A DNA stretch of 64,000 bases. Origin: Azolla caroliniana. Lineage: Eukaryota; Plantae; Polypodiophyta. Positions 1 to 64,000 of this stretch are shown here, in pieces. A model generated the notes under the pieces. That model had not been told where the DNA came from, ran no database searches, and was given only the letters and a program-made list of their open reading frames with translations. Where the stretch lies: NCBI GenBank assembly GCA_043228905.1, contig JBHGNT010000012.1:13826001-13890000 (forward strand). Reading direction: 5' to 3'. Made by a program: the position numbers and the translations under genes. Positions within the stretch are counted from its first letter, which is position 1. The number at the start of each line of letters is the position of its first letter.

Positions 1-1054
1 AACAAATTTAAAATAATTATTTCATTATTTTTCATATCGTGTATGAAGAACCACATGACATTCACCCCCACCAAACCTTCACATCCACCGATATGTGGCA
101 ATTGTGATGAGGTTCCTCTTTTGATTATTCTTTTTCAACCTCGATGCTCGAGGCTACATCGTCTAGAGCTTCGATTTCAAGATTTGGGGTCTCTCTTCTC
201 TTAAAGATCTCGATTCTCTTTCCTGCAATTGGCAAAGCAAGTCGAGTTCCATCTAACTCTGTTAAAAAATAGGTTGCATTGCTTTCAATTTTCTTGACCA
301 TATATGGGCCAAACCATCGTTTTGCAAACTTTCGAGTAGTGCTATATTGATTATCAAGGCTACTATCATAGACAAGTACCCAATCTCATTCTTCAATTTT
401 TCTTTGACGAGGACGATGCTTTTTATCAAAATTCTCCTTGTTCCTCAATCGAGCATAGCGCAACCGTTCTATTGCCAACTCGACATCTTCAGGCCTCCGT
501 TCTAATTGTTGAATCCTTGTAGCTAGCAAGTCTTCTCGACTCATTTCCTCTTGCCATGGCAAAGATTTCCACGAAGCAACACTTTGTTCGACCTATGCAT
601 GATCTGTATAGTCGTCCCGCCCGATCCACGTGTCCATGATCGAGCCGTACCGGACGTTCTGAACCGTCCTCCAAAATCATTTCAAGCAGTTCATCTACAT
701 CCATCCTTCCATCTAGGCAATTCGACCGCATTCGTCCATCCGAACATCTTAGGCCAATTAACCCTAACAGTTCTGTGCTTCAAACACACAGATATAAAGT
801 AATAAGTTATGGGTCTACTTATATACTGCCATATTTGATGTTATCCTATCTATGTGGGATATCTCACAGTTCTGTTTTCCTCATCTTCTCAACTTCATAC
901 TCACATAACTTGATACTTAGTTGTCCGTTTCATATGTAATAAGATGTGTTCGGAAACTCTTGAAGAAGTCCATCTTTTCCATATCAAACCATTAAGCTAT
1001 TCTAAAATAATTATTTCATTTTTTTTCATATCGTGTGTGAAGAACCACATGACA
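1..1054 (-). mobile_element. Internally deleted Ty3/Gypsy element of the E lineage: start of 3' LTR (1-60), PPT (61-76), integrase C-terminus (~80-592), partial 5' LTR (to 1054)
   Basis: The LTR end ATCGTGTRTGAAGAACCACATGACA occurs at 36-60 and 1030-1054. A minus-strand G-rich PPT (TGGTGGGGGTGAA) abuts position 60. Minus translation MSREDLLATRIQQLERRPEDVE...WVLVYDSSLDNQ...KFAKRWFGPY matches the element E integrase (21687-22544). Right flank is CCGG. Confidence 0.85.
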
Positions 1055-1415
1055 CCGGTGAGCCGTGGCACAAGAGGTTGTGCCACATGAGCCAGAAGGG
1101 AATGCGGAGACTTGTCGAGGAAAACCTCATTTTGGAGGTGAAAGACGTGCAACTTGAGAGATGCACCGTTTGCTTAGCTGACAAACAAAACCGAACCTCC
1201 TTTTGGACAAGATCACCGATGAGACGGAATGCACCGTTGGAACTTGTGCATACCGATGTATGCCAAGTGGACACGAAGTCACATGCTGGGTCGTAGTACT
1301 TCGTGACCTTCATAGATGACTATAGCCGGAAGTTGTGGGTCTCGCCGTTGAAGATGAAGGACCAGGTATTATCTGTCTTCAAGGAATTCCACACAAGAGT
1401 GGAAAGGGAAACCGT

Positions 1416-2759
1416 TGTCGTGAAAATCCGTCACTATGTGCGGATCGTGAGACGGAACCGCCAAGGTTCTGGACTAGAAGGATTTAGAGCAACATGTACA
1501 ACACAAGCAAGTTTTAAGCATAAGACAAGTGGGAGAGACAAATCATTAGATTATTGCAAAAGAAAATCGATTCTTAATAATTTCAAAATCTAGTTACAAT
1601 GGGTTGGGTATGGAAATGAGAGATTAATTTTTCAAAGAAAGGAGCCAACAACCATGCAAGGAGTGGTTTGATATGAATACGAGAGATAATTTTTGACCAA
1701 AAAGATCGAGTAAACAAAGCTAGGAGTTTGATATCAATATGTGAGATAATTTTTTTCTCAAAAACCTAGAGGGAAGAAGAAGGAAGAGGGGAAAAAAAAA
1801 CTAGTAGGGAAAAAAAATGGGACATATATCCAGCTCCTCGTTGATCCTCCCTCCCCAATGTTACTTTGCATGCCCACTTTTAGTTGGATGGCCTCTATTT
1901 TTAGTTGCATGCTTCCATTTTTAGATGCATGCCTTTTACTTTTAGTTGCATGGCCTTGGCTTTTGGTTGCATGCGATTGTTCGTATAATTCGGCCAAATG
2001 ACCCAATCATCCATAAAGTTTAGCCCGTGCGCAATCCGTACGTGCGTCGCAACCAAACCGTAGACGCGTCCACGCATGCGCACGTCCCGATCGCGTCGTG
2101 TACGCATCCGCGCGCTCATCCGCACACACGCGCCCGCACGCAAAAGTACCAACCACGCCGCAATGTACGCATCCACGCATCCTGACCGCGCAATGTACGC
2201 ATCCGCACGCTCATCCGAAAAGTCCACGCAACCGTGCACGCGTACGCCCGAAACTTGCACACGTGCGTACATCTGAAGATGTCCACGTGGGCATGCACAT
2301 GCACATACACCCGAAGCGTTAACACGGCCGTGCATACGCACATACGCACATATGCCCGAAGTGTTAAACACGACCGTGCATACGCACATACGCCCGAAGC
2401 GTAATCACGACCGTGCATACGCGCGTATGCCTAAAGCGTGCAACACACCACACAATATAGCCCAAGTCACCTTGAACATTCTGTGTTCCACACATTGATA
2501 GAATGAATATGTTTTGGTTTCCCTTATATATCCTGGGTTCCAATGTTGTCCTATCTATATGGGATATCTCACAATTTTGTCTTTTCTTTCTTCTTCTTCA
2601 AACTTCAAACTCACATAGCTTGATACTTGTTTATCCGTTTCATGCGTAGTAAAATACGCTATGAAACTCTTTAAGACACCTATCTATATGAATACATTAA
2701 GCTAATCTTAAATAATTATTTTACTAGTTTTTATATTGTGTGTGAAAAACCACACGACA
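1416..2759 (-). mobile_element. Solo LTR (1344 bp), E lineage, 4-bp TSD CCGT
   Basis: Termini TGTCGTG...CACGACA. CCGT at 1412-1415 and 2760-2763. The right end is homologous to the LTR ends at 1-60 and ~840-1054. Confidence 0.85.
1860..2445. repeat. Tandem degenerate repeats inside the solo LTR: ~21-bp TTTAGTTGCATG units (1860-1980) and CG-rich alternating purine/pyrimidine units such as GCATACGCACATACGCCCGAAGCGT (2030-2445)
   Basis: Repeated units read directly from the sequence. Confidence 0.8.
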
Positions 2760-3307
2760 CCGTCTGGAAGCTGAACGTGGTTCAAGCGGACAACGAAGGC
2801 GAATATCGGGGGTAGTTCGAGGAGTACTACCGATCGAAGGGAATCTGGCTCGAATTCACTGTGCCGAAGAACCGGAGCTCAATGGATTGGCCGAAAGGAT
2901 GAACCGGACCGTGATGGAGAGAGTTTGGAGCATGTTGGCACATGCTAAGTTGTCTAAGACATTTTGGGCTGAGGCGCTGATGACAGCAACTTACGTGATA
3001 AATTGATCACCCTCAACACCCTTGGACGGAGACACACGATAGAGAGTATGGACCGGTAAAGACGTGCCTTACCGACATCTGAAGGTGTTCGGTTGCCTCG
3101 CCTATGTGCATGTAGCAAAGGAAAAGAGAGCAAAGTTGGATCCGAAGTCCCGACTATGCATATTCCTTGGATATGGTGATGATGAGTTCGGCTACAAAGT
3201 GTGGGACTTGGTGGACAAGAAGGTCTTCCGGAGTCGAGACATAGTCTTCATGGAAGATAAGCTATTACTAACTAGGAGTCGGAGAAGAAGATAGCTGACT
3301 CCGGATC

Positions 3308-4346
3308 TGTTATAGACATGACCATATAATATCCAGTGGTGAGAATTTACCGTAGTATTCTATACACATGGATAAACTGTGATGGTTCAACGAGAGTGTA
3401 AAGCAGGGGAGGATTACTTTTAATCTTCGGGATTGAGACAACCCATTAGGGCCAAGTGTGAACTTGCTTGGAGGCCTTAGATCTGGCTATAAATATGAGG
3501 CCCAACTACCCTCATTGGACACATTATCGACTACGTAGAGACTCTGATATTGTGGTGGGTCAACTCTTATAGCGAGCACGCCAGGACTAGGTACAACTTG
3601 ACACCACGACGGTGGTATGGGACACCGACTGAGGCTCGAGTCCGTCTCAATCCCTTCGCTCGGGGGTGGTCGGGTGGATCAACACCCTTCTTTCTCTCAC
3701 TCCTCTCTTATTTATCTATCTTTTATCCTTATCATATGCTTACATTAGTAACTAAGCTCTAACAACTGGTATCAGACACATGTTTCCTTTAATGATTGTT
3801 TTTTTTTCTTGTTGGATGGCTATCGATTGATGCACAATCGAGCTTGATCTAGATAGCTATCAACAAAGGAACTTCAATAACTCTTTCTTATTATTTTTTC
3901 TATTCTTTCTTCTCCCAATCTAATCATGCATAAACGCTAGCGCATTTAGAACAGGTAATATGTCGCATTCCTTTATTGATAAATACATGAGATGTCCAAA
4001 ATTACTATTTTTTAACAAACTTTCAAGAATGTATCACGCATGTGCACATGACTTTTAAAAACATCATTAAAAACACAGTTAATATTATCAAGATTTCAAA
4101 TTTAACCTATATTTTCTCAATTCATACACAAATTTATCCTAATATTAGGTTAGATTACGGGAATGCTTCCAACTGTAATTGTAATATGCTTCACTTTACA
4201 TAATGTTGAATTTGAATCCAACTTAACAATTTTAGAAATACAATGTTGTTGCTATATTTGTCTCTAACTCCTATAAAGGTTGTTATATTAAATTAACAAA
4301 TAACATTTTTGGAAATAATTAGAAATATATTCACATGCCCAAAAAC
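3308..4346 (+). mobile_element. Chromovirus F' (family of F and G): 5' LTR 3308-3764, tRNA-iMet PBS 3767-3776 and start of 5' UTR; interrupted at 4347
   Basis: TGTTA...TAACA LTR is homologous to 61356-61811 and to the reverse complement of 41553-42008. TGGTATCAGA lies 2 nt after the LTR, and the following UTR resembles the reverse complement of 41373-41538. Confidence 0.9.
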
Positions 4347-4821
4347 TGTCAGGAAACATGTCCCTCTGGATGGGAAGAGAAGTACCATGTTGGTGAGTAT
4401 CTCGGCTGAGGCCGAAATCAAAATCGAAAACCGAAATCATTTCGGAAGACTATAATTGTAAATAGTCTAAAATGCCCCTTGTGGGCTATACTTGTAAATA
4501 GCCAGAAAGTTGGTTTTGTTTATAAGCAACTAGGGCAAACTTTAGTAAGTAGTAGTTGATCATTATTGAAAAGTTAGAATGAGGTAGTTGCCTCTGTAAC
4601 CGTGAGTGAGAGAGTGAGAGTGTAACTCTATAGCCGTCTATCAGACAAAGGAGAACTCGAGGTCGTTGCCTCCGAGTTCCGTATTTGTACTTCCTCTCTA
4701 CTATAGTGATCTGTATTCTCGGGGTTTGTGGACCCCCGTTGTTTTTCACCATTTTGGGTTTTCCACGTAGAATATCGGTGTCTCTATGTCTTCACGGTTT
4801 TTCTGTCCGTGTACTAGTTCT
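4347..4821 (+). repeat. Copia O 5' LTR, left part (continues at 43894-43950)
   Basis: Begins TGTCAGGAAACATGTCCCTCTGGATGGG, similar to the solo LTR at 42121. It is broken at TSD GTTCT by copia A. Confidence 0.8.
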
Positions 4822-5444
4822 TGAAGAGAAATGCACGGAATATCACTCGGCCACAACCGAGTAGTAAATCACTTCTATAAGAATCAAACACAGAAATGGG
4901 AAGTGTAGAGTACACAAGAAAATGACACCGGACGTTTACGTGGAAAACCCTAATAGGGAAAAACCACGGGAGCCCACAGATTTCGAACTATCACTATGAA
5001 GAGAAGGGGTACAATCAGAGACTTGGAGGCAACGACCTCGAGCTCTATTTCTTCGCACAATGGCAGTTACAACAGAGTATCACTCAGTATCTCTCCCTCT
5101 CCCTCTCCCTCTCCCTCTGTACAACAGTTACAACAATATGACAATAACACAACACCACACAACACTACACCAAAGTGATTGCCCTAAGTCTATTTATAGT
5201 TATATGAACTTAGGGCTATTTACAAATATAGCCTCAATGGGCTTATTCAAGACATATTTACAAATCTGTCTTCTCTTCCTGTTCTCACCGGGTCCACCGA
5301 TCCGGTTTCCGGATCCCTTCCGGTTCTCACTGGCTCTCTTCCGGTTCTCACCGGGTCTCCTCCGGTTACCGGATCTCTTCCGGTTCTCACCGGGTCCTCT
5401 TTATTCATTACCGGATCCCATCCGGAGAGGCCGATTTCCCAACA
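4822..5444 (-). repeat. Copia A 3' LTR (623 bp), with CCGG-rich U3 repeats
   Basis: TG...CA termini, homologous to 43298-43888, next to PPT GGAGTGAAGGGGGAGAT. Confidence 0.95.
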
Positions 5445-5454
5445 ATCTCCCCCT

Positions 5455-7324
5455 TCACTCCAGTATGGGATTTCTTGTAAGTCCGATCCGCTTCCAGCAT
5501 GCATCCAGCTTGTCGGGTGTCAGCACCTTGGTCAACATATTCGACCCGTTCTCCTCCGGGTGGATCTTCGTCAACACGAACTCTCGATCTTCAACTCGCT
5601 CCCTGTTCCAGTGGTACCTGCGCGTTCTTTGCAAGGTGGATATCACTTTGATTGTCGCAGTAGAGCCGGTATTCCTCTTACCGAATCCCTAGCTCTCCGA
5701 TGAAGTCCTTAATCCATAATATTTCCTTGCCGGATTCCACGGTTGCCATGTACTCCGCCTCCGTGGTTGACAATGAAACCGTCTTCTGCAGCCTCGATTG
5801 CCACGAAACGGCTCCCCCTGCATAGGTCATGACATATTCAGAAGTTGACCGACTGGTGTTCACATCAGCCGACATATCTGAATCGGTAAATCCTTCCATG
5901 AGGGGTTTACTGGAGCCGAATCGGAGGCACATACCCAAAGTGCCCTTCACGTACCGGAGTATCCATTTTACCGCATTCCAGTGCTTTTTTTCGGGGTTGG
6001 CCATGAACCGACTCACCACTCCAACTACGTATCTAATATTTGGTCGAGTACACACCATTGCGTACATCAAGCTCCCGACCGTAGAGGCATATGGAATCTT
6101 CATCATATCTGCCTTCTCTGCCTTTGTCTTCGGGCTTTGCTTACCGGATAATCTGCAGTTTGCTGGGAGTGTCGATCCGAACGGTTTTGCTTCTAACATG
6201 TTGAACCGCTGAAGCACCTTTGACACATACTTTTCCTGTGACAGGCACAATTGCTTCTTCGACCGGTCCCGGATGATGTGCATCCCCTGTATCTATCTTG
6301 CCGGACCCAAGTCTTTCATTGAGAAGGTCCAATTAAGGGCCGTCTTCAGCATCTGTATCTTGACTTGGTCTCGTCCGATGATAAGCATGTCGTCCACGTA
6401 CAGGAGCAAATATCAGGAAATCTCCTCCATCAAATTTCTTCACAAACACGCAGTGATCGGCCTACATCTTGTGGTACCCTTGATCGATCATGAAGGAGTC
6501 AAACTTCCGGTACCATTGCCGGGGAACTTGCATCAGTCCGTATAAGCTCTTCTTCAGCTGGCACACCAGGTGCTCCTTCCCTTTCTTCTCAAATCCTTTT
6601 GGTTGATGCATGTAGATCTCTTCTTCGAGGTCTCCATGTAGGAATGCCGTCTGACGTCTAGTTGCTCTTACCTCGAGGTCCATGCTTGCCGCTATGCCCA
6701 ATACCGTCTGGATGGATGTCATCTTTACTACCGGGGCAAAGATCTCTCCTTTCTTCTACTGGAAGCCCTTCACCACGATTCGGGCCTTATACCTTGGTGG
6801 ATTTCCGGCGTCTCCCAGTTTCAGCTTGTACACCCACTTGTTCTGGAGTGCCCTCTTTCCTTTCGGCAACTCCACCAATTCGTATGTGTGGTTCTCATGC
6901 AAGGAATCCATCTCATCCTGCATGGCATTCAACCACTTGCGGCTGTGGGTGTCTCCCCTTGCTTCTTCAAAGCTTTCCGGCTCCCCCTCATCGGTTAGAA
7001 ACACATGCTCTGCATCCGGAAAACTTCCAGGGGCTCTTCTCTCCCAGAGAGGATATCTCCGTCTTTGGTTTCTTACTGTCGGTTCCTCCTTTTGTTCCTC
7101 ATCCTCATCCGATTCGGGATCTTTGTCCGGTTCCGGTGTCTTCTTCTTCTTTCCGGCCGATTCGTCGAGTGTCATCCGGGTATATCCTTTTGTCCTCAAA
7201 CCAGTTTTCAATGGATGATCCAGAGTTGGTTACCTTCTTCTCCGACTCCCAGTCGGCAATGGTCTTGTCTTCCATGAAGACAATGTCCCGACTCTGGAAC
7301 ACCTTTCGGTCGACCAGATCCCAT
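5455..7324 (-). pseudogene. pol: Copia A reverse transcriptase and RNase H (frameshifted)
   Basis: Motifs RYKARIVVKGF, TAFLHGDLEEEIYM, KSLYGL, LLYVDDMLII, LSQEKY and SLSTTEAEY. Confidence 0.95.
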
Positions 7325-7339
7325 TGTCATGATATGGCA

Positions 7340-7394
7340 GGACTCGAACCCATGACCTTATGGTATATGGGTCGAGCTCCTAACCATCACACCA
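7340..7394 (-). promoter_or_regulatory. tRNA-like Pol III A box and B box in B U3, facing outward
   Basis: Minus strand TGGTGTGATGG-N33-GGTTCGAGTCC. The copy in the 3' LTR at 16472-16526 has A box TGGTATAATGG. Confidence 0.65.
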
Positions 7395-7470
7395 TCTATT
7401 GTAATTTGTAGGATATTATTTTCATTTATGCTTTATTATAAGAAATTAATGTATATTCCAGATTTCTCTT

Positions 7471-7488
7471 GAACATTCTAGAAGCTTC
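7471..7488. promoter_or_regulatory. Heat-shock element upstream of the B TATA box
   Basis: GAAcaTTCtaGAAgcTTC is four alternating nGAAn units. A related array lies at 16590-16617. Confidence 0.65.
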
Positions 7489-7740
7489 AGGACTACTCCT
7501 CAGAGCACTATAAAAGGAGACACAAGGCATTGTTTTGAACCAAATTGGTTTAACGCCAGTCTTAAGCCTCTTAGCCACTTTGTACTTATCCTTCACATAA
7601 TATATTAGCTGTAATCATCATCTCTCTCTCTCTCATCCTCGCTATCTCTTATCCTTCATTATTCCTGACAATTTGAACCAATTTTCCTCCTCAAGCCTAC
7701 TTGTTATTCTCCCTCATCCTCCTACCCTTTTCCCTATACT

Positions 7741-8221
7741 ATGGCTACTGTTAGCGCCCAAGAATATCAATCCATTTTCTCCGAGCTACAATGCCTAAAA
7801 GAAAAATTGGTTGCCTTGGAACAAGAAAACCAACAGCTGATAGGGGATCTGCAACAAACCGCTCTAGAAAAACAACAAACGTAGCAACAACATGGGGAGT
7901 TAGCGTTACGGGTACAACAACTCGAAGCAACATTGCAACAACAAGGATCAAGTCCCCAAGGATTTCATAAAGAGCCGAAGATTGGACTTCCTGTGAAAAT
8001 TTGATGGAACGCGATTGCAATTCAGGGGATTCCTTAATCCAAATGCATCCTTCCTGATTAGTCATCCAAATGCATCCTTCCTGATACCCCACTGATGCAT
8101 CCCGAGTCGGCCTAATAGGCATGTTGCTTAGCGGCTCAGCCTTAGCATGGTTTGCTCTGCTTCTAGAAAAACAATCGCCCTTGCTTAATAACTTTGAAGA
8201 TTTTATTAGTGAGTTTAAAGT
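7741..8221 (+). pseudogene. gag: B gag N-terminus (continues at 14067-14754)
   Basis: MATVSAQEYQSIFSELQ...ALAWFALLLEKQSPLL is homologous to C gag and carries frameshifts. Confidence 0.85.
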
Positions 8222-8272
8222 TGTCATGACTTGAGAATAGGAGAGAAAAAAATAAGATGACAGTAGAAGGTA

Positions 8273-8320
<48 letters not shown>

Positions 8321-8458
8321 ACACTAGAAATGGAAAGAGAGTTTATATTATAAGAGAGCAAGGATTACAAAGAGTAGGCTAAGGGGCTACAAACTGGTGT
8401 TGAACCAAATGAGTTATGATGAATGAATAGACACCTATTTATAGGTCCTTATGGAGTA

Positions 8459-8590
8459 TTCTAGAATGTTCTAGAATGTTCTAGAATATTTTAGATATTT
8501 ATGATATTTAATATAATCATGGAATATCCTAGAATGTTCTAGAATACTCTAGATTGTTCTGGAATACTCTAGAATGTTCTAGAATACTCT
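8459..8590. promoter_or_regulatory. Two heat-shock element arrays in C U3 (copy at 13790-13921)
   Basis: TTCtaGAAtgTTCtaGAAtgTTCtaGAA is six perfect pentamers about 15 bp upstream of the minus-strand TATAAATA. A longer, partly degenerate array lies at 8522-8590. Confidence 0.7.
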
Positions 8591-8644
8591 AAATGTCTTG
8601 TAATAACTAATAATACATTTATTATAACTATACATCATATATGT

Positions 8645-8699
8645 TAGTATAATGGTTAACGGTCTAACATATAGACCAAGACGTCTTAGGCTCGAATCC
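8645..8699 (+). promoter_or_regulatory. tRNA-like A box and B box in C U3, facing outward (copy at 13976-14030)
   Basis: TAGTATAATGG-N33-GGCTCGAATCC with an internal stem GGTCTA/TAGACC. Confidence 0.65.
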
Positions 8700-8722
8700 T
8701 TCTAAGGCCAAAATGTATGTCG

Positions 8723-10081
8723 TCATGACATTATCCCCTTTTTTTGACGACGAGTTCCACGAGTCGGAAGACAAGATTTCGGACTTGGCTTATGAGGATA
8801 TTTGCTGTGAAATGCAGCAACCATTTCGGAGGCATTAGCAAGATTCTCAAGAGGTTCCCATGTTCGATCATTAGGTGTATAACCTAACCAGTCAACCAAA
8901 TAATACAGTTTGTTGCGAACGATCTTGGAGTCGAGAATGGCAGCAACTTCATATTCGGAGCCATCCGAAACTTCGATTGGAGGTGGGGGAGATGTACGAC
9001 GGCCTGGAATAGAGCTAGTTGTGTACGGCTCCAAAAGTGAAACATGGAAGACCGGGTGAAGATGCATATGAGGGGGAAGATCAAGGTGAAATGCCACATC
9101 ATTGATCTTACCAGATATCACATATGGGCCAAAACGTTGATAATTCAATTTGCAGCAAGGTCGGGTTGTTTTAATGCGACCTTGTAAAAGCCATACTCGA
9201 TCCCCCACTTGAAACGTAGTCGATGAATCACGTCGATGACGGTCGGCAACCTTCTTTTGAGTGTTTTGAGCATCACATAAATGGTGCAAAAGGATATCTT
9301 GAACTTCTTGGAGTCGGGTGAGCCGATCTTCAGCAGCCGGGTTTGTCAAGAGTTCGGGATGTTCAAGCATAGTCCAACGAGGATGGTACCCAATGTTTGC
9401 AAAAAATGGGGAATATCCAGTAGAAGAATGTTCTGAGTTATTGTAAGCAAATTCCGCCAAATGTAATAGATCAACCCAATCATCTTGTTGATAGTTGACA
9501 AAACAACGAAGATATTGCTCTACTGTTTGGTTGGTGCGCTCACTATGTCCGTTAGTTTCTGGATGGTAGCCGGAAGAGAGTTTGCAAGAAGTATGTAAGA
9601 GTTTGAACATGTGCCGCCAAAATTTTGAGATGAACTGGGGACCCCGATCACTGATAATATCATCAGGAAGACCATGATGCCGAAACACCTCTCGCATGAG
9701 TAACTTGGCTGTCTCTTGGCTCGTAATGGCCTTTGTGCAGGGAAGAAAATGTGCCATCTTGGTAAAACGATCTACTACCGTGAGAATAGAATCAAAACCC
9801 TTGGAAGATGGTAGATCTGTAATGAAGTCCAATGAAATAGATTCCCATGGACTCTCATGAATAGACATTGGCTGTAATAAGCCATATGGATGATGTCAAG
9901 GTTTTTTGGATTGGCAACATGTATCACAACTACGAACATAATCCGTAACAAAATGGTGAAGTCGTGGCCACCAATACCTTCGAGAAATTAACGTCAAAGT
10001 CTTGTGGATGCCAAAATGTCCAGCCATTGGTGTATCATGACATTGTTGAAAGAATTGGAGTCGAGAAGGACCATGAGGCAC
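8723..10081 (-). pseudogene. pol: C integrase with C-terminal chromodomain (frameshift near 9890)
   Basis: HDTPMAGH...CDTC zinc finger, ISLDFIT, DRGPQF, GPY motif, and chromodomain EYEVAAILDSK...YLVDWLGY...TWEPLENL. Confidence 0.95.
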
Positions 10082-10156
10082 ATATAAGAGATTTTGTCGA
10101 AAAAGTAAACCATCATGCCAATTGAACTGGTTGTAGTCTTGACGAGGATTTTGAGA

Positions 10157-12354
10157 TTATGAACAAGAAGCACGATCTGGGATAATATGGTTCAGAATAT
10201 CTTGGGCAAATTCATCAGTCTCAATATGCTCCCGAATTGTGTCTAGAAGACTTGAATCCTCGGGTGTGTCTATAGCATGAAAAGCCATTAGTCGTAGACG
10301 GTCAGGACCCAAGAGGATTTGCTTCTGACTTTCAAATGCGGCCTCTCCTGGTTGAAGTTCCATATATGAATGCTGAGATAAAGCATCTGCTTTGCCTTGT
10401 TGCGTCCCAGGGTGATATAGAATTACGAAATCAAAACGAGTTAAAAATTGCGCCCAACGAGCTTGTCGACGACTCAAGACTCGAGCACTTTGGAAGTACG
10501 TTAGATTTTTGTGATCATTATAGACAATGATTTGTTGAGACGAACCCTCCAAAAAATGACGCCATTGTTGAAAAGAATCCACAATGGCAAGAAGCTCTTT
10601 GTTGTGAATCTCATTGTTGATTTCTGCAGCTTTGAATTTCCGTGAATGAAAAGCCACAGGGTGTAGTTGGCCATCATTGCTAATCTGGGATAATACGCTT
10701 CCTAGTGCGAAGTCAGATGCATCAGCTTCCAGTATAAAGCGCTTCAATGGATCAACATGCATCAAAATTGGTGCGGATGTAAATGCTTGCTTTAATCCTT
10801 CAAATGCAGAGTTTGCATTTATACTCCACACAAATGGTTGATTCTTCTGTGTTAGTTGAGTGAGGAGCAATACGATCTTTGAATAATCTTTGATGAACTT
10901 GCGATAAAAGTTTGCGAACCCTAAAAAACATTGTACATCTCGCACAGACTGTGGTGTTTGCCAATCCAAAACTGTTTGAACCTTTGCTGGATCCATAGAG
11001 ATGCCATGTGAAGAGACTATATACCCCAAAAATTCCACTTGACGCTGGTCAAAGCTGCACTTCTCCAATTTTGCATAGAGACCATATTCACGCAACCGTT
11101 GCAAAGCTTGTCGAATGTGTATATCATGATCCTCTTGAGTTTTTGAGTAGATCAAGATATCATCTAGGTAAATTATGACGAAAATATCGAGGAAATCTCG
11201 AAAAATGTCATTCGCCATATGTTGGAAAACTACTGGTGCATTCGTGAGACCAAATGGCATCACTATATACTCAAAATGGCCATAGGGAGTATGAAAAGCA
11301 GTCTTCCATTCATCCCCAGGACGAATTCGAACAAGATTGTAAGCACCTCGAAGATCTAACTTTGTGAAATACTTAGTTCCATTGAGGTGTTCCAGAAGGC
11401 TCGAAATCAATGGTAGAGCATATCGGTTTCGAATAGTTACTTTATTCAATCCTCGATAATCCACAACGAGACGAAGCGAACCATCTTTCTTCTTAACGAA
11501 AAATATGGGTGCACCGGCAGGAGATCTTGAATGCTGAATAAACCCATTCGTCAAGTTCTCATCGATATATTCCCGAAGAGCCTCTAACTCCGTGGGTGAA
11601 AGGTTATAAATTGGCCCTCATGGAGGCTCTTTTCCGGGCTGCAAATCAATCGGGCAATCATATGGTCGATGCTCTGGTAGTCTATTGGCCTTCACCTTAT
11701 CAAAAACATTGGAGAATTCTATATATTTCTTCGGTAGTTGGACCCCCGATTATTGTGAGCTCGATGTGGGAGTTGCTAAAACTGTGAACACCAACATGTC
11801 TTCCTTCCGACCTTCCTCACGTAATTGATGTATAGAGATTGTCGAAATCTTTTGGAATGTAGTATCCTTTGTTGGAGTTTTAAGAGGCTCAAACTGTATT
11901 GTGACTTCTTCAATGGTTCTTTTTCTCCAATCAATAGTTGGGTTATGTAGCTCAAACCATGGAAGACCAAGAACTAGGGAGTGCTCTGGACTACTAATGA
12001 TGGTGAATGAGATGACACTAGCCAAATTGCCTAGGACTACATGAATTGGTTCAGACTCTTCAACTATATCACCCGATGCTATGGGGCGTCCATTAATGAC
12101 TCCGACTGACACTGGACTTGGGAGCTTATGCAACTGAATATTATGCATTACAGCAAACTCACGATCCATGAAACAAGAGTTGGCTCTAGAGTCTAAGAGG
12201 GCAGAAGTTGGGACTCGATGGCACCTAGATGTGTTAAGCTCAACGTGTGCAGAGAAAAATCGACTAACTTGACCAGATGAAATGGAACCACAACTAGGGA
12301 TGGACGTTACATGCCTAGGGCTGTCCAACCAAATGGCTCCGATTTTAGCCGGAC
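10157..12354 (-). pseudogene. pol: C protease, reverse transcriptase and RNase H
   Basis: ALLDSRANS (protease), [10 protein letters not shown] and YLDDILI (RT), EADASDFALG (RNase H). The frame is broken near 11750. Confidence 0.95.
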
Positions 12355-13473
12355 TTACTCATTTAACACATCATCTAATTGGCTCAAGACATCAAATGTA
12401 TTTTTATGACAGGGACTACTACGCCTACTTGGGTTACGAGAAGGCGGGGTAGAAATTGAGATGGGATTGTCATGAGCACTTACTTGGTTAACTTGTCGTG
12501 GTGGTTTATGTGGACAATTCACAACAATATGCCTTGGACCACCACAATAGAGGCATAGACGATTCACTCGCCGTCGTTGCTTTTCAGCATCCGATAATAG
12601 TCCTCGACGTCGTGTTGTCTCGATTTCTATTGGAGTAGGGCCTTCCACCACACTTGACTTTGATACTTGGGGTGGAGTTGCAACCACTGAAGCATATGTT
12701 TCTGTTGGTTGAAAGCGTAACATTTGTTGGCGCTCAGAACGCCACTCAAATAAGCGATTGTCACATCGCACGGCCCGGCTTACTGCTTCAATAAGAGATT
12801 TTGGATCATCATGGAAGGTAAGAAGTAAATCCTTCACATCATTGCGCAGACCTTGACAAAATTGGTCCATTAATGCCGCCTCGTCCCATGGAATATCGCA
12901 TGCTAGAAGGCGAAAATTTGCAGCATAAGCGGAAGTAGGAAGATCTCCTTGTCGTAATCGCCGAATTTTGTTTATTGCAGTCCTCATACTATTAGTGTCT
13001 CCAAAGTTGGCTTGGAACTCATTAATAAAACCTTCAAAATCTTTTAATAATGGTGAGTGCTTCTCTAGAAGTGGTGCAAACCACGCCAATGCAGTACCCG
13101 TTAACAAGGTACCAACTAGACCCACACGAGCAACATCAGTTGGGTAACGGCTAGGATGCAATTTAATCACAAGCCGTACCTGATTTAAAAATCCACGAAA
13201 TTGAGACCTTGTACCATCAAACTTGGCCGGCAGACTAATCTTGGGTTCCTTCGGCGAGGTTTGAACTTCTGCCGCTTGTCGTTGCAATAGAGTAGTCTCC
13301 AATTGATGCACCCGTTGAGATAATTCTTCATATTGTTGTACTTTCTCAACACTTTCTTGTTGTAGGTCTCCCAACAATCTTTGATTTTCATGCTCTAGTG
13401 CCAAGAATTTGGTTGTTAGCATTTTGAGCTCAGAGAGAACACGCATATATTCTTGCTTGCTGACGGACTCCAT
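12355..13473 (-). CDS. gag: C Gag (372 aa; capsid-like domain and CCHC knuckle)
   Basis: Open ORF with LPAKFDG, ALAWF, LRQG, GLRNDVKD and CLYCGGPRHIVVNC. Confidence 0.93.
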   Translation of the reverse strand: MESVSKQEYMRVLSELKMLTTKFLALEHENQRLLGDLQQESVEKVQQYEELSQRVHQLETTLLQRQAAEVQTSPKEPKISLPAKFDGTRSQFRGFLNQVRLVIKLHPSRYPTDVARVGLVGTLLTGTALAWFAPLLEKHSPLLKDFEGFINEFQANFGDTNSMRTAINKIRRLRQGDLPTSAYAANFRLLACDIPWDEAALMDQFCQGLRNDVKDLLLTFHDDPKSLIEAVSRAVRCDNRLFEWRSERQQMLRFQPTETYASVVATPPQVSKSSVVEGPTPIEIETTRRRGLLSDAEKQRRRVNRLCLYCGGPRHIVVNCPHKPPRQVNQVSAHDNPISISTPPSRNPSRRSSPCHKNTFDVLSQLDDVLNE

Positions 13474-13553
13474 AGTTGCGATAGAAAATTGCTAGATTTG
13501 GTTGAATAAGGTTAAGATAAGAAGAAGAAGTTGGAGAAGAAGGAAAGAGATAA

Positions 13554-13564
13554 ATTCGGTTCAA
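13554..13564 (-). promoter_or_regulatory. Self-priming-type PBS of C
   Basis: TTGAACCGAAT lies 2 nt after the 5' LTR and is the exact reverse complement of ATTCGGTTCAA (13731-13741), 33 nt from the TATA start. Confidence 0.8.
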
Positions 13565-13566
13565 AC

Positions 13567-14061
13567 TGTCGTGACTTGAGAATAGGAGAGAGAAAAATAA
13601 GATGACAGTAGAAGGTAGAGGGGGAGAGAGAGAGAGAGAGAGAGAGAAAGAACACTAGAAATGGAAAGAGAGTTTATATTATAAGAGAGCAAGGATTACA
13701 AAGAGTAGGCTAAGAGGCTACAACCTGGTGTTGAACCGAATGAGTTGTGATGAATGAATAGACACCTATTTATAGGTCCTTATGGAGTATTCTAGAATGT
13801 TCTAGAATGTTCTAGAATATTTTAGATATTTATGATATTTAATATAATCATGGAATATCCTAGAATGTTCTAGAATACTCTAGATTGTTCTGGAATACTC
13901 TAGAATGTTCTAGAATACTCTAAATGTCTTGTAATAACTAATAATACATTTATTATAACTATACATCATATATGTTAGTATAATGGTTAACGGTCTAACA
14001 TATAGACCAAGACGTCTTAGGCTCGAATCCTTGTAAGGCCAAAATGTATGTCGTCATGACA
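13567..14061 (-). repeat. C 5' LTR (495 bp)
   Basis: Direct repeat of 8222-8730. Confidence 0.95.
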
Positions 14062-14066
14062 AAAGC

Positions 14067-16456
14067 TTGCTTTGGAGACACCGACAACATCAGGACGGCG
14101 ATCAACAAGATTCGACAATTGTGTCATGGCGATCGTCCAGCCTATGCCTACGCGGTTGATTTCCGTCTAGTCGCCTCAGATATCCCCTGGGATGATCAGG
14201 CACTAATGGAGCAGTTTCGCTACGGCCTGCGAAACGATGTAAAAGATTTACTTTTAACCTTCCCCGAAGAACTAAAATCTCTTATAGAGGCAATCAGTCG
14301 AGCGGTTCGATGTGACAACCGCCTTTTCGAACGGCGTTCCGAACGTCAATTACAAATACCACACTCTAGGCTAGAACCCACATACGCCTCAGTCACGGCT
14401 AAATCGTTCGCATGCGACGTACCTCAAGCAAATACTCCAACACCGATGGAGATGGACACCATGCATCGACGTGGCCCGTTATCGGAAGGAGAAAAGCAAC
14501 GACATTGTGCAAATTGATTATGTCTTTATTGCAGTGGACCAGGGCATATCACAATCAATTGTCCCCATAGGCCAAGAAGACAAGTAAATCAAATCGTAGC
14601 CTGTACTAAACCCGAGTCAATTCTTCCCTTAGGAGTGTCTGATAGTATTAATAATATTAATACAGTGTCTGATAGCATTAATAGTACTAATAGCCCAAGT
14701 ATCTCAAACAAATTTGAAATCCTTAGTCAATTAGATGAAGAGTTAAACGATTGAGTCCAGCCGAAATAGGAGCCGTTTGGTTGGACAACCCTAGATTTGT
14801 ACAACCCATTAGTGGTTCCATTCCCTCCAACCAAGTTAGCAATGTGTTCCTAGCCGAAGTCATGGTTAGTACTAAAAGTACTCCCCCAATACAAGTCCTA
14901 GCACTTTTAGATTCCGGAGCCAATTCCTGTTTCATGGGTCGAAATTTTGCCCAAGCTTCTCAAATATCCTTAAGAAAACTTCCTTGCCCCACATCTGTAG
15001 TAGTCATTGATGGTTGTCCCATTGCTTCCGGGAATATTGTAGAAGAGTCAGAACCCATTCAGGTTGTCCTAGTTAGTTTTGTGTGTGTAGTATCATTTAA
15101 TATAATTAGTAGTCCAGAGCATCCCATTGTCCTGGGATTACCTTGGTTTGAACTACATAATCTAGACATAGATTGGAGAACAAGAGAAGTTCGATATCGA
15201 CAACCCCAAGAATCTACTCATCGAGTTTCGACCATTTCACTACGTCAACTACGCGAAGAAGGACACAAGGAGGCAATGTTCCTATTTGCCATATCAGTAC
15301 ATCCTTCCAGCAATATTAAGGAGGAATCCTTAGTGCAACTTCTGGCGAAATATCATCCTTATGCTGACGTATTTGACAAGGTAAAAGTCGATACTCTTCC
15401 TCATCATCGTCCCTATGATTGTCGCCTCGATTTACAACCAGGAGCAGAGCCACCATGGGGACCAATCTACAACTTGTCACCCACTGAGTTAGAAGTCCTT
15501 CGAGCCTACATAGAGGAGAACTTGGCAAGCGGGTTTATTCGTCATTCGAAATCTTCGGCCGGAGCACCCATCTTCTTTGTCAAGAAGAAAGATGGCTCAC
15601 TTCTTCTCGTCGTTGATTACTGTGGCTTAAATAAGGTCACCATCCGGAATAGGTATGCACTTCCTCTTATATAAAATCTTTTAGAGCGAGTTAATGGTGT
15701 CAAGTTTTTTACAAAAATCGATCTACGAGGAGCATATAACCTCGTGCGAATCCGACCGGGAGATGAATGGAAGATCACCTTTCGCACGCGGTATGGGCAT
15801 TTCGAATATACTGTTATGCCGTTCAGTCTAACAAATGCACCCGCACCGCAGTCTTCCAACACATGGAAAATGATATATTCAGAGACCTCTTGGATATCTG
15901 TTTGATCATCTATCTGGATGATCTATTGATTTATTCGAAGACCCAGGAAGAGCACGATTCTCATGTACTATTAGTACTAAACCGGCTCCGTGAGAATGGT
16001 CTTTATGCCAAGCTAGAAAAATGTAGCTTTGACTGCAAGCAAGTGGAATTTCTAGGCTACATTATCTCCTCAAAGGGCATCTCCATGGATCCAACTAAAG
16101 TCCAAACTATGCTAGAGTGGAAAATTCCACGGTCAGTACGAGATGTATAATGTTTTCTAGGTTTTGCTAACTTCTACCGCAAGTTTATACAACATTACTC
16201 GAAGATTATTTTACCTCTCACACAACTTACGAAGAAGGGACAAGCATTTCTTTGGTCCAATGAAGTGGACATGGCTTTTCGGCATCTTAAGAAAGTCTTT
16301 ATGTCAGCTCCTATTCTAGTGAACGTACTTGGGAACCCATCAAGCATGTCACCAATGCTCAAGATCTTCTTCCTGAGTTCCATCGAAAGTATCCAAACAA
16401 ACTCGGTCCGCAATCAGTGCCGACTCGTTCCACTCGTCACCTTAAGGGGGAGATAG
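14067..16456 (+). pseudogene. pol: B gag C-terminus, protease, RT and chromodomain tail (large deletion at ~16320)
   Basis: [19 protein letters not shown] and YLDDLL. SAPILV is joined directly to the chromodomain end [10 protein letters not shown]...FHRKYP. Confidence 0.9.
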
Positions 16457-16899
16457 TGTCATGATATGGAAAAACTCGAACCCATGACCTTCTGTTATAT
16501 GGGTCGAGCTCTTGACCATTATACCATCTATGGTAATACGTAGGATATTTTTTTCATTTAAGTTTTATTATATAGGAAATTAATGTATATTCTAGAATTC
16601 TCTAGAACATTCTAGAAGCTTAAGGACTACACCTGAGAGCACTATAAAATGAGGCACAAGGCATTGTTTTGAACCAAATTGGTTCAATGCCAATCTTAAG
16701 ACTCTTAGCCACTTTGTACTTATCCTTCACATAATATATTAGCTGTTATCATCATCTCTCTCAATCTCATCCTCGCTATCTCTCTCTCCTCTTCTCTCTT
16801 TCTCTCTCGACAATCTTACGCAGTCCCGTTCTCTTAGTACTAATAATACTTCTCTTCTTTATTACTAATTCTCTCTCTGCTTTAGAACTATTCCTAACA
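16457..16899 (+). repeat. B 3' LTR (443 bp)
   Basis: TGTCATGA...CCTAACA after the PPT. U5 is about 97 nt longer than in the 5' LTR. Confidence 0.9.
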
Positions 16900-17620
16900 C
16901 CCATACCCGGTAACCAAACTCATCATCGCCGTATCCAAGGAATATGCATGGTCGGGACTTCGGATCCAGGTTTGCTCTCTTGTCCTTCGCCACATGCACG
17001 TATGTGAGACACCCGAACACCTTCAGATGTCGGTAAGACACATCCTTACCAGTCCATACTTTCTATGGTGAGTCTCCGTCCAAGGGTACTGAGGGTGATA
17101 TGTTTATCACATAGGTCGTCGTCGTTAGCGCCTCAACCCAAAACGTCTTGGGTAACTTGGCATGTGCGAGCATGCTCTGGACTCTCTCCATTATGGTCCG
17201 ATTCATCCTTTAGGCCAACCCGTTTAGTTCCGGCGTCTTCGAGCCGGATTCCCTCCGACTGGCAGTACTCCTCGAACTGCCCCCGATATTCTCCTCCATT
17301 ATCTGCTCGAACCGCTTTTAGCTTCCGGCCGGTTTCTCTTTCCACTCTCGCGTGGAGCTCCTTGAAGACGGATAACACTTGATCCTTCGTCTTCAATGGT
17401 GAGACGCACAACTTCCGGAAATGGTCATCTATAAACGTCACGAAGTACTACGATCCAGCATGTGATTTCGTGTCTACTTGATACACATCAGTATGCATCA
17501 GCTCTAGTGGTGCATTCCATCTCATCGGTGGTATTGACTGGAAAGAGGTGCGGTTTTGCTTGCCGACCAGGCAGTCGGTGCACTTCTCAAGTTGCACATC
17601 CTTCACCGGAATGAGGTTGT
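16900..17620 (-). pseudogene. pol: Copia A integrase
   Basis: CTDCLVGKQ, LELMHTDV, FIDDHFRK, RADNGGEY and HLKVFGC. Confidence 0.92.
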
Positions 17621-18083
17621 TGTTATTGCTAAGGCCGAACAACAGCCTAACATAGGGTGTCCACTTAAGATACGTCACCAAAGGGTGGTATGACAGAATG
17701 ACTTACGGCACAACGCTTAATTAGACCTTAATCGATTACTTAGCCATCCGTAATTAACACGCGTAAGATATAACAATAAATACAGAACGGTAATCCACTC
17801 TTGAAGATTAAGACAATAAGCTTTATTAATTATCCGCTCCTCATTACATTGTAACCGGGCCTTTATATAGGTCTCCGGTGCGAAATACAAAACGGTGCCA
17901 ACCGACACCTTTACGGAATCGTTCCGGATCCGGATCGGTATACTGATTCCGGTCCGTCCGTCCACATCTTCTTATATAATAATATGTATATATTAAGACT
18001 ACTAATTACAACAGTTCCCGAATAACTATTCCTTTCACACTCTGGTTTGGACCTCCTCAAGCCTTCTTTGTCGGCCGGTAACA
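17621..18083 (-). repeat. D 3' LTR (463 bp)
   Basis: TGTTA...TAACA, direct repeat of 33812-34271. Confidence 0.95.
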
Positions 18084-18124
18084 CATGGCACGCCTGTGGG
18101 ACAGTACCTTGTACGTCGAACCTA

Positions 18125-20866
18125 CTATCCGGCCCTTTTACGCTTCGTCCAAAATGTCCAGAATGCTTTGCTCCAAAATTTCCAATGGCTCGTCAGGAAT
18201 CTGTTGTTGCTAATGTGGCTGCGGTTGTTGTTCCGTTTGTGGTTGTGGCTGCTGCTCCGTTTGTGGCTGTGGCTCCGGCGTTTCCATCGTTGCTTTCTCC
18301 ATCGGAGTTGTCTGTGGCTAACTGACCCCGGCATGTTCCCCCTTCGGTCTTTGCACTGGCGACGGTTCCTCATCACTAAGGTTGATCGTTGCCGCCTTTC
18401 GCGCTTTTTCTTCCCGGAGCCGGGACCGCTCATAGCTTTCGAACTAGATTTGAGCCTCCAACCGATCATCGTCCAGTTGAGCTATGAGCTGCCGAACCTG
18501 CACCAATTGTTCATCCGCCAGGGCTGTGAAATCTTCCGCCAGCTCATCCCTGATGGTGGTGAAGTCCTCCGAGGTCAGCATATAACAGTCGTCGCCCTCC
18601 TTTCGCCGGTTTTCAACGTCTGCCCTAAGCAATTGGAGTTCCGCCGTATTCTGCGCCCATTTTGCCCACCAACGCACAAAGTTGTCATCAATCAAGCTTT
18701 TGGTCTTAGTCAGCCATGACCGGAGGATGCACTGGATCCGTTCGGCTCCCATTTGTGATTTATTTTCTACGGCTTGTCGCTCTTCCTTCAACTACTTGAT
18801 GATCTGAACCGTGTCCGCCTCCTGCTCCCTATAATGCGACAATTGAGTTTGATAGGTTGTTTGCAACCTCTGTAGTACCATTGTCGCTCTTTCCTTGTCT
18901 TCATGGTTCTGTTTGTGGAGCTCCATCCGGTCATTCGCCACTTCGTCCAATAGCCTGGAACTTTCCGCTCGTTCTTCGGCGAGTGCCGTTGTGGCCCTAT
19001 CAACCTCTTGCCGGAGCTCGGCCATCCGTTCTTGTTGTTGCTTATGCTCTGTCTCCAGTTGCTTGTAGTCCTGATGCAGATGATCGAAATCATCGGTCTT
19101 CTGCTTCAGTCGTTGGTTGATCTGACGGCACGCGCGGTCCTCCTTGTCCTTCTGTTGATGGAGCTCTTCCTTCAGCCTCTCTATTTCCGTCTCCGCCATC
19201 CGTCGCAAGTTGTCTTTTTCCTGCAACACTTTCTCTTTGTCCTCCTTCAGCCGGTCGTAAGCATGATGTCCTTTACGTAGGTTTTCCTCTGTCCAGCGAA
19301 GGTTCTCAGCAATCTTTCTTAATTCTTCTTCGGCCGCCTTCTTCAAGTCGCGTTCGCGGCTCCGTAATGCTTCTTGTGCGGCGAGCTCATCTCGTAATTG
19401 CGCAAGCTCTTGGGTTTGTGCCACCTCTTTCTCCGGGATAGTTTGTGTCTCCGTGGTCTTATTCTTCTGTACATCAACGGGAGTCACCGGTGCTTGGACC
19501 TGCGTTGCGGTTAAGGCCATTTTGGCCATATCTCCTGTGATCCGATCCAAGTCTTGCTCTAGGCACCGGATCCTTGACCGGGCCGTCTCCAGTTCATCGG
19601 TTGTGACGAGCAACCGTTCCGTTTGCGCTCTTTCCTCCGCCTCTATGCATCCGACTACTCCGGCAATTTGGTCTCCTATCCACCGGAGCCATTGGCTGTC
19701 GGTGCACTGTTGTTGCGCTTGCACGGAGAGTTGGCTTATGGGTTCATTCGCAGGTGGCTGGTTCCGTCGTTCTGCGTCAAGTTGCGCTTCTGGTTCAGCC
19801 AGCTAACCACTTTGCCGTTCCGGCTCTGAGTGTGTTTCGGCTAGTTGCCCCTTGTCTGCTTGTTCTTGGCCGGCTGGGGCGGTTGGCCTTTGTATCTCCG
19901 GCTCTTGGGTGACGGGGCTTGCCGGTGCTGCCTGTTGTGCTGGGACTTCTGTGACCGGTTCCATCCGAACCGGTTCCGGTGCCTCCCTTGGCGTGGGTTG
20001 CTCAGCATGAGTTGCGGGCGTTTCATCCTTCTGTGGGTCCGAATGCTTCCCGGCTGATTCAACGGTGCTCTTCACCGGCCTCTGCTGGAGGTGCTCCGTG
20101 GGTTTTTCCTCCATTTCTTCCGCCTAAGTCCCGACATTCATTCTTGCCACCAAGGTGTCCGTTTCCTGCTGCCCCGGTCGGTGGAGTGGGCTCTTCAAGG
20201 GCCGTGCCGGTGTCTCCTCGTGCGTGTCCGTCGGTCGCTTCTGGCTAGCGCACTCCTTCGCCGCCTTCTCTGCTTCAGCAGTCTTCCCCTTAGTGGGCTT
20301 GGAGGCCAACAGTTGTTACCGTTTCGAAGCAGGTTTCGGGGTGCCGTCCGTTGCTCTTCCCCGCTTCTTGGTTTGGACGGGCTCGACCGGTGGCGCCAAC
20401 AGGGTGAGCCATTGTGTCACCGTATGCCATATTTTCCGGCCTTCCTTGCCGTCCTTTCCTCTTACTATATCAATCGCCGTACACAGCCTGTCGGCGATCA
20501 ACACCGGCCAATCCACCTTGACCCCTTCGTACGTCGCGATGATCAAGCCTGCTCGGTTCTGAGGCATGACGGGGGGTCGAGGGTACATGTGGCGAAACTC
20601 GTGGAGCACACGGGCAATTTCACGGAATAGCATATCTTCGCCTCCCTGTGTCCTATAGCCCTTGCTGGCTAGAGAGTACTCACCGAAATATTTGATGAGT
20701 TGCTCGGGGGTAGGATTGTCGATCGTGTAGATACCTCCCTCCGGAAGGCCTATTAACGCACGGATCGCCTCCTCCGTGATCACCTCCGTGTCGATTTCTT
20801 TTATAATCTTCTCGGCCTCCTTGTGTGGCGCCGCCTCCATGATCGTTAAGAAACCCTCCAGACCGT
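18125..20866 (-). pseudogene. D extra 3' ORF (roughly 900 codons, frameshifted): globular N-terminal domain, P/E/Q-rich linker, long coiled coil and conserved C-terminal domain; N-terminus lies at 27497-27545
   Basis: Consecutive same-strand ORFs 20316-20840, 20124-20309, 19803-20114, 18792-19724, 18444-18791 and 18125-18469. Removing E joins MDCQTLSKATKKWLRQNG to LEGFLTIMEAAPH in frame. Confidence 0.8.
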
Positions 20867-21526
20867 TGTCGCGTTGTTACGCGCGTGCGTGGAGAACAAG
20901 GCGGGACCACTGGGGTCTTGGACCGAGGAATAGGTGAGAAAAGGGAGAGAGAGTGAGAGACGTTCACACACGTATAGACAAAGAAGCGCACGGGGACGTG
21001 ACCTAACAACACAGGAGACACGAGTTGAGCAGGAGATAGAGTATAAGAACAATAGTGTATGTATTTGTATGTATGCAGACGACTCGAACAGTTACAGCCG
21101 ATCAGGTCGGCGAGATGGATGCCGATGCCTGATCACCCACGCACACGGGGGAGCAAGATGGAGATTCTGCTGGAAGCACACGGGCGTTCCACGGAGCAGA
21201 ATCAGCCTCTTGAGAACCTGCGCAAAAGAAAGCTATGGAGAACGACAGAGAAGAAGAGCTCGGTCCGAGTCTAACAGCACTTCCTCCCCTCTAGCGCGCG
21301 ATCCCTTCTCTCCCCGTCTCCCTCTCTTTTATAGCTCAAGGAGGGAGGCCGTTTGACCCGTTTACATCACATTAATTCTCTGTCCTTTCGGACAAAGATA
21401 CTCCTCGATTCTCCCTATAGAATATTGCTACCTATCTACTATACAACAAGGGGCATGCCCACGTGTAAGGGCCGGTTCACACACGCTATACACGGTTTGC
21501 GCCTAGGAACGGTTTTCTTCACGACA
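20867..21526 (-). repeat. E 3' LTR (660 bp)
   Basis: TGTCGCG...CACGACA, homologous to 26785-27492 and to solo LTR 54667-55337. Confidence 0.92.
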
Positions 21527-21686
21527 TCCGCCCCCACCTAACCACGCATCTACCGGTATGCGCAAAAACTGGGTTCCTATTGGAGAAAACCGATCCTTGC
21601 TTTTATTCCTCGTTTACAGGCTCGTCCTCCGCCTCGGGCTGCTCGTCATTGCTGTCTATGCCCCCTAGCTCCGGCTCACCGTCGTG

Positions 21687-24600
21687 TCATTTCTTGAACG
21701 CTTTGATCCTCTTCCCCGCTACCGGTATCGCCATTCTCATACCGTCGAGCTCCGCGAGATGGTACATCCCATTGTCGTTGGTGCCTGTTACTACGTAAGG
21801 CCCGAACCACCTCCTTGCAAACTTCCGCGTGGCTGTATGCTGATTGTCGAGGCTGCTGTCGTAGACTAGGACCCAGTCGCCTTCCTCGATCTTCCTTGGC
21901 CGGACCCGGTGCGTTCGGTCGAACCGGGCTTTGTTCCTTATCCTCGCTACCCGAAGTTTCTCCGCGGCTCGCTCTACGTCCTCTGGCCTCCGCTTGAGCT
22001 GTCGAATCCGCGCCGCCAATAGTTCCTCCCGGCTCATCTCATCCCTCCAATCCATCGTGTCCCACAAGGAGATCATTCGCTCTGTTGGCATGATCGGCTT
22101 CTGTCCGAACATAAGCTCTGCCGGCATGAACCCGGTTACCGAACTGTGTGTAGTCCGGTCTGCCCACAAGGCATAAGGTAGCAGCCGTGGCCAGTTCCTG
22201 ACTTGGCCTCCGCACGACCGTACTAGCGCTTTGACAATCGGCCCGTGTTCGCGCTCTACCTTCCCGTTCGCGTCCGGATTGTACGCTGTGGTGAGCGAAA
22301 GTTGGACTCCTAGCCGGTCGAACAGCTCTTTGGCCTCTTCTGCGTCCAACTCACCACGGTCAGCCACGATCTTCCCTACGCACCCGTATCGACATACCAC
22401 GTCCTCAATCAAAAACCGGCACACGACTGCAGTCGTCTTGTTCTGCAAGGCTCGGCCTTCAACCTGGTTCGTTAGATCCTCCCAAGCCAACACCAGATAC
22501 CGCATCTGTCCTACCCCCATTGGCATCATCACCAAATCCACCATCCACTTGAAGTGGACAGTCGGAGGGTAGGTCGGGTGAAGCTCGTCCCGGTGTCAGA
22601 TCATGGAGTGCACCTGACAGCTTTTGCAAGTCGTCACGAACCGATGCACGTCCCGGTATAGTCCCGACCACCAGTACTTCCCCTTTAGCTTTTCGAACGT
22701 GGCCCACGTTCCACGGTGTCCAGCCCAAGGACTATCATGGTATGCCACCAGCAAATACTCCTGTTGCCCCTTCTTTGCCACCACTCGGAGCAGGATGTCG
22801 TTTCTCTTCTTCGGGTGCTTCCATATGTACCCGTCCCGGAGAAAGAATCGGTACACTTTCTTCCGAATCCGGTTGGCCTCATCCTTTGTCCATGCCGCGT
22901 CCGGTGTCATTGTTTTCAGGAACCCGCCGATCTGCAACCACTCCCCGTTGTACTTGCTCTCGTCGAAATCGTTAAGCGTTGGAGTGCATTCCCTGCCGGT
23001 TCTTAGGTAAGCCGCCTCGAAGAAGTCTACGCCGACTTCCTCGTCCTCCGAAACCATGCCGCCCTCGTTTTCGAACCTCGCCCTTCAAAGCATGTTGGTC
23101 ATGGCATTGTCTTTCCCAGAAATGTGTCATACTTCCGGATTCAGGGACTTGATGTACGCTATCCACCTGAGCATTGCCAGGTCCGGCGTCGCGCATCCGG
23201 AAACCATGCCAAGAGTTGGCAGGCAGTCCATCTCGATAATTACCTCTGTCCCGATCAGGTAGTCTTTATCGGCCTTTACCACCGAAACGATACCCCAGAG
23301 CTCGCGTTTAACCTGGGCGTATCCTCACTGTCGCTCGCTGAGGACCTTCGCGCCGAACCAGATTGGGAAATGCATGCCGTCCTCGTCCTCTTGGTTGACG
23401 ACCCATCCGAACCCGGTCGGACTCGTGTCTACCGTTACGTAAATTGGAGTGTCCTTTCCGTAGACAGCCTTTCGGAGCGCCGGAGCTGCGGCAAGTGCTT
23501 CCTTCAACTTTCAGACAGACTCCGTATGCTCGTCTCGCCACTCGAATTTTCGCCCCTTTTTCAGCAACCCGTATAACGGCTCCGCGACGTGGGCGTAATG
23601 CAGGAACCATATGTGGTAGAACGCGCATGCTCCCAAGAACCTCTGAACCTCCGTGATCGAGCTACAATCGTGCTTCATCGCGGAGATGGCTTCTACCTTA
23701 GCCGGAGATGGTTTGCGGCCATACGACCCGCATAGGTGTCCGACGACCATGATCTCTGATTGCCCGAAGGCCGATTTTCCTCCGGAGAAGGTGAGCCTCG
23801 TGCCCTCTAACCTCTGCAGCACCTTCTCGAAGTCATCTATGTGCGTCGCCACGAATTTCCGGCACCCGTCCGGTCCGATCGTCTCGTCCTTTTCCTCCAC
23901 CGGGCATCCCTTGATCGGGATGTCGTCCAAGAACGTCATGGTGATGTCCGGGATGCAGTTCCTGAGCACTTTGTTCATCGCGTTCACCATGTGAGCCACT
24001 GAGTTCGTCCCTCCTTGTGGCAGGGTACACATCCGCACTAGGCCGAGAGGAGTCCGCATCGTCGTAATGTCTCTGCTCTCCACGGCTAGTTGGAATGGAT
24101 CGTACCCCGAGTACAGATCACCGACATAATAGATCGACCTTCCAACGAAGGCCTCCGCGAACTCGTCTATGGTCGGTCCGATCCCTGCATTACGGATGGT
24201 CACCTTGTTGACCGGTTGTAGGTCCTGGATGAAGCGCAGCGTGCCGTTCTTCTTCGGCACCGTAAACCGCCGATTCGAATACGGGGCACTCAACGGTTCG
24301 AGGATACCCATCTCCACCTTTTGCTTCAGGAGCTCCATCAACTTTGGGATGTGAGCTCTTGGCACCGGAATCGGCTTGAGATTCCACGGTACATGCGGTA
24401 CCGTGAAGATCACCATCGGTTCAACAACTGTCGGGTCTACGCACCCGATCTCCTCCGGTGAGAATGCGAAAGCCTTCCCGTGCCTTCCGAGCATTCTCCG
24501 AAACTGGTCCTCCTCTGCCGGCAGTAGGAAGCTGCCCCCACCGACCTTGACCTCTTGTAGCGTTATGTCAGTGAACCGGTGCCCTATGCCAGCCGGATTC

Positions 24601-25100
24601 CGTAAACTTGGGTCCGACGCGACCCCTTTTATCCGCTCCTCGCTACCCTCCGGCAAGGGTGTCGCGACTGGCCTCACCTTCCAGTCCACAGTCTTGTATT
24701 TCGTATCCACGCGGGCCATCCGATCCGACCCAATCCTTTCCCCGAAGTCCGGGATGACTTCGTACATTCCCATCGATCCTACTGGAACAGTCCGGTCTTC
24801 TCTAAGGTCTTCATCGATCACGTTTCGTAGTTCGCCCAAGGTGTCGTCAAAAGAGACCGCCTCCACGGCGCCGCTGATGTCTTCATCGGGGAAGAGGACT
24901 CCGCATCCCTTGAGCCGCTCCTCCGCTCGCTTCCTCTCCCGGCCGCTAAGGCCAGTTATAGTACAACCTCCGTTGTCGGAGAACCAAAACTTCCTACCCA
25001 TGGTACAAGTCTTCTTCCATACTGTACATTTGTGGGGTTGTTCTCGGGAGTCCGGACTATCACGACCCCACGCTTTGATATCCCTCTCGAAAAATCCCCT
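21687..25100 (-). pseudogene. pol: E pol: RT, RNase H and integrase (no chromodomain)
   Basis: GDLYSGY, LPQGGTNS and FLDDIPIKG (RT); VDTSPTGFGW (RNase H); HDSPWAGH..CKSC, ADRGE, ANGKVE and WFGPY (integrase). Confidence 0.92.
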
Positions 25101-26790
25101 CGGGTTTCGCTACCAAGGGCCTCGCGGTTACGCTCGTGGTTTGGTCTTACCGTTAGGAACTGGACCGAGTGGCGCCCGTCCTGGCTTTCGACTCTTGCAT
25201 AGGCTGAACCGTTGTCCAGCACCTTGGTCTCCATCCGTGCCGCCGTGATATATGGCTCTCCTAGTATAACCGGATGTGAGGACGTCTCCTGCACGAAGAA
25301 GTGTTGGTCGATCTCGACATCGCCGATTTTCACCCGTACGTTCGGACAGGCCCCATATAGTTCTTCCGTGGCGCGCAACGCTGCCCGTATCTTCCAGCCA
25401 TTCTTGTAGAAGTCCATGGACACCAAATTGATTTCTGAACCGTGGTCCACCAACGCCACCACCGGTTCATGAACATCTCCGATCTTCACGGGGGTCTCCG
25501 TGGTCGCTCTGGCCCAGTGCAGCCTTGAATAGTGGCTCTCCGCCAACTCGTCTTCCAGCGCCATGTCCTCTATGTGCGTCTTCCGCACCTCCACCGGCTT
25601 CTCCGGTTCTGTCTCCGTCGACAGCCTCTTCCTCTTCACCAAGTCTACGATGGAGTCGTGGAACTCTTTCTTAGCGATCCCGAGCATTTCCCTCAACGAT
25701 AGTTCCACCTTGCTGTCGAGGATTCGTTCTTCCAGGACCTTTCACAGGTCCGTGGATCTTTCGATTTCTATGCCCAGCCGGTACCCGCCCCTCTTGGGAT
25801 TATCCTAGGCGTCGGTTACACCGGCCTCATTCCGCCTTTGCCCGAATCGAGTTTCATATCGTTGTGAGGGCCCGCCCCCCCGGGTTTTTCCTGCCCGCTT
25901 GTCCTCCACTAGAGCCTCGAAATTTTGACAAGCGGCTTTGACGAAGCCCGTCTTTTTTTCCACTGGGTCACTCCACCCGGTTACCTCCCGGACCCATTTT
26001 CCACGCGGTCTGCCTCTTCTTTCCTTAGTCATGCGCCGGCGAGGCCTTCTAGCATCGTCGGCCAGAACCCGGCTTTGTTTGTCTTCAAGGCCTCGCCACC
26101 TCTGACCGGAATATCAGTTGACGCCGAGTAGTGGACGGTCTCCGCGTGACGAGCCGCCGCCTCCTCCATCAGCCTTTTCATACCCCCTCGCCCGACGTTC
26201 AGCTCCAGGGCCCTTCGGGTCTCGTTGGCGTGCACCCTACCGTTCCACAGGTACACCAGGTTGCTTCTCATCGCCTCGGTGAAGTCCCCGCATTCCTTCC
26301 GGATGTGGCCAACCGCGTCACACCACATGCACCTGTTTTTAGCCAGAGGTCGTCGGTCACGGGCCTGTTCGCCACCATCCCTCCGTGCCTGGGCGATCTG
26401 GAGATCCTTTACCATCCGCGTTAGTTCCTCCAGAGCTGCTCCCCCGGACGAGCCCTTGACCATGCCGGTCGAAGCCGATCCGGTCTTGAGCCAATCTCGG
26501 GTCTCTTCCCTTCGCGTTGGTGGTGTTGGCTCGAACTTCCTTGCTACGACAGAGCCCGCCCCTGTCGATCCTTTCTCAACCCATTCCCACCGTTTGTCGA
26601 AACGGCCACAGACCCTCTTCACCACGGCCCAGTCGGCCGTCAGCCCATCATCAGTCTCCAATAGGAGGCCTACTTGCTCCCGATCCCGCTCGTCAACTGA
26701 CTTAACAAACAATAGGACACGACTTGTGTCCAAAATGGTCCGGTCAAGCACCGAGAGGCGCGCGAAGCGTTTCTCAAACTCCCGGAGGAA
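25090..26790 (-). pseudogene. gag: E gag and protease (frameshifted, N-terminally truncated)
   Basis: Knuckle CMWCDAVGHIRKEC and protease ALVDHGSEINLV. Confidence 0.85.
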
Positions 26791-27492
26791 TAGGTGAGAA
26801 GAGGGAGAGAGAGAGAGAGAGAGACGCTCACACAAGTATAGACAAAGAAGCGCACAGGGACGCGGCCTAACAACACAGGAGACACGAGTTGAGCAGGAGA
26901 TAGAGTATAAGAACACTAGTGTATGTATTTGTATGTATGCAGACGACTCGAATGGTTACAGCCGATCAGGTCGGCGAGATGGATGCCGACGCCTGATCAC
27001 CCATGCATACGGGGGAGCAAGATGGAGATCCCCATCAGTTCGACAACTGTCGGGTCTACCCACCCGAGCAGGTCGGTGAGATGGATGCCAACGCCTGATC
27101 ACCCACGCACACGGGGGAGCAAGATGGAGATTCTGCCGGAAGCACACGGGCGTTCCACGGAGCAGAATCAGCCTCTCGAGAACTTGCGCAAAAGAAAGCT
27201 ATGGAGAACGACAGAGAAGAAGAGCTCGGTCCCAGTCTGACACCACTTCCTCCCCTCTAGCGCGCGATCCCTTCTCTCCCCGTCTCCCTCTCTTTTATAG
27301 CTCAAGGAGGGAGGTCGTTTCACCCGTTTACATCACATTAATTCGCTGTCCTTTCGGATAGGGATACTCCTCGATTCTCCCTATAGAATATTGCTACCTA
27401 TCTACTATACAACAAGGGGCGTGCCCACGTGTAAGGGCCGGTTCACACACGTTATACACGGTTTGCGCCTGGGGACGGTTTTCTTCACGACA
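26785..27492 (-). repeat. E 5' LTR (truncated, with an internal duplication and pol-derived filler)
   Basis: Matches 20925-21526 apart from a ~102-nt insertion near 27030. Confidence 0.9.
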
Positions 27493-27951
27493 CCGTTCTG
27501 CCGTAACCATTTCTTGGTGGCTTTAGACAACGTTTGGCAGTCCATCTCTACGTCGAGGTCAGAGGGCCTTGGCGAGGTTTGATGGTGGGGAGAGTGTGAG
27601 AGAGAAAGTTCCGAGGGAGGGGGTTCTCTGTGTGCGAGCTCTCTACGATTTATCTTCACGCGTTGCTCTACGTCTGTTCTTCTTGGTTCGCGATAGGAGA
27701 AAGTCTCAATGCGTGGGGGTTTTTCTCTCTACATCTTGGCGCCTTTTTCGAGCCTCCGCATGTGCAGGTCGTGTACTATAATAGCATTGCGTGCCATGTG
27801 GCGGTGGTTTAATGTCCTATTCATAGCTCCTCGTACCTTTTCGACATGCCTCTTTACTCCTCGTGTGCATGGCCGTTTCCACCACTCCTTTCCATGATTT
27901 ATTTGATTCGCTCCTTTATTCTCCTTTTTTTTTTTTTTAAAACTTGTGTGG

Positions 27952-30900
27952 TTAGTTTTTCTCCGGTCCTGTCGGACCCTTGCCCGAAGCGTGCAACTTG
28001 CCGGCCTCTTGACGGTTTGCCGTCGTTCTGCTCTCCTCGGTTGCCGGCTCATGCTTCTCCTTACTGGCTTGGTGGTAGCCGTCGTCTTCACCGGTTGCCG
28101 TTATGGTTGGCCTGCCGGCGTCTGATTCGGTGGCGGCCCTTCGTTCAAATGGGTTCTTAGGCATAGGTCCTTTGTATGGTTTTAGTCTAAATCCGTTGAC
28201 CCATTTGCCCAACACTTCTCCGGCAAGTGTCTCCAACTGGTAGGACCCATTGAACTCGCGTGTGATCCAGTACGGTCCGGTCCATTAAACCGTAGTTTAC
28301 CTGGCATTTTGCCCATTCGGGTCTGGAACACGAGTATCGGCTTGCCGGTTCCGAACATCTTCTCGTTTCCCTTCCGGTGCCGATCTACAAATGCTCTCCG
28401 TCTCCGTTGTTCCAATTCCAGGTGCATAATGCTCGCCAGTCGGTGTTCTTCTAGTTCGCACAGAGCCTTTAACCGAATTGCCTCCGATTCCTTTTCGTTC
28501 AATCGTTCCCTAATTTGAATCCGTAAGCTTGGTACCTGGAACTCGACCGACATGACTGCCTCCAATCCGAATGCTAACCGGAACGGTGTTGTCCGAATGC
28601 TTGTTTTGTACGCTATCCGGTAAGCCCAAAGCGCACTGTGCAGCTTTGTGTCCCAATCTGTTCGATTTTCATTGACGATCTTCCGGAGGATATTCTAGAG
28701 CGTTTTGTTCATCGACTCAGCTAACCCATTTGCTTGCGGATATTACGGTGTGCTTCTTTTATGGACTACCGCATAGAACGTCGTCAAACTTTCTACCACC
28801 TGCCCAAGAAAGTGCCCTCCTTGGTCGCTTATCAGCTGTATGGGGCATCCGTACTGGCACCAAATGCATTCATATAAGAATTTCGCCGTTGACGCCGCTG
28901 TGTTGTCTCATAGGGCTTTCGCTTCCACCCACTTAGTGCAATAATCCGTCGCGACGATCACGTACCGGTTGCCGGTTCTCATTGCCGGTGGTTTAAATGG
29001 CCCGATGAAATCCAGCCCCCATTTCTGGAATGGTTCTAGTGGTAGGACTAGCTGGTGTGGCATCCGAGCTTGTTCTGTTGGCTGATCCATTCGCTGGCAT
29101 AGATCACACTCCTTCGCATACTTGACTGCATCTTTCAATGTGGTTGGCCACCATAGGCCACTTTGCCATACTTTCCTTGTCGTCGCATCTCCGGCATAAT
29201 GGCCTCCGGCAACTCCGCAGTGTGCCTCCCGTAGTATTACCTCCTTTTCGTCGTTGTGCACCGCTCGTCGCCAGATACCGTCCGCACCTTTGTGGTATAG
29301 TGTGTCCTATAATAAACAGAAGTGTCGGCTCTGTACTGCGAGGCGTTTTCTCTCATCCCGGTTCATCTCCTCCGGAGGCAATCCGGTACTCAGAAACTGG
29401 TGCATATTAGTTAGCCACTTATATTCTTGTCCCACCATTTCATCTGTTGCCGTTTCCGTAGTGACTCGAAAAAGCTGTGCATCCGAAAACTCGTCCGATA
29501 CTCTGTCAACTATCTCCCCGGAATCTAACCGGCTTAGATAATCTGCGACCGCATGCTGTATGCTGGGTCGGTGGAATATCTCGAATTCGAACTCTTGCAA
29601 CAACAAAGTCCACCGGGCTAGCTTACCGGTAAGTGACGCTTTGGATACTAGGTAGAGGAGTGTCGAATGATCTACATGGAAGGAGAACTTTCTTCCCAAT
29701 AAATAATGCCTGAATTTTGTTACACTGTAGATCATTCCTAAAGCCTCCCTTTCCGTGGTAGAATAATTTTGTTCCTCTTGGGATAGCTTCCGGTTGGCAT
29801 AGTATACTGGTCGGTACCACCTTGGCTTGGTAAGCTGCATGAGCGCGCTGCCGATTGCGATATCGGAAGCGTCCACAAACACATGAAACTCTGTCGTTCC
29901 AATCCGGAGGCTGCACTACCGGTGCTTGTGACAATAACACCTTTAGTGCCCGGTACGCCTGGTTTTCGATGTCGGTCCATTGGAACGGTGTTCGATGTAC
30001 TGCCGTATGCAGAGGTGTAGCCAAGTCTGCCAAATATCGGAGCATACGGCTATGCCAGCGGATTTGTCCTAGGAAACGACTCAATGCCTTTGTCGTTGCC
30101 GTTGCGGGTGCTTCCCGGATTGCTTTCACTTTGTGCGGATCTACGGCAATGCCTTCCTTGCTTACTATATGCCCTAGTAGCGTTCTGCTGAACACTCCAA
30201 ATACACACTTCGTCCGATTCAGGCTTAGCCGGTACGCCCTACACTTCTCTAGACATAGTCTGAGATGCTGCAAATGATCTTCTTCTCTACTATAGATGGC
30301 GAAGTCGTCAAGGAACACCTGCATAAAAGCCGGTATGTATTCGCCAAAGATCTCCATGATGATCCGTTGGAATGTTGTTGGTGCCGTTTTCAGCCCGAAC
30401 ATCATCACCACCGCAACAAACACTCCCCTTTCGGTGACAAAAGCCATTTTCTCTTGATCCTCAGGGTGCATCCGGATCTGATTATACCTGCTGAATCCGT
30501 CTAAGAAACTGTAGACTTCATGGCCATCGACGACACCCAAAACTCCATCCGTAAACGGAAGTGGAAATGCATCCGTTACCGTTGACGCATTGAGCTTCCG
30601 GTAGTCGACACAAACTCTAATTTTGCCGTTCTTTTTCGGTACGACTACAATCGGGCCCAGCCATGTAGATTTCTTTACGGGACGGATGAAGCCGACCCTC
30701 AGTGATTTGTCGATCTCCTCCTTGACTTTGGCGGCGTAGTTTGGGTTCATCCGGTACCGACGTTGTGCCACCGGCTTGGCGTCTTTGCTCAGATGTATCT
30801 GGTGCTGATACAATTGAGGATCCAGGCCTCTCATATCCTCGTACGACCAGGCAAAGACGTCGCGAAACTCGTTGAGGAGTGTAATTATCGCCGTTTTGTT

Positions 30901-33633
30901 CTCTGCATTCATTTCTTTGGCGATGTGCACCGGGTTTGCCTCCTCCGCCGTTCCTAGATTTACCTCTTCTAATTGGGACGCTTTTACGCGTTGGGATACG
31001 ACCATTTCCCTTTCCAACGCCTCCTGTGCATGCCGTAACTCCCAGATTGTTTCTTTATCCGGTTCCGCTTCAGTTTCGTCCAGTTGCAGTAAGTAGGGCG
31101 TCAATTTCGAATAGGGGTACAATCTTCGGGTTCTCCAGCAAGTACTGCTCTTCTTCTTCGTCTGCAAATCCCTCCAGCATATTGACACACTCCGCATATA
31201 ACGGTGTCAGATCCTTGTCGGTGCCCTTCCTTTGTTGTGTTGGTACCCGTACCTTCGCTTTTCCCCGCCGAAACGTAATCATATTCCTCCTCCAGTTCTG
31301 CTTGATATGTGCCGTTTTTAACCAAGGGCGTCCCAACAATAAGGGGTACGCTCCTTGAGCCTGCAACTAGAGAACTACGGCTGAGATTCGGAATGTGTGG
31401 CCCCCGATGGTTACTTCCAAATTTCGTATTAATCCTGTCGGTCGCACCGAGCTTGTGTCAGCCATTCGGAGCCAGAACAGACATCGCTCCCACTCTCGGA
31501 TTCCAAGAGCATCGCATGTCCGGAGGCTGATTACATTAACGTTGGAGCCTCCGTCTATTATCGTGTCGGGGAGTTCTATCCCTTTCACAATGGCCGTAAT
31601 TGTCGGACTGTTGGTGTTCACCACGGCCAGTCCTTCTTCCAGATTTGACAAGAATGCCGGAGCCGGTGGTGTTCCGCCTGTCGTCATGCCGGACTTGAGT
31701 CCTTCTGTGAATCTTGGTACTAGCTGCAAGAGTTGTCCTAACGGTAGCATGATCTAGCATTCCTGCAATATCTGCCATGTCACGTTTTCGGACTGACTGC
31801 CACCGGCGAGCTCTTCGTTGTTCTCCTTATGTTGCGCGAGTTCTGCTACGTTTCGCTCATTTGCCTTTTTCACCCATTCCGTTGCCTGTTTCCGAATGGC
31901 CTCTTGTGTCTCCCATTCCATAGTCTTCCCCTTCGACCTTGTGGTGACCTGCTGGAGGTCTACGACTTCGGTGACTACCATGTTTACTACCGGTCGCTTA
32001 TCATAGCTTTTTGCCGGACATTGATTACTATAATGTCCTTCTTGCCGGCAGTAATAGCAATATGCTTTCCGGGTGTTGCTGGATTCGGCATTGTTTCCTG
32101 TACCCGGTGGAGGACTTGTGGTAACCGCGGGGCTCTGGTCTGGTTGGCTGCTTGAGGCGCCTTTTTCCGGTTCACGTGGGTGGCTCCCGTTTTTGAAATG
32201 TCATTTTTTATTAAAGTTCGTTTTGTTGCGGTACCCTTGCCGGGGTTGGTCGTCATACCTCCCGTAATCTTCCCATCGTTGGTGATACCTAGGGGAGTGA
32301 TCCCGGTTGTGATGCTCGTACCGTCCATTGTCATCTCGGTACTTGTCATATCTCTTGTACCGGTCGTAGTTGTCTTGCCGATTGTCGTACCGAACATCTT
32401 GTGCCGATCAATATCGCTCCTCTCGTTGCCAGCGTTCGTCTTCTTCGTCTCGGCTGCTACGTGGCTCGATTTGCTGGACTGGTGGAGCTTGCCGATTCAA
32501 TAAGTTATATTCGCACCAGTCCATCGTGTGGCTCGTAGATTGGTAGAGTAAGCAATGCGTCCGCATGGTGCACTACAGTGACGAGTGTCCGGAATTCAAG
32601 CAGGTCGTGCATTGGATTGCTTACCGGAAACGGAGATCCTCATCAGTTGGTAATGCTCATTGGAGGGCTCCCATTGTTAGCCAAGAGCTCGTTTTTTCCA
32701 TTTCTCTAACCCGATCGACGCTGCTTGTGCGAAAGTCAATGACCGTGCATACCGTTCGTAGAGGTTCCTGGAGCGCTGCTAAAAATATAGCCCGCGTTTC
32801 TTCCTCCGAAGGCGCGCGGGTAAGCTGGCTGTGCATCCGTTGAAACTGGATTTCAAACTGCGGGATGCTCTCCCCGGGATCCTACCGAATTGTATAAAAT
32901 AAGCCCACCATTTCTCGCTGATCCACCTGCTTCTGGAAGAAGTGCAAGAATTTGTCTTTTAGGTCCGCAAAGGTGGTGATGGTGTTGCGATCCTGCGTCT
33001 GGTGCCATCTGGCGGCCGATCCTTCTAATGTTACGCCGAATTCGGCTATCTTGGATCGTTCCTCTTTTGCTGCGGTTAGCCGTTGTGACACATGGTTCGC
33101 TTCCCATATTTGTTCAAATGCGTGAACATGAGCCTCCGCATCCGGGTCATCCCGATACTTGGAGTATTGGAACGACATATCGTCGTCGGTGTCGGTACGC
33201 GGCCTGGCGGTGTCGGTGGTCTTTCCTGCTGTTCAGCCGGCGTCTGCGGTCTTTGCCGGTCTTCCTTTGGTGTTGCCGGCTCGACTTCCGGTGTTGGAAG
33301 TTTTTGCCGGTGCACTTCCATCTCCGGAGGTTGCTCCACGACGAGTGCCGGAGGTTCTCGGTCTGCCAACTCTGGTTCCGGTGTCGGTAAGGTATCCTCG
33401 TCCTCGTCCTCTGGTCTTCCTGGGGTGTCGTTACTGCTGCGATAGTTCGTATGCATGCTGTAACCCCCTTCCGAATCCGATTCCAGTGCTGAAAATGCTT
33501 CGGATTCGCCGTCTCTTCCCGCCAAGACTTGGAGAAGGGTTTCTGCTTCCCGGACGCTGCTTAAGTTGCTTCCTTCATCCGGGTAGGCGTTTTGTTGTAG
33601 ACGGAGCGACTCCTCAGCCACTTTCAAGATCAC
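27952..33633 (-). pseudogene. pol: D gag-pol (gag, protease, RT, RNase H, integrase), degenerate
   Basis: Knuckle [57 protein letters not shown]...CDLC and WGLDFIGP. Confidence 0.93.
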
Positions 33634-33811
33634 TTTGGAAAATGATCGATCCGTTCGGATTTCTTCCGCTGCTTGCTAAAAAGCCTCTCGCCGCCGTCTC
33701 CGTTCAGCAAGTCTTCGTGCTCTCTCCGTAACCGGGTCGTCTGTTGGCCTAGTCATCCATTCCTGCAGCTATTCACTGCGATAATGCAGGAATCGTGGTC
33801 GCCAAAAACTG

Positions 33812-34271
33812 TGTTATTGCTAGGGCCGGACAACAGCCTAACACAGGGTGTCCACTTAAGACACATCACCAAAGGGTGGTATGGCAGAATGACTTATGGC
33901 ACAACGCTTAATTAGACCTTAATCGATTACTTAGCCATCCGTAATTAGCACGCGTAAGATATAACAATAAATACAGAACGGTAATCAACACTTGAAGATT
34001 AAGACAATAAGCTTTATTAATTATCCACTCCTCATTACATTGTAACCGGGCCTTTATATAGGGCTCCGGTGTGAAATACAAAACGGTGCCAACCGCCTTT
34101 ACGGAATCATTCTGGATCCGGATCGGCATACCAATTCCGGTCCGTCCGTCCACATCTTCTTATATAATAATATGTATATATTAAGATTACTAATTACAAC
34201 AGTTCCCGAATAACTATTCCTTTCACATTCTGGTTTGGACCTCCTTAAGCCTTCTTTGCCGGCCGGTAACA
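33812..34271 (-). repeat. D 5' LTR (460 bp)
   Basis: Direct repeat of 17621-18083. Confidence 0.95.
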
Positions 34272-35109
34272 GTTGTCTTCGGAAATCCTCTTCATCCCCT
34301 TCTAACTCATGTGACACAGTCTTTTGTGCCACAGCTCACTGGTAGTGTCGGATGCTATGTTCACTTCATCAAGTACAGTGTATTGACATTCAGGCCTTGA
34401 GCCACTATTAAGCTCCCTTTGTAGAACTTCATGACACCGTTCCGGATGCTACCTGTGTCGCCTTCATCATCTAGCCAACTAGCTGATATCAGGTTCAGTC
34501 AAACCTCCGAAGCGTGTCGGACATCCTTCAGCAGCAACTCGCATCCGGTTGATGTCATCAACAACATGTCTCCTATGCTGATAATTCAACATGTCCCTTC
34601 ATTCCCCATCCGGCCATAGCCGTGCTCACCGGCTGTGTAGGATGAGAAGAATTTCCAGTCCGGGGTAAGGTGGAACGACGCTCCAGAATCGACAACCCAC
34701 GTGGTCTCGTCGACGGCAAGGTTAAACTCACTCTCCTCGGTGATGAGTGTTAGTTCTTATTCACTTGCCGCGATCGCCGTCGTTCCCTTCCAGTCCGGGC
34801 CTCGCCGATCCGAACCGTTTCGGTTCGGTGAGTTCTTTGAATCAGTATTGTCGGAGCCCGTGTCTTCCTGGAAATGCCGACAATTCTTCTAGAATTGCCC
34901 CGGCTTGCCGCAATAGAAGCAAGTGGGCCTCCCCCTTCACTTTGACCGTGTCCCCGACTTTTCCCAATTCTAGGGACTCCGATTCCTTTGTCTTCCGTGT
35001 TCCGATTCGGTAAGGAGGGCTTTTGCGTCAGAGATAACTTCCTTGTCTTTCCGATGCGCCTCCTCATCTAACAAGCTCGACTTGACTCTTGTTAGGGATA
35101 GTTGTTTTC
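34272..35109 (-). pseudogene. pol: Copia A zinc knuckle, protease and GAG-pre-integrase
   Basis: CFYCGKPG, WVVDSGASFHLTP and LWHKRLCHMS. Confidence 0.88.
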
Positions 35110-35565
35110 TATTAGAGACATGTACTAAAGTAAGCATTAGATAAGGATAGATCTAGGTAGATAGAAAGAAAGGAGAGAGAGAAAGAAGGGTGTCGATCCA
35201 CCCGACCACCCCCGAGCGAAGGGATCGAGATGGACTCGAGCCTCGATCGGCATCCCATACCACCACCGTGGCGTCGAGTCATACCTGGTGCTAGCGCGCT
35301 CACAACAAGAGTTGACCCACCACAAGACAGAGTCTTGACGTAGTCAACATGATGATCAAATGAGGGTAGCTAGGCCTCTTATTTATAGCGATACCCAAGG
35401 CCCCCACGCAAGTTCACACTTGGCCTCATGGGTTGTCTCAATCCCGAGGATTAAAAGTAATCCTCCCCTTCTTTACACTCTCATTTAACCCTCACACTTA
35501 TCCACGTGTATAGAATACTACGGTAAATTCTCACCACAGGATATTATATGGTCATGCTCGTAACA
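35110..35565 (-). repeat. F 3' LTR
   Basis: Direct repeat of 41553-42008. Confidence 0.95.
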
Positions 35566-38500
35566 TACTCCCCCTCTTTAAAACATTGCACTCTTGCAAT
35601 GGAAAGTTAGGGAAGTTAGTTCTGAGAGTATTCTCACATTCCCATGTGGCATCTTTTATTGATTTATCCATCCATTTTATTTTAAATTCTCTGATTTCTT
35701 TAGTACGTAATTTTTTTGTTTTAACATCGAGAATTCTTTCTGGTACATATGGTTTAGAAGATACATCTTCAGAAGTAACCAGAGTTTCAGTTGTAATTGT
35801 ATTGTCACCCAAACCTAGAAGTTCTTTTAGACGACTCACGTGAAAAACTGGATGAATTCCAACACCATCGGGAAGAGCGAGACGATAGGTTGATGACCCA
35901 ATGCGTTTGAGGACTGTAAAAGGTTCACAAAACTATGGGGCTAACTTAGCGCACTTACCCATAGACAATGTCTTAGAATTGTGAGGTACACATAAAAATA
36001 CCTTCTGTCTAGGGTTGAATACACGAGGTTGCCTATTATGATCGGCATAAAAACGTGCTCTATCTTGAGTTGTTTTTATATTATCTCGTGCAATATGCAA
36101 CATATCTTGCATATCCCGAAGAAAGTTTTGCGTACTTCGCAACTCATCATGATGTATATTAACATCAATCGGGGCTCGTGGCTGAAAACCATACATCAAC
36201 ATAAAAGGACTATATCCTGTCGATGTATGCTTGGAGTTGTTATAGGAAAACTCCAAAATTGGGAGATAACGTTTCCATTTTGTTGGTTTTATACCAACAT
36301 ATGCTCGAAGCATGTCCTCAATAATTTGATTTACTCGTTCTGTTTGTCCATCGGATTGAGGATGATCCGTGGAGCTCATGCTTAACGTAGTTTCTAACTT
36401 TTTGAAGACTTGCGTCCAGAAGTCACTAGTAAACTTTGGATCTCGATCACTCACGATATCCATCGGTAACCCATAAAAATGAAATAACTCGTCAACGAAC
36501 TGGTAAGCCAATTCAGGAGCTGTTACCGTGGTTTTAGTAGCAATAAATCATGGCCTTTTTTGGTGTGAGGAAGGCTAACAATAAAATCCATGGATATACT
36601 TTCCCACTTTTTATTGGGAATGTCCAAGGGATGTACAAGTCCTACGGCTTTATGTCGCTCGGCTTTGTTAACCTGACATTGGTGACATTTAGTCACATAG
36701 TTATGTATGTTAGGGCGCATCTTAGGCCAATAAAATTGAGTGGAGATAAGAACGAGTGTACGATGTATTCCAGGGTGCCCTGCTGAGGGTGCATCATGGC
36801 ATTCAAAAAGAATCCTCTTTTTGACCTTGGGTAAATCTGGAACACAGACCTTCCCATTACGGTTGAGCAGACCGTTAGCAATGTGGAAGTATTCCTTCGA
36901 GGATGTGGTGGTGTCTGTTCCAGACTCAACTCTTGCCCAGTATATTGTGAAATAACTATCATTAGGATACTTCCCTCGAAGATGATCATAAAGATTTGAT
37001 GATATTTCAATGAAGCTAAGCATGTTAACTTCACGGATGCGACTTAGTGCATTAGCGATAGTGTTCATCGAACCTTTACGATATTGTATGGAAAATTCAA
37101 AGTCCTGGATGAGATCAGCCCATCGTGCCTTACGACCTTTCAGGTCTTGTTGGTCACAAAAATATTTTAAGGACTCGTGGTCCGTATTTACCACAAATCG
37201 ATTTCCATAAAGATAATGGTGCCATGTTTTGAGTGCATGTATAACTGCATATAATTCCTTTTCTTGCACGGTATACCAACACCGAGTAGAATCAAGTTTC
37301 TTACTCTCGAATGCTACTGGTTTACTATCTTGATATAAGACAACACGTATAGCATAATCGCTTGCATCAGTTTCAACCTCAAAAGGTTTTGAAGGATTGG
37401 GTAAAAGAAGTGAAGGAGCCTTGCATACCAGGTCCTTGAGTTCCTTAAAGGTGAGGTCTAGTGTAGCATTCCACACAATAGGTTTTGTAGACTTACGTGT
37501 TTGACCTTTTAGAAGATCAGTAAACGACGTCGTCAATTGGGAGTAATTACGAAGGGATTTTCGCAAAAACCCGACAAAACCAAGGAATGATCGAACTTCT
37601 CGAATATTCCGAAGAGTGGGCCAAAGCTTGATTTTCTCGATGCGAGAAGGATCAATTTCAACTCCTCGTTCGGTTATGAGATGTCCAAGATAAGTAATTG
37701 ATTTCTTGAAGAACTCACATTTTGAGATCTTTGCATAAAATTGTTTGTCACGCAATGTTTGTAAAACAAAGCGGACATGTTTGGCATGTTCTTGTAATGT
37801 ACAACTATAAACTAAAATATCATCCAAGAAAATAACGACAAATTTTCCAATGTGTTCTCGGAAAATGTCATTCATTTCTTGTTGAAATGTAGCCGGAGCA
37901 TTGGTCAAACCAAAAAGCATAACCAAAAACTCATCATGGCCATAGCGCGTACAAAATGCTGTTTTAGGAACATCTTGCTCACTTATACGAATTTGATGGT
38001 AGCCAGTACGGAGATCAAGTTTCGTAAAATACCGGGCTCCCTGGAGACGGTCAATTAGATTGTCAGCCCGGGGCAATGGATACGAATTCTTGATCATCAC
38101 TTTATTCAAGCGTCGGTAATTAATACACATACACCATGTGCCCCCTTTCTTTTTAACCAAGAGAACTGGTGGCCCCCATGGAGATTTGCTATAACGTATA
38201 TAACCCATTCGTAAATAGTCCTTGAGTTTCTTAGCTACCTCATCCTCTTCGGATCGACTTAAGCGATAAGGAGGTATACTTATTGGTGCAACACCAGGTA
38301 CAATATCTATACGATGGTCTATATTACGTTTAGGAGGTAAGCCATCTGGTAGTTCACTCGGAAAAACATCACGAAAATCATGTAAGATTTCATCAAGTTG
38401 TTGTTGTTCAAAATATGTTAATTGAACCGAGACATTATCGATATTGTAAACGTGAATGTCCGGATCAAGTACACAATAAAATAGAGTAGAACAAGACAAC

Positions 38501-38934
38501 TCGGATATTGATGGACACGAGGAAACAATCGAGAGGGATTGTTTTTTTACACATTGAATAAAATGAGTACAATCGTTCAGTACAATTGTAATTGAATGAT
38601 CAACCCAGTCAATTGATAAAGAAGAATTTTTATTATAAAACCAGGGATAACCTAGTATTACATCAGTGGTACAAAGATTCATTACATGGAAGTCTACTTC
38701 CTCTATATAAGTGTCAATAGAAATTCCTAATGAATGAATCGCCCCATTGATGTATTGTACTCTTCCATTAGCCAAGTGCACCGTGTAGGTGTGAGCACTT
38801 ACGGTGGGTTGGATTTCCCATATCTGAACCAAACGATCATTCACAAAGTTGTGTGAGCTTCCCGAATCAAATAAAAATTGTACGGGAGATCCATTGATAT
38901 AATCGTTTGCACGTAGTAAATCATTGGGACCCAA
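35552..38934 (-). pseudogene. pol: F pol: protease, RT, RNase H, integrase and chromodomain (803-aa open segment, then lesions)
   Basis: [53 protein letters not shown] and PERILDVK...IKW...ATWE. Confidence 0.95.
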
Positions 38935-38999
38935 TACATAGTGAGGGAAAGAACATTGACAATTACTTAAATGATGTGTATAGACCTAAAAGACATTAG

Positions 39000-39948
39000 G
39001 AATCAGACCTTTATGGTCTCCAACTTTAGCTTTGTTGTGGTGCTCTTTCCGGTGCAGCTTTCGACATTGCTCTTTTGTATAACCCTTCTTTTTGCAGAAT
39101 ACGCAAAAAGGATGTTGTCACTTACAATCGCGATCCATGAATTCGTTGGGTGTCTTGCGTTTCCCAACGAATTGTGACTAATTAGTCCCGGGCGCTTTGT
39201 TGGGTTTGTTGTGGTCCTTCTTCAAAGTGCATTGATAGCGAAGAACTATTTCAACGACCTCTTCGAAGGATTTTGGATCCTTATCGTGCACTATCCAGTG
39301 ATAGTCCGAATTGGGGATGCAATTGACAAAACAAGCTATTAACCAGTTGTCCCCTTCTAGACCCGATTTTTGGATTTGGGTTCTAGCATGGTGGAGATAG
39401 TCTTCTAACGAGGAAAATTTCCGACTAGAGAGGTTCATTAAAGCTTGTGCTGCCTCGGTTCGAGAGGGAGGTTGCAGAAATTGGCCCTTGAAAACTGTGA
39501 CAAAATCTGTCCAGGTATCGGGCAATTTCCCTAAAGTACGGAGCCCATGCCACTAGGCGGCGGCCTTATCCCCTAGTTCTCGGCCGACATATGCAATCTT
39601 CGTACTATCTGGCGTGGGATAGAGCTCAAAATGAGACTCCCATCGGCCTAGCCAAGTGCAAATTGCTTCTTCGGTTCTTTCATTTTTGTCTCCCGTAAAT
39701 GGCTTAACGACAAATGATGGTTCACCCTGTCGCTCATTAGGTCTATTAGTCTCACGTTGTAGACTAATGACACGTGCCTTGAGAGCACTTTTAGATTGCC
39801 GAAGTTCGGCCATCTGTTGAGCGGTGAAACTAAGGTATTGGGTTATTTGCAAAAAATACATCTCAATGGACATTTGTCCAGGAGGATTCCCGTGAGTTCC
39901 TTCCGCTTGAGCATCATGTCGTGATGTAAACCTACCATGGGCGAACAT
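39000..39948 (-). pseudogene. gag: F gag (internal stops)
   Basis: KPFTGDK, ELGDKAAA*, TWTDFVTVFKGQF and a downstream LFAYSAKRRVI-type tail precede pol. Confidence 0.8.
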
Positions 39949-41029
39949 TAATCAATATCATTATCTCACATAAATACCCCTCTAGATGTATGAGATGACT
40001 TTCGAGATCAGGTTACTATGGTAACACAAAGATGTTTTAAAAACCATGGGGGTGACAATTTAATGTCTTTCCTTGATCTCTACATCGATTTTTTCATGGC
40101 GGCTCCCCGAGGCTCAACCATGTATGTTCGCATCATGAATAGTTTATACACGAAAAAAATGTTAGCAATAAACTATGTTTCGGTGCCCACATATGTGATT
40201 TCAGCTCTTTAAGTCCTATTACGAGGACCCCGAAGTGCACTTAGACCTTAAGTTTAAACGTGTGTTATAGTCATATGTATCAACGACGTTGCATGGTCTT
40301 GGTCATATTTGAACTCGAGACCTCGAGAACAAATGCATTAAACACTTGAGCCAACCAAGTAGGTTGCTCTTCCTGAATGTTTAATGTTTTATGCGTATAA
40401 GAGATATGTGAGGCATTTGCTCATATATGTTTTTTTAAAAGAAACATATATGTCAAGAGTCCTTATTTCGCCCTCATTTACTACAACTATGTTGGTACGT
40501 TACCTAGCCTCAAGTCTCGTAATTACGATGGCATACGCCAAAGTGCAACCTAATGGTCAAGACAAATGAGCCCTCTTTTCGTAGTAGGCCCACGTGGCCC
40601 ATCACATGGTCACGTCTTTACGAATGCCTCTCGTAAGAATGATCTCATGGTGGCATCGTATCCATGTAATGAGAGAGGGATGTTGGATACGTGTGTCATA
40701 AGAGCGACCTCACATGAAGTGGGTCAAACCCCACGTACTGAACATCATTATGGTTATTTGCGTTTCTTTACATAACGAAATATCAAAGTCACCAACGGGG
40801 ATTTCAACAATAAAAAATTGTTGAAAAAAGGGATGGTGACAACACGATTCACAAAAATGTGAAGACGGCCACCAAGAACCTTTCCCCGAAAAGGAAAACA
40901 TTCGATTTAAAATCACATAATAACTTATATACACATATGTACATTATCACATATATACGATCAACTACGTATACACGTGACCACATATGCCTATATTAAC
41001 GAAATAATTATATTTAATAGCCAAAAATG

Positions 41030-41310
41030 ACGTAATCGAGATACGTAATTGAGGCATATACCTCTACGCACACGAGACATCCAAAAATAAGGGTTCAACG
41101 TAATACGCAACTTAGGTATTGACCTCTTATGCATACGAGACCAAACACATATCATTTACAACAAAATCGAGGTGTTGACCTCATACGCAAACGTAACATA
41201 TGTTCATGAACGTAATACATAATTGAGGTATTAATCTCGTACGCATACGACACTCATCACATATTATTTATATGTCAAACGAGGTATTAACCTCGTGCAC
41301 ATATGTAAGC
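41030..41310. repeat. Degenerate ~60-bp tandem repeats in the F 5' UTR
   Basis: Recurrent GAGGTRTTRACCTC-ATACGCA-like units. Also present in G at 57270-57400. Confidence 0.6.
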
Positions 41311-41552
41311 GTTTTAGATAACCAATTAAATGCCACCACAACATCATTTAATTAATGAAAATAATCTATATATTAACCATATACATGATTAGATGGGAGA
41401 AGAAAAAATAGACAAAAAATAACAAGAAAGATTACCGAAGTTTCTTGTGAATCCTTGTCTGCATGAAGGCCAACCGTACAATGATCGATCACCATCCATC
41501 GAGAAGATAAGACCAATAAAAGAAACATTATTACATAGGCTCTGATACCAAA

Positions 41553-42008
41553 TATTAGAGACATGTAGTAAAGTAAGCATTAGATAAGGATAGATCTAGG
41601 TAGATAGAAAGAAAGGAGAGAGAGAAAGAAGGGTGTCGATCCACCCGACCACCCCCGAGCGAAGGGATCGAGACGGACTCGAGCCTCGATCGGCGTCCCA
41701 TACCACCGCCGTGATGTCGAGTCGTACCTAGTGCTCGCTCGCTCGCTACAAGAGTTGACCCACCACAAGACAGAGTCTCGAGGTAGTCAACATGATGATC
41801 AAATGAGGGTAGCTAGGCCTCTTATTTATAGCGATACCCAAGGCCCCCATCCAAGTTCACACTTGGCCTAATGGGTTGTCTCAATCCCGAGGATTAAAAG
41901 TAATCCTCCCCTTCTTTACACTCTCGTTTAACCCTCACACTTATCCACGTGTATAGAATACTACGGTAAATTCTCACCACGGGATATTATATGGTCATGC
42001 CCATAACA
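41553..42008 (-). repeat. F 5' LTR
   Basis: Followed on the minus strand by TT and TGGTATCAGAGC. Confidence 0.95.
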
Positions 42009-42120
42009 TTTTCCTTCTGGCCCGGCGTTGCGCAACGTGACAACTAATGTCTCCCAGCTATCCAGGAGTGAACCGAGAAAGAGTAGAGCAAGGACCTCAT
42101 CGGCGAGAGGTACTTCCAAT

Positions 42121-42873
42121 TGTTGGGAGACAGGTCCCTCCGGATGGGAAGGGAGAAGAACAGTGTCGTCGAACAAACTCCGAAACGGTATGAGGAGTAC
42201 CCGGCTACGGAGAGCCGGATGATACAGGCCCGGTGTGAACCGGATGAGGAGTACCCAGCTACGGAGAGCCGGATGATACAAGCCCGGTGTGAACCGGATG
42301 AGTAGTACCCGGCTACGGAGAGCCGGATGGTGCAGGCCCGGTGTGAACCGGATGAGGAGTACCCGGCTACGGAGAGCCGGATGGTGCAGAACCGGTATGA
42401 ACCGGAGGAAGAGACATATTCGTAAATATGTTTCTGAGAGCCCATTGTGACTACATTTGTAAATAGCCGAAAAGTCATATTAGTATAAATATGACTTAGG
42501 GCAAAACTTTTAGTGGTTAGTTGCTGTTAATTTATTTTTCTTTGTTGGTGCAAGAAGAAGAGAGAGCGCGTAACTATACAGAGAGAGAGAGAGAGAACGA
42601 GGTCGTTGGCTCTGTTGTAACCGCCGCCTGTGGCGAAGATCGTGAGTCCGAGGTCGTTGCCTCTGTGTACTCACTGTTTTGTACATTCATACATAGTGAC
42701 AGTTTGCAGCCTGTGGGCTGCCGTGGTTTTTCCCCTAGTTTGGGGTTTTCCACGTTAACCTCCTGTGTACCATTTCTCTTCTTTGTGTCGTGTTCTATTT
42801 CCCGTTTTCTGTGTATGAAAAGAATCTCGGTTGTGGCCGAGTCTTGGGCATAAGGAACGACAAGTTCCCGTCA
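42121..42873 (+). mobile_element. Copia solo LTR (A/O lineage, 753 bp); TSD CCAAT
   Basis: TGTTGGGAGA...CCCGTCA. CCAAT at 42116-42120 and 42874-42878. Similar to the A and O LTRs. Confidence 0.9.
42190..42405 (+). repeat. About four copies of a 54-bp tandem repeat in the solo LTR U3
   Basis: GAACCGGATGAGGAGTACCCGGCTACGGAGAGCCGGATG... recurs at 42237, 42291 and 42345. Confidence 0.92.
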
Positions 42874-43297
42874 CCAATGAGGTTGCTTGGTGTATCAGCC
42901 CCTGGAGGGCATTCATGTGCTCCGCCATATTGGAGCCCTCTTGGTACCGGAGTCTCACTAACTTCCTAAATACCGAAACCCGATTAACGACATTCTTGTT
43001 CTGGAACATGATGTCGATCTTCTCCCATAGTTCATGACCTTGCTCTCTTCATTGAAGTTGTTGTACAAGTCGATGAAGCATCGGATGTATGCCGTCGTCT
43101 TCATGTGCATCACCTCCCACACCGTGGCATCGATCTTATCCGGTCTCTTGTCTCCTCCGGTACCGACAACTAAAGATCTTTAACCACTAGCATGTCCCTC
43201 ATCTTCGACTTCCTCACTGAGTAGTTAGAGCCGGTGAGCTTGAACATGCCGCCGTAAGATTCTTCCATTTTCTGTGTTGTTCGCTCTAATACCAGTT

Positions 43298-43888
43298 TGA
43301 AGAGAAATGCACGGAATATCACTTGGCCACAACCGAGTAGTAAATCACTTCTATAAGAATCAAACACAGAAATGGGAAGTGGAGGTACACAAGAAAATGA
43401 TACCGGATGTTTACGTGGAAAAACCTAATAGGGGAAAACAACGGCAGCCCACAGAGTCCGAACTATCACTATAATGAGAAGCGGTACAATCAGAGACTTG
43501 GCGGCAACAACCTCGAGCTTTGTTTCTTTGCAAAGTGGCGGTTACAACAGAGTATCACTCTCTATCTCTCCCTCTCCCTCTCCCTCTCTCTCTCTCTGTA
43601 CAACAGTTACAGCAATATGACAACAACACAATACCACACAACACTACACCAAAGTGATTGCCCTAAGTCATATTTATAGCCTCAAATATAGCCTCAATGG
43701 GCTATTTACAAATATAGCCTCAATGGGCTTATTCAAGACATATTTACAAATCTGTCTTCTCTTCCGGTTCTCACCGGCTCTCTTCCGGTTCTCACCGGTT
43801 CTCCTCCGGTTTCCGGATCTCTTCCAGTTCTCACCGGGTCCTCTTTATTCATCACCAGATCCCATCCGGAGAGACCGATTTCCCAACA
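43298..43888 (-). repeat. Copia A 5' LTR (591 bp)
   Basis: Direct repeat of 4822-5444, with the PBS adjacent. Confidence 0.95.
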
Positions 43889-43893
43889 GTTCT

Positions 43894-44237
43894 TGGTTTC
43901 TGCACACGAGTACGAACGCGTAACCGGTTGTGGCCGGTCAATTCCTAACAAAGTGGTATCAGAGAAATGGAAGACTCGTTTGGTGGCATGTTTAAGCTAA
44001 CCGACTCCAACTACTCATTGTGGAACTCGAAGATGAGAGACATGCTTGTGTGCAAAGACATCTGGTTGTCGGTGCAGTTCGGAGATAAAAGACCAGACAA
44101 GATCGATGCAGGGACTTGGGAAGTGTTGCATTGGAAGGCGCCCACATATATAAGGTGTTTTATAGACATGAGTCTATACAACAACTTCGACAAAGAAATA
44201 GAAGAAGATGTCCTATGGAATAAGATTGGTGTCATGT
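43894..44237 (+). mobile_element. gag: Copia O: end of 5' LTR (to 43950), PBS 43954-43964 and gag start (43967), cut by J
   Basis: ...CCTAACA AAG TGGTATCAGAG AA ATG. MEDSFGGMFKLTDSNY is homologous to A gag. Confidence 0.9.
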
Positions 44238-44712
44238 TGTTATCCCTCTAGAAAACACGGCCTACCCTCAGTCCTTTGGGGTATGGCTCAAGGGGATTGT
44301 GGTACAGGGAATAGAGAGCGTAGTATGCCTAGCCTTAGACAATGGCAAATAGGTGGTACGTCACGGGGTACCCTTTGGGGTAGGGTGCTTAACATAAGAG
44401 GGCTACAACCGAGCTCCTTCTCGCCATGCATCACTTTTTACACAGATACGCTTAGTTACCCTATGTAATAGATACACTTCTTAATAAACACAGAGTTTAA
44501 AAAGACAATAACAGGTTATATGAAAACTAGCTCTTTACAATGTTCCTATGCCCTTTATATATATGGGACATAGACGGTTACACTTAGTGTGTGAACCATT
44601 ATTACATGCATTTCTACTTTCTAACGTCTCCATCATTATGAGGCTACGCTTATACACTAGTCCGCCTTAATTCCTGCCTCGTTTCTCACTAGTCCGTCTC
44701 CGGAGGACAACA
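44238..44712 (-). repeat. J 3' LTR (475 bp)
   Basis: Terminal inverted repeats. It interrupts O gag and is flanked by the same 21-nt motif as the D 3' LTR. The partner LTR is outside the window. Confidence 0.75.
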
Positions 44713-45291
44713 CCTAGCATGCCTGTGGGACAGTGCCCTGGCACGTCGGATCCATCCCCCTTCTCTATTCATCATCAAAAATATCAAGGACATTAGGTTC
44801 CAAGCGATCGTCGTTATTGATCGTAACGGGCGATGTCGTCACAGGGGTAGCCTTGCCATTTTCGGGGTTGGCCGGTGGTTCCACCGCCGTGGTCTCGGCC
44901 TTCGGTGCGTCCCCGTCCTGTTGGTCGACCATCAACGCCGTGGTCTCTACATCCAATGTGTCTCCCTGTTGTTGGTCAGCCATCACTATCGTGGTCTCTA
45001 CATCTGGTGCGTCTCCGTCCTATTGGTCGGCCATCGTATTTGTTGAGAGTCGAACTCAACTTCCCAGAGATAGGCTTCACACTACCTCATGGACATGTTG
45101 GGCTAGTTTTGTAAATAGTAGAAAGGGCACTTGCCCTAGCTTAGTTGGTATATAAATCAACGCATTGTAACTTAGTTACTGTTGGATGTTTTATGTTTTG
45201 ATGTATTTTTGGTTAATACACAATTTAGTTTTTCCATCTCTGTCTCAAGAGCTCTCTCTCTTTCTCTCCCTTTGTTGCCACACACACACAC

Positions 45292-48200
45292 TGTTGAAGA
45301 CAAGGCCGTCAATGCGGAAGATCAAGTAGCATTCGATTGGGGTTGAGTACCTGCGTATGACAGTTTCCAAGATCGTGCAAAGAGATAGAGAGAGAGAGAG
45401 AGAGGAGGCACAAGAATCTTTCTATTCAACAGAAATAATAATACAACCAACCTTACAAAAAGGTTATTAGGTCACTTTATATAGTGACCGACTTAGGGCA
45501 ACTACCATTTATGCTAATTACACAAATGGCCCAAACTTGAGCTATACAAAGGGATAGTGTGAATACGTCCATTATACACTTGTATTCGACACTCCCCCGT
45601 AATGGGCGTATACATGGGTTATCTAAGATTACAGGTATAAACCTAGGTTCTCGGACATATCAGTTTTTGTTCGAGTCGGCAGGGTCCGAGGGCAGAAGAC
45701 CGAACTGGTCGGGTCGGAAGAGTTGAAGCCGATCATTAAGGAACTGATGTCGGTTGTCCGAAACCATCCTGCGCTGTGTCCGGCTCTAACCGGACTGGTT
45801 TGTCGTTACGCCCATCTGATGCCGAAGGGACCAAAAGCGGTCTGCCGAAAGACACTTGGTCATTCCATCTGCAACATTGTCGGTTTTGGATATTTTCTCT
45901 AGACCGATTTTCCCTGAAATGACGCAGTCCCGAACGAAGTGATATCGAACGTCGATATGTTTGGAGGCGTTGTGGTGAACCGGATTTTTCGACAAGGCAA
46001 CAACACCTTGACTGTCGTTATAGACAACTGGGGCCGAGTCATGGTCGACTTGTCGAAACGTGTGCGCCAGCCGGCCGAGCCACAAAGCTTCTTTTGCAGC
46101 GTCGGACGCAGCTACATATTCTGCTTCGGTCGTTGAGGTCGCTGTGCACTCCTGAAGTTTCGACTTCCACGAAATTGCTCCATTGCCGAATTTGAAGCAG
46201 TATCCAGTTGTTGATTTCCGACTGTCTATACAGCCGGCGAAGTCCGAGTCGGTGTAACCGACTACGCCTGAGGTTGAGTTCGGACCGAAAAGAATGTCGT
46301 GGTCTTTTGTGCCAGCCAGATATTTGAACACATGCTTGACTGCGTTCCAATGCGATCGGCCAGGATTGTGCATAAATCTGCTAACGACTCCTACGGCATG
46401 AGAAATATCAGGCCGTGTCGCGACCATCAGGTACATGAGGGAGCCGACTGCCGGTGCATACGGTACCGACTTCATATCTTCCCCCTCCGGACCGGATGTC
46501 GGGCAGTCCCGCTGAGAGAGCCGAAGATTCATGGGGAGCGGGGTTGAAGCAGATTTGGCTGATTGCATGTTGAAGCGTTCCAAGACACGTCCGATATAGT
46601 CGGTCTGAGACAAAAAAAGATGTCGTTTATCGCGATGCCGACTAATCTTCATGCCGAGTATGTGTCGTGCCGGACCGAGGTCCTTCATGGCAAACTTCAA
46701 CCGCAATTGCCGAATGAGATCGGCAAATTCGCCCGCATGGCGTCCAGAAATTAGCATGTCGTCCACGTAAATGATGAGGAAGATGGGTGATCCATCTTGA
46801 GCTGTGTTGGTAAAAAGACAATGGTCCTCATCGCTTTTTGAGAAGCCGATCGATTGGATGAAGTCGTCGAACTTCTTGTACCATTGTCGCGGTGCCTGTT
46901 TGAGGCCGTATAGACTCTTCCTGAGTCGGCAGACTAGATGTTCTTGGCCAGTTGCCACGAAGCCTTTTGGCTGCTCCATATAAATTTCCTCTTCAAGATC
47001 ACCATGGAGGAAGGTTGTTTTGACATCTAGCTGAATCAGCTCCAAGTTGTCGGTTGCCACTACGCCGAGTAGAAAACGAAGGGTTGTCATTTTCACCACT
47101 GGTGAAAAAATCTCGTCGAAGTCGACGCCATATTCTTGTCGGAAGCCCTTCGCAACTAATCTGGCCTTGTACTTTGGGGTGGTCGAATCAGACGTCTCTT
47201 TTAGTCGATAGACCCACTTGCAAGGGAGAGCACGTCGATTCTTAGGTAATTCGACCAGATCCCAAGTCTTGTTTGCCCGAATGGAGTGCATTTCCGACTC
47301 CATCGCCAGATGCCAGGTGGCTGAATCGACAGATGTCGATGCTTCTTCGTAAGACGTCGGTTCGCCGGCGTCGGTGAAGAAAATTCCAGGAGAATACCTC
47401 TCCGGAGGTTGCGACAGTCTTTTGGATCGTCGAGGTATGATTGGACTGGTCGTATCGGGTATCGAGGTCGGATGGTCCGAAAGCGAATTATTCTGCTGTG
47501 CCGAGTCAGAGTTGTCCGAGTCGGTAGTGTAAGGTTCAGCTACCCGTGAAGCTGACCGTGTGTTGAGAGCGGGGCTTTCTTGAAGGGTCGGCACATCGGA
47601 AAATGTTACCCTTCGGACTTCGATCGGTGTTTCGACTGATGGATTCATAGCCGACTCGTTGAACACAACGTCCGAACTTCGAACGATTTGTCTGCGTTCG
47701 GGGTCCCAGAGTCGGTATCCCATTTCGCCGTCTGATCCATATCCAAGGAAAATGCATTTCCTGGACCGAGGTGCAAGTTTTCGGCGATCATCTTTCGGAA
47801 TAAGGGCGTACGCCTCGCATCCAAAGATCCTCAGCTTGTCGTAATTCGGCTTACTGCCGATCCATAGTTCCTGAGGAATTTGAAGTCCTAGAGGTCTGCT
47901 TGGCGACATATTGATTATGTGTACTGCCGTGAGTAGAGCCTCTGCCCAGAAGCCATCTGACAGTCTGGAGTGTTGGAGCATGGAAACTATCCGTTCTTGG
48001 ATTGTCCGATTCATGCGTTCTGCAATCCCGTTTTGCTCCGGACTGTGTGGTGCCGTAAATTCACGTCGGATGCCGCGTTGTCGGCAGAATTTGACGAATT
48101 CTTCTGATTTGTACTCTCCCCCATTGTCGGTCCGAAAGCATTTCAGTTTTCGGTCAGTTTGATTTTCTACCATAGCGAGCCAATCGGAGAAGATCGAGAA

Positions 48201-50656
48201 GACACGATCTTTGGTGCGAATTGGATAAGCCCACACCTTTCGAGTCGAATCGTCAATAAAACTGACGAAGTAAGAGGCACCACCGAGAGACTGATGCGGC
48301 ATTGGGCCACAGACGTCCGAGTGGACTAAATCGAGAGGTCTCGTTTCTCTTGGTGCTGATGTCGGGTGTGATGCGGCTGCTTGTTTGCCATATTGGCAAT
48401 GTTCGCAGAATTGATGGTCCGCGAAGGAGAGTTTAGGGATGTATCCGGCTCTAGATAGGTGCGTAATGCCGGCCTTGCTGAGGTGTCCTAATCTTCTGTG
48501 CCATAGTGATGACACAGGAATATCCACCAAAAACAAGTTACCCTCTCTGAGCGTAACATGTAACGGATACAGTGAGTGTATCTTGGGTCCTCTAGCAAGC
48601 AGGAGGTTCCCCCTGTGGAGTGTCCACCCTCCCGAAGAAAAATCGGCACGAATGTCGTCTTCATCTAGTTGTCCGACTGAGATCAATGGCCTTGAGAGCT
48701 CGGGTACATGTCGGACATTGTGAAGTACAAGTGTAGAGCCACCTGCAAGGTTGAGCTCTACTGTGCCGATTCCAATGATGTCACAGTGTTGCGAGTTGCC
48801 GACTCGAACTGAGTCGGAGTGACGGATCATATATTGCCGAAATTGGGATCGATGAGGAGTCACGTGAAATGACGCGCCCGAATCTAAGAGCCATGTGCTC
48901 GATTCTTCAGTCGTGAGCAGAACTTCTGATCCGACTGGATTTTCGATTGATAGTATATTCGGGTCGTTTGGTAGCACATCAGCTGAGAAGCTGACGTAAT
49001 TGATCTCCTCATGCCGGCCACTCTTCTTGTCTGATTTCTGAGACTTGTCGTTCTTGTTCTTGAGTGCACGGTAGTCGGCTTTGATGTGTCCGGGTTTCTT
49101 GCAATAGTTGCAGATTCGATTATCCCGTGACTGGCTCCGTCTTCGCTGATTGTTCGGCTGCCGTGAGGAATCTCTTCCTCGTATGTTCGATCGGTCTGTC
49201 GAACCTTGTACTACATAAGCGTCGTCTGTTGAGTCATTGGCGAAAGACTTTCTCCGAGCTGCTTCGGTCAGAATTGCGCTCGTGACTTCGGAGTATTTAA
49301 CAGCCGTGGTTGACGCGTTGCACACGGTTGTGACGAAAGTTTCCCATGATGAGGGAAGGCTGCTCATGAGTATCATTGCTCTGAGTTCATCCTCGATTGC
49401 CGTCCCCTGAGATGAGATTTGGGAGCTTATGCTTTCGTACTCATTGAGATGTGCTTGAACCGAATCTGATTCTTTCATCCTCAAGTTGTAGAGGCGCCGG
49501 ATCAGGAACATCTTCGTTGCAGCGACCTTCTTTTCGTAGGTGTCCGACAGTGTTTTCCACAGTTCGAATGCTGTCGTACACGATTGCACCATAAAGTATA
49601 CCGATTCCGATAGGTGCATCCGAATCGTGGCGCGGACGATTCTGTCCAGCTTCTGCCACTCAATTGGTTTGTATTCTTCTGGAGGTGCTTCACTTTCGAT
49701 GGGATCGATTTGCCCCTTGACTATGAGATAGTCCTGCATTTGCTCCTTCCAGAAGTTGAAGTTCGATCCATCGAACTTTCGTAGACTCATTTCTGACGAA
49801 CCGGATGTTGATGTCATGACTCTGCCCTAAGTCGGCTACGAACTTTGGTGAAGTGCAGCGGTTTGGCCCACTCAGTGTCGTTCTAGCCGAAGTTGGACAC
49901 AAGTGATGTTGATTACGGAGAATCGGGGATTTGGTTCGGATTGACTACCGACAACTGTCTTAGTCGAGTTGAACCTAGATTTAGCGATCCGACAGTACTT
50001 CAAGCCGATTCGGTTTCGGTTGACTGCAACGGTGAGAGCAATGGAACCGACTGGTCCTTCCGATTATTGTCCAATCGAATGAAATGCGAACTGGGGTTGT
50101 CCTTGAAGTCGTCGTTGTGCAGGAAGCCCACCTCAAGCAGTTACGATCAAGGAAGTAGAGTACAGCCGACTGGCTTACTCCGAGTGATGATCTAACGCAG
50201 CGAGATTCAAGCTTGTGTTTGCCTACTTTCTTCTCTGTTTCTTCGAATGACGCGAGAAACCGAATGCTTTGCAGACTAGGATGAAGCGAAAGGCCGAATA
50301 CTGTGCAGGCTGTGATGACGGCCGACAGCGGGTTGAGGAACCAGGCTCTGATACCAAATGTTGAAGACAAGGCCGTCAATGCGGAAGATCAAGTAGCATT
50401 CGATTGGGGTTGAGTACCTGCGTATGACAGTTTCCAAGATCGTGCAAAGAGATAGAGAGAGAGAGAGAGGAGGCACAAGAATCTTTCTATTCAACAGAAA
50501 TAATAATACAACCAACCTTACAAAAAGGTTATTAGGTCACTTTATATAGTGACCGACTTAGGGCAACTACCATTTATGCTAATTACACAAATGGCCCAAA
50601 CTTGAGCTATACAAAGGGATAGTGTGAATACGTCCATTATACACTTGTATTCGACA
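45292..50656 (-). mobile_element. Ty1/Copia element H, intact and very young; TSD CACAC
   Basis: LTRs 45292-45591 and 50359-50656 look identical except for one AG unit. PBS 50345-50356, PPT GGGGGAG, CACAC at 45287-45291 and 50657-50661. Confidence 0.97.
45786..49817 (-). CDS. gag-pol: Copia H Gag-Pol polyprotein (1343 aa)
   Basis: One open ORF with KFDGSNF, CNYCKKPGH, WLLDSGAS, WHRRLGH, VHSDVCGP, TDNGGEY, YKARLVAKGF, YVDDML and STTEAEY. Confidence 0.97.
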   Translation of the reverse strand: MTSTSGSSEMSLRKFDGSNFNFWKEQMQDYLIVKGQIDPIESEAPPEEYKPIEWQKLDRIVRATIRMHLSESVYFMVQSCTTAFELWKTLSDTYEKKVAATKMFLIRRLYNLRMKESDSVQAHLNEYESISSQISSQGTAIEDELRAMILMSSLPSSWETFVTTVCNASTTAVKYSEVTSAILTEAARRKSFANDSTDDAYVVQGSTDRSNIRGRDSSRQPNNQRRRSQSRDNRICNYCKKPGHIKADYRALKNKNDKSQKSDKKSGRHEEINYVSFSADVLPNDPNILSIENPVGSEVLLTTEESSTWLLDSGASFHVTPHRSQFRQYMIRHSDSVRVGNSQHCDIIGIGTVELNLAGGSTLVLHNVRHVPELSRPLISVGQLDEDDIRADFSSGGWTLHRGNLLLARGPKIHSLYPLHVTLREGNLFLVDIPVSSLWHRRLGHLSKAGITHLSRAGYIPKLSFADHQFCEHCQYGKQAAASHPTSAPRETRPLDLVHSDVCGPMPHQSLGGASYFVSFIDDSTRKVWAYPIRTKDRVFSIFSDWLAMVENQTDRKLKCFRTDNGGEYKSEEFVKFCRQRGIRREFTAPHSPEQNGIAERMNRTIQERIVSMLQHSRLSDGFWAEALLTAVHIINMSPSRPLGLQIPQELWIGSKPNYDKLRIFGCEAYALIPKDDRRKLAPRSRKCIFLGYGSDGEMGYRLWDPERRQIVRSSDVVFNESAMNPSVETPIEVRRVTFSDVPTLQESPALNTRSASRVAEPYTTDSDNSDSAQQNNSLSDHPTSIPDTTSPIIPRRSKRLSQPPERYSPGIFFTDAGEPTSYEEASTSVDSATWHLAMESEMHSIRANKTWDLVELPKNRRALPCKWVYRLKETSDSTTPKYKARLVAKGFRQEYGVDFDEIFSPVVKMTTLRFLLGVVATDNLELIQLDVKTTFLHGDLEEEIYMEQPKGFVATGQEHLVCRLRKSLYGLKQAPRQWYKKFDDFIQSIGFSKSDEDHCLFTNTAQDGSPIFLIIYVDDMLISGRHAGEFADLIRQLRLKFAMKDLGPARHILGMKISRHRDKRHLFLSQTDYIGRVLERFNMQSAKSASTPLPMNLRLSQRDCPTSGPEGEDMKSVPYAPAVGSLMYLMVATRPDISHAVGVVSRFMHNPGRSHWNAVKHVFKYLAGTKDHDILFGPNSTSGVVGYTDSDFAGCIDSRKSTTGYCFKFGNGAISWKSKLQECTATSTTEAEYVAASDAAKEALWLGRLAHTFRQVDHDSAPVVYNDSQGVVALSKNPVHHNASKHIDVRYHFVRDCVISGKIGLEKISKTDNVADGMTKCLSADRFWSLRHQMGVTTNQSG

Positions 50657-50810
50657 CACACTCTCTCTCAAGCATCTTCCGTTGCATTGCAATCACTCTT
50701 GCCTTCATTTCGTTACATGGTATCAGAGCATTTTCGACTGTGTTGTGTTGCACGTCGACGATCAACAGAACCGGCCCATCGATAGAGAAGAAATCACCAT
50801 TAATACTCAA

Positions 50811-53800
50811 ATGGGAAGTACTCTTCCATACGAGAAGCTTGATAGAACTAACTTTGCATCTTGGGAATACAAGATGCATCAATACCTTGTCGGACAAGGC
50901 TACTAGAGCTATATCAAAGGAGCTCAGAATCACACCCCATACCTTGTCCGAAGCAGGCGTGGGAATACCTCAAGAAGATTTTCACAGCCAATACTGCCGC
51001 ACGAAAGCTCCAACTTCGATAGGAGCTGAACAATCTTCAACAAAGGGACATGTCAATCGGCAACTACACCTTAAAGATCAAGGAGTTGTGCGATGCCCTT
51101 GGATCGATTAATGTTAGCATTGACGACGAAGAGATGGTGTAGATATGCCTCGGTGGCTTGGCACCGTGTTTTGGTGCAATAAGATCGATCGTTCTCGCGA
51201 GAGAGAATCCTCCCTCCTTTTTTGATCTCCAATCATTGTTGCTAGTCGAAGAGAATCACGTGTGTCAAAGGAATAATGCGCATGATGGACAAATGCTATA
51301 TTCGAACTTCGATGGAGGAAGAGGACAAAGTCATAGAAGGAGAGGTTGATTTGGCCAAGGCCGACACAACCAATGGCAAGCGGACAGAAATGGCCCCAGA
51401 GAGTTCGGCGGAAGGGGGAGTCATCACACCGGACCGAGCAACCGTAGGAACCCAGTTGAATGCAGGTACTGCGGAAAACCCGGCCACTATGAAGAGGAGT
51501 GTCAGAAGAAGAAGCATGAGCAAGGCCGACAACTAACAAATTACGCCACGAACTCCGACTATGGCGGAATGTTCATAATGAAGCACGAAGTGCACTCAAT
51601 GTCCGCACTTGCGTCAACTACCCATTCCACTCTGAATAGCATATAGTTTGTCGATTCGGGAGCATCCATCACATGACATCCCGTGAAGATTGGTTTTGGG
51701 AACTATGGAAGCCCGAACGTCCCAGATATGTAGAAACTGGAGATGACACGACTCACCCAAGACAACATATCGAGAACGTCCCATTCAGAAACTACGACAA
51801 ACAGACCTACCTCAAGAACGTGCTGCATGTTCCCACTATTACGAAAACCTACTCTCGGTTGGCCAGATTGTCGAACAAGGAATGCAAATACGCTTCAATA
51901 ACAATGGGTGCTTCATCGGAAAGGCGATCAAGTCATAGCTCACGGCCGTCGTGAAGGCTGTATGTTCATCCTCGAATCGAGCGAGGTAAAGTCGGCCATG
52001 TTTGCAAAGGTCTAGAAAGTCGAAACCAACTTGAAACTATTGCACAATAGAATCGACCACATCAATCTCCAAAAGCTCCAGAACATGCAATCGAAAGGAG
52101 TCATAATCAGACTCCCAAACTTTACGGCGAAGGAGATTACAAGCATATGCGAAGCATGTCAGTTCGGAAAGCAACACTATCACCCATTCCCTAAAGAGCA
52201 AAATGTGAGCAAAGGAATCCTGGATGTCATACATTCAGATGTGTGGGGACCAGCCCAGACAACAACATTTGGCGGATGCCGATACTATGTCACGTTCATC
52301 GATGACTTCTCCAGGAACACCTGGATCTATCCGATGAAGCAGAAGAGTGAAGTGTTCATGCACTTCTAGACATTCAAAGCCGAAGTCCAAAAAACTACAG
52401 GTCCGCATGTATGTTTTCTTCGATCAGATGGACGCAAAGAATATTTTTCGGATGAATTTATGGCGTATCTCCGAAAAGAAGGAATTCGACGAGAGTTCTC
52501 GTGTCGACACACGCCTCAGCAAAACGACGTAGCAGAGCGTAAAAATCGCCATGTACTAGAAGTCGCACGAGCCATGATAAACGAGAAGAACCTGCCGAAA
52601 TCATATTGGGCAGAAGCAGCAAATACGGATGTATATGTCATGAACAGGTGCACAACCTTGGGAGTACACGATATAACTCCGCATGAGAAATTCTTCGGAA
52701 AGAAGCCGAACTTGTCACATGTCCGCGTTTTCGGTTCTATTGCCTACATACATATTCCCGACGATACACGGCAAAAGCTTGAACCAAAGTCGGAGAAATG
52801 TATCCTCGTAGGATACTCACTCGAACAGAAAGGGTACAAATGCTACAACCCATCTACCCATAAGGTTCGAACAAGTTGAGACATACTCTTCGACGAATAC
52901 GCATCCTGGTACGCACCAGAGAATACTTCGACTCCAACCTCGCTTGACGCGGATGACACTGAAATAGAAATAGAAGCTGAGGATCGGCTCACACAGATTT
53001 TAGAAGACAACCCAATTATGACACGGCTGAGTGGGCCATCAGATCCGCCGAGCAATGAAAGCACATCTCGGCCGAGTCCGAAGCTGGACAAAGGGATGGC
53101 GAAAATGCGGGAATATGAAGATCAAGAAGAAACTGAGATGCTTCACTCTCTTGACAGTGAATTTGAAGATCTCGATATCCGCATAGATGGAGGAAAGAAA
53201 GACATACTCCCCACGGATCGAGAGCTACGTTGATCCACACGTGAAAAGAACCCCGTAAACCGCTACGGCTACGACGAGTACATGGCATATCACTACACTT
53301 TTATGATGAAAGTAGCGTCAATACGGGAGCCGGAAACGCTTTCCGAAGCCGCAAAGGATCCGCGATGGGTCGACGGGATGAATGACGAGCTTTATGCAAA
53401 AACGAGACATGGGATCTCGTTCCTCTCCCTCCGAACAAGAAAGTGATTGGTTGCAAATGGATATACAAAGTAAAATACAATGCCGATGGATCCGTAAATC
53501 GCTTCAAAGCACAACTCGTTGCAAAAGGCTATGCACAAATGCACGACATAGACTTCGGAGAAACCTTTGCCCTGGTGGAAAAGATGACAACTATACGGAC
53601 AGTAATTGCACTTGCCACAGCGAAGGGATAGCACCTCCACCAAATGGACGTGAAAAATGCTTTCCTCCAAGAAGAGGTAGATGAAGAGGTGTACATGATA
53701 CAACCACCCGGATTCGAATCGCGTAAGCATCCGCACGTCGTATGCCAACTCAAGAAGCCACTCTACGGCCTCAAACAAGCACCGCGTGCTTGGCACTCGA

Positions 53801-55470
53801 AGATCACGCAATATCTTCACTAAGTCGGATTTCGGATGTCAAAATCTGACACCTCTCTGTACATCCGAAATCAGTCGAATAGCTTGATCATCATCATCCT
53901 ATATGTGGATGACTTGGTCATCGGAGGAAAAGATCAACAAATTCAAAACACTTCTCTCCGGCAAATTCAAAATGAAAGACCTGCACGAACTCCATTACTT
54001 CCTAGGCATTGAAGTAATTCGGACACCAGTCAAGATAATGATCTCAGAACGTCACTACGTCCTCAACTTACTCTACAAGTTTGGAATGACTGAGTGCAAG
54101 CCTGTGTCTACCCCTCTCGATTGAAACCTAAAGATTGATGCCAATTCCGGAACCGCTGAGAGCGAACTGACTCAGTATCGACAATTGATCGGTAGTTTGA
54201 TATATCTAACCATTAGGTGACCCGACCTCAGTTATTCGGTCGGCCTACTTAGCCAGTTCATGTAGAATCCGCGAAACCTTCATCTTGATTGTGCTAAGAG
54301 GATACTACAATATGTCAGTACGACAATGGCTTACGGCATCATGTATAAGTCGAACACGACTATTTGCCTCGAAGAGTACACTAACGCGGACTTGGCAAGC
54401 TATAAAGCGGATAGACGATCCACCTCCATATTTGTCTTCTCCCTCGGCAGCGGAGCAATCTCTTGGAGCAGCAAGAAACAACCGACAGTTGCCGCATGCG
54501 AAGTCGTATGGCTTAAACGCATACTAAAGGATCTGGGTGTTCCCATCAAGGATCCAATTCGTCTCTACCGCGACAACATGAGCAATATCTACCTGGCGCG
54601 GAACCCCGTATTCCACGCGCAGACTAAATATATCAAAGTGCATTACCACTTCATCCACGAGCGCGTTGTCGGGGTTGCTACGCCCTTGCGTGCAGAAAGG
54701 AGGAGGGACCACGGGGGTCTTGGACCGAAGAGCAAGAGAGAGCGGAGTAAGAGAGAGACCCGATTACACAGAACCGAAGATTGCACAGGGACACGGCCCA
54801 ACAAACAGAGATCACAAACAAACGCCGACGCAGATGGACGCAACAACGGAAGATATGTACTTATGAATGCAAGAAAATAACAGACCAAAGTATTACAACC
54901 CGCGGTGGGGCACGGAATAGATACTAACGAAACGGACGGGGCGGCGAACAGATGCCGACCCCTGTATGTTGCGACGCACAGAAAGGGAAAACAGGTCGGA
55001 GGTGCTGCAGGACGCACTCGGGGCGTTCCACGGAACAGCGCAAGCCTCCTCGAAACCTGCACAGGTACGCGATGGAGCAGAAGACAGAGAAAGCAGGAGT
55101 GAGAGAGGAGCTCCGAAATCGGTTCGGCAGCACTTCGTCCTCTCCGCGCGAGATACCCTTCTTCTATTCTTCCTCTTCCTTTTATACCCCGTCAAGAGGC
55201 CGTTTGGCATTAACTGCATACCAACCGAATCTGCCCACCTAGGATCCTCGTATGTACTTCTTGGCGCGCGTGTGTGTAGAGCCGTTTCCCACGCCTTGTT
55301 CCTCCGATTCCTCTTGTGGGCGGTTTTCTTCACGACAGCGTACAAGCCAGTGAGATCGATCTACAACATACCGGTACGCACCTCCAAGTTGCTGATATAT
55401 TTACGAACGCCTTAGGAGTCGACAACCTCAGGCAATTTGCATCAGACCTTGGTCTCATGACATCTACATT
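50811..55470 (+). pseudogene. gag-pol: Copia I gag-pol (many stops and frameshifts; split by solo LTR K)
   Basis: MGSTLPYEKLDRTNFASW, FVDSGAS, IHSDVWGP, FIDDFSR, QLVAKGY, QMDVKNAF, LYVDDL and HERV|QASEIDL...VADIFT. Confidence 0.92.
54667..55337 (-). mobile_element. Solo LTR K (E lineage, 671 bp); 4-bp TSD GCGT
   Basis: TGTCGGGG...TTCTTCACGACA, similar to the E LTR. GCGT at 54663-54666 and 55338-55341. Removal restores the RNase H frame. Confidence 0.9.
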
Positions 55471-55636
55471 GCTGAACTTAGGAGTACAAGTATAGGCGAC
55501 ATGGAAGCAATACGCAACGATACGCAACACATACACAATTGATCGAGTACGCGAGTACGCAACACAGCCGACTAGACAAGTCGAAGTACAAACCGAACAA
55601 CCTTCTCGACAGATAGAAGTTGTGTTCGAAGGGGCG

Positions 55637-55947
55637 TGTTGAGAGTCGAACTCAACTTCCCATAGATAGGCTTCACACTACCTCATGGACATGTTGGGCT
55701 AGTTTTGTAAATAGTAGAAAGGGCACTTGCCCTAGCTTAGTTGGTATATAAACCAACGCATTGTAACTTAGTTACTGTTGGATGTTTTATGTTTTGATGT
55801 ATTTTTGGTTAATACACAGTTTAGTTTTTCCATCTCTGTCTAAAGAGCTCTCGCTCTTTCTCTCCCTTTGTTGCCACACACACACACACTCTCTCTCTCA
55901 ATCATCTTCCGTTGCATTGCAATCACTCTTGCCTTCATTTCATTACA
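55637..55947 (+). repeat. Copia I 3' LTR (311 bp)
   Basis: Equals 45041-45291 joined to 50662-50717. Confidence 0.95.
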
Positions 55948-55952
55948 GTGTC

Positions 55953-56860
55953 CTCCTGTAGTGACTCCCCTGGTGGTCCCGTTTGGATTTCTTCTTGTGC
56001 GCCTGTGGAAGTATGGTCTGGCTCTCTTTGTAGCTCCGATGGTTGCGGTGCGCAGGTGTCTGGCCATGGATCTGCTTGTTGTGCCTCATTCGCAGGGCCT
56101 TCTGGAGCAGGGGGGATATCGTTTGGTGCTCCCGCCATAATGACCTCTGGAGCTTCATCTTGTTTGTTCGGGCTCCCGTGGTGTTCCGCGAAATCTCTAT
56201 TCGGCAGGATGATGGCCTCTTTCTTCTTCACCCATTCCGCCCTTTGTTGTTCACTTCCGATGTCGTACAGCTGGTGGAATGTGTCGTCTTTAGTTTCACC
56301 AAAGTTTTCTAATAGTTGTGCTATTTCTTCGGTGTGGCAGTCGGCCAAGATTTGGTAGTCCTGCATAAGGTCTTCGTGAACCGTACTGATGCTATCCTTG
56401 CTCATCTTGTAAAAACCTTTTCCGTCCTTACGCTGATTCTCCCAGTCTGCCCTGTATGTGTGGAGTTCTACCGCCTGCGCCGCCCATCCGGCCCACCCTC
56501 TGTCTAAAGCAGCTTGTAGTTGGGCCGTAAAACGTTCCTATTTTGTTTGGAGTAGGGTGCGGATACGGTCCGTGTCCAAGTACATGTGGGCCTATAAATC
56601 CTCAAGAGCTTTTTTGAGGTTTTCAATTTTCCGGTTGTTGGTTGTCGCTGCTTCTTCATAGTATGTTTTCATTTAAGCCCAGATCTACGATTCCTTCTCA
56701 TGGAGGTCCTCTTACCATTTCATCTCCCTGTTGAGGCGTGTTTCGGCATCACGGGTGAGTTGGCACTCGTTTTCAAGTTGTTCATTATACCACGCTTGCT
56801 TTTTTTGTACCACCTCTCTTAGCGCAGTGATGGTGCCTTCTTTGTCCTTTCCTCGTGGAG
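55953..56860 (-). pseudogene. J extra 3' ORF fragment (coiled coil and conserved domain; ends at 44765)
   Basis: RGWAGWAAQAVELHTYRADWENQRKDG aligns without gaps to D RWWAKWAQNTAELQLLRADVENRRKEG. Confidence 0.75.
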
Positions 56861-58569
56861 CTTGTCCCTATCTCTCTCTCTCTCTCTCTCTTTCTCAAGG
56901 CTTAACGGTTAAGGCTAGCTTTAAAGTACATTAATGTTACATACTCACAAGTGGGACCTAATTAGTGATCATTCTGCTCTGCCTCTGACGAGGAAATGGC
57001 CCGATTATCTTCATCAGCACGAAAAGGGTTTGGCGGGGTGGGTCCCTGTTACCGACATGACCATATAATATCCCGTGGTGAGAATTTACCGTAGTATTCT
57101 ATACACGTGGATAAGTGTGAGGGTTAAACGAGAGTGGAAAGAAGGAGAGGATTACTTTTAATCCTCGGGATTGCGACAACCCATTAGGACAAGTATGAAC
57201 ATGGTTGGGGGCCTTGGGTATCGCTATAAATAAAAGGCCTAGCTACCCTCATTTCATTATCTGGTTAATGATATGTATTTGGTCTCGTATGTGTAAGAGG
57301 TCAATACCTCAATTACGTATTACGTTGAACCCTTATTTTTTGATGTCTCGTGTGTGTAGAGGTATATGCCTCGATTACGTATCTCGATTACGTCATTTTT
57401 GGCTATTAAATATAACGATTTCTTTAATATAGGCATATGTGGTCACGTGTATACATAATTGATCGTATATATGAGATAATATACATATGTGTATATAAGT
57501 TATTACATGATTTTAAATTGAATGTTTTCCTTTTCGGGGAAAGGTTCTTAGTGCCCGTCCTCACATTTTTGTGAGAATCGTGTTTTTTCAACAATTTTTT
57601 ATTCTTGAAGTCCCCATTGGTGACTTCGATATTTCATTACGTAAAGAAACGCCAATAGCCATAATGATGTTGAGTACATAGGGGTGGACCCACTTCATGT
57701 GAGGTCGCTCTTATGACACATGTATCCAACATCCCTCCCTCATTACATGGATACGATGCCACCATGAGATCATTCTTACGGGAGGCATTCGTAATGATGT
57801 GACCATGTGATGGGCCACGTGGGCCTACTACGAAAAGAGGTCTCATTTGGCTTGACCATTAGGTTGCACTTTCGCATATGCCATCGTAATTACGAGACTT
57901 GAGGTTAGGTAACGTACCAACATAGTTGTAGTAAATGAGGGCGAAATAAGGACTCTTGACATATATGTTTCTTTTAAAAAAACATATATGGGCAAATGCC
58001 TCACATATCTCTTATATGCATGAAACATTAAACATTCAAGAAGAGCAACTTTCTTGGTTGGCTCAAATGTTTAATGCATTTGTTCTCGAGGTCTCGAGTT
58101 CAAATATGACCAAGACCATACAACATTGTTGATACATATGACTATAACACATGTTTAGACTTGAGGTCTAAGTGCACTTCGGGGTCCTCGTAATAGGACT
58201 TAAAGAGCCAAAACCACATATGTGGGCACCGAAACATAGTTTATTGTTCACAGTTTTTTCATATATAAACTATTCATGACGCGAACATACATGGTTGAGC
58301 CTCGGGGAGCCGCCATGAAAAAATCGATATAGAGATCAGGGAAAGACATTAAATTGTCACCCCCATGGTTTTTAAAACACCTTTATGTTACCATAGTAAC
58401 CTGATCTTGAACCTCATCTCATACGTCTAGAGGGGTATTGACGTGAGATCATGATATCGATTAATGTTTGCCCATGATTACATCACGACATGATGTTATG
58501 ACTATCTCTCTGACCTTATCCTATTTCTTTTCTAGAAATAATCATTTAGTGGCTCAAAATAACAACCCG

Positions 58570-61369
58570 ATGTCATCCGCTCAAGTGGAAGGAACTCAAG
58601 GGAATCCTCCAAGACAAATGTCCATTGAGATGTATTTTTCGCAAACAACCTAATACCTTAGTTTCACCGCTCAACAGATGACCGAACTTCGGCAATCTCA
58701 AAGTTCTCTCAAGGCACGTGTCATTAGTCTACAACGTGAGACTAATCGACCATCGTATAGATATTGTACCTAGTGTTGCACCAATAAGTATACCTCCTTA
58801 TCGCTTAAGTCGATCCGAAGAGGATGAGGTAGCTAAGCAACTCAAGGACTATTTACGAATGGGTTATATACGTTATAGCAAATCTCCATGGGGGCCACCA
58901 GTTTTCTTGGTTAAAAAGAAAGGGGGCACATGGCGTATGTGTATTAATTACCGACGCTTGAATAAAGTGACGATCAAGAATTCGTATCTATTGCCCCAGG
59001 CTGACGATCTAATTGACCATCTCCAGGGAGCTCGGTATTTTACGAAACTTGATCTCCGTACTGGCTACCATCAAATTCTTATAAGTGAACACGATGTTCC
59101 TGAAACGGCATTTCGTACGCGCTATGGCCATGATGAGTTTTTGGTTATGCCTTTTGGTTTGACCAATGCTCCGGCTACATTTCAACAAGAAATGAATGAC
59201 ATTTTCCGAGAACAAATTGGAAAATTTGTTGTTATTTTCTTGGATGATATTTTAGTTTATAGCCATACATTACAAGAACATGTTAAACATGTCCGCTTTG
59301 TTTTACAAACATTGCATGACAAACAATTTTATGCAAAGATCTCAAAATGTGAGTTCTTCAAGAAATCAATTACTTATCTTGGACATCTCATAACCGAACG
59401 AGGAGTTGAAATTGATCCCTCTTGCATCGAGAAAATCAAGCTTTGGCCCACTCTTCGGAATATTCGAGAAGTTCGATCATTCCTTGGTTTTGTCGGGTTT
59501 TTGCGAAAATCCCTTCGTAATTACTCCCAATTGACGACGTTGTTTACTAATCTTCTAAAAGGTCAAACACGTAAGTCTACAAAACTTACTGTGTGGAATG
59601 CTACACTAGACCTCGTCGTTCAAGAAAAGGAATTATTTGCAATTATACATGCGCTCAAAAATGGTGCCATTATTTTGATGGATATCGCTTTGTGGTAACT
59701 ACGGACCACGAGCCCTTGAAATATTTTTGTGACCAACAAGACCTGAAAGGTCGTAAGGCACGATGGGCTGATCTCATCTAGGACTTTAATTTTTCCATAC
59801 AATATCATAAAGATTCCATGAATACTGTCGTTGATGCACTAAGGTGCATCCGTGAAGTTAACATGCTTAGCTTCACTGAAATAACATCAGATCTTTATGA
59901 TCACCTTCGAGGAAAGTATCCTGATGACAATTATTTTGCAAAATACTGGGCAAGAGTTGAGTCTGGAATAGATAGCACCACATCCTTGAAGGAATACTTC
60001 CACATTGCTAACGACATGCTCTACCGTAATGGGAAGGTTTGTGTTCCAGATGTACCCGAGGTCAAAAAGAGGATTCTTTTTGAATGCCATGATACACCCT
60101 CAGTAAGGCACCCTGGAATACATCGTACACTCGTTCTCATCTCCACTCAATTTTATTGGCCTAAGATGCGCCCTAACATACATAGCCGAGCGACTTAAAG
60201 CCGAGCAACTTAAAGCCGAGCAACTTAAAGTCGTAGGACTTTTACATCCCTTCGACATTCCCAATAATAAGTGGGAAAGTATATCCATGGATTTTATTGT
60301 TAGCCTTCCTCGCACCCAAAAAGGCCATGATGCCATCTGGGTTGTGGTTGATCGACTAACTAAAATGGCCAGATTTATCGCTACTAAAACCAGAGTAACA
60401 GCTCATAAATTGGCTTACCAATTCGTTGACAAGTTATTTCGTTTTTATGGGTTACCGATGGATATCGTGAGTGATTGAGATCCAAAATTTACTAGTGACT
60501 TCTGGACGCAAGTCTTTAAGAAGTTAGAAAGTACGTTGAGAATGAGCTCCACGGATCATCCTCAATCCAATGGACAAACAGAACGAGTAAATCAAATTAT
60601 TGAGTACATGCTTCGAGCATATGTTGGTGCAAAACCAACAAAATGGGAACGTTATCTCCCAATTTTGGAGTTTGCTTATAACAGCTCCAAGCATACGTCA
60701 ACGGGATATAGTCCTTTTATGTTGATGTATGGTTTTCAGCCACGAGCCCCGATTGATATTAATATACATCATGATGAGTTGCGAAGTACGCAAAACTTTC
60801 TTCGGAATATGCAAGATATGTGGCATATTGCACGAGATAATATAAAAACAACTCAAGATAGAGCCCGTTTTTATGCCAATCATCATAGGCAACCTCGTGT
60901 ATTCAACCTTGGACATAAGGTATTTTTACGTGTACCTCACAATTCTAAGACATTGTCTACGGATAAGTGCGCTAAGTTAGTCCCACGGTTTTGTGGACCT
61001 TTTATAGTCCTCAAATGCATTGGGTCATCAGCCTATCGTCTCGCTCTTCCTGATGGTGTTGGAATTCATCCAGTCTTTCATGTGAGTCGTCTAAAAGAAC
61101 TTCTACGTTCTGGCGACAATACAGTTACAACTGAAACTCTGGTTACTTCTGAAGAATTATCTTCTAAACCACATGTATCAGAAAGAATTCTCGATGTTAA
61201 AACAAAAAAATTACGTACTAAAGAAATCCGAGAATTTAAAATAAAATGGATGGATAAATCAATAAAAGATGCCACATGGGAACGCGAAAATACTCTTAGA
61301 ACTAACTTCCCTAACTTTCCATTGCAAGAGTGCAATGTTTTAAAGAGGGGGAGTATGTTACGGGCATGA
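58570..61369 (+). pseudogene. pol: G gag start fused to RT, partial RNase H, integrase and chromodomain
   Basis: [31 protein letters not shown] and ERILDVK...ATWE. Confidence 0.92.
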
Positions 61370-61811
61370 CCATATAATATCTTGTGGTGAGAATTTACCG
61401 TAGTATTCTATACACGTGGATAAGTGTGAGGGTTAATTGAGAGTGTAAAGAAGGGGAGGATTACTTTTAATCCTTGGGATTGAGACAACCCATTAGGCCA
61501 AGTGTGAACATGGCTGGGGACCTTGGGTATCGCTATAAATAAAAGACCTAGCTACCCTCATTTCATTATCTGGTTGACTACGTCGAGACTCTATCTTGTG
61601 GTGGGTCAACTCTTGTAACGAGCGCGCCAGCACCAGGTACGACTCGACGCCACGGCGGTGGTATGGGACACTGATCGAGGCTCGAGTCCGTCTCAATCCC
61701 TTCCCTCGGGGATGGTCGGGTGGATCGGCACCCTTCTTTCTCTCTCTCCTTTCTTTCTATCTACCTAGATCTATCCTTATCTAATGCTTACTTTAGTACA
61801 TGTCTCTAATA
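61356..61811 (+). repeat. G 3' LTR (456 bp, TG...TA)
   Basis: Follows PPT AAGAGGGGGAGTA and ends TCTCTAATA flush with the TSD. Confidence 0.93.
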
Positions 61812-61816
61812 GTCCC

Positions 61817-64000
61817 CAATACGACTTTATTCGAAACTCGTTGACCTTTTGAAGCACAACTTCCCCTGCAAGGGTGCCCAATTCGAATGTCCCATTCTCG
61901 GCTCCTATTATCCAGTATGACCCTGTCCATCAGAAATGCAACTTTCTCAGCATCTGGACCATGCGTGTTTGGAATAATAGGATTGCTTTTCCAATCTTAA
62001 ATTGCTTCTCATTGGTGCCGCGGTGCCAGTCGATGAATGCCTTCCGCCGCCGCTGCTTGTGCTCCAGAATCGCTAATTCGAGTAGTTGTTCCAAACGGAT
62101 TTGCAAGGAGTGTCTCTTAGGCAAGTGTAAACTTGGTAGCTGAAATTCTACTAACATTACGGCTTCTAGTCCGAACGCTAGTCGGAATGGCGTTGATTGC
62201 ATGCTAGTTTTGAAGCTGGTGCGGTATGCCCATAAGGCGCTATGCAACTTCGTATCCTAATCCGTGTGGTTGTCGTTGACAATCTTTTTCAAGGCATTTT
62301 GGAGTGTTTTATTCGTCGATTCCGCGAGTCCATTGGCCTGTGGTTAATACAACGTGCTTTCCTTATGAACCATAGTGTATTGTTCGGTGAGATCATGTAT
62401 GACCGTATTCAGAAATGGCTTCCTTGATCACTGATGAGTTCGATACGGCAACCAAAACGGCACCAAATATGCTCATACAAGAATTTGACCGTGTAGCATG
62501 CGGTGTTGTCGCGCAATGCTTTTGCCTCCACCCATTTCATACAATAATCCGTGGCCACTAGGATATATTTGTTTCCCAAAAGAGCCGCGACTGGAGTAAA
62601 GGGTCCGACAAAATCGAGCCCCATTTCTGGAAAGGCTCGAGTGGAAGCACCGGCTAATGGGGCATCCGTGCTAGCTTTGTAGGTTGGCCCATTCGCTGGC
62701 AAAGGTCGCATTCTTTATAGTATGCGTACACATCCCTTTCCATTGTTGGCCACCATAGACTTGCTTGCCATACTTTTTGGGACGTTATATCCCCCGCGTA
62801 GTGGCCTCTTGCTGTCCCGCAATGAGCCTCTCGTAATACTGTGTCCTTCTCGTCCTGTCGCACGCCCTGTCGCTAGATGTCGTCGTTTCCCTTATGGTAT
62901 AATATTCCTTCTACTAGGCAAAAGTTTCAGCTCCTACCCGCGAGTCATTTCTTTTCATCTATTCTTAGTTGTGGTGGTGGTAGTCCCCTTCATAAGAAGT
63001 ATGTCATTTCCATCAGCCATCTATCCGGGTAGTGCTTGCCATCTTTTGCCCTGGCTGTCCTAATACGTAGGATTTCGGCGTCTGGAAAATCATCGTGTCA
63101 TGTTACCGCATCGTTGCCATTGTCGAGCCGGCTTAGATAATCCGGTACCGCATGCCGTGTCCTTGGCCGATGCTAGATCTGGAATTCGAATTCTTGTAAA
63201 AGCAACATCCATCGGGCTAATTTCCCGGTTATTGATTGTTTTGTGACTAGGTACAGTAATGCGGTGTGATCCACGTGAAAAGTATTGACACTGTAGATCA
63301 TTCCGAAAGCTTCGTGCTCGGTTGTCAAGTAGTTCCATTCGGCGTCTAACAATTTGTGAGTGGAATAGTATACCGGTCGATACCAACTGGGCTCAGTGAG
63401 CGGCATAAGTGTGCTACCGATGGCTACGTCGGAGGCATCGACAAATACGTGGAATAGTTTTGACAATCTGGAGGTTTTGCTATAGGTGCTTGTGTAAGCA
63501 TCACTTTTAGTGCTTCGTACACCTTATCTTATGTTGTGGTCCATCTAAATGGTGTGCGGTGTACCGCGGCGTGTAACGGTGTTGCGAAATCCACAAGATA
63601 ACGGAGCATACGGTTGTGCCAATGAATTTGTCCCAAAAAATGGCTAAGGGCCTTTGCATTGCTAGGTGTCTTTTCCTTGACTATGGCTCTGATTTTACCG
63701 GGATCCACTGCAATACCGTCTTTGCTCACTATGTGGCCGAGAAGGGCTTTGCTGGTAACTTCGAACGCGCATTTGGACGGATTGAGGCTAAGTCGCGAAG
63801 TACAACATTGTTCTAAACATAACCTTAGATGGCTTAAATGATCCACTCGCATCCCACAGACCACAAAGTCAGTGAGGAAAACTTGCATGAACGTTGGAAT
63901 GAAGTCGCCAAAAATCTCGATAATGATGTGTTGGAACGTTGCCAGAGCGGTCTTTAATCCGAACATCATTACCATAGCCACAAACGTGCCCCATTTGGTT
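61817..64000 (-). pseudogene. pol: J RT (partial), RNase H and integrase, degenerate
   Basis: MMFGLKTA, FVDASDVAIG, HCGTARGH..CDLC, GLDFVGP and SDQGSHF. Confidence 0.92.

Follow-up and report, generated by a model that had tools for sequence, protein, structure and literature searches.

An antisense tRNA-type A box/B box module at the LTR tips of self-priming chromoviruses, a candidate landing site for TFIIIC

Two divergent chromoviruses, B and C, were found in a 64 000-nt window of the Azolla caroliniana genome (contig JBHGNT010000012.1). Each of their four LTRs carries an A box and a B box at tRNA-gene spacing, antisense to its own element and directed at the LTR 5′ edge. Judged from the sequence, the chances are about even that this stretch is a DNA landing site for TFIIIC which shields the element's own Pol II promoter from silent chromatin. 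Somewhat more tentatively, these autonomous, heterochromatin-seeking plant retrotransposons may have turned a tRNA-gene promoter into a TFIIIC/Pol III boundary that travels with them on the outer LTR edge and was kept through enhancer swaps.

The LTRs of element B (+ strand) lie at 7325..7670 (5′ LTR, 346 nt, TG...CA ends, 3′ part shorter than in the other copy) and 16457..16899 (3′ LTR). They are 89.9% identical over 346 aligned nt and are flanked by the TSD CCCAT (7320-7324 and 16900-16904). The 5′ LTR contains a short nGAAn array at 7472..7489 (+), recognized by sequence and motif counts; such arrays resemble heat-shock elements (HSE) and are so named by consensus. An inferred Pol II TATA box at 7509..7515 (+) stands about 34 nt 5′ of a self-primer site at 7543..7553 (+). 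The latter is the reverse complement of the self-priming PBS at 7673..7683 (+), with one mismatch here, and is intact in the 3′ LTR copy at 16677-16687. The rest of B (14062..16456, +) comprises decayed gag, protease, RT, part of RNase H, a deletion and a chromodomain remnant, with the PPT at 16444-16456 (+). B is not intact, as pol passes from RNase H directly into the chromodomain remnant.

Element C (− strand) is nested inside the gag region of B. Its LTRs, at 8222..8730 (3′ LTR) and 13567..14061 (5′ LTR), are 98.4% identical (487/495) and its TSD is AAAGT/AAAGC. The gag-pol region, in several frames (8723..13491, −), was assigned from Pfam, the ORF list and translation to gag, RT, RNase H, integrase, SH3 and a group I chromodomain. 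Y...W..Y was found in C and six relatives, and the C chromodomain keeps the Y-W-Y cage residues, numbered after the part of PMC3350952 available to us. A polypurine tract was identified by sequence at 8731..8745 (−). The self-priming PBS at 13554..13564 (−) is complementary to the self-primer at 13731-13741 in the 5′ LTR, which also holds a TATA box at 13767-13774 and an nGAAn array at about 13790-13920. The claim of the first-pass annotation that the B and C LTRs otherwise align poorly needs qualifying: the HSE-TATA-primer part of C aligns with a family-B locus at 70.6% over 214 nt.

In the 5′ LTR of B, the module occupies 7340..7394 (−; A box 7394-7384, B box 7350-7340), 15 nt from the LTR end. 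Its 33-nt spacer holds AGGTC at tRNA positions 44-48, and it scores 45 bits with the module profile. The B 3′ LTR module lies at 16472..16526 (−; A box 16526-16516, B box 16482-16472). In C, the modules lie at 8645..8699 (+; A box 8645-8655, B box 8689-8699; LTR end 31 nt away) in the 3′ LTR and at 13976..14030 (+; A box 13976-13986, B box 14020-14030) in the 5′ LTR. A recheck of the sequence returned boxes, 33-nt spacing, strand and coordinates in all four LTRs as first annotated, including the decay of the last B-box positions at 16472, where the box ends in TTT. The GGTCTA/TAGACC stem placed near the anticodon-arm position is present, in family C only, and its centre is 3 nt off that position. 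Both strands of the window were then scored with a 17-point A+B score, allowing spacers of 30-36. No site scored 17, the four LTR modules were the only sites at 16, and a single site, at 7901 inside the gag of B, scored 15. Each module outscored 100 of 100 shuffles of its own LTR tip.

The proposed tRNA origin was borne out by a profile built from the modules only, which landed in register on real tRNA genes. Of 19 phage tRNA genes it matched 10, each from gene position 8 or 9 onward, and every one of the eight matches above 19 bits in 24 kb was a tRNA gene; the module corresponds to tRNA positions 8-61. The B 5′ module agrees with a phage tRNA-Met gene in 42 of 53 columns. No isotype was assigned: against the 19 phage tRNAs, B resembles Met, and other families match best Thr, His, Trp, Ala, Pro or Arg. 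A blastn search of phages with one other module (locus L009) gave matches mostly due to chance, with a tRNA hit in 2 of 25 rows. The clade ancestor would have captured one tRNA gene or tRNA-type SINE, possibly Met-like. Two tRNA detectors returned no tRNA. ARAGORN made no call in the window or in any of the 60 loci submitted out of the 80 relatives, and Rfam (E<=10) found none on window positions 7000-17000, 11 loci and two isolated LTR tips. ARAGORN at a 70% threshold was discarded as too noisy (22 calls on 17 LTR tips, 12 on the module strand and 10 elsewhere).

The 80 relative loci had been chosen by SH3 plus chromodomain or integrase protein alone. A module was found at the LTR tip of 14 of the 16 readable clade loci, representing about eight families; L052 and L053, one decayed sequence, lie in the clade and lack it. 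Outside the clade, L020 has a weak module and the other readable loci, from other chromovirus groups, have none (0/48). These counts use the tree group, an initial split at 58% identity having been picked after the scores were seen. Clade support is uneven: SH-aLRT was 96 and 51, the latter in a tree leaving out the window's distant D row, and separate trees of 46 and 45 of 82 rows, in which 6 of 27 'no_module' rows lacked a readable LTR tip, gave UFBoot/SH of 91/94 and 85/96. All module-bearing loci come from one ENA metagenome assembly series, which makes a single host group probable; some deep contigs may represent collapsed copies. Viral contigs yielded nothing by protein or motif search. 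The LTRs of window family D gave no profile match; they show a sense B-box-like match in mid-LTR (11/17) and a different PBS. A copy-specific, tRNA-derived SINE insertion was rejected, as the module occupies the same place in about eight families and aligned contigs span it in four runs; its spread across the clade upholds the first-pass view that this is no one-off insertion.

The geometry of the module is rigid. All 17 aligned modules have a spacer of 32 or 33 nt, while the distance from B box to LTR end ranges from 15 to 39 nt; in yeast, according to the available parts of two sources, the A-B spacing range begins at 32 bp (PMC12409998, PMC2040200). Length changes within the 55 nt do not exceed 1 nt, and flanks differ by up to 24 nt. 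The 45 nt upstream are 76-93% A+T in 16 of 17 modules. Enhancers have been swapped with the module kept: nGAAn arrays are found in C, B and L010, CATGCA/ACGTG-type motifs in L004/L009, L006 and L007. The suggested link between module and HSE arrays is therefore incidental, three module families being without such an array.

Mean pairwise identity was computed over eight family representatives. The best kept block was AGGTC at positions 44-48 (0.90), followed by the B-box core (0.83) and the 3′ part of the A box (0.76). Identity was 0.46 at fourfold-degenerate integrase sites (floor 0.32), 0.41 in the mid spacer, 0.41 just 3′ of the B box, 0.41 at positions 62-66 and 0.45 in the 40 nt upstream; the 3′ strand of the acceptor stem was unmatched. 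The boxes are thus better kept than adjacent U3 and synonymous sites (0.76-0.90 against 0.41-0.46). Two of the three refuting conditions named by the first-pass annotation, boxes no better kept than adjacent U3 and a one-off SINE insertion, were examined and did not materialise. Promoter-type tRNA invariants were retained in 120 of 128 cells, a count that is partly circular because the sites were found via the box score, and structure-only invariants in 30 of 56. The B box fits GGTTCRANNC, with G53, T55, C56 and R57 in 8/8 families and T54, A58 and C61 in 7/8 (C at position 54 in family C). The A box was compared with TRGYNNARNGG: T8, R9, Y11, R15 and G19 are present in 8/8 families and G10 in 5/8. 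AGGTC (44-48), T16 and T20 lie outside the usual box consensus; their conservation equals that of the boxes, and other readings account for this just as well.

Within families, the A box is poorly kept in its 5′ half. The third A-box position in family C is G in the window copies, a minority state, and T in 82%, 91%, 99% and 71% of depth in four runs. In family B, all seven A-box 5′-half sites vary, and in three of four runs 19-51% of depth has another base at G10. Among the best 40 of 47 family-B rows, sites varying at at least 4% numbered 1/11 in the B box, 1/10 in the next stretch and 0/4 in ATGG, against 19/48 upstream of the A box. The family-B tip was met in 2870 contigs of one run on 161 bases, which is not a copy number. 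The CpG within the B box shows decay in three runs, at 8-11% of depth; methylation may therefore prevent binding to many of the copies.

A working Pol III promoter, with selection on its outward, antisense transcript or on the act of transcription, is an unlikely explanation. An RNA begun in the 3′ LTR would cross the PPT, reach the integrase end and could tune element RNA or plus-strand priming. Boxes at tRNA spacing with AT-rich DNA upstream suit such a promoter, and foamy-virus LTRs yield Pol III RNAs from A/B-box cassettes, according to the available part of PMC3993851. In family B, a strong hairpin covers the B box on the antisense strand (z −3.3 to −4.2 in B5, B3 and L008). In C, the PPT read in the module direction contains a run of T, and the backward PPT provides four or more T in C, L001 and L002. 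However, the families share no fold. RNAalifold gave no consensus pair on either strand, a cloverleaf with acceptor, D, anticodon and T stems was not found (anticodon stem paired in 19 of 40 cells), and pair counts for cloverleaf and alternative hairpin were intermediate. The hairpin is a family-B trait, and two of three copies form it with equal strength on the sense strand. The oligo-T terminator is not conserved either, T4 occurring inside the LTR tip in 4/8 families, with no such run in L008 and L010. RNA from a 5′ LTR would terminate in unrelated flanking DNA, and the A box is weak. The absence of a conserved fold and T-run terminator weakens the case for a defined outward Pol III RNA; with neither cloverleaf nor terminator conserved, a TFIIIC site at the DNA level is the best reading.

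Slightly less probable is a role in genomic RNA, in which the sense strand just 3′ of the PPT would pair with the D, variable and T loops of a host tRNA and aid packaging, dimerisation or strand transfer, comparable to the HIV-1 U3-R sequence and the split primer site for which Ty3 is reportedly the precedent. The antisense orientation and the conservation of positions 44-48, 16 and 20 beyond the box consensus would suit pairing, and the available part of PMC6468702 describes the HIV precedent. Against it, the elements are self-priming. Their PBS is complementary to the LTR primer, which lies just 3′ of the TATA box, in B, C, L005, L006, L007 and L020, and both changed together in L011, so a tRNA primer is not needed. 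Moreover, the mid spacer is at neutral identity (0.41), the acceptor-stem 3′ strand is unmatched, and pairing, even allowing for wobble, is disrupted by the box changes G10 to T, A14 to G, A58 to C and C61 to T. The B-box complement was also considered as a second self-primer site and rejected, the B box being unchanged in L010/L011 where the primer has changed.

It is improbable that the stretch is a tRNA relic retained as Pol II factor sites, for example the W-box-like TGACC of the sense strand, and not for TFIIIC. AGGTC/GACCT is indeed the best kept block and the A box is variable in its 5′ half, but family C has ACGTC at that block, and in about eight families the conserved positions coincide with invariant tRNA positions in both boxes, which stay 32-33 nt apart, an arrangement that separate Pol II sites would not require. 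A neutral passenger, that is, an old SINE or tRNA insertion recognisable only by common descent, is very improbable. Synonymous sites are not fully saturated (0.46 against the floor of 0.32), so descent alone leaves some likeness, and L052/L053 are without the module; the excess of box identity over neutral and neighbouring DNA largely refutes this reading, as do the near-constant length beside shifting flanks and swapped enhancers and the small variation of the B box within family B. A landing pad or decoy for Pol III-targeting retrotransposons is the least probable reading: TRE5-A requires intact B boxes in its targets (PMC5006619, in the available part), but the four window LTRs and the module loci read to the TATA box show no insertion upstream of the A box, no cluster of mixed loose ends occurs there among the best 24 of 303 and 24 of 592 rows, and selection on the carrier would be left unexplained.

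As for the TFIIIC boundary, TFIIIC probably binds the B box. TFIIIB would be placed on the AT-rich DNA that separates A box from enhancer, and a boundary poor in nucleosomes would result 100-250 bp upstream of the TATA box. An enhancer responding to stress or development would thereby stay accessible once the chromodomain has guided insertion into heterochromatin, a sequence of steps which, taken overall, may or may not hold with roughly equal probability. Any Pol III RNA would head outward as a by-product. By analogy, the module most likely works like the tDNA, ETC and B-box barriers of yeasts and mammals, in which a TFIIIC site stands at a chromatin border independently of orientation; as far as the available parts of the sources go, these barriers are host loci described outside plants, not a selected part of a mobile element (PMC12409998, PMC2040200). 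The precedent comes from yeasts and animals only, which weighs against the reading. The loose 5′ half of the A box counts against a barrier, because the tDNA barrier of fission yeast requires an intact A box (PMC12409998, PMC2040200, in part).

By its features, the clade resembles Tcn1 elements, sharing Ty3/gypsy order, a group I chromodomain with its cage, self-priming, a 5-bp TSD and a non-seed-plant range; a tRNA-like LTR module is not among the traits described in the available parts of these accounts (PMC6317226, PMC2864245, PMC3350952). Self-priming, put forward by the first-pass annotation as part of an undescribed system, was already known for Tcn1 elements (PMC6317226, in part). Among the closest LTR parallels is Helenus (TRIMp3; Kojima 2024, PMC10886601, available in part), with a tRNA-derived stretch in both LTRs, conservation centred on the A and B boxes and no working tRNA. 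That source gives one plant case, Selaginella, and remarks in passing that 'not a few' Repbase LTRs contain part of a tRNA. Helenus is non-coding, mostly <1.3 kb and tRNA-primed; its boxes, on the sense strand in the LTRs examined, are proposed to transcribe the element (PMC10886601). The B/C clade, in contrast, encodes gag-pol, has a TATA/Pol II promoter and a self-priming PBS, and its boxes are antisense and outward and so cannot produce genomic RNA. According to the available part of the Helenus study, autonomous partners must use Pol II, and no such case is described there (PMC10886601). The Cassandra and Ajax TRIMs, Cassandra being a plant element, likewise keep Pol III motifs of small-RNA genes in their LTRs, but these non-autonomous elements use a 5S-type (type I) promoter to drive their own RNA (PMC10886601, PMC12786077, both in part). 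Simian foamy virus LTRs carry A/B-box miRNA cassettes in an autonomous, Pol II-using retroelement, whose product is a structured, terminated pri-miRNA (PMC3993851, in part); the present module differs in having no conserved fold or terminator, in being tRNA-derived in register and in its antisense orientation. HIV-1 likewise is autonomous and has a tRNA-Lys3-like sequence in U3-R. Described in the available part of PMC6468702, it acts via pairing with the primer tRNA, as the split site of Ty3 reportedly does, whereas the B/C clade self-primes and keeps box positions only.

Known Pol III promoters in LTRs make element RNA (Cassandra, Helenus) or miRNA (foamy viruses). The autonomous elements described here maintain Pol III-type boxes, evidently under selection, in a direction and place allowing neither product. 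If RNA pairing were the function instead, elements that can do without a tRNA primer would include a step that depends on tRNA. If the module is a TFIIIC boundary, it would provide a direct test of tDNA-type barriers in plants, and the host heterochromatin would be scattered with very abundant extra-TFIIIC sites. A possible 55-bp insulator for plant transgenes might also follow. For the chromoviruses, it would be an anti-silencing device carried by the element itself, protecting its inducible Pol II promoter, and would show how elements residing in silent chromatin remain inducible.

The 64 kb window consists of stacked, nested LTR retrotransposons. Element B (+ strand; LTRs 7325-7670 and 16457-16899, 89.9% alike) is inserted in a Copia element and flanked by the target-site duplication CCCAT. 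Element C (- strand; LTRs 14061-13567 and 8730-8222, 98.4% alike) is inserted in the gag region of B. C codes for gag, reverse transcriptase, RNase H, integrase, SH3 and a chromodomain with all three cage residues; B has lost the segment from RNase H to the chromodomain. The primer-binding site (PBS) of B and of C is complementary to 11 nt beginning about 33-34 nt past the TATA box (self-primer/PBS pairs 7543-7553/7673-7683 in B and 13731-13741/13554-13564 in C). Complementarity to 11 nt past the TATA box was also found in five relatives. At locus L011, the primer (3′ LTR) and the following PBS are altered in a matched fashion, an observation from comparison that directly supports self-priming in Tcn1-type plant elements. 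Both a cage chromodomain and self-priming have been described (PMC6317226 and PMC3350952, in excerpt) as marks of the Tcn1 clade of non-seed plants. By these two marks the B/C clade resembles Tcn1, and they suggest a non-seed land plant as the host. Elsewhere in the window, a Copia element at 45786-49826 (- strand) has an uninterrupted 1346-aa gag-pol frame and almost identical LTRs, and is therefore regarded as a recent insertion. A second chromovirus family with a tRNA-type PBS (family D) was located at 3308-3760, 35109-35565, 41553-42009, 57047-57266 and 61356-61812. Its LTR carries a B-box-like 11-mer on the sense strand in mid-LTR, without an A-box module.

The first-pass annotation had placed an antisense A box-spacer-B box unit (hereafter the module) at the outer tip of all four LTRs of B and C, and these positions were confirmed. 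With a 17-point A+B score run on both strands of the window, the four modules scored 16 and one further site 15. With a profile search (family C being among the training sequences), only the four modules exceeded 12 bits. The C copies in the window have a better A box than the family at large, in which T prevails at the third position. The 6-bp stem previously noted near the anticodon-arm position is present in family C; it is confined to that family and lies 3 nt off the anticodon arm. An A+B match of 15/17 with 33-nt spacing, at 7901-7955 (+ strand) in the gag frame of B, did not match the module profile and was taken as chance.

Relatives were gathered by alignment of the integrase SH3 and chromodomain region, the LTR being disregarded, and the best 80 of 586 metagenome loci, from 14 of the 64 parts of the collection, were retained. 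The 3′ LTR tip was readable over at least 80 nt in 65 of the 80; six were too short and in nine no tip was found. In the tree of this region, element C falls inside a group of 20 rows (19 loci), hereafter the C-group. Its SH-aLRT support was 96, or 51 with one distant row removed. In a thinned set, UFBoot/SH-aLRT values were 91/94 or 85/96, and 97/95 counting L019 in. The C-group was recovered in every tree, yet its support is not firm. The antisense module was found at the tip in 14 of the 19 C-group loci (13-17 points), three others being unreadable; it is absent from L052 and L053, which represent one decayed sequence. With 14 of 16 readable loci bearing it at the tip, the module is not a one-off SINE insertion. 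Leave-one-out profile scores for eight family representatives ranged from 29.7 to 41.5 bits. Outside the C-group, a weak module was found in L020 (20.5 bits) and none in the remaining 48 readable loci, the best of which (L045) scored 14 with a 30-nt spacer and did not match the profile. L020 (1072-1185) is self-priming and has the same primer core; its B box is good and its A box poor. The capture may therefore predate the clade. Contigs with the module came from runs coded organisms A, B, C and F for family C and A, C, D and F for family B. All module-bearing loci belong to one assembly series, so that the module may be limited to a single host group. In other chromovirus groups of the sample (L017-L025, L028-L043 and related loci), short tandem repeats replace the module at the U3 tip.

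A weight table made from the eight representative modules alone was run on 24 kb of phage DNA with 19 tRNA genes, from two loci picked since a module had matched one tRNA in each. Of the twelve matches above 8 bits, 10 were tRNA genes, matched from gene position 8 or 9 onward; above 19 bits, each of the eight matches was a tRNA gene. When the B module was compared with phages by blastn, 29 of the 40 matches listed fell on annotated tRNAs, mostly Met, with weak E-values (0.7-9) and in related phages. Aligned with one tRNA-Met gene, the B module agrees at 42 of 53 columns. These matches put the module in register with tRNA positions 8-61, the variable-loop AGGTC included. As judged from sequence, the module is tRNA-derived, possibly from a Met-like donor. 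At a phage locus (L081, 5908-6135), three tRNA genes are annotated on the strand opposite to that called by ARAGORN. Stray tRNA- or SINE-like A-B stretches outside LTRs, all on the - strand, were found in L033 (11626-11575, 32.9 bits), L015 (533, 25.3 bits) and L011 (1062, 15.1 bits), and are probably decayed SINE heads.

Selection could act on a Pol III transcript made from the module. The tRNA-type boxes are those of a Pol III promoter. No consensus fold was found on either strand among the aligned modules, and no tRNA was called at the modules, either by ARAGORN at its default threshold in the window and 60 of the 80 loci or by Rfam in window 7000-17000, 11 loci and two isolated LTR tips. 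The terminator is not conserved, a T-run being present in four of eight families. Selection of a transcript is considered unlikely. A hairpin of 11 bp over the B box was observed in family B (window 7340-7377 and 16472-16509; L008 5068-5105), with z between about -3 and -5 on either strand and arms that vary little within the family; it is absent from other families. If the genomic RNA paired with a host tRNA through the module, this would fit the antisense orientation and AGGTC; self-priming and the drifted spacer do not fit, and this reading is quite improbable.

Conservation was measured over the eight representatives (69% amino-acid identity), for which identity was 0.46 at fourfold-degenerate sites with a composition floor of 0.32. 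Identity reached 0.83 in the B-box core and 0.90 at tRNA positions 44-48. It was 0.76 in the 3′ and 0.55 in the 5′ part of the A box, and fell to 0.41 in the mid spacer, 0.41 past the B box and 0.45 in the 40 nt upstream. The boxes, said earlier to be kept in poorly aligning LTRs, are thus better conserved than the flanking U3 (0.76-0.83, for the A-box 3′ part and B-box core, versus 0.41-0.45). All 17 modules have a spacer of 32 or 33 nt, and the distance to the LTR end ranges from 15 to 39 nt. The module was retained in three families in which the nGAAn array gave way to CATGCA/ACGTG-type motifs. Invariant tRNA positions are known from lists, on which the next two counts are based. Promoter-type positions were retained in 120/128 cells, a partly circular count, and shape-only positions in 30/56. 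In family B, sites with variation of at least 4% (contig-weighted, not copy counts) were, among the 40 of 47 rows listed, 1/11 in the B box, 1/10 in the next ten bases, 4/6 in the mid spacer, 0/10 after it, 0/4 in ATGG, 7/7 in the A-box 5′ half and 19/48 upstream. We read this pattern as a DNA site whose B box is strong, whose A box is half retained and whose geometry is fixed. The module might instead be a tRNA relic now housing Pol II factor sites, a very doubtful reading. That it is a neutral passenger is highly improbable next to these identities, and that it is a landing pad is scarcely credible. Sister families were seen to have swapped enhancers, nGAAn (B, C, L002, L008, L010, L014) versus CATGCA, ACGTG and GCCAAnTGGC repeats (L004/L005/L009, L006, L007), which we take, as a guess, to reflect heat versus ABA/spore-type control. 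On comparative grounds, we conclude that the module is real, clade-wide, tRNA-derived and selected at the DNA-motif level.

Helenus TRIMs also have tRNA-derived boxes within their LTRs, according to an excerpt of PMC10886601; they are non-coding, tRNA-primed and sense-oriented, whereas the B/C clade is coding, self-priming and antisense. The same excerpt remarks without detail on tRNA parts in other Repbase LTRs. In the available parts of the sources, Cassandra has a 5S-type promoter (PMC10886601, PMC12786077), unlike the tRNA-type module, and foamy-virus LTRs carry Pol III cassettes that yield miRNA (PMC3993851), whereas the module is without a conserved fold or terminator. A tRNA-like sequence in HIV-1 U3-R aids strand transfer (PMC6468702, in part). 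No description of an antisense tRNA-type promoter in autonomous chromovirus LTRs was found in the full-text literature as searched by title and abstract start, with most subscription journals and Repbase entries outside its scope.

In the parts available of PMC12409998, the B box is a high-affinity TFIIIC site, the A box is weakly bound, mostly via shape, and heterochromatin is stopped by tRNA genes and B-box-only sites in yeasts and mammals. Such barriers work in either orientation, although the tDNA barrier of fission yeast requires the A box (PMC2040200, in part), and the group I chromodomain of MAGGY binds H3K9me (PMC3350952, in part). Elements B and C are embedded in dense repeat DNA. The yeast and mammalian barriers, an H3K9me-binding chromodomain and this setting are together the grounds on which we interpret the module as a site for TFIIIC. 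By sequence and analogy, TFIIIC probably binds the module. The site would lie between the flanking DNA and the Pol II enhancer; TFIIIB would be expected on the AT-rich stretch at the inner side of the module. The module may thereby act as a barrier against flanking silent chromatin, a role for and against which we hold the balance to be even, and the Pol II promoter of the element would then likely be kept reachable.
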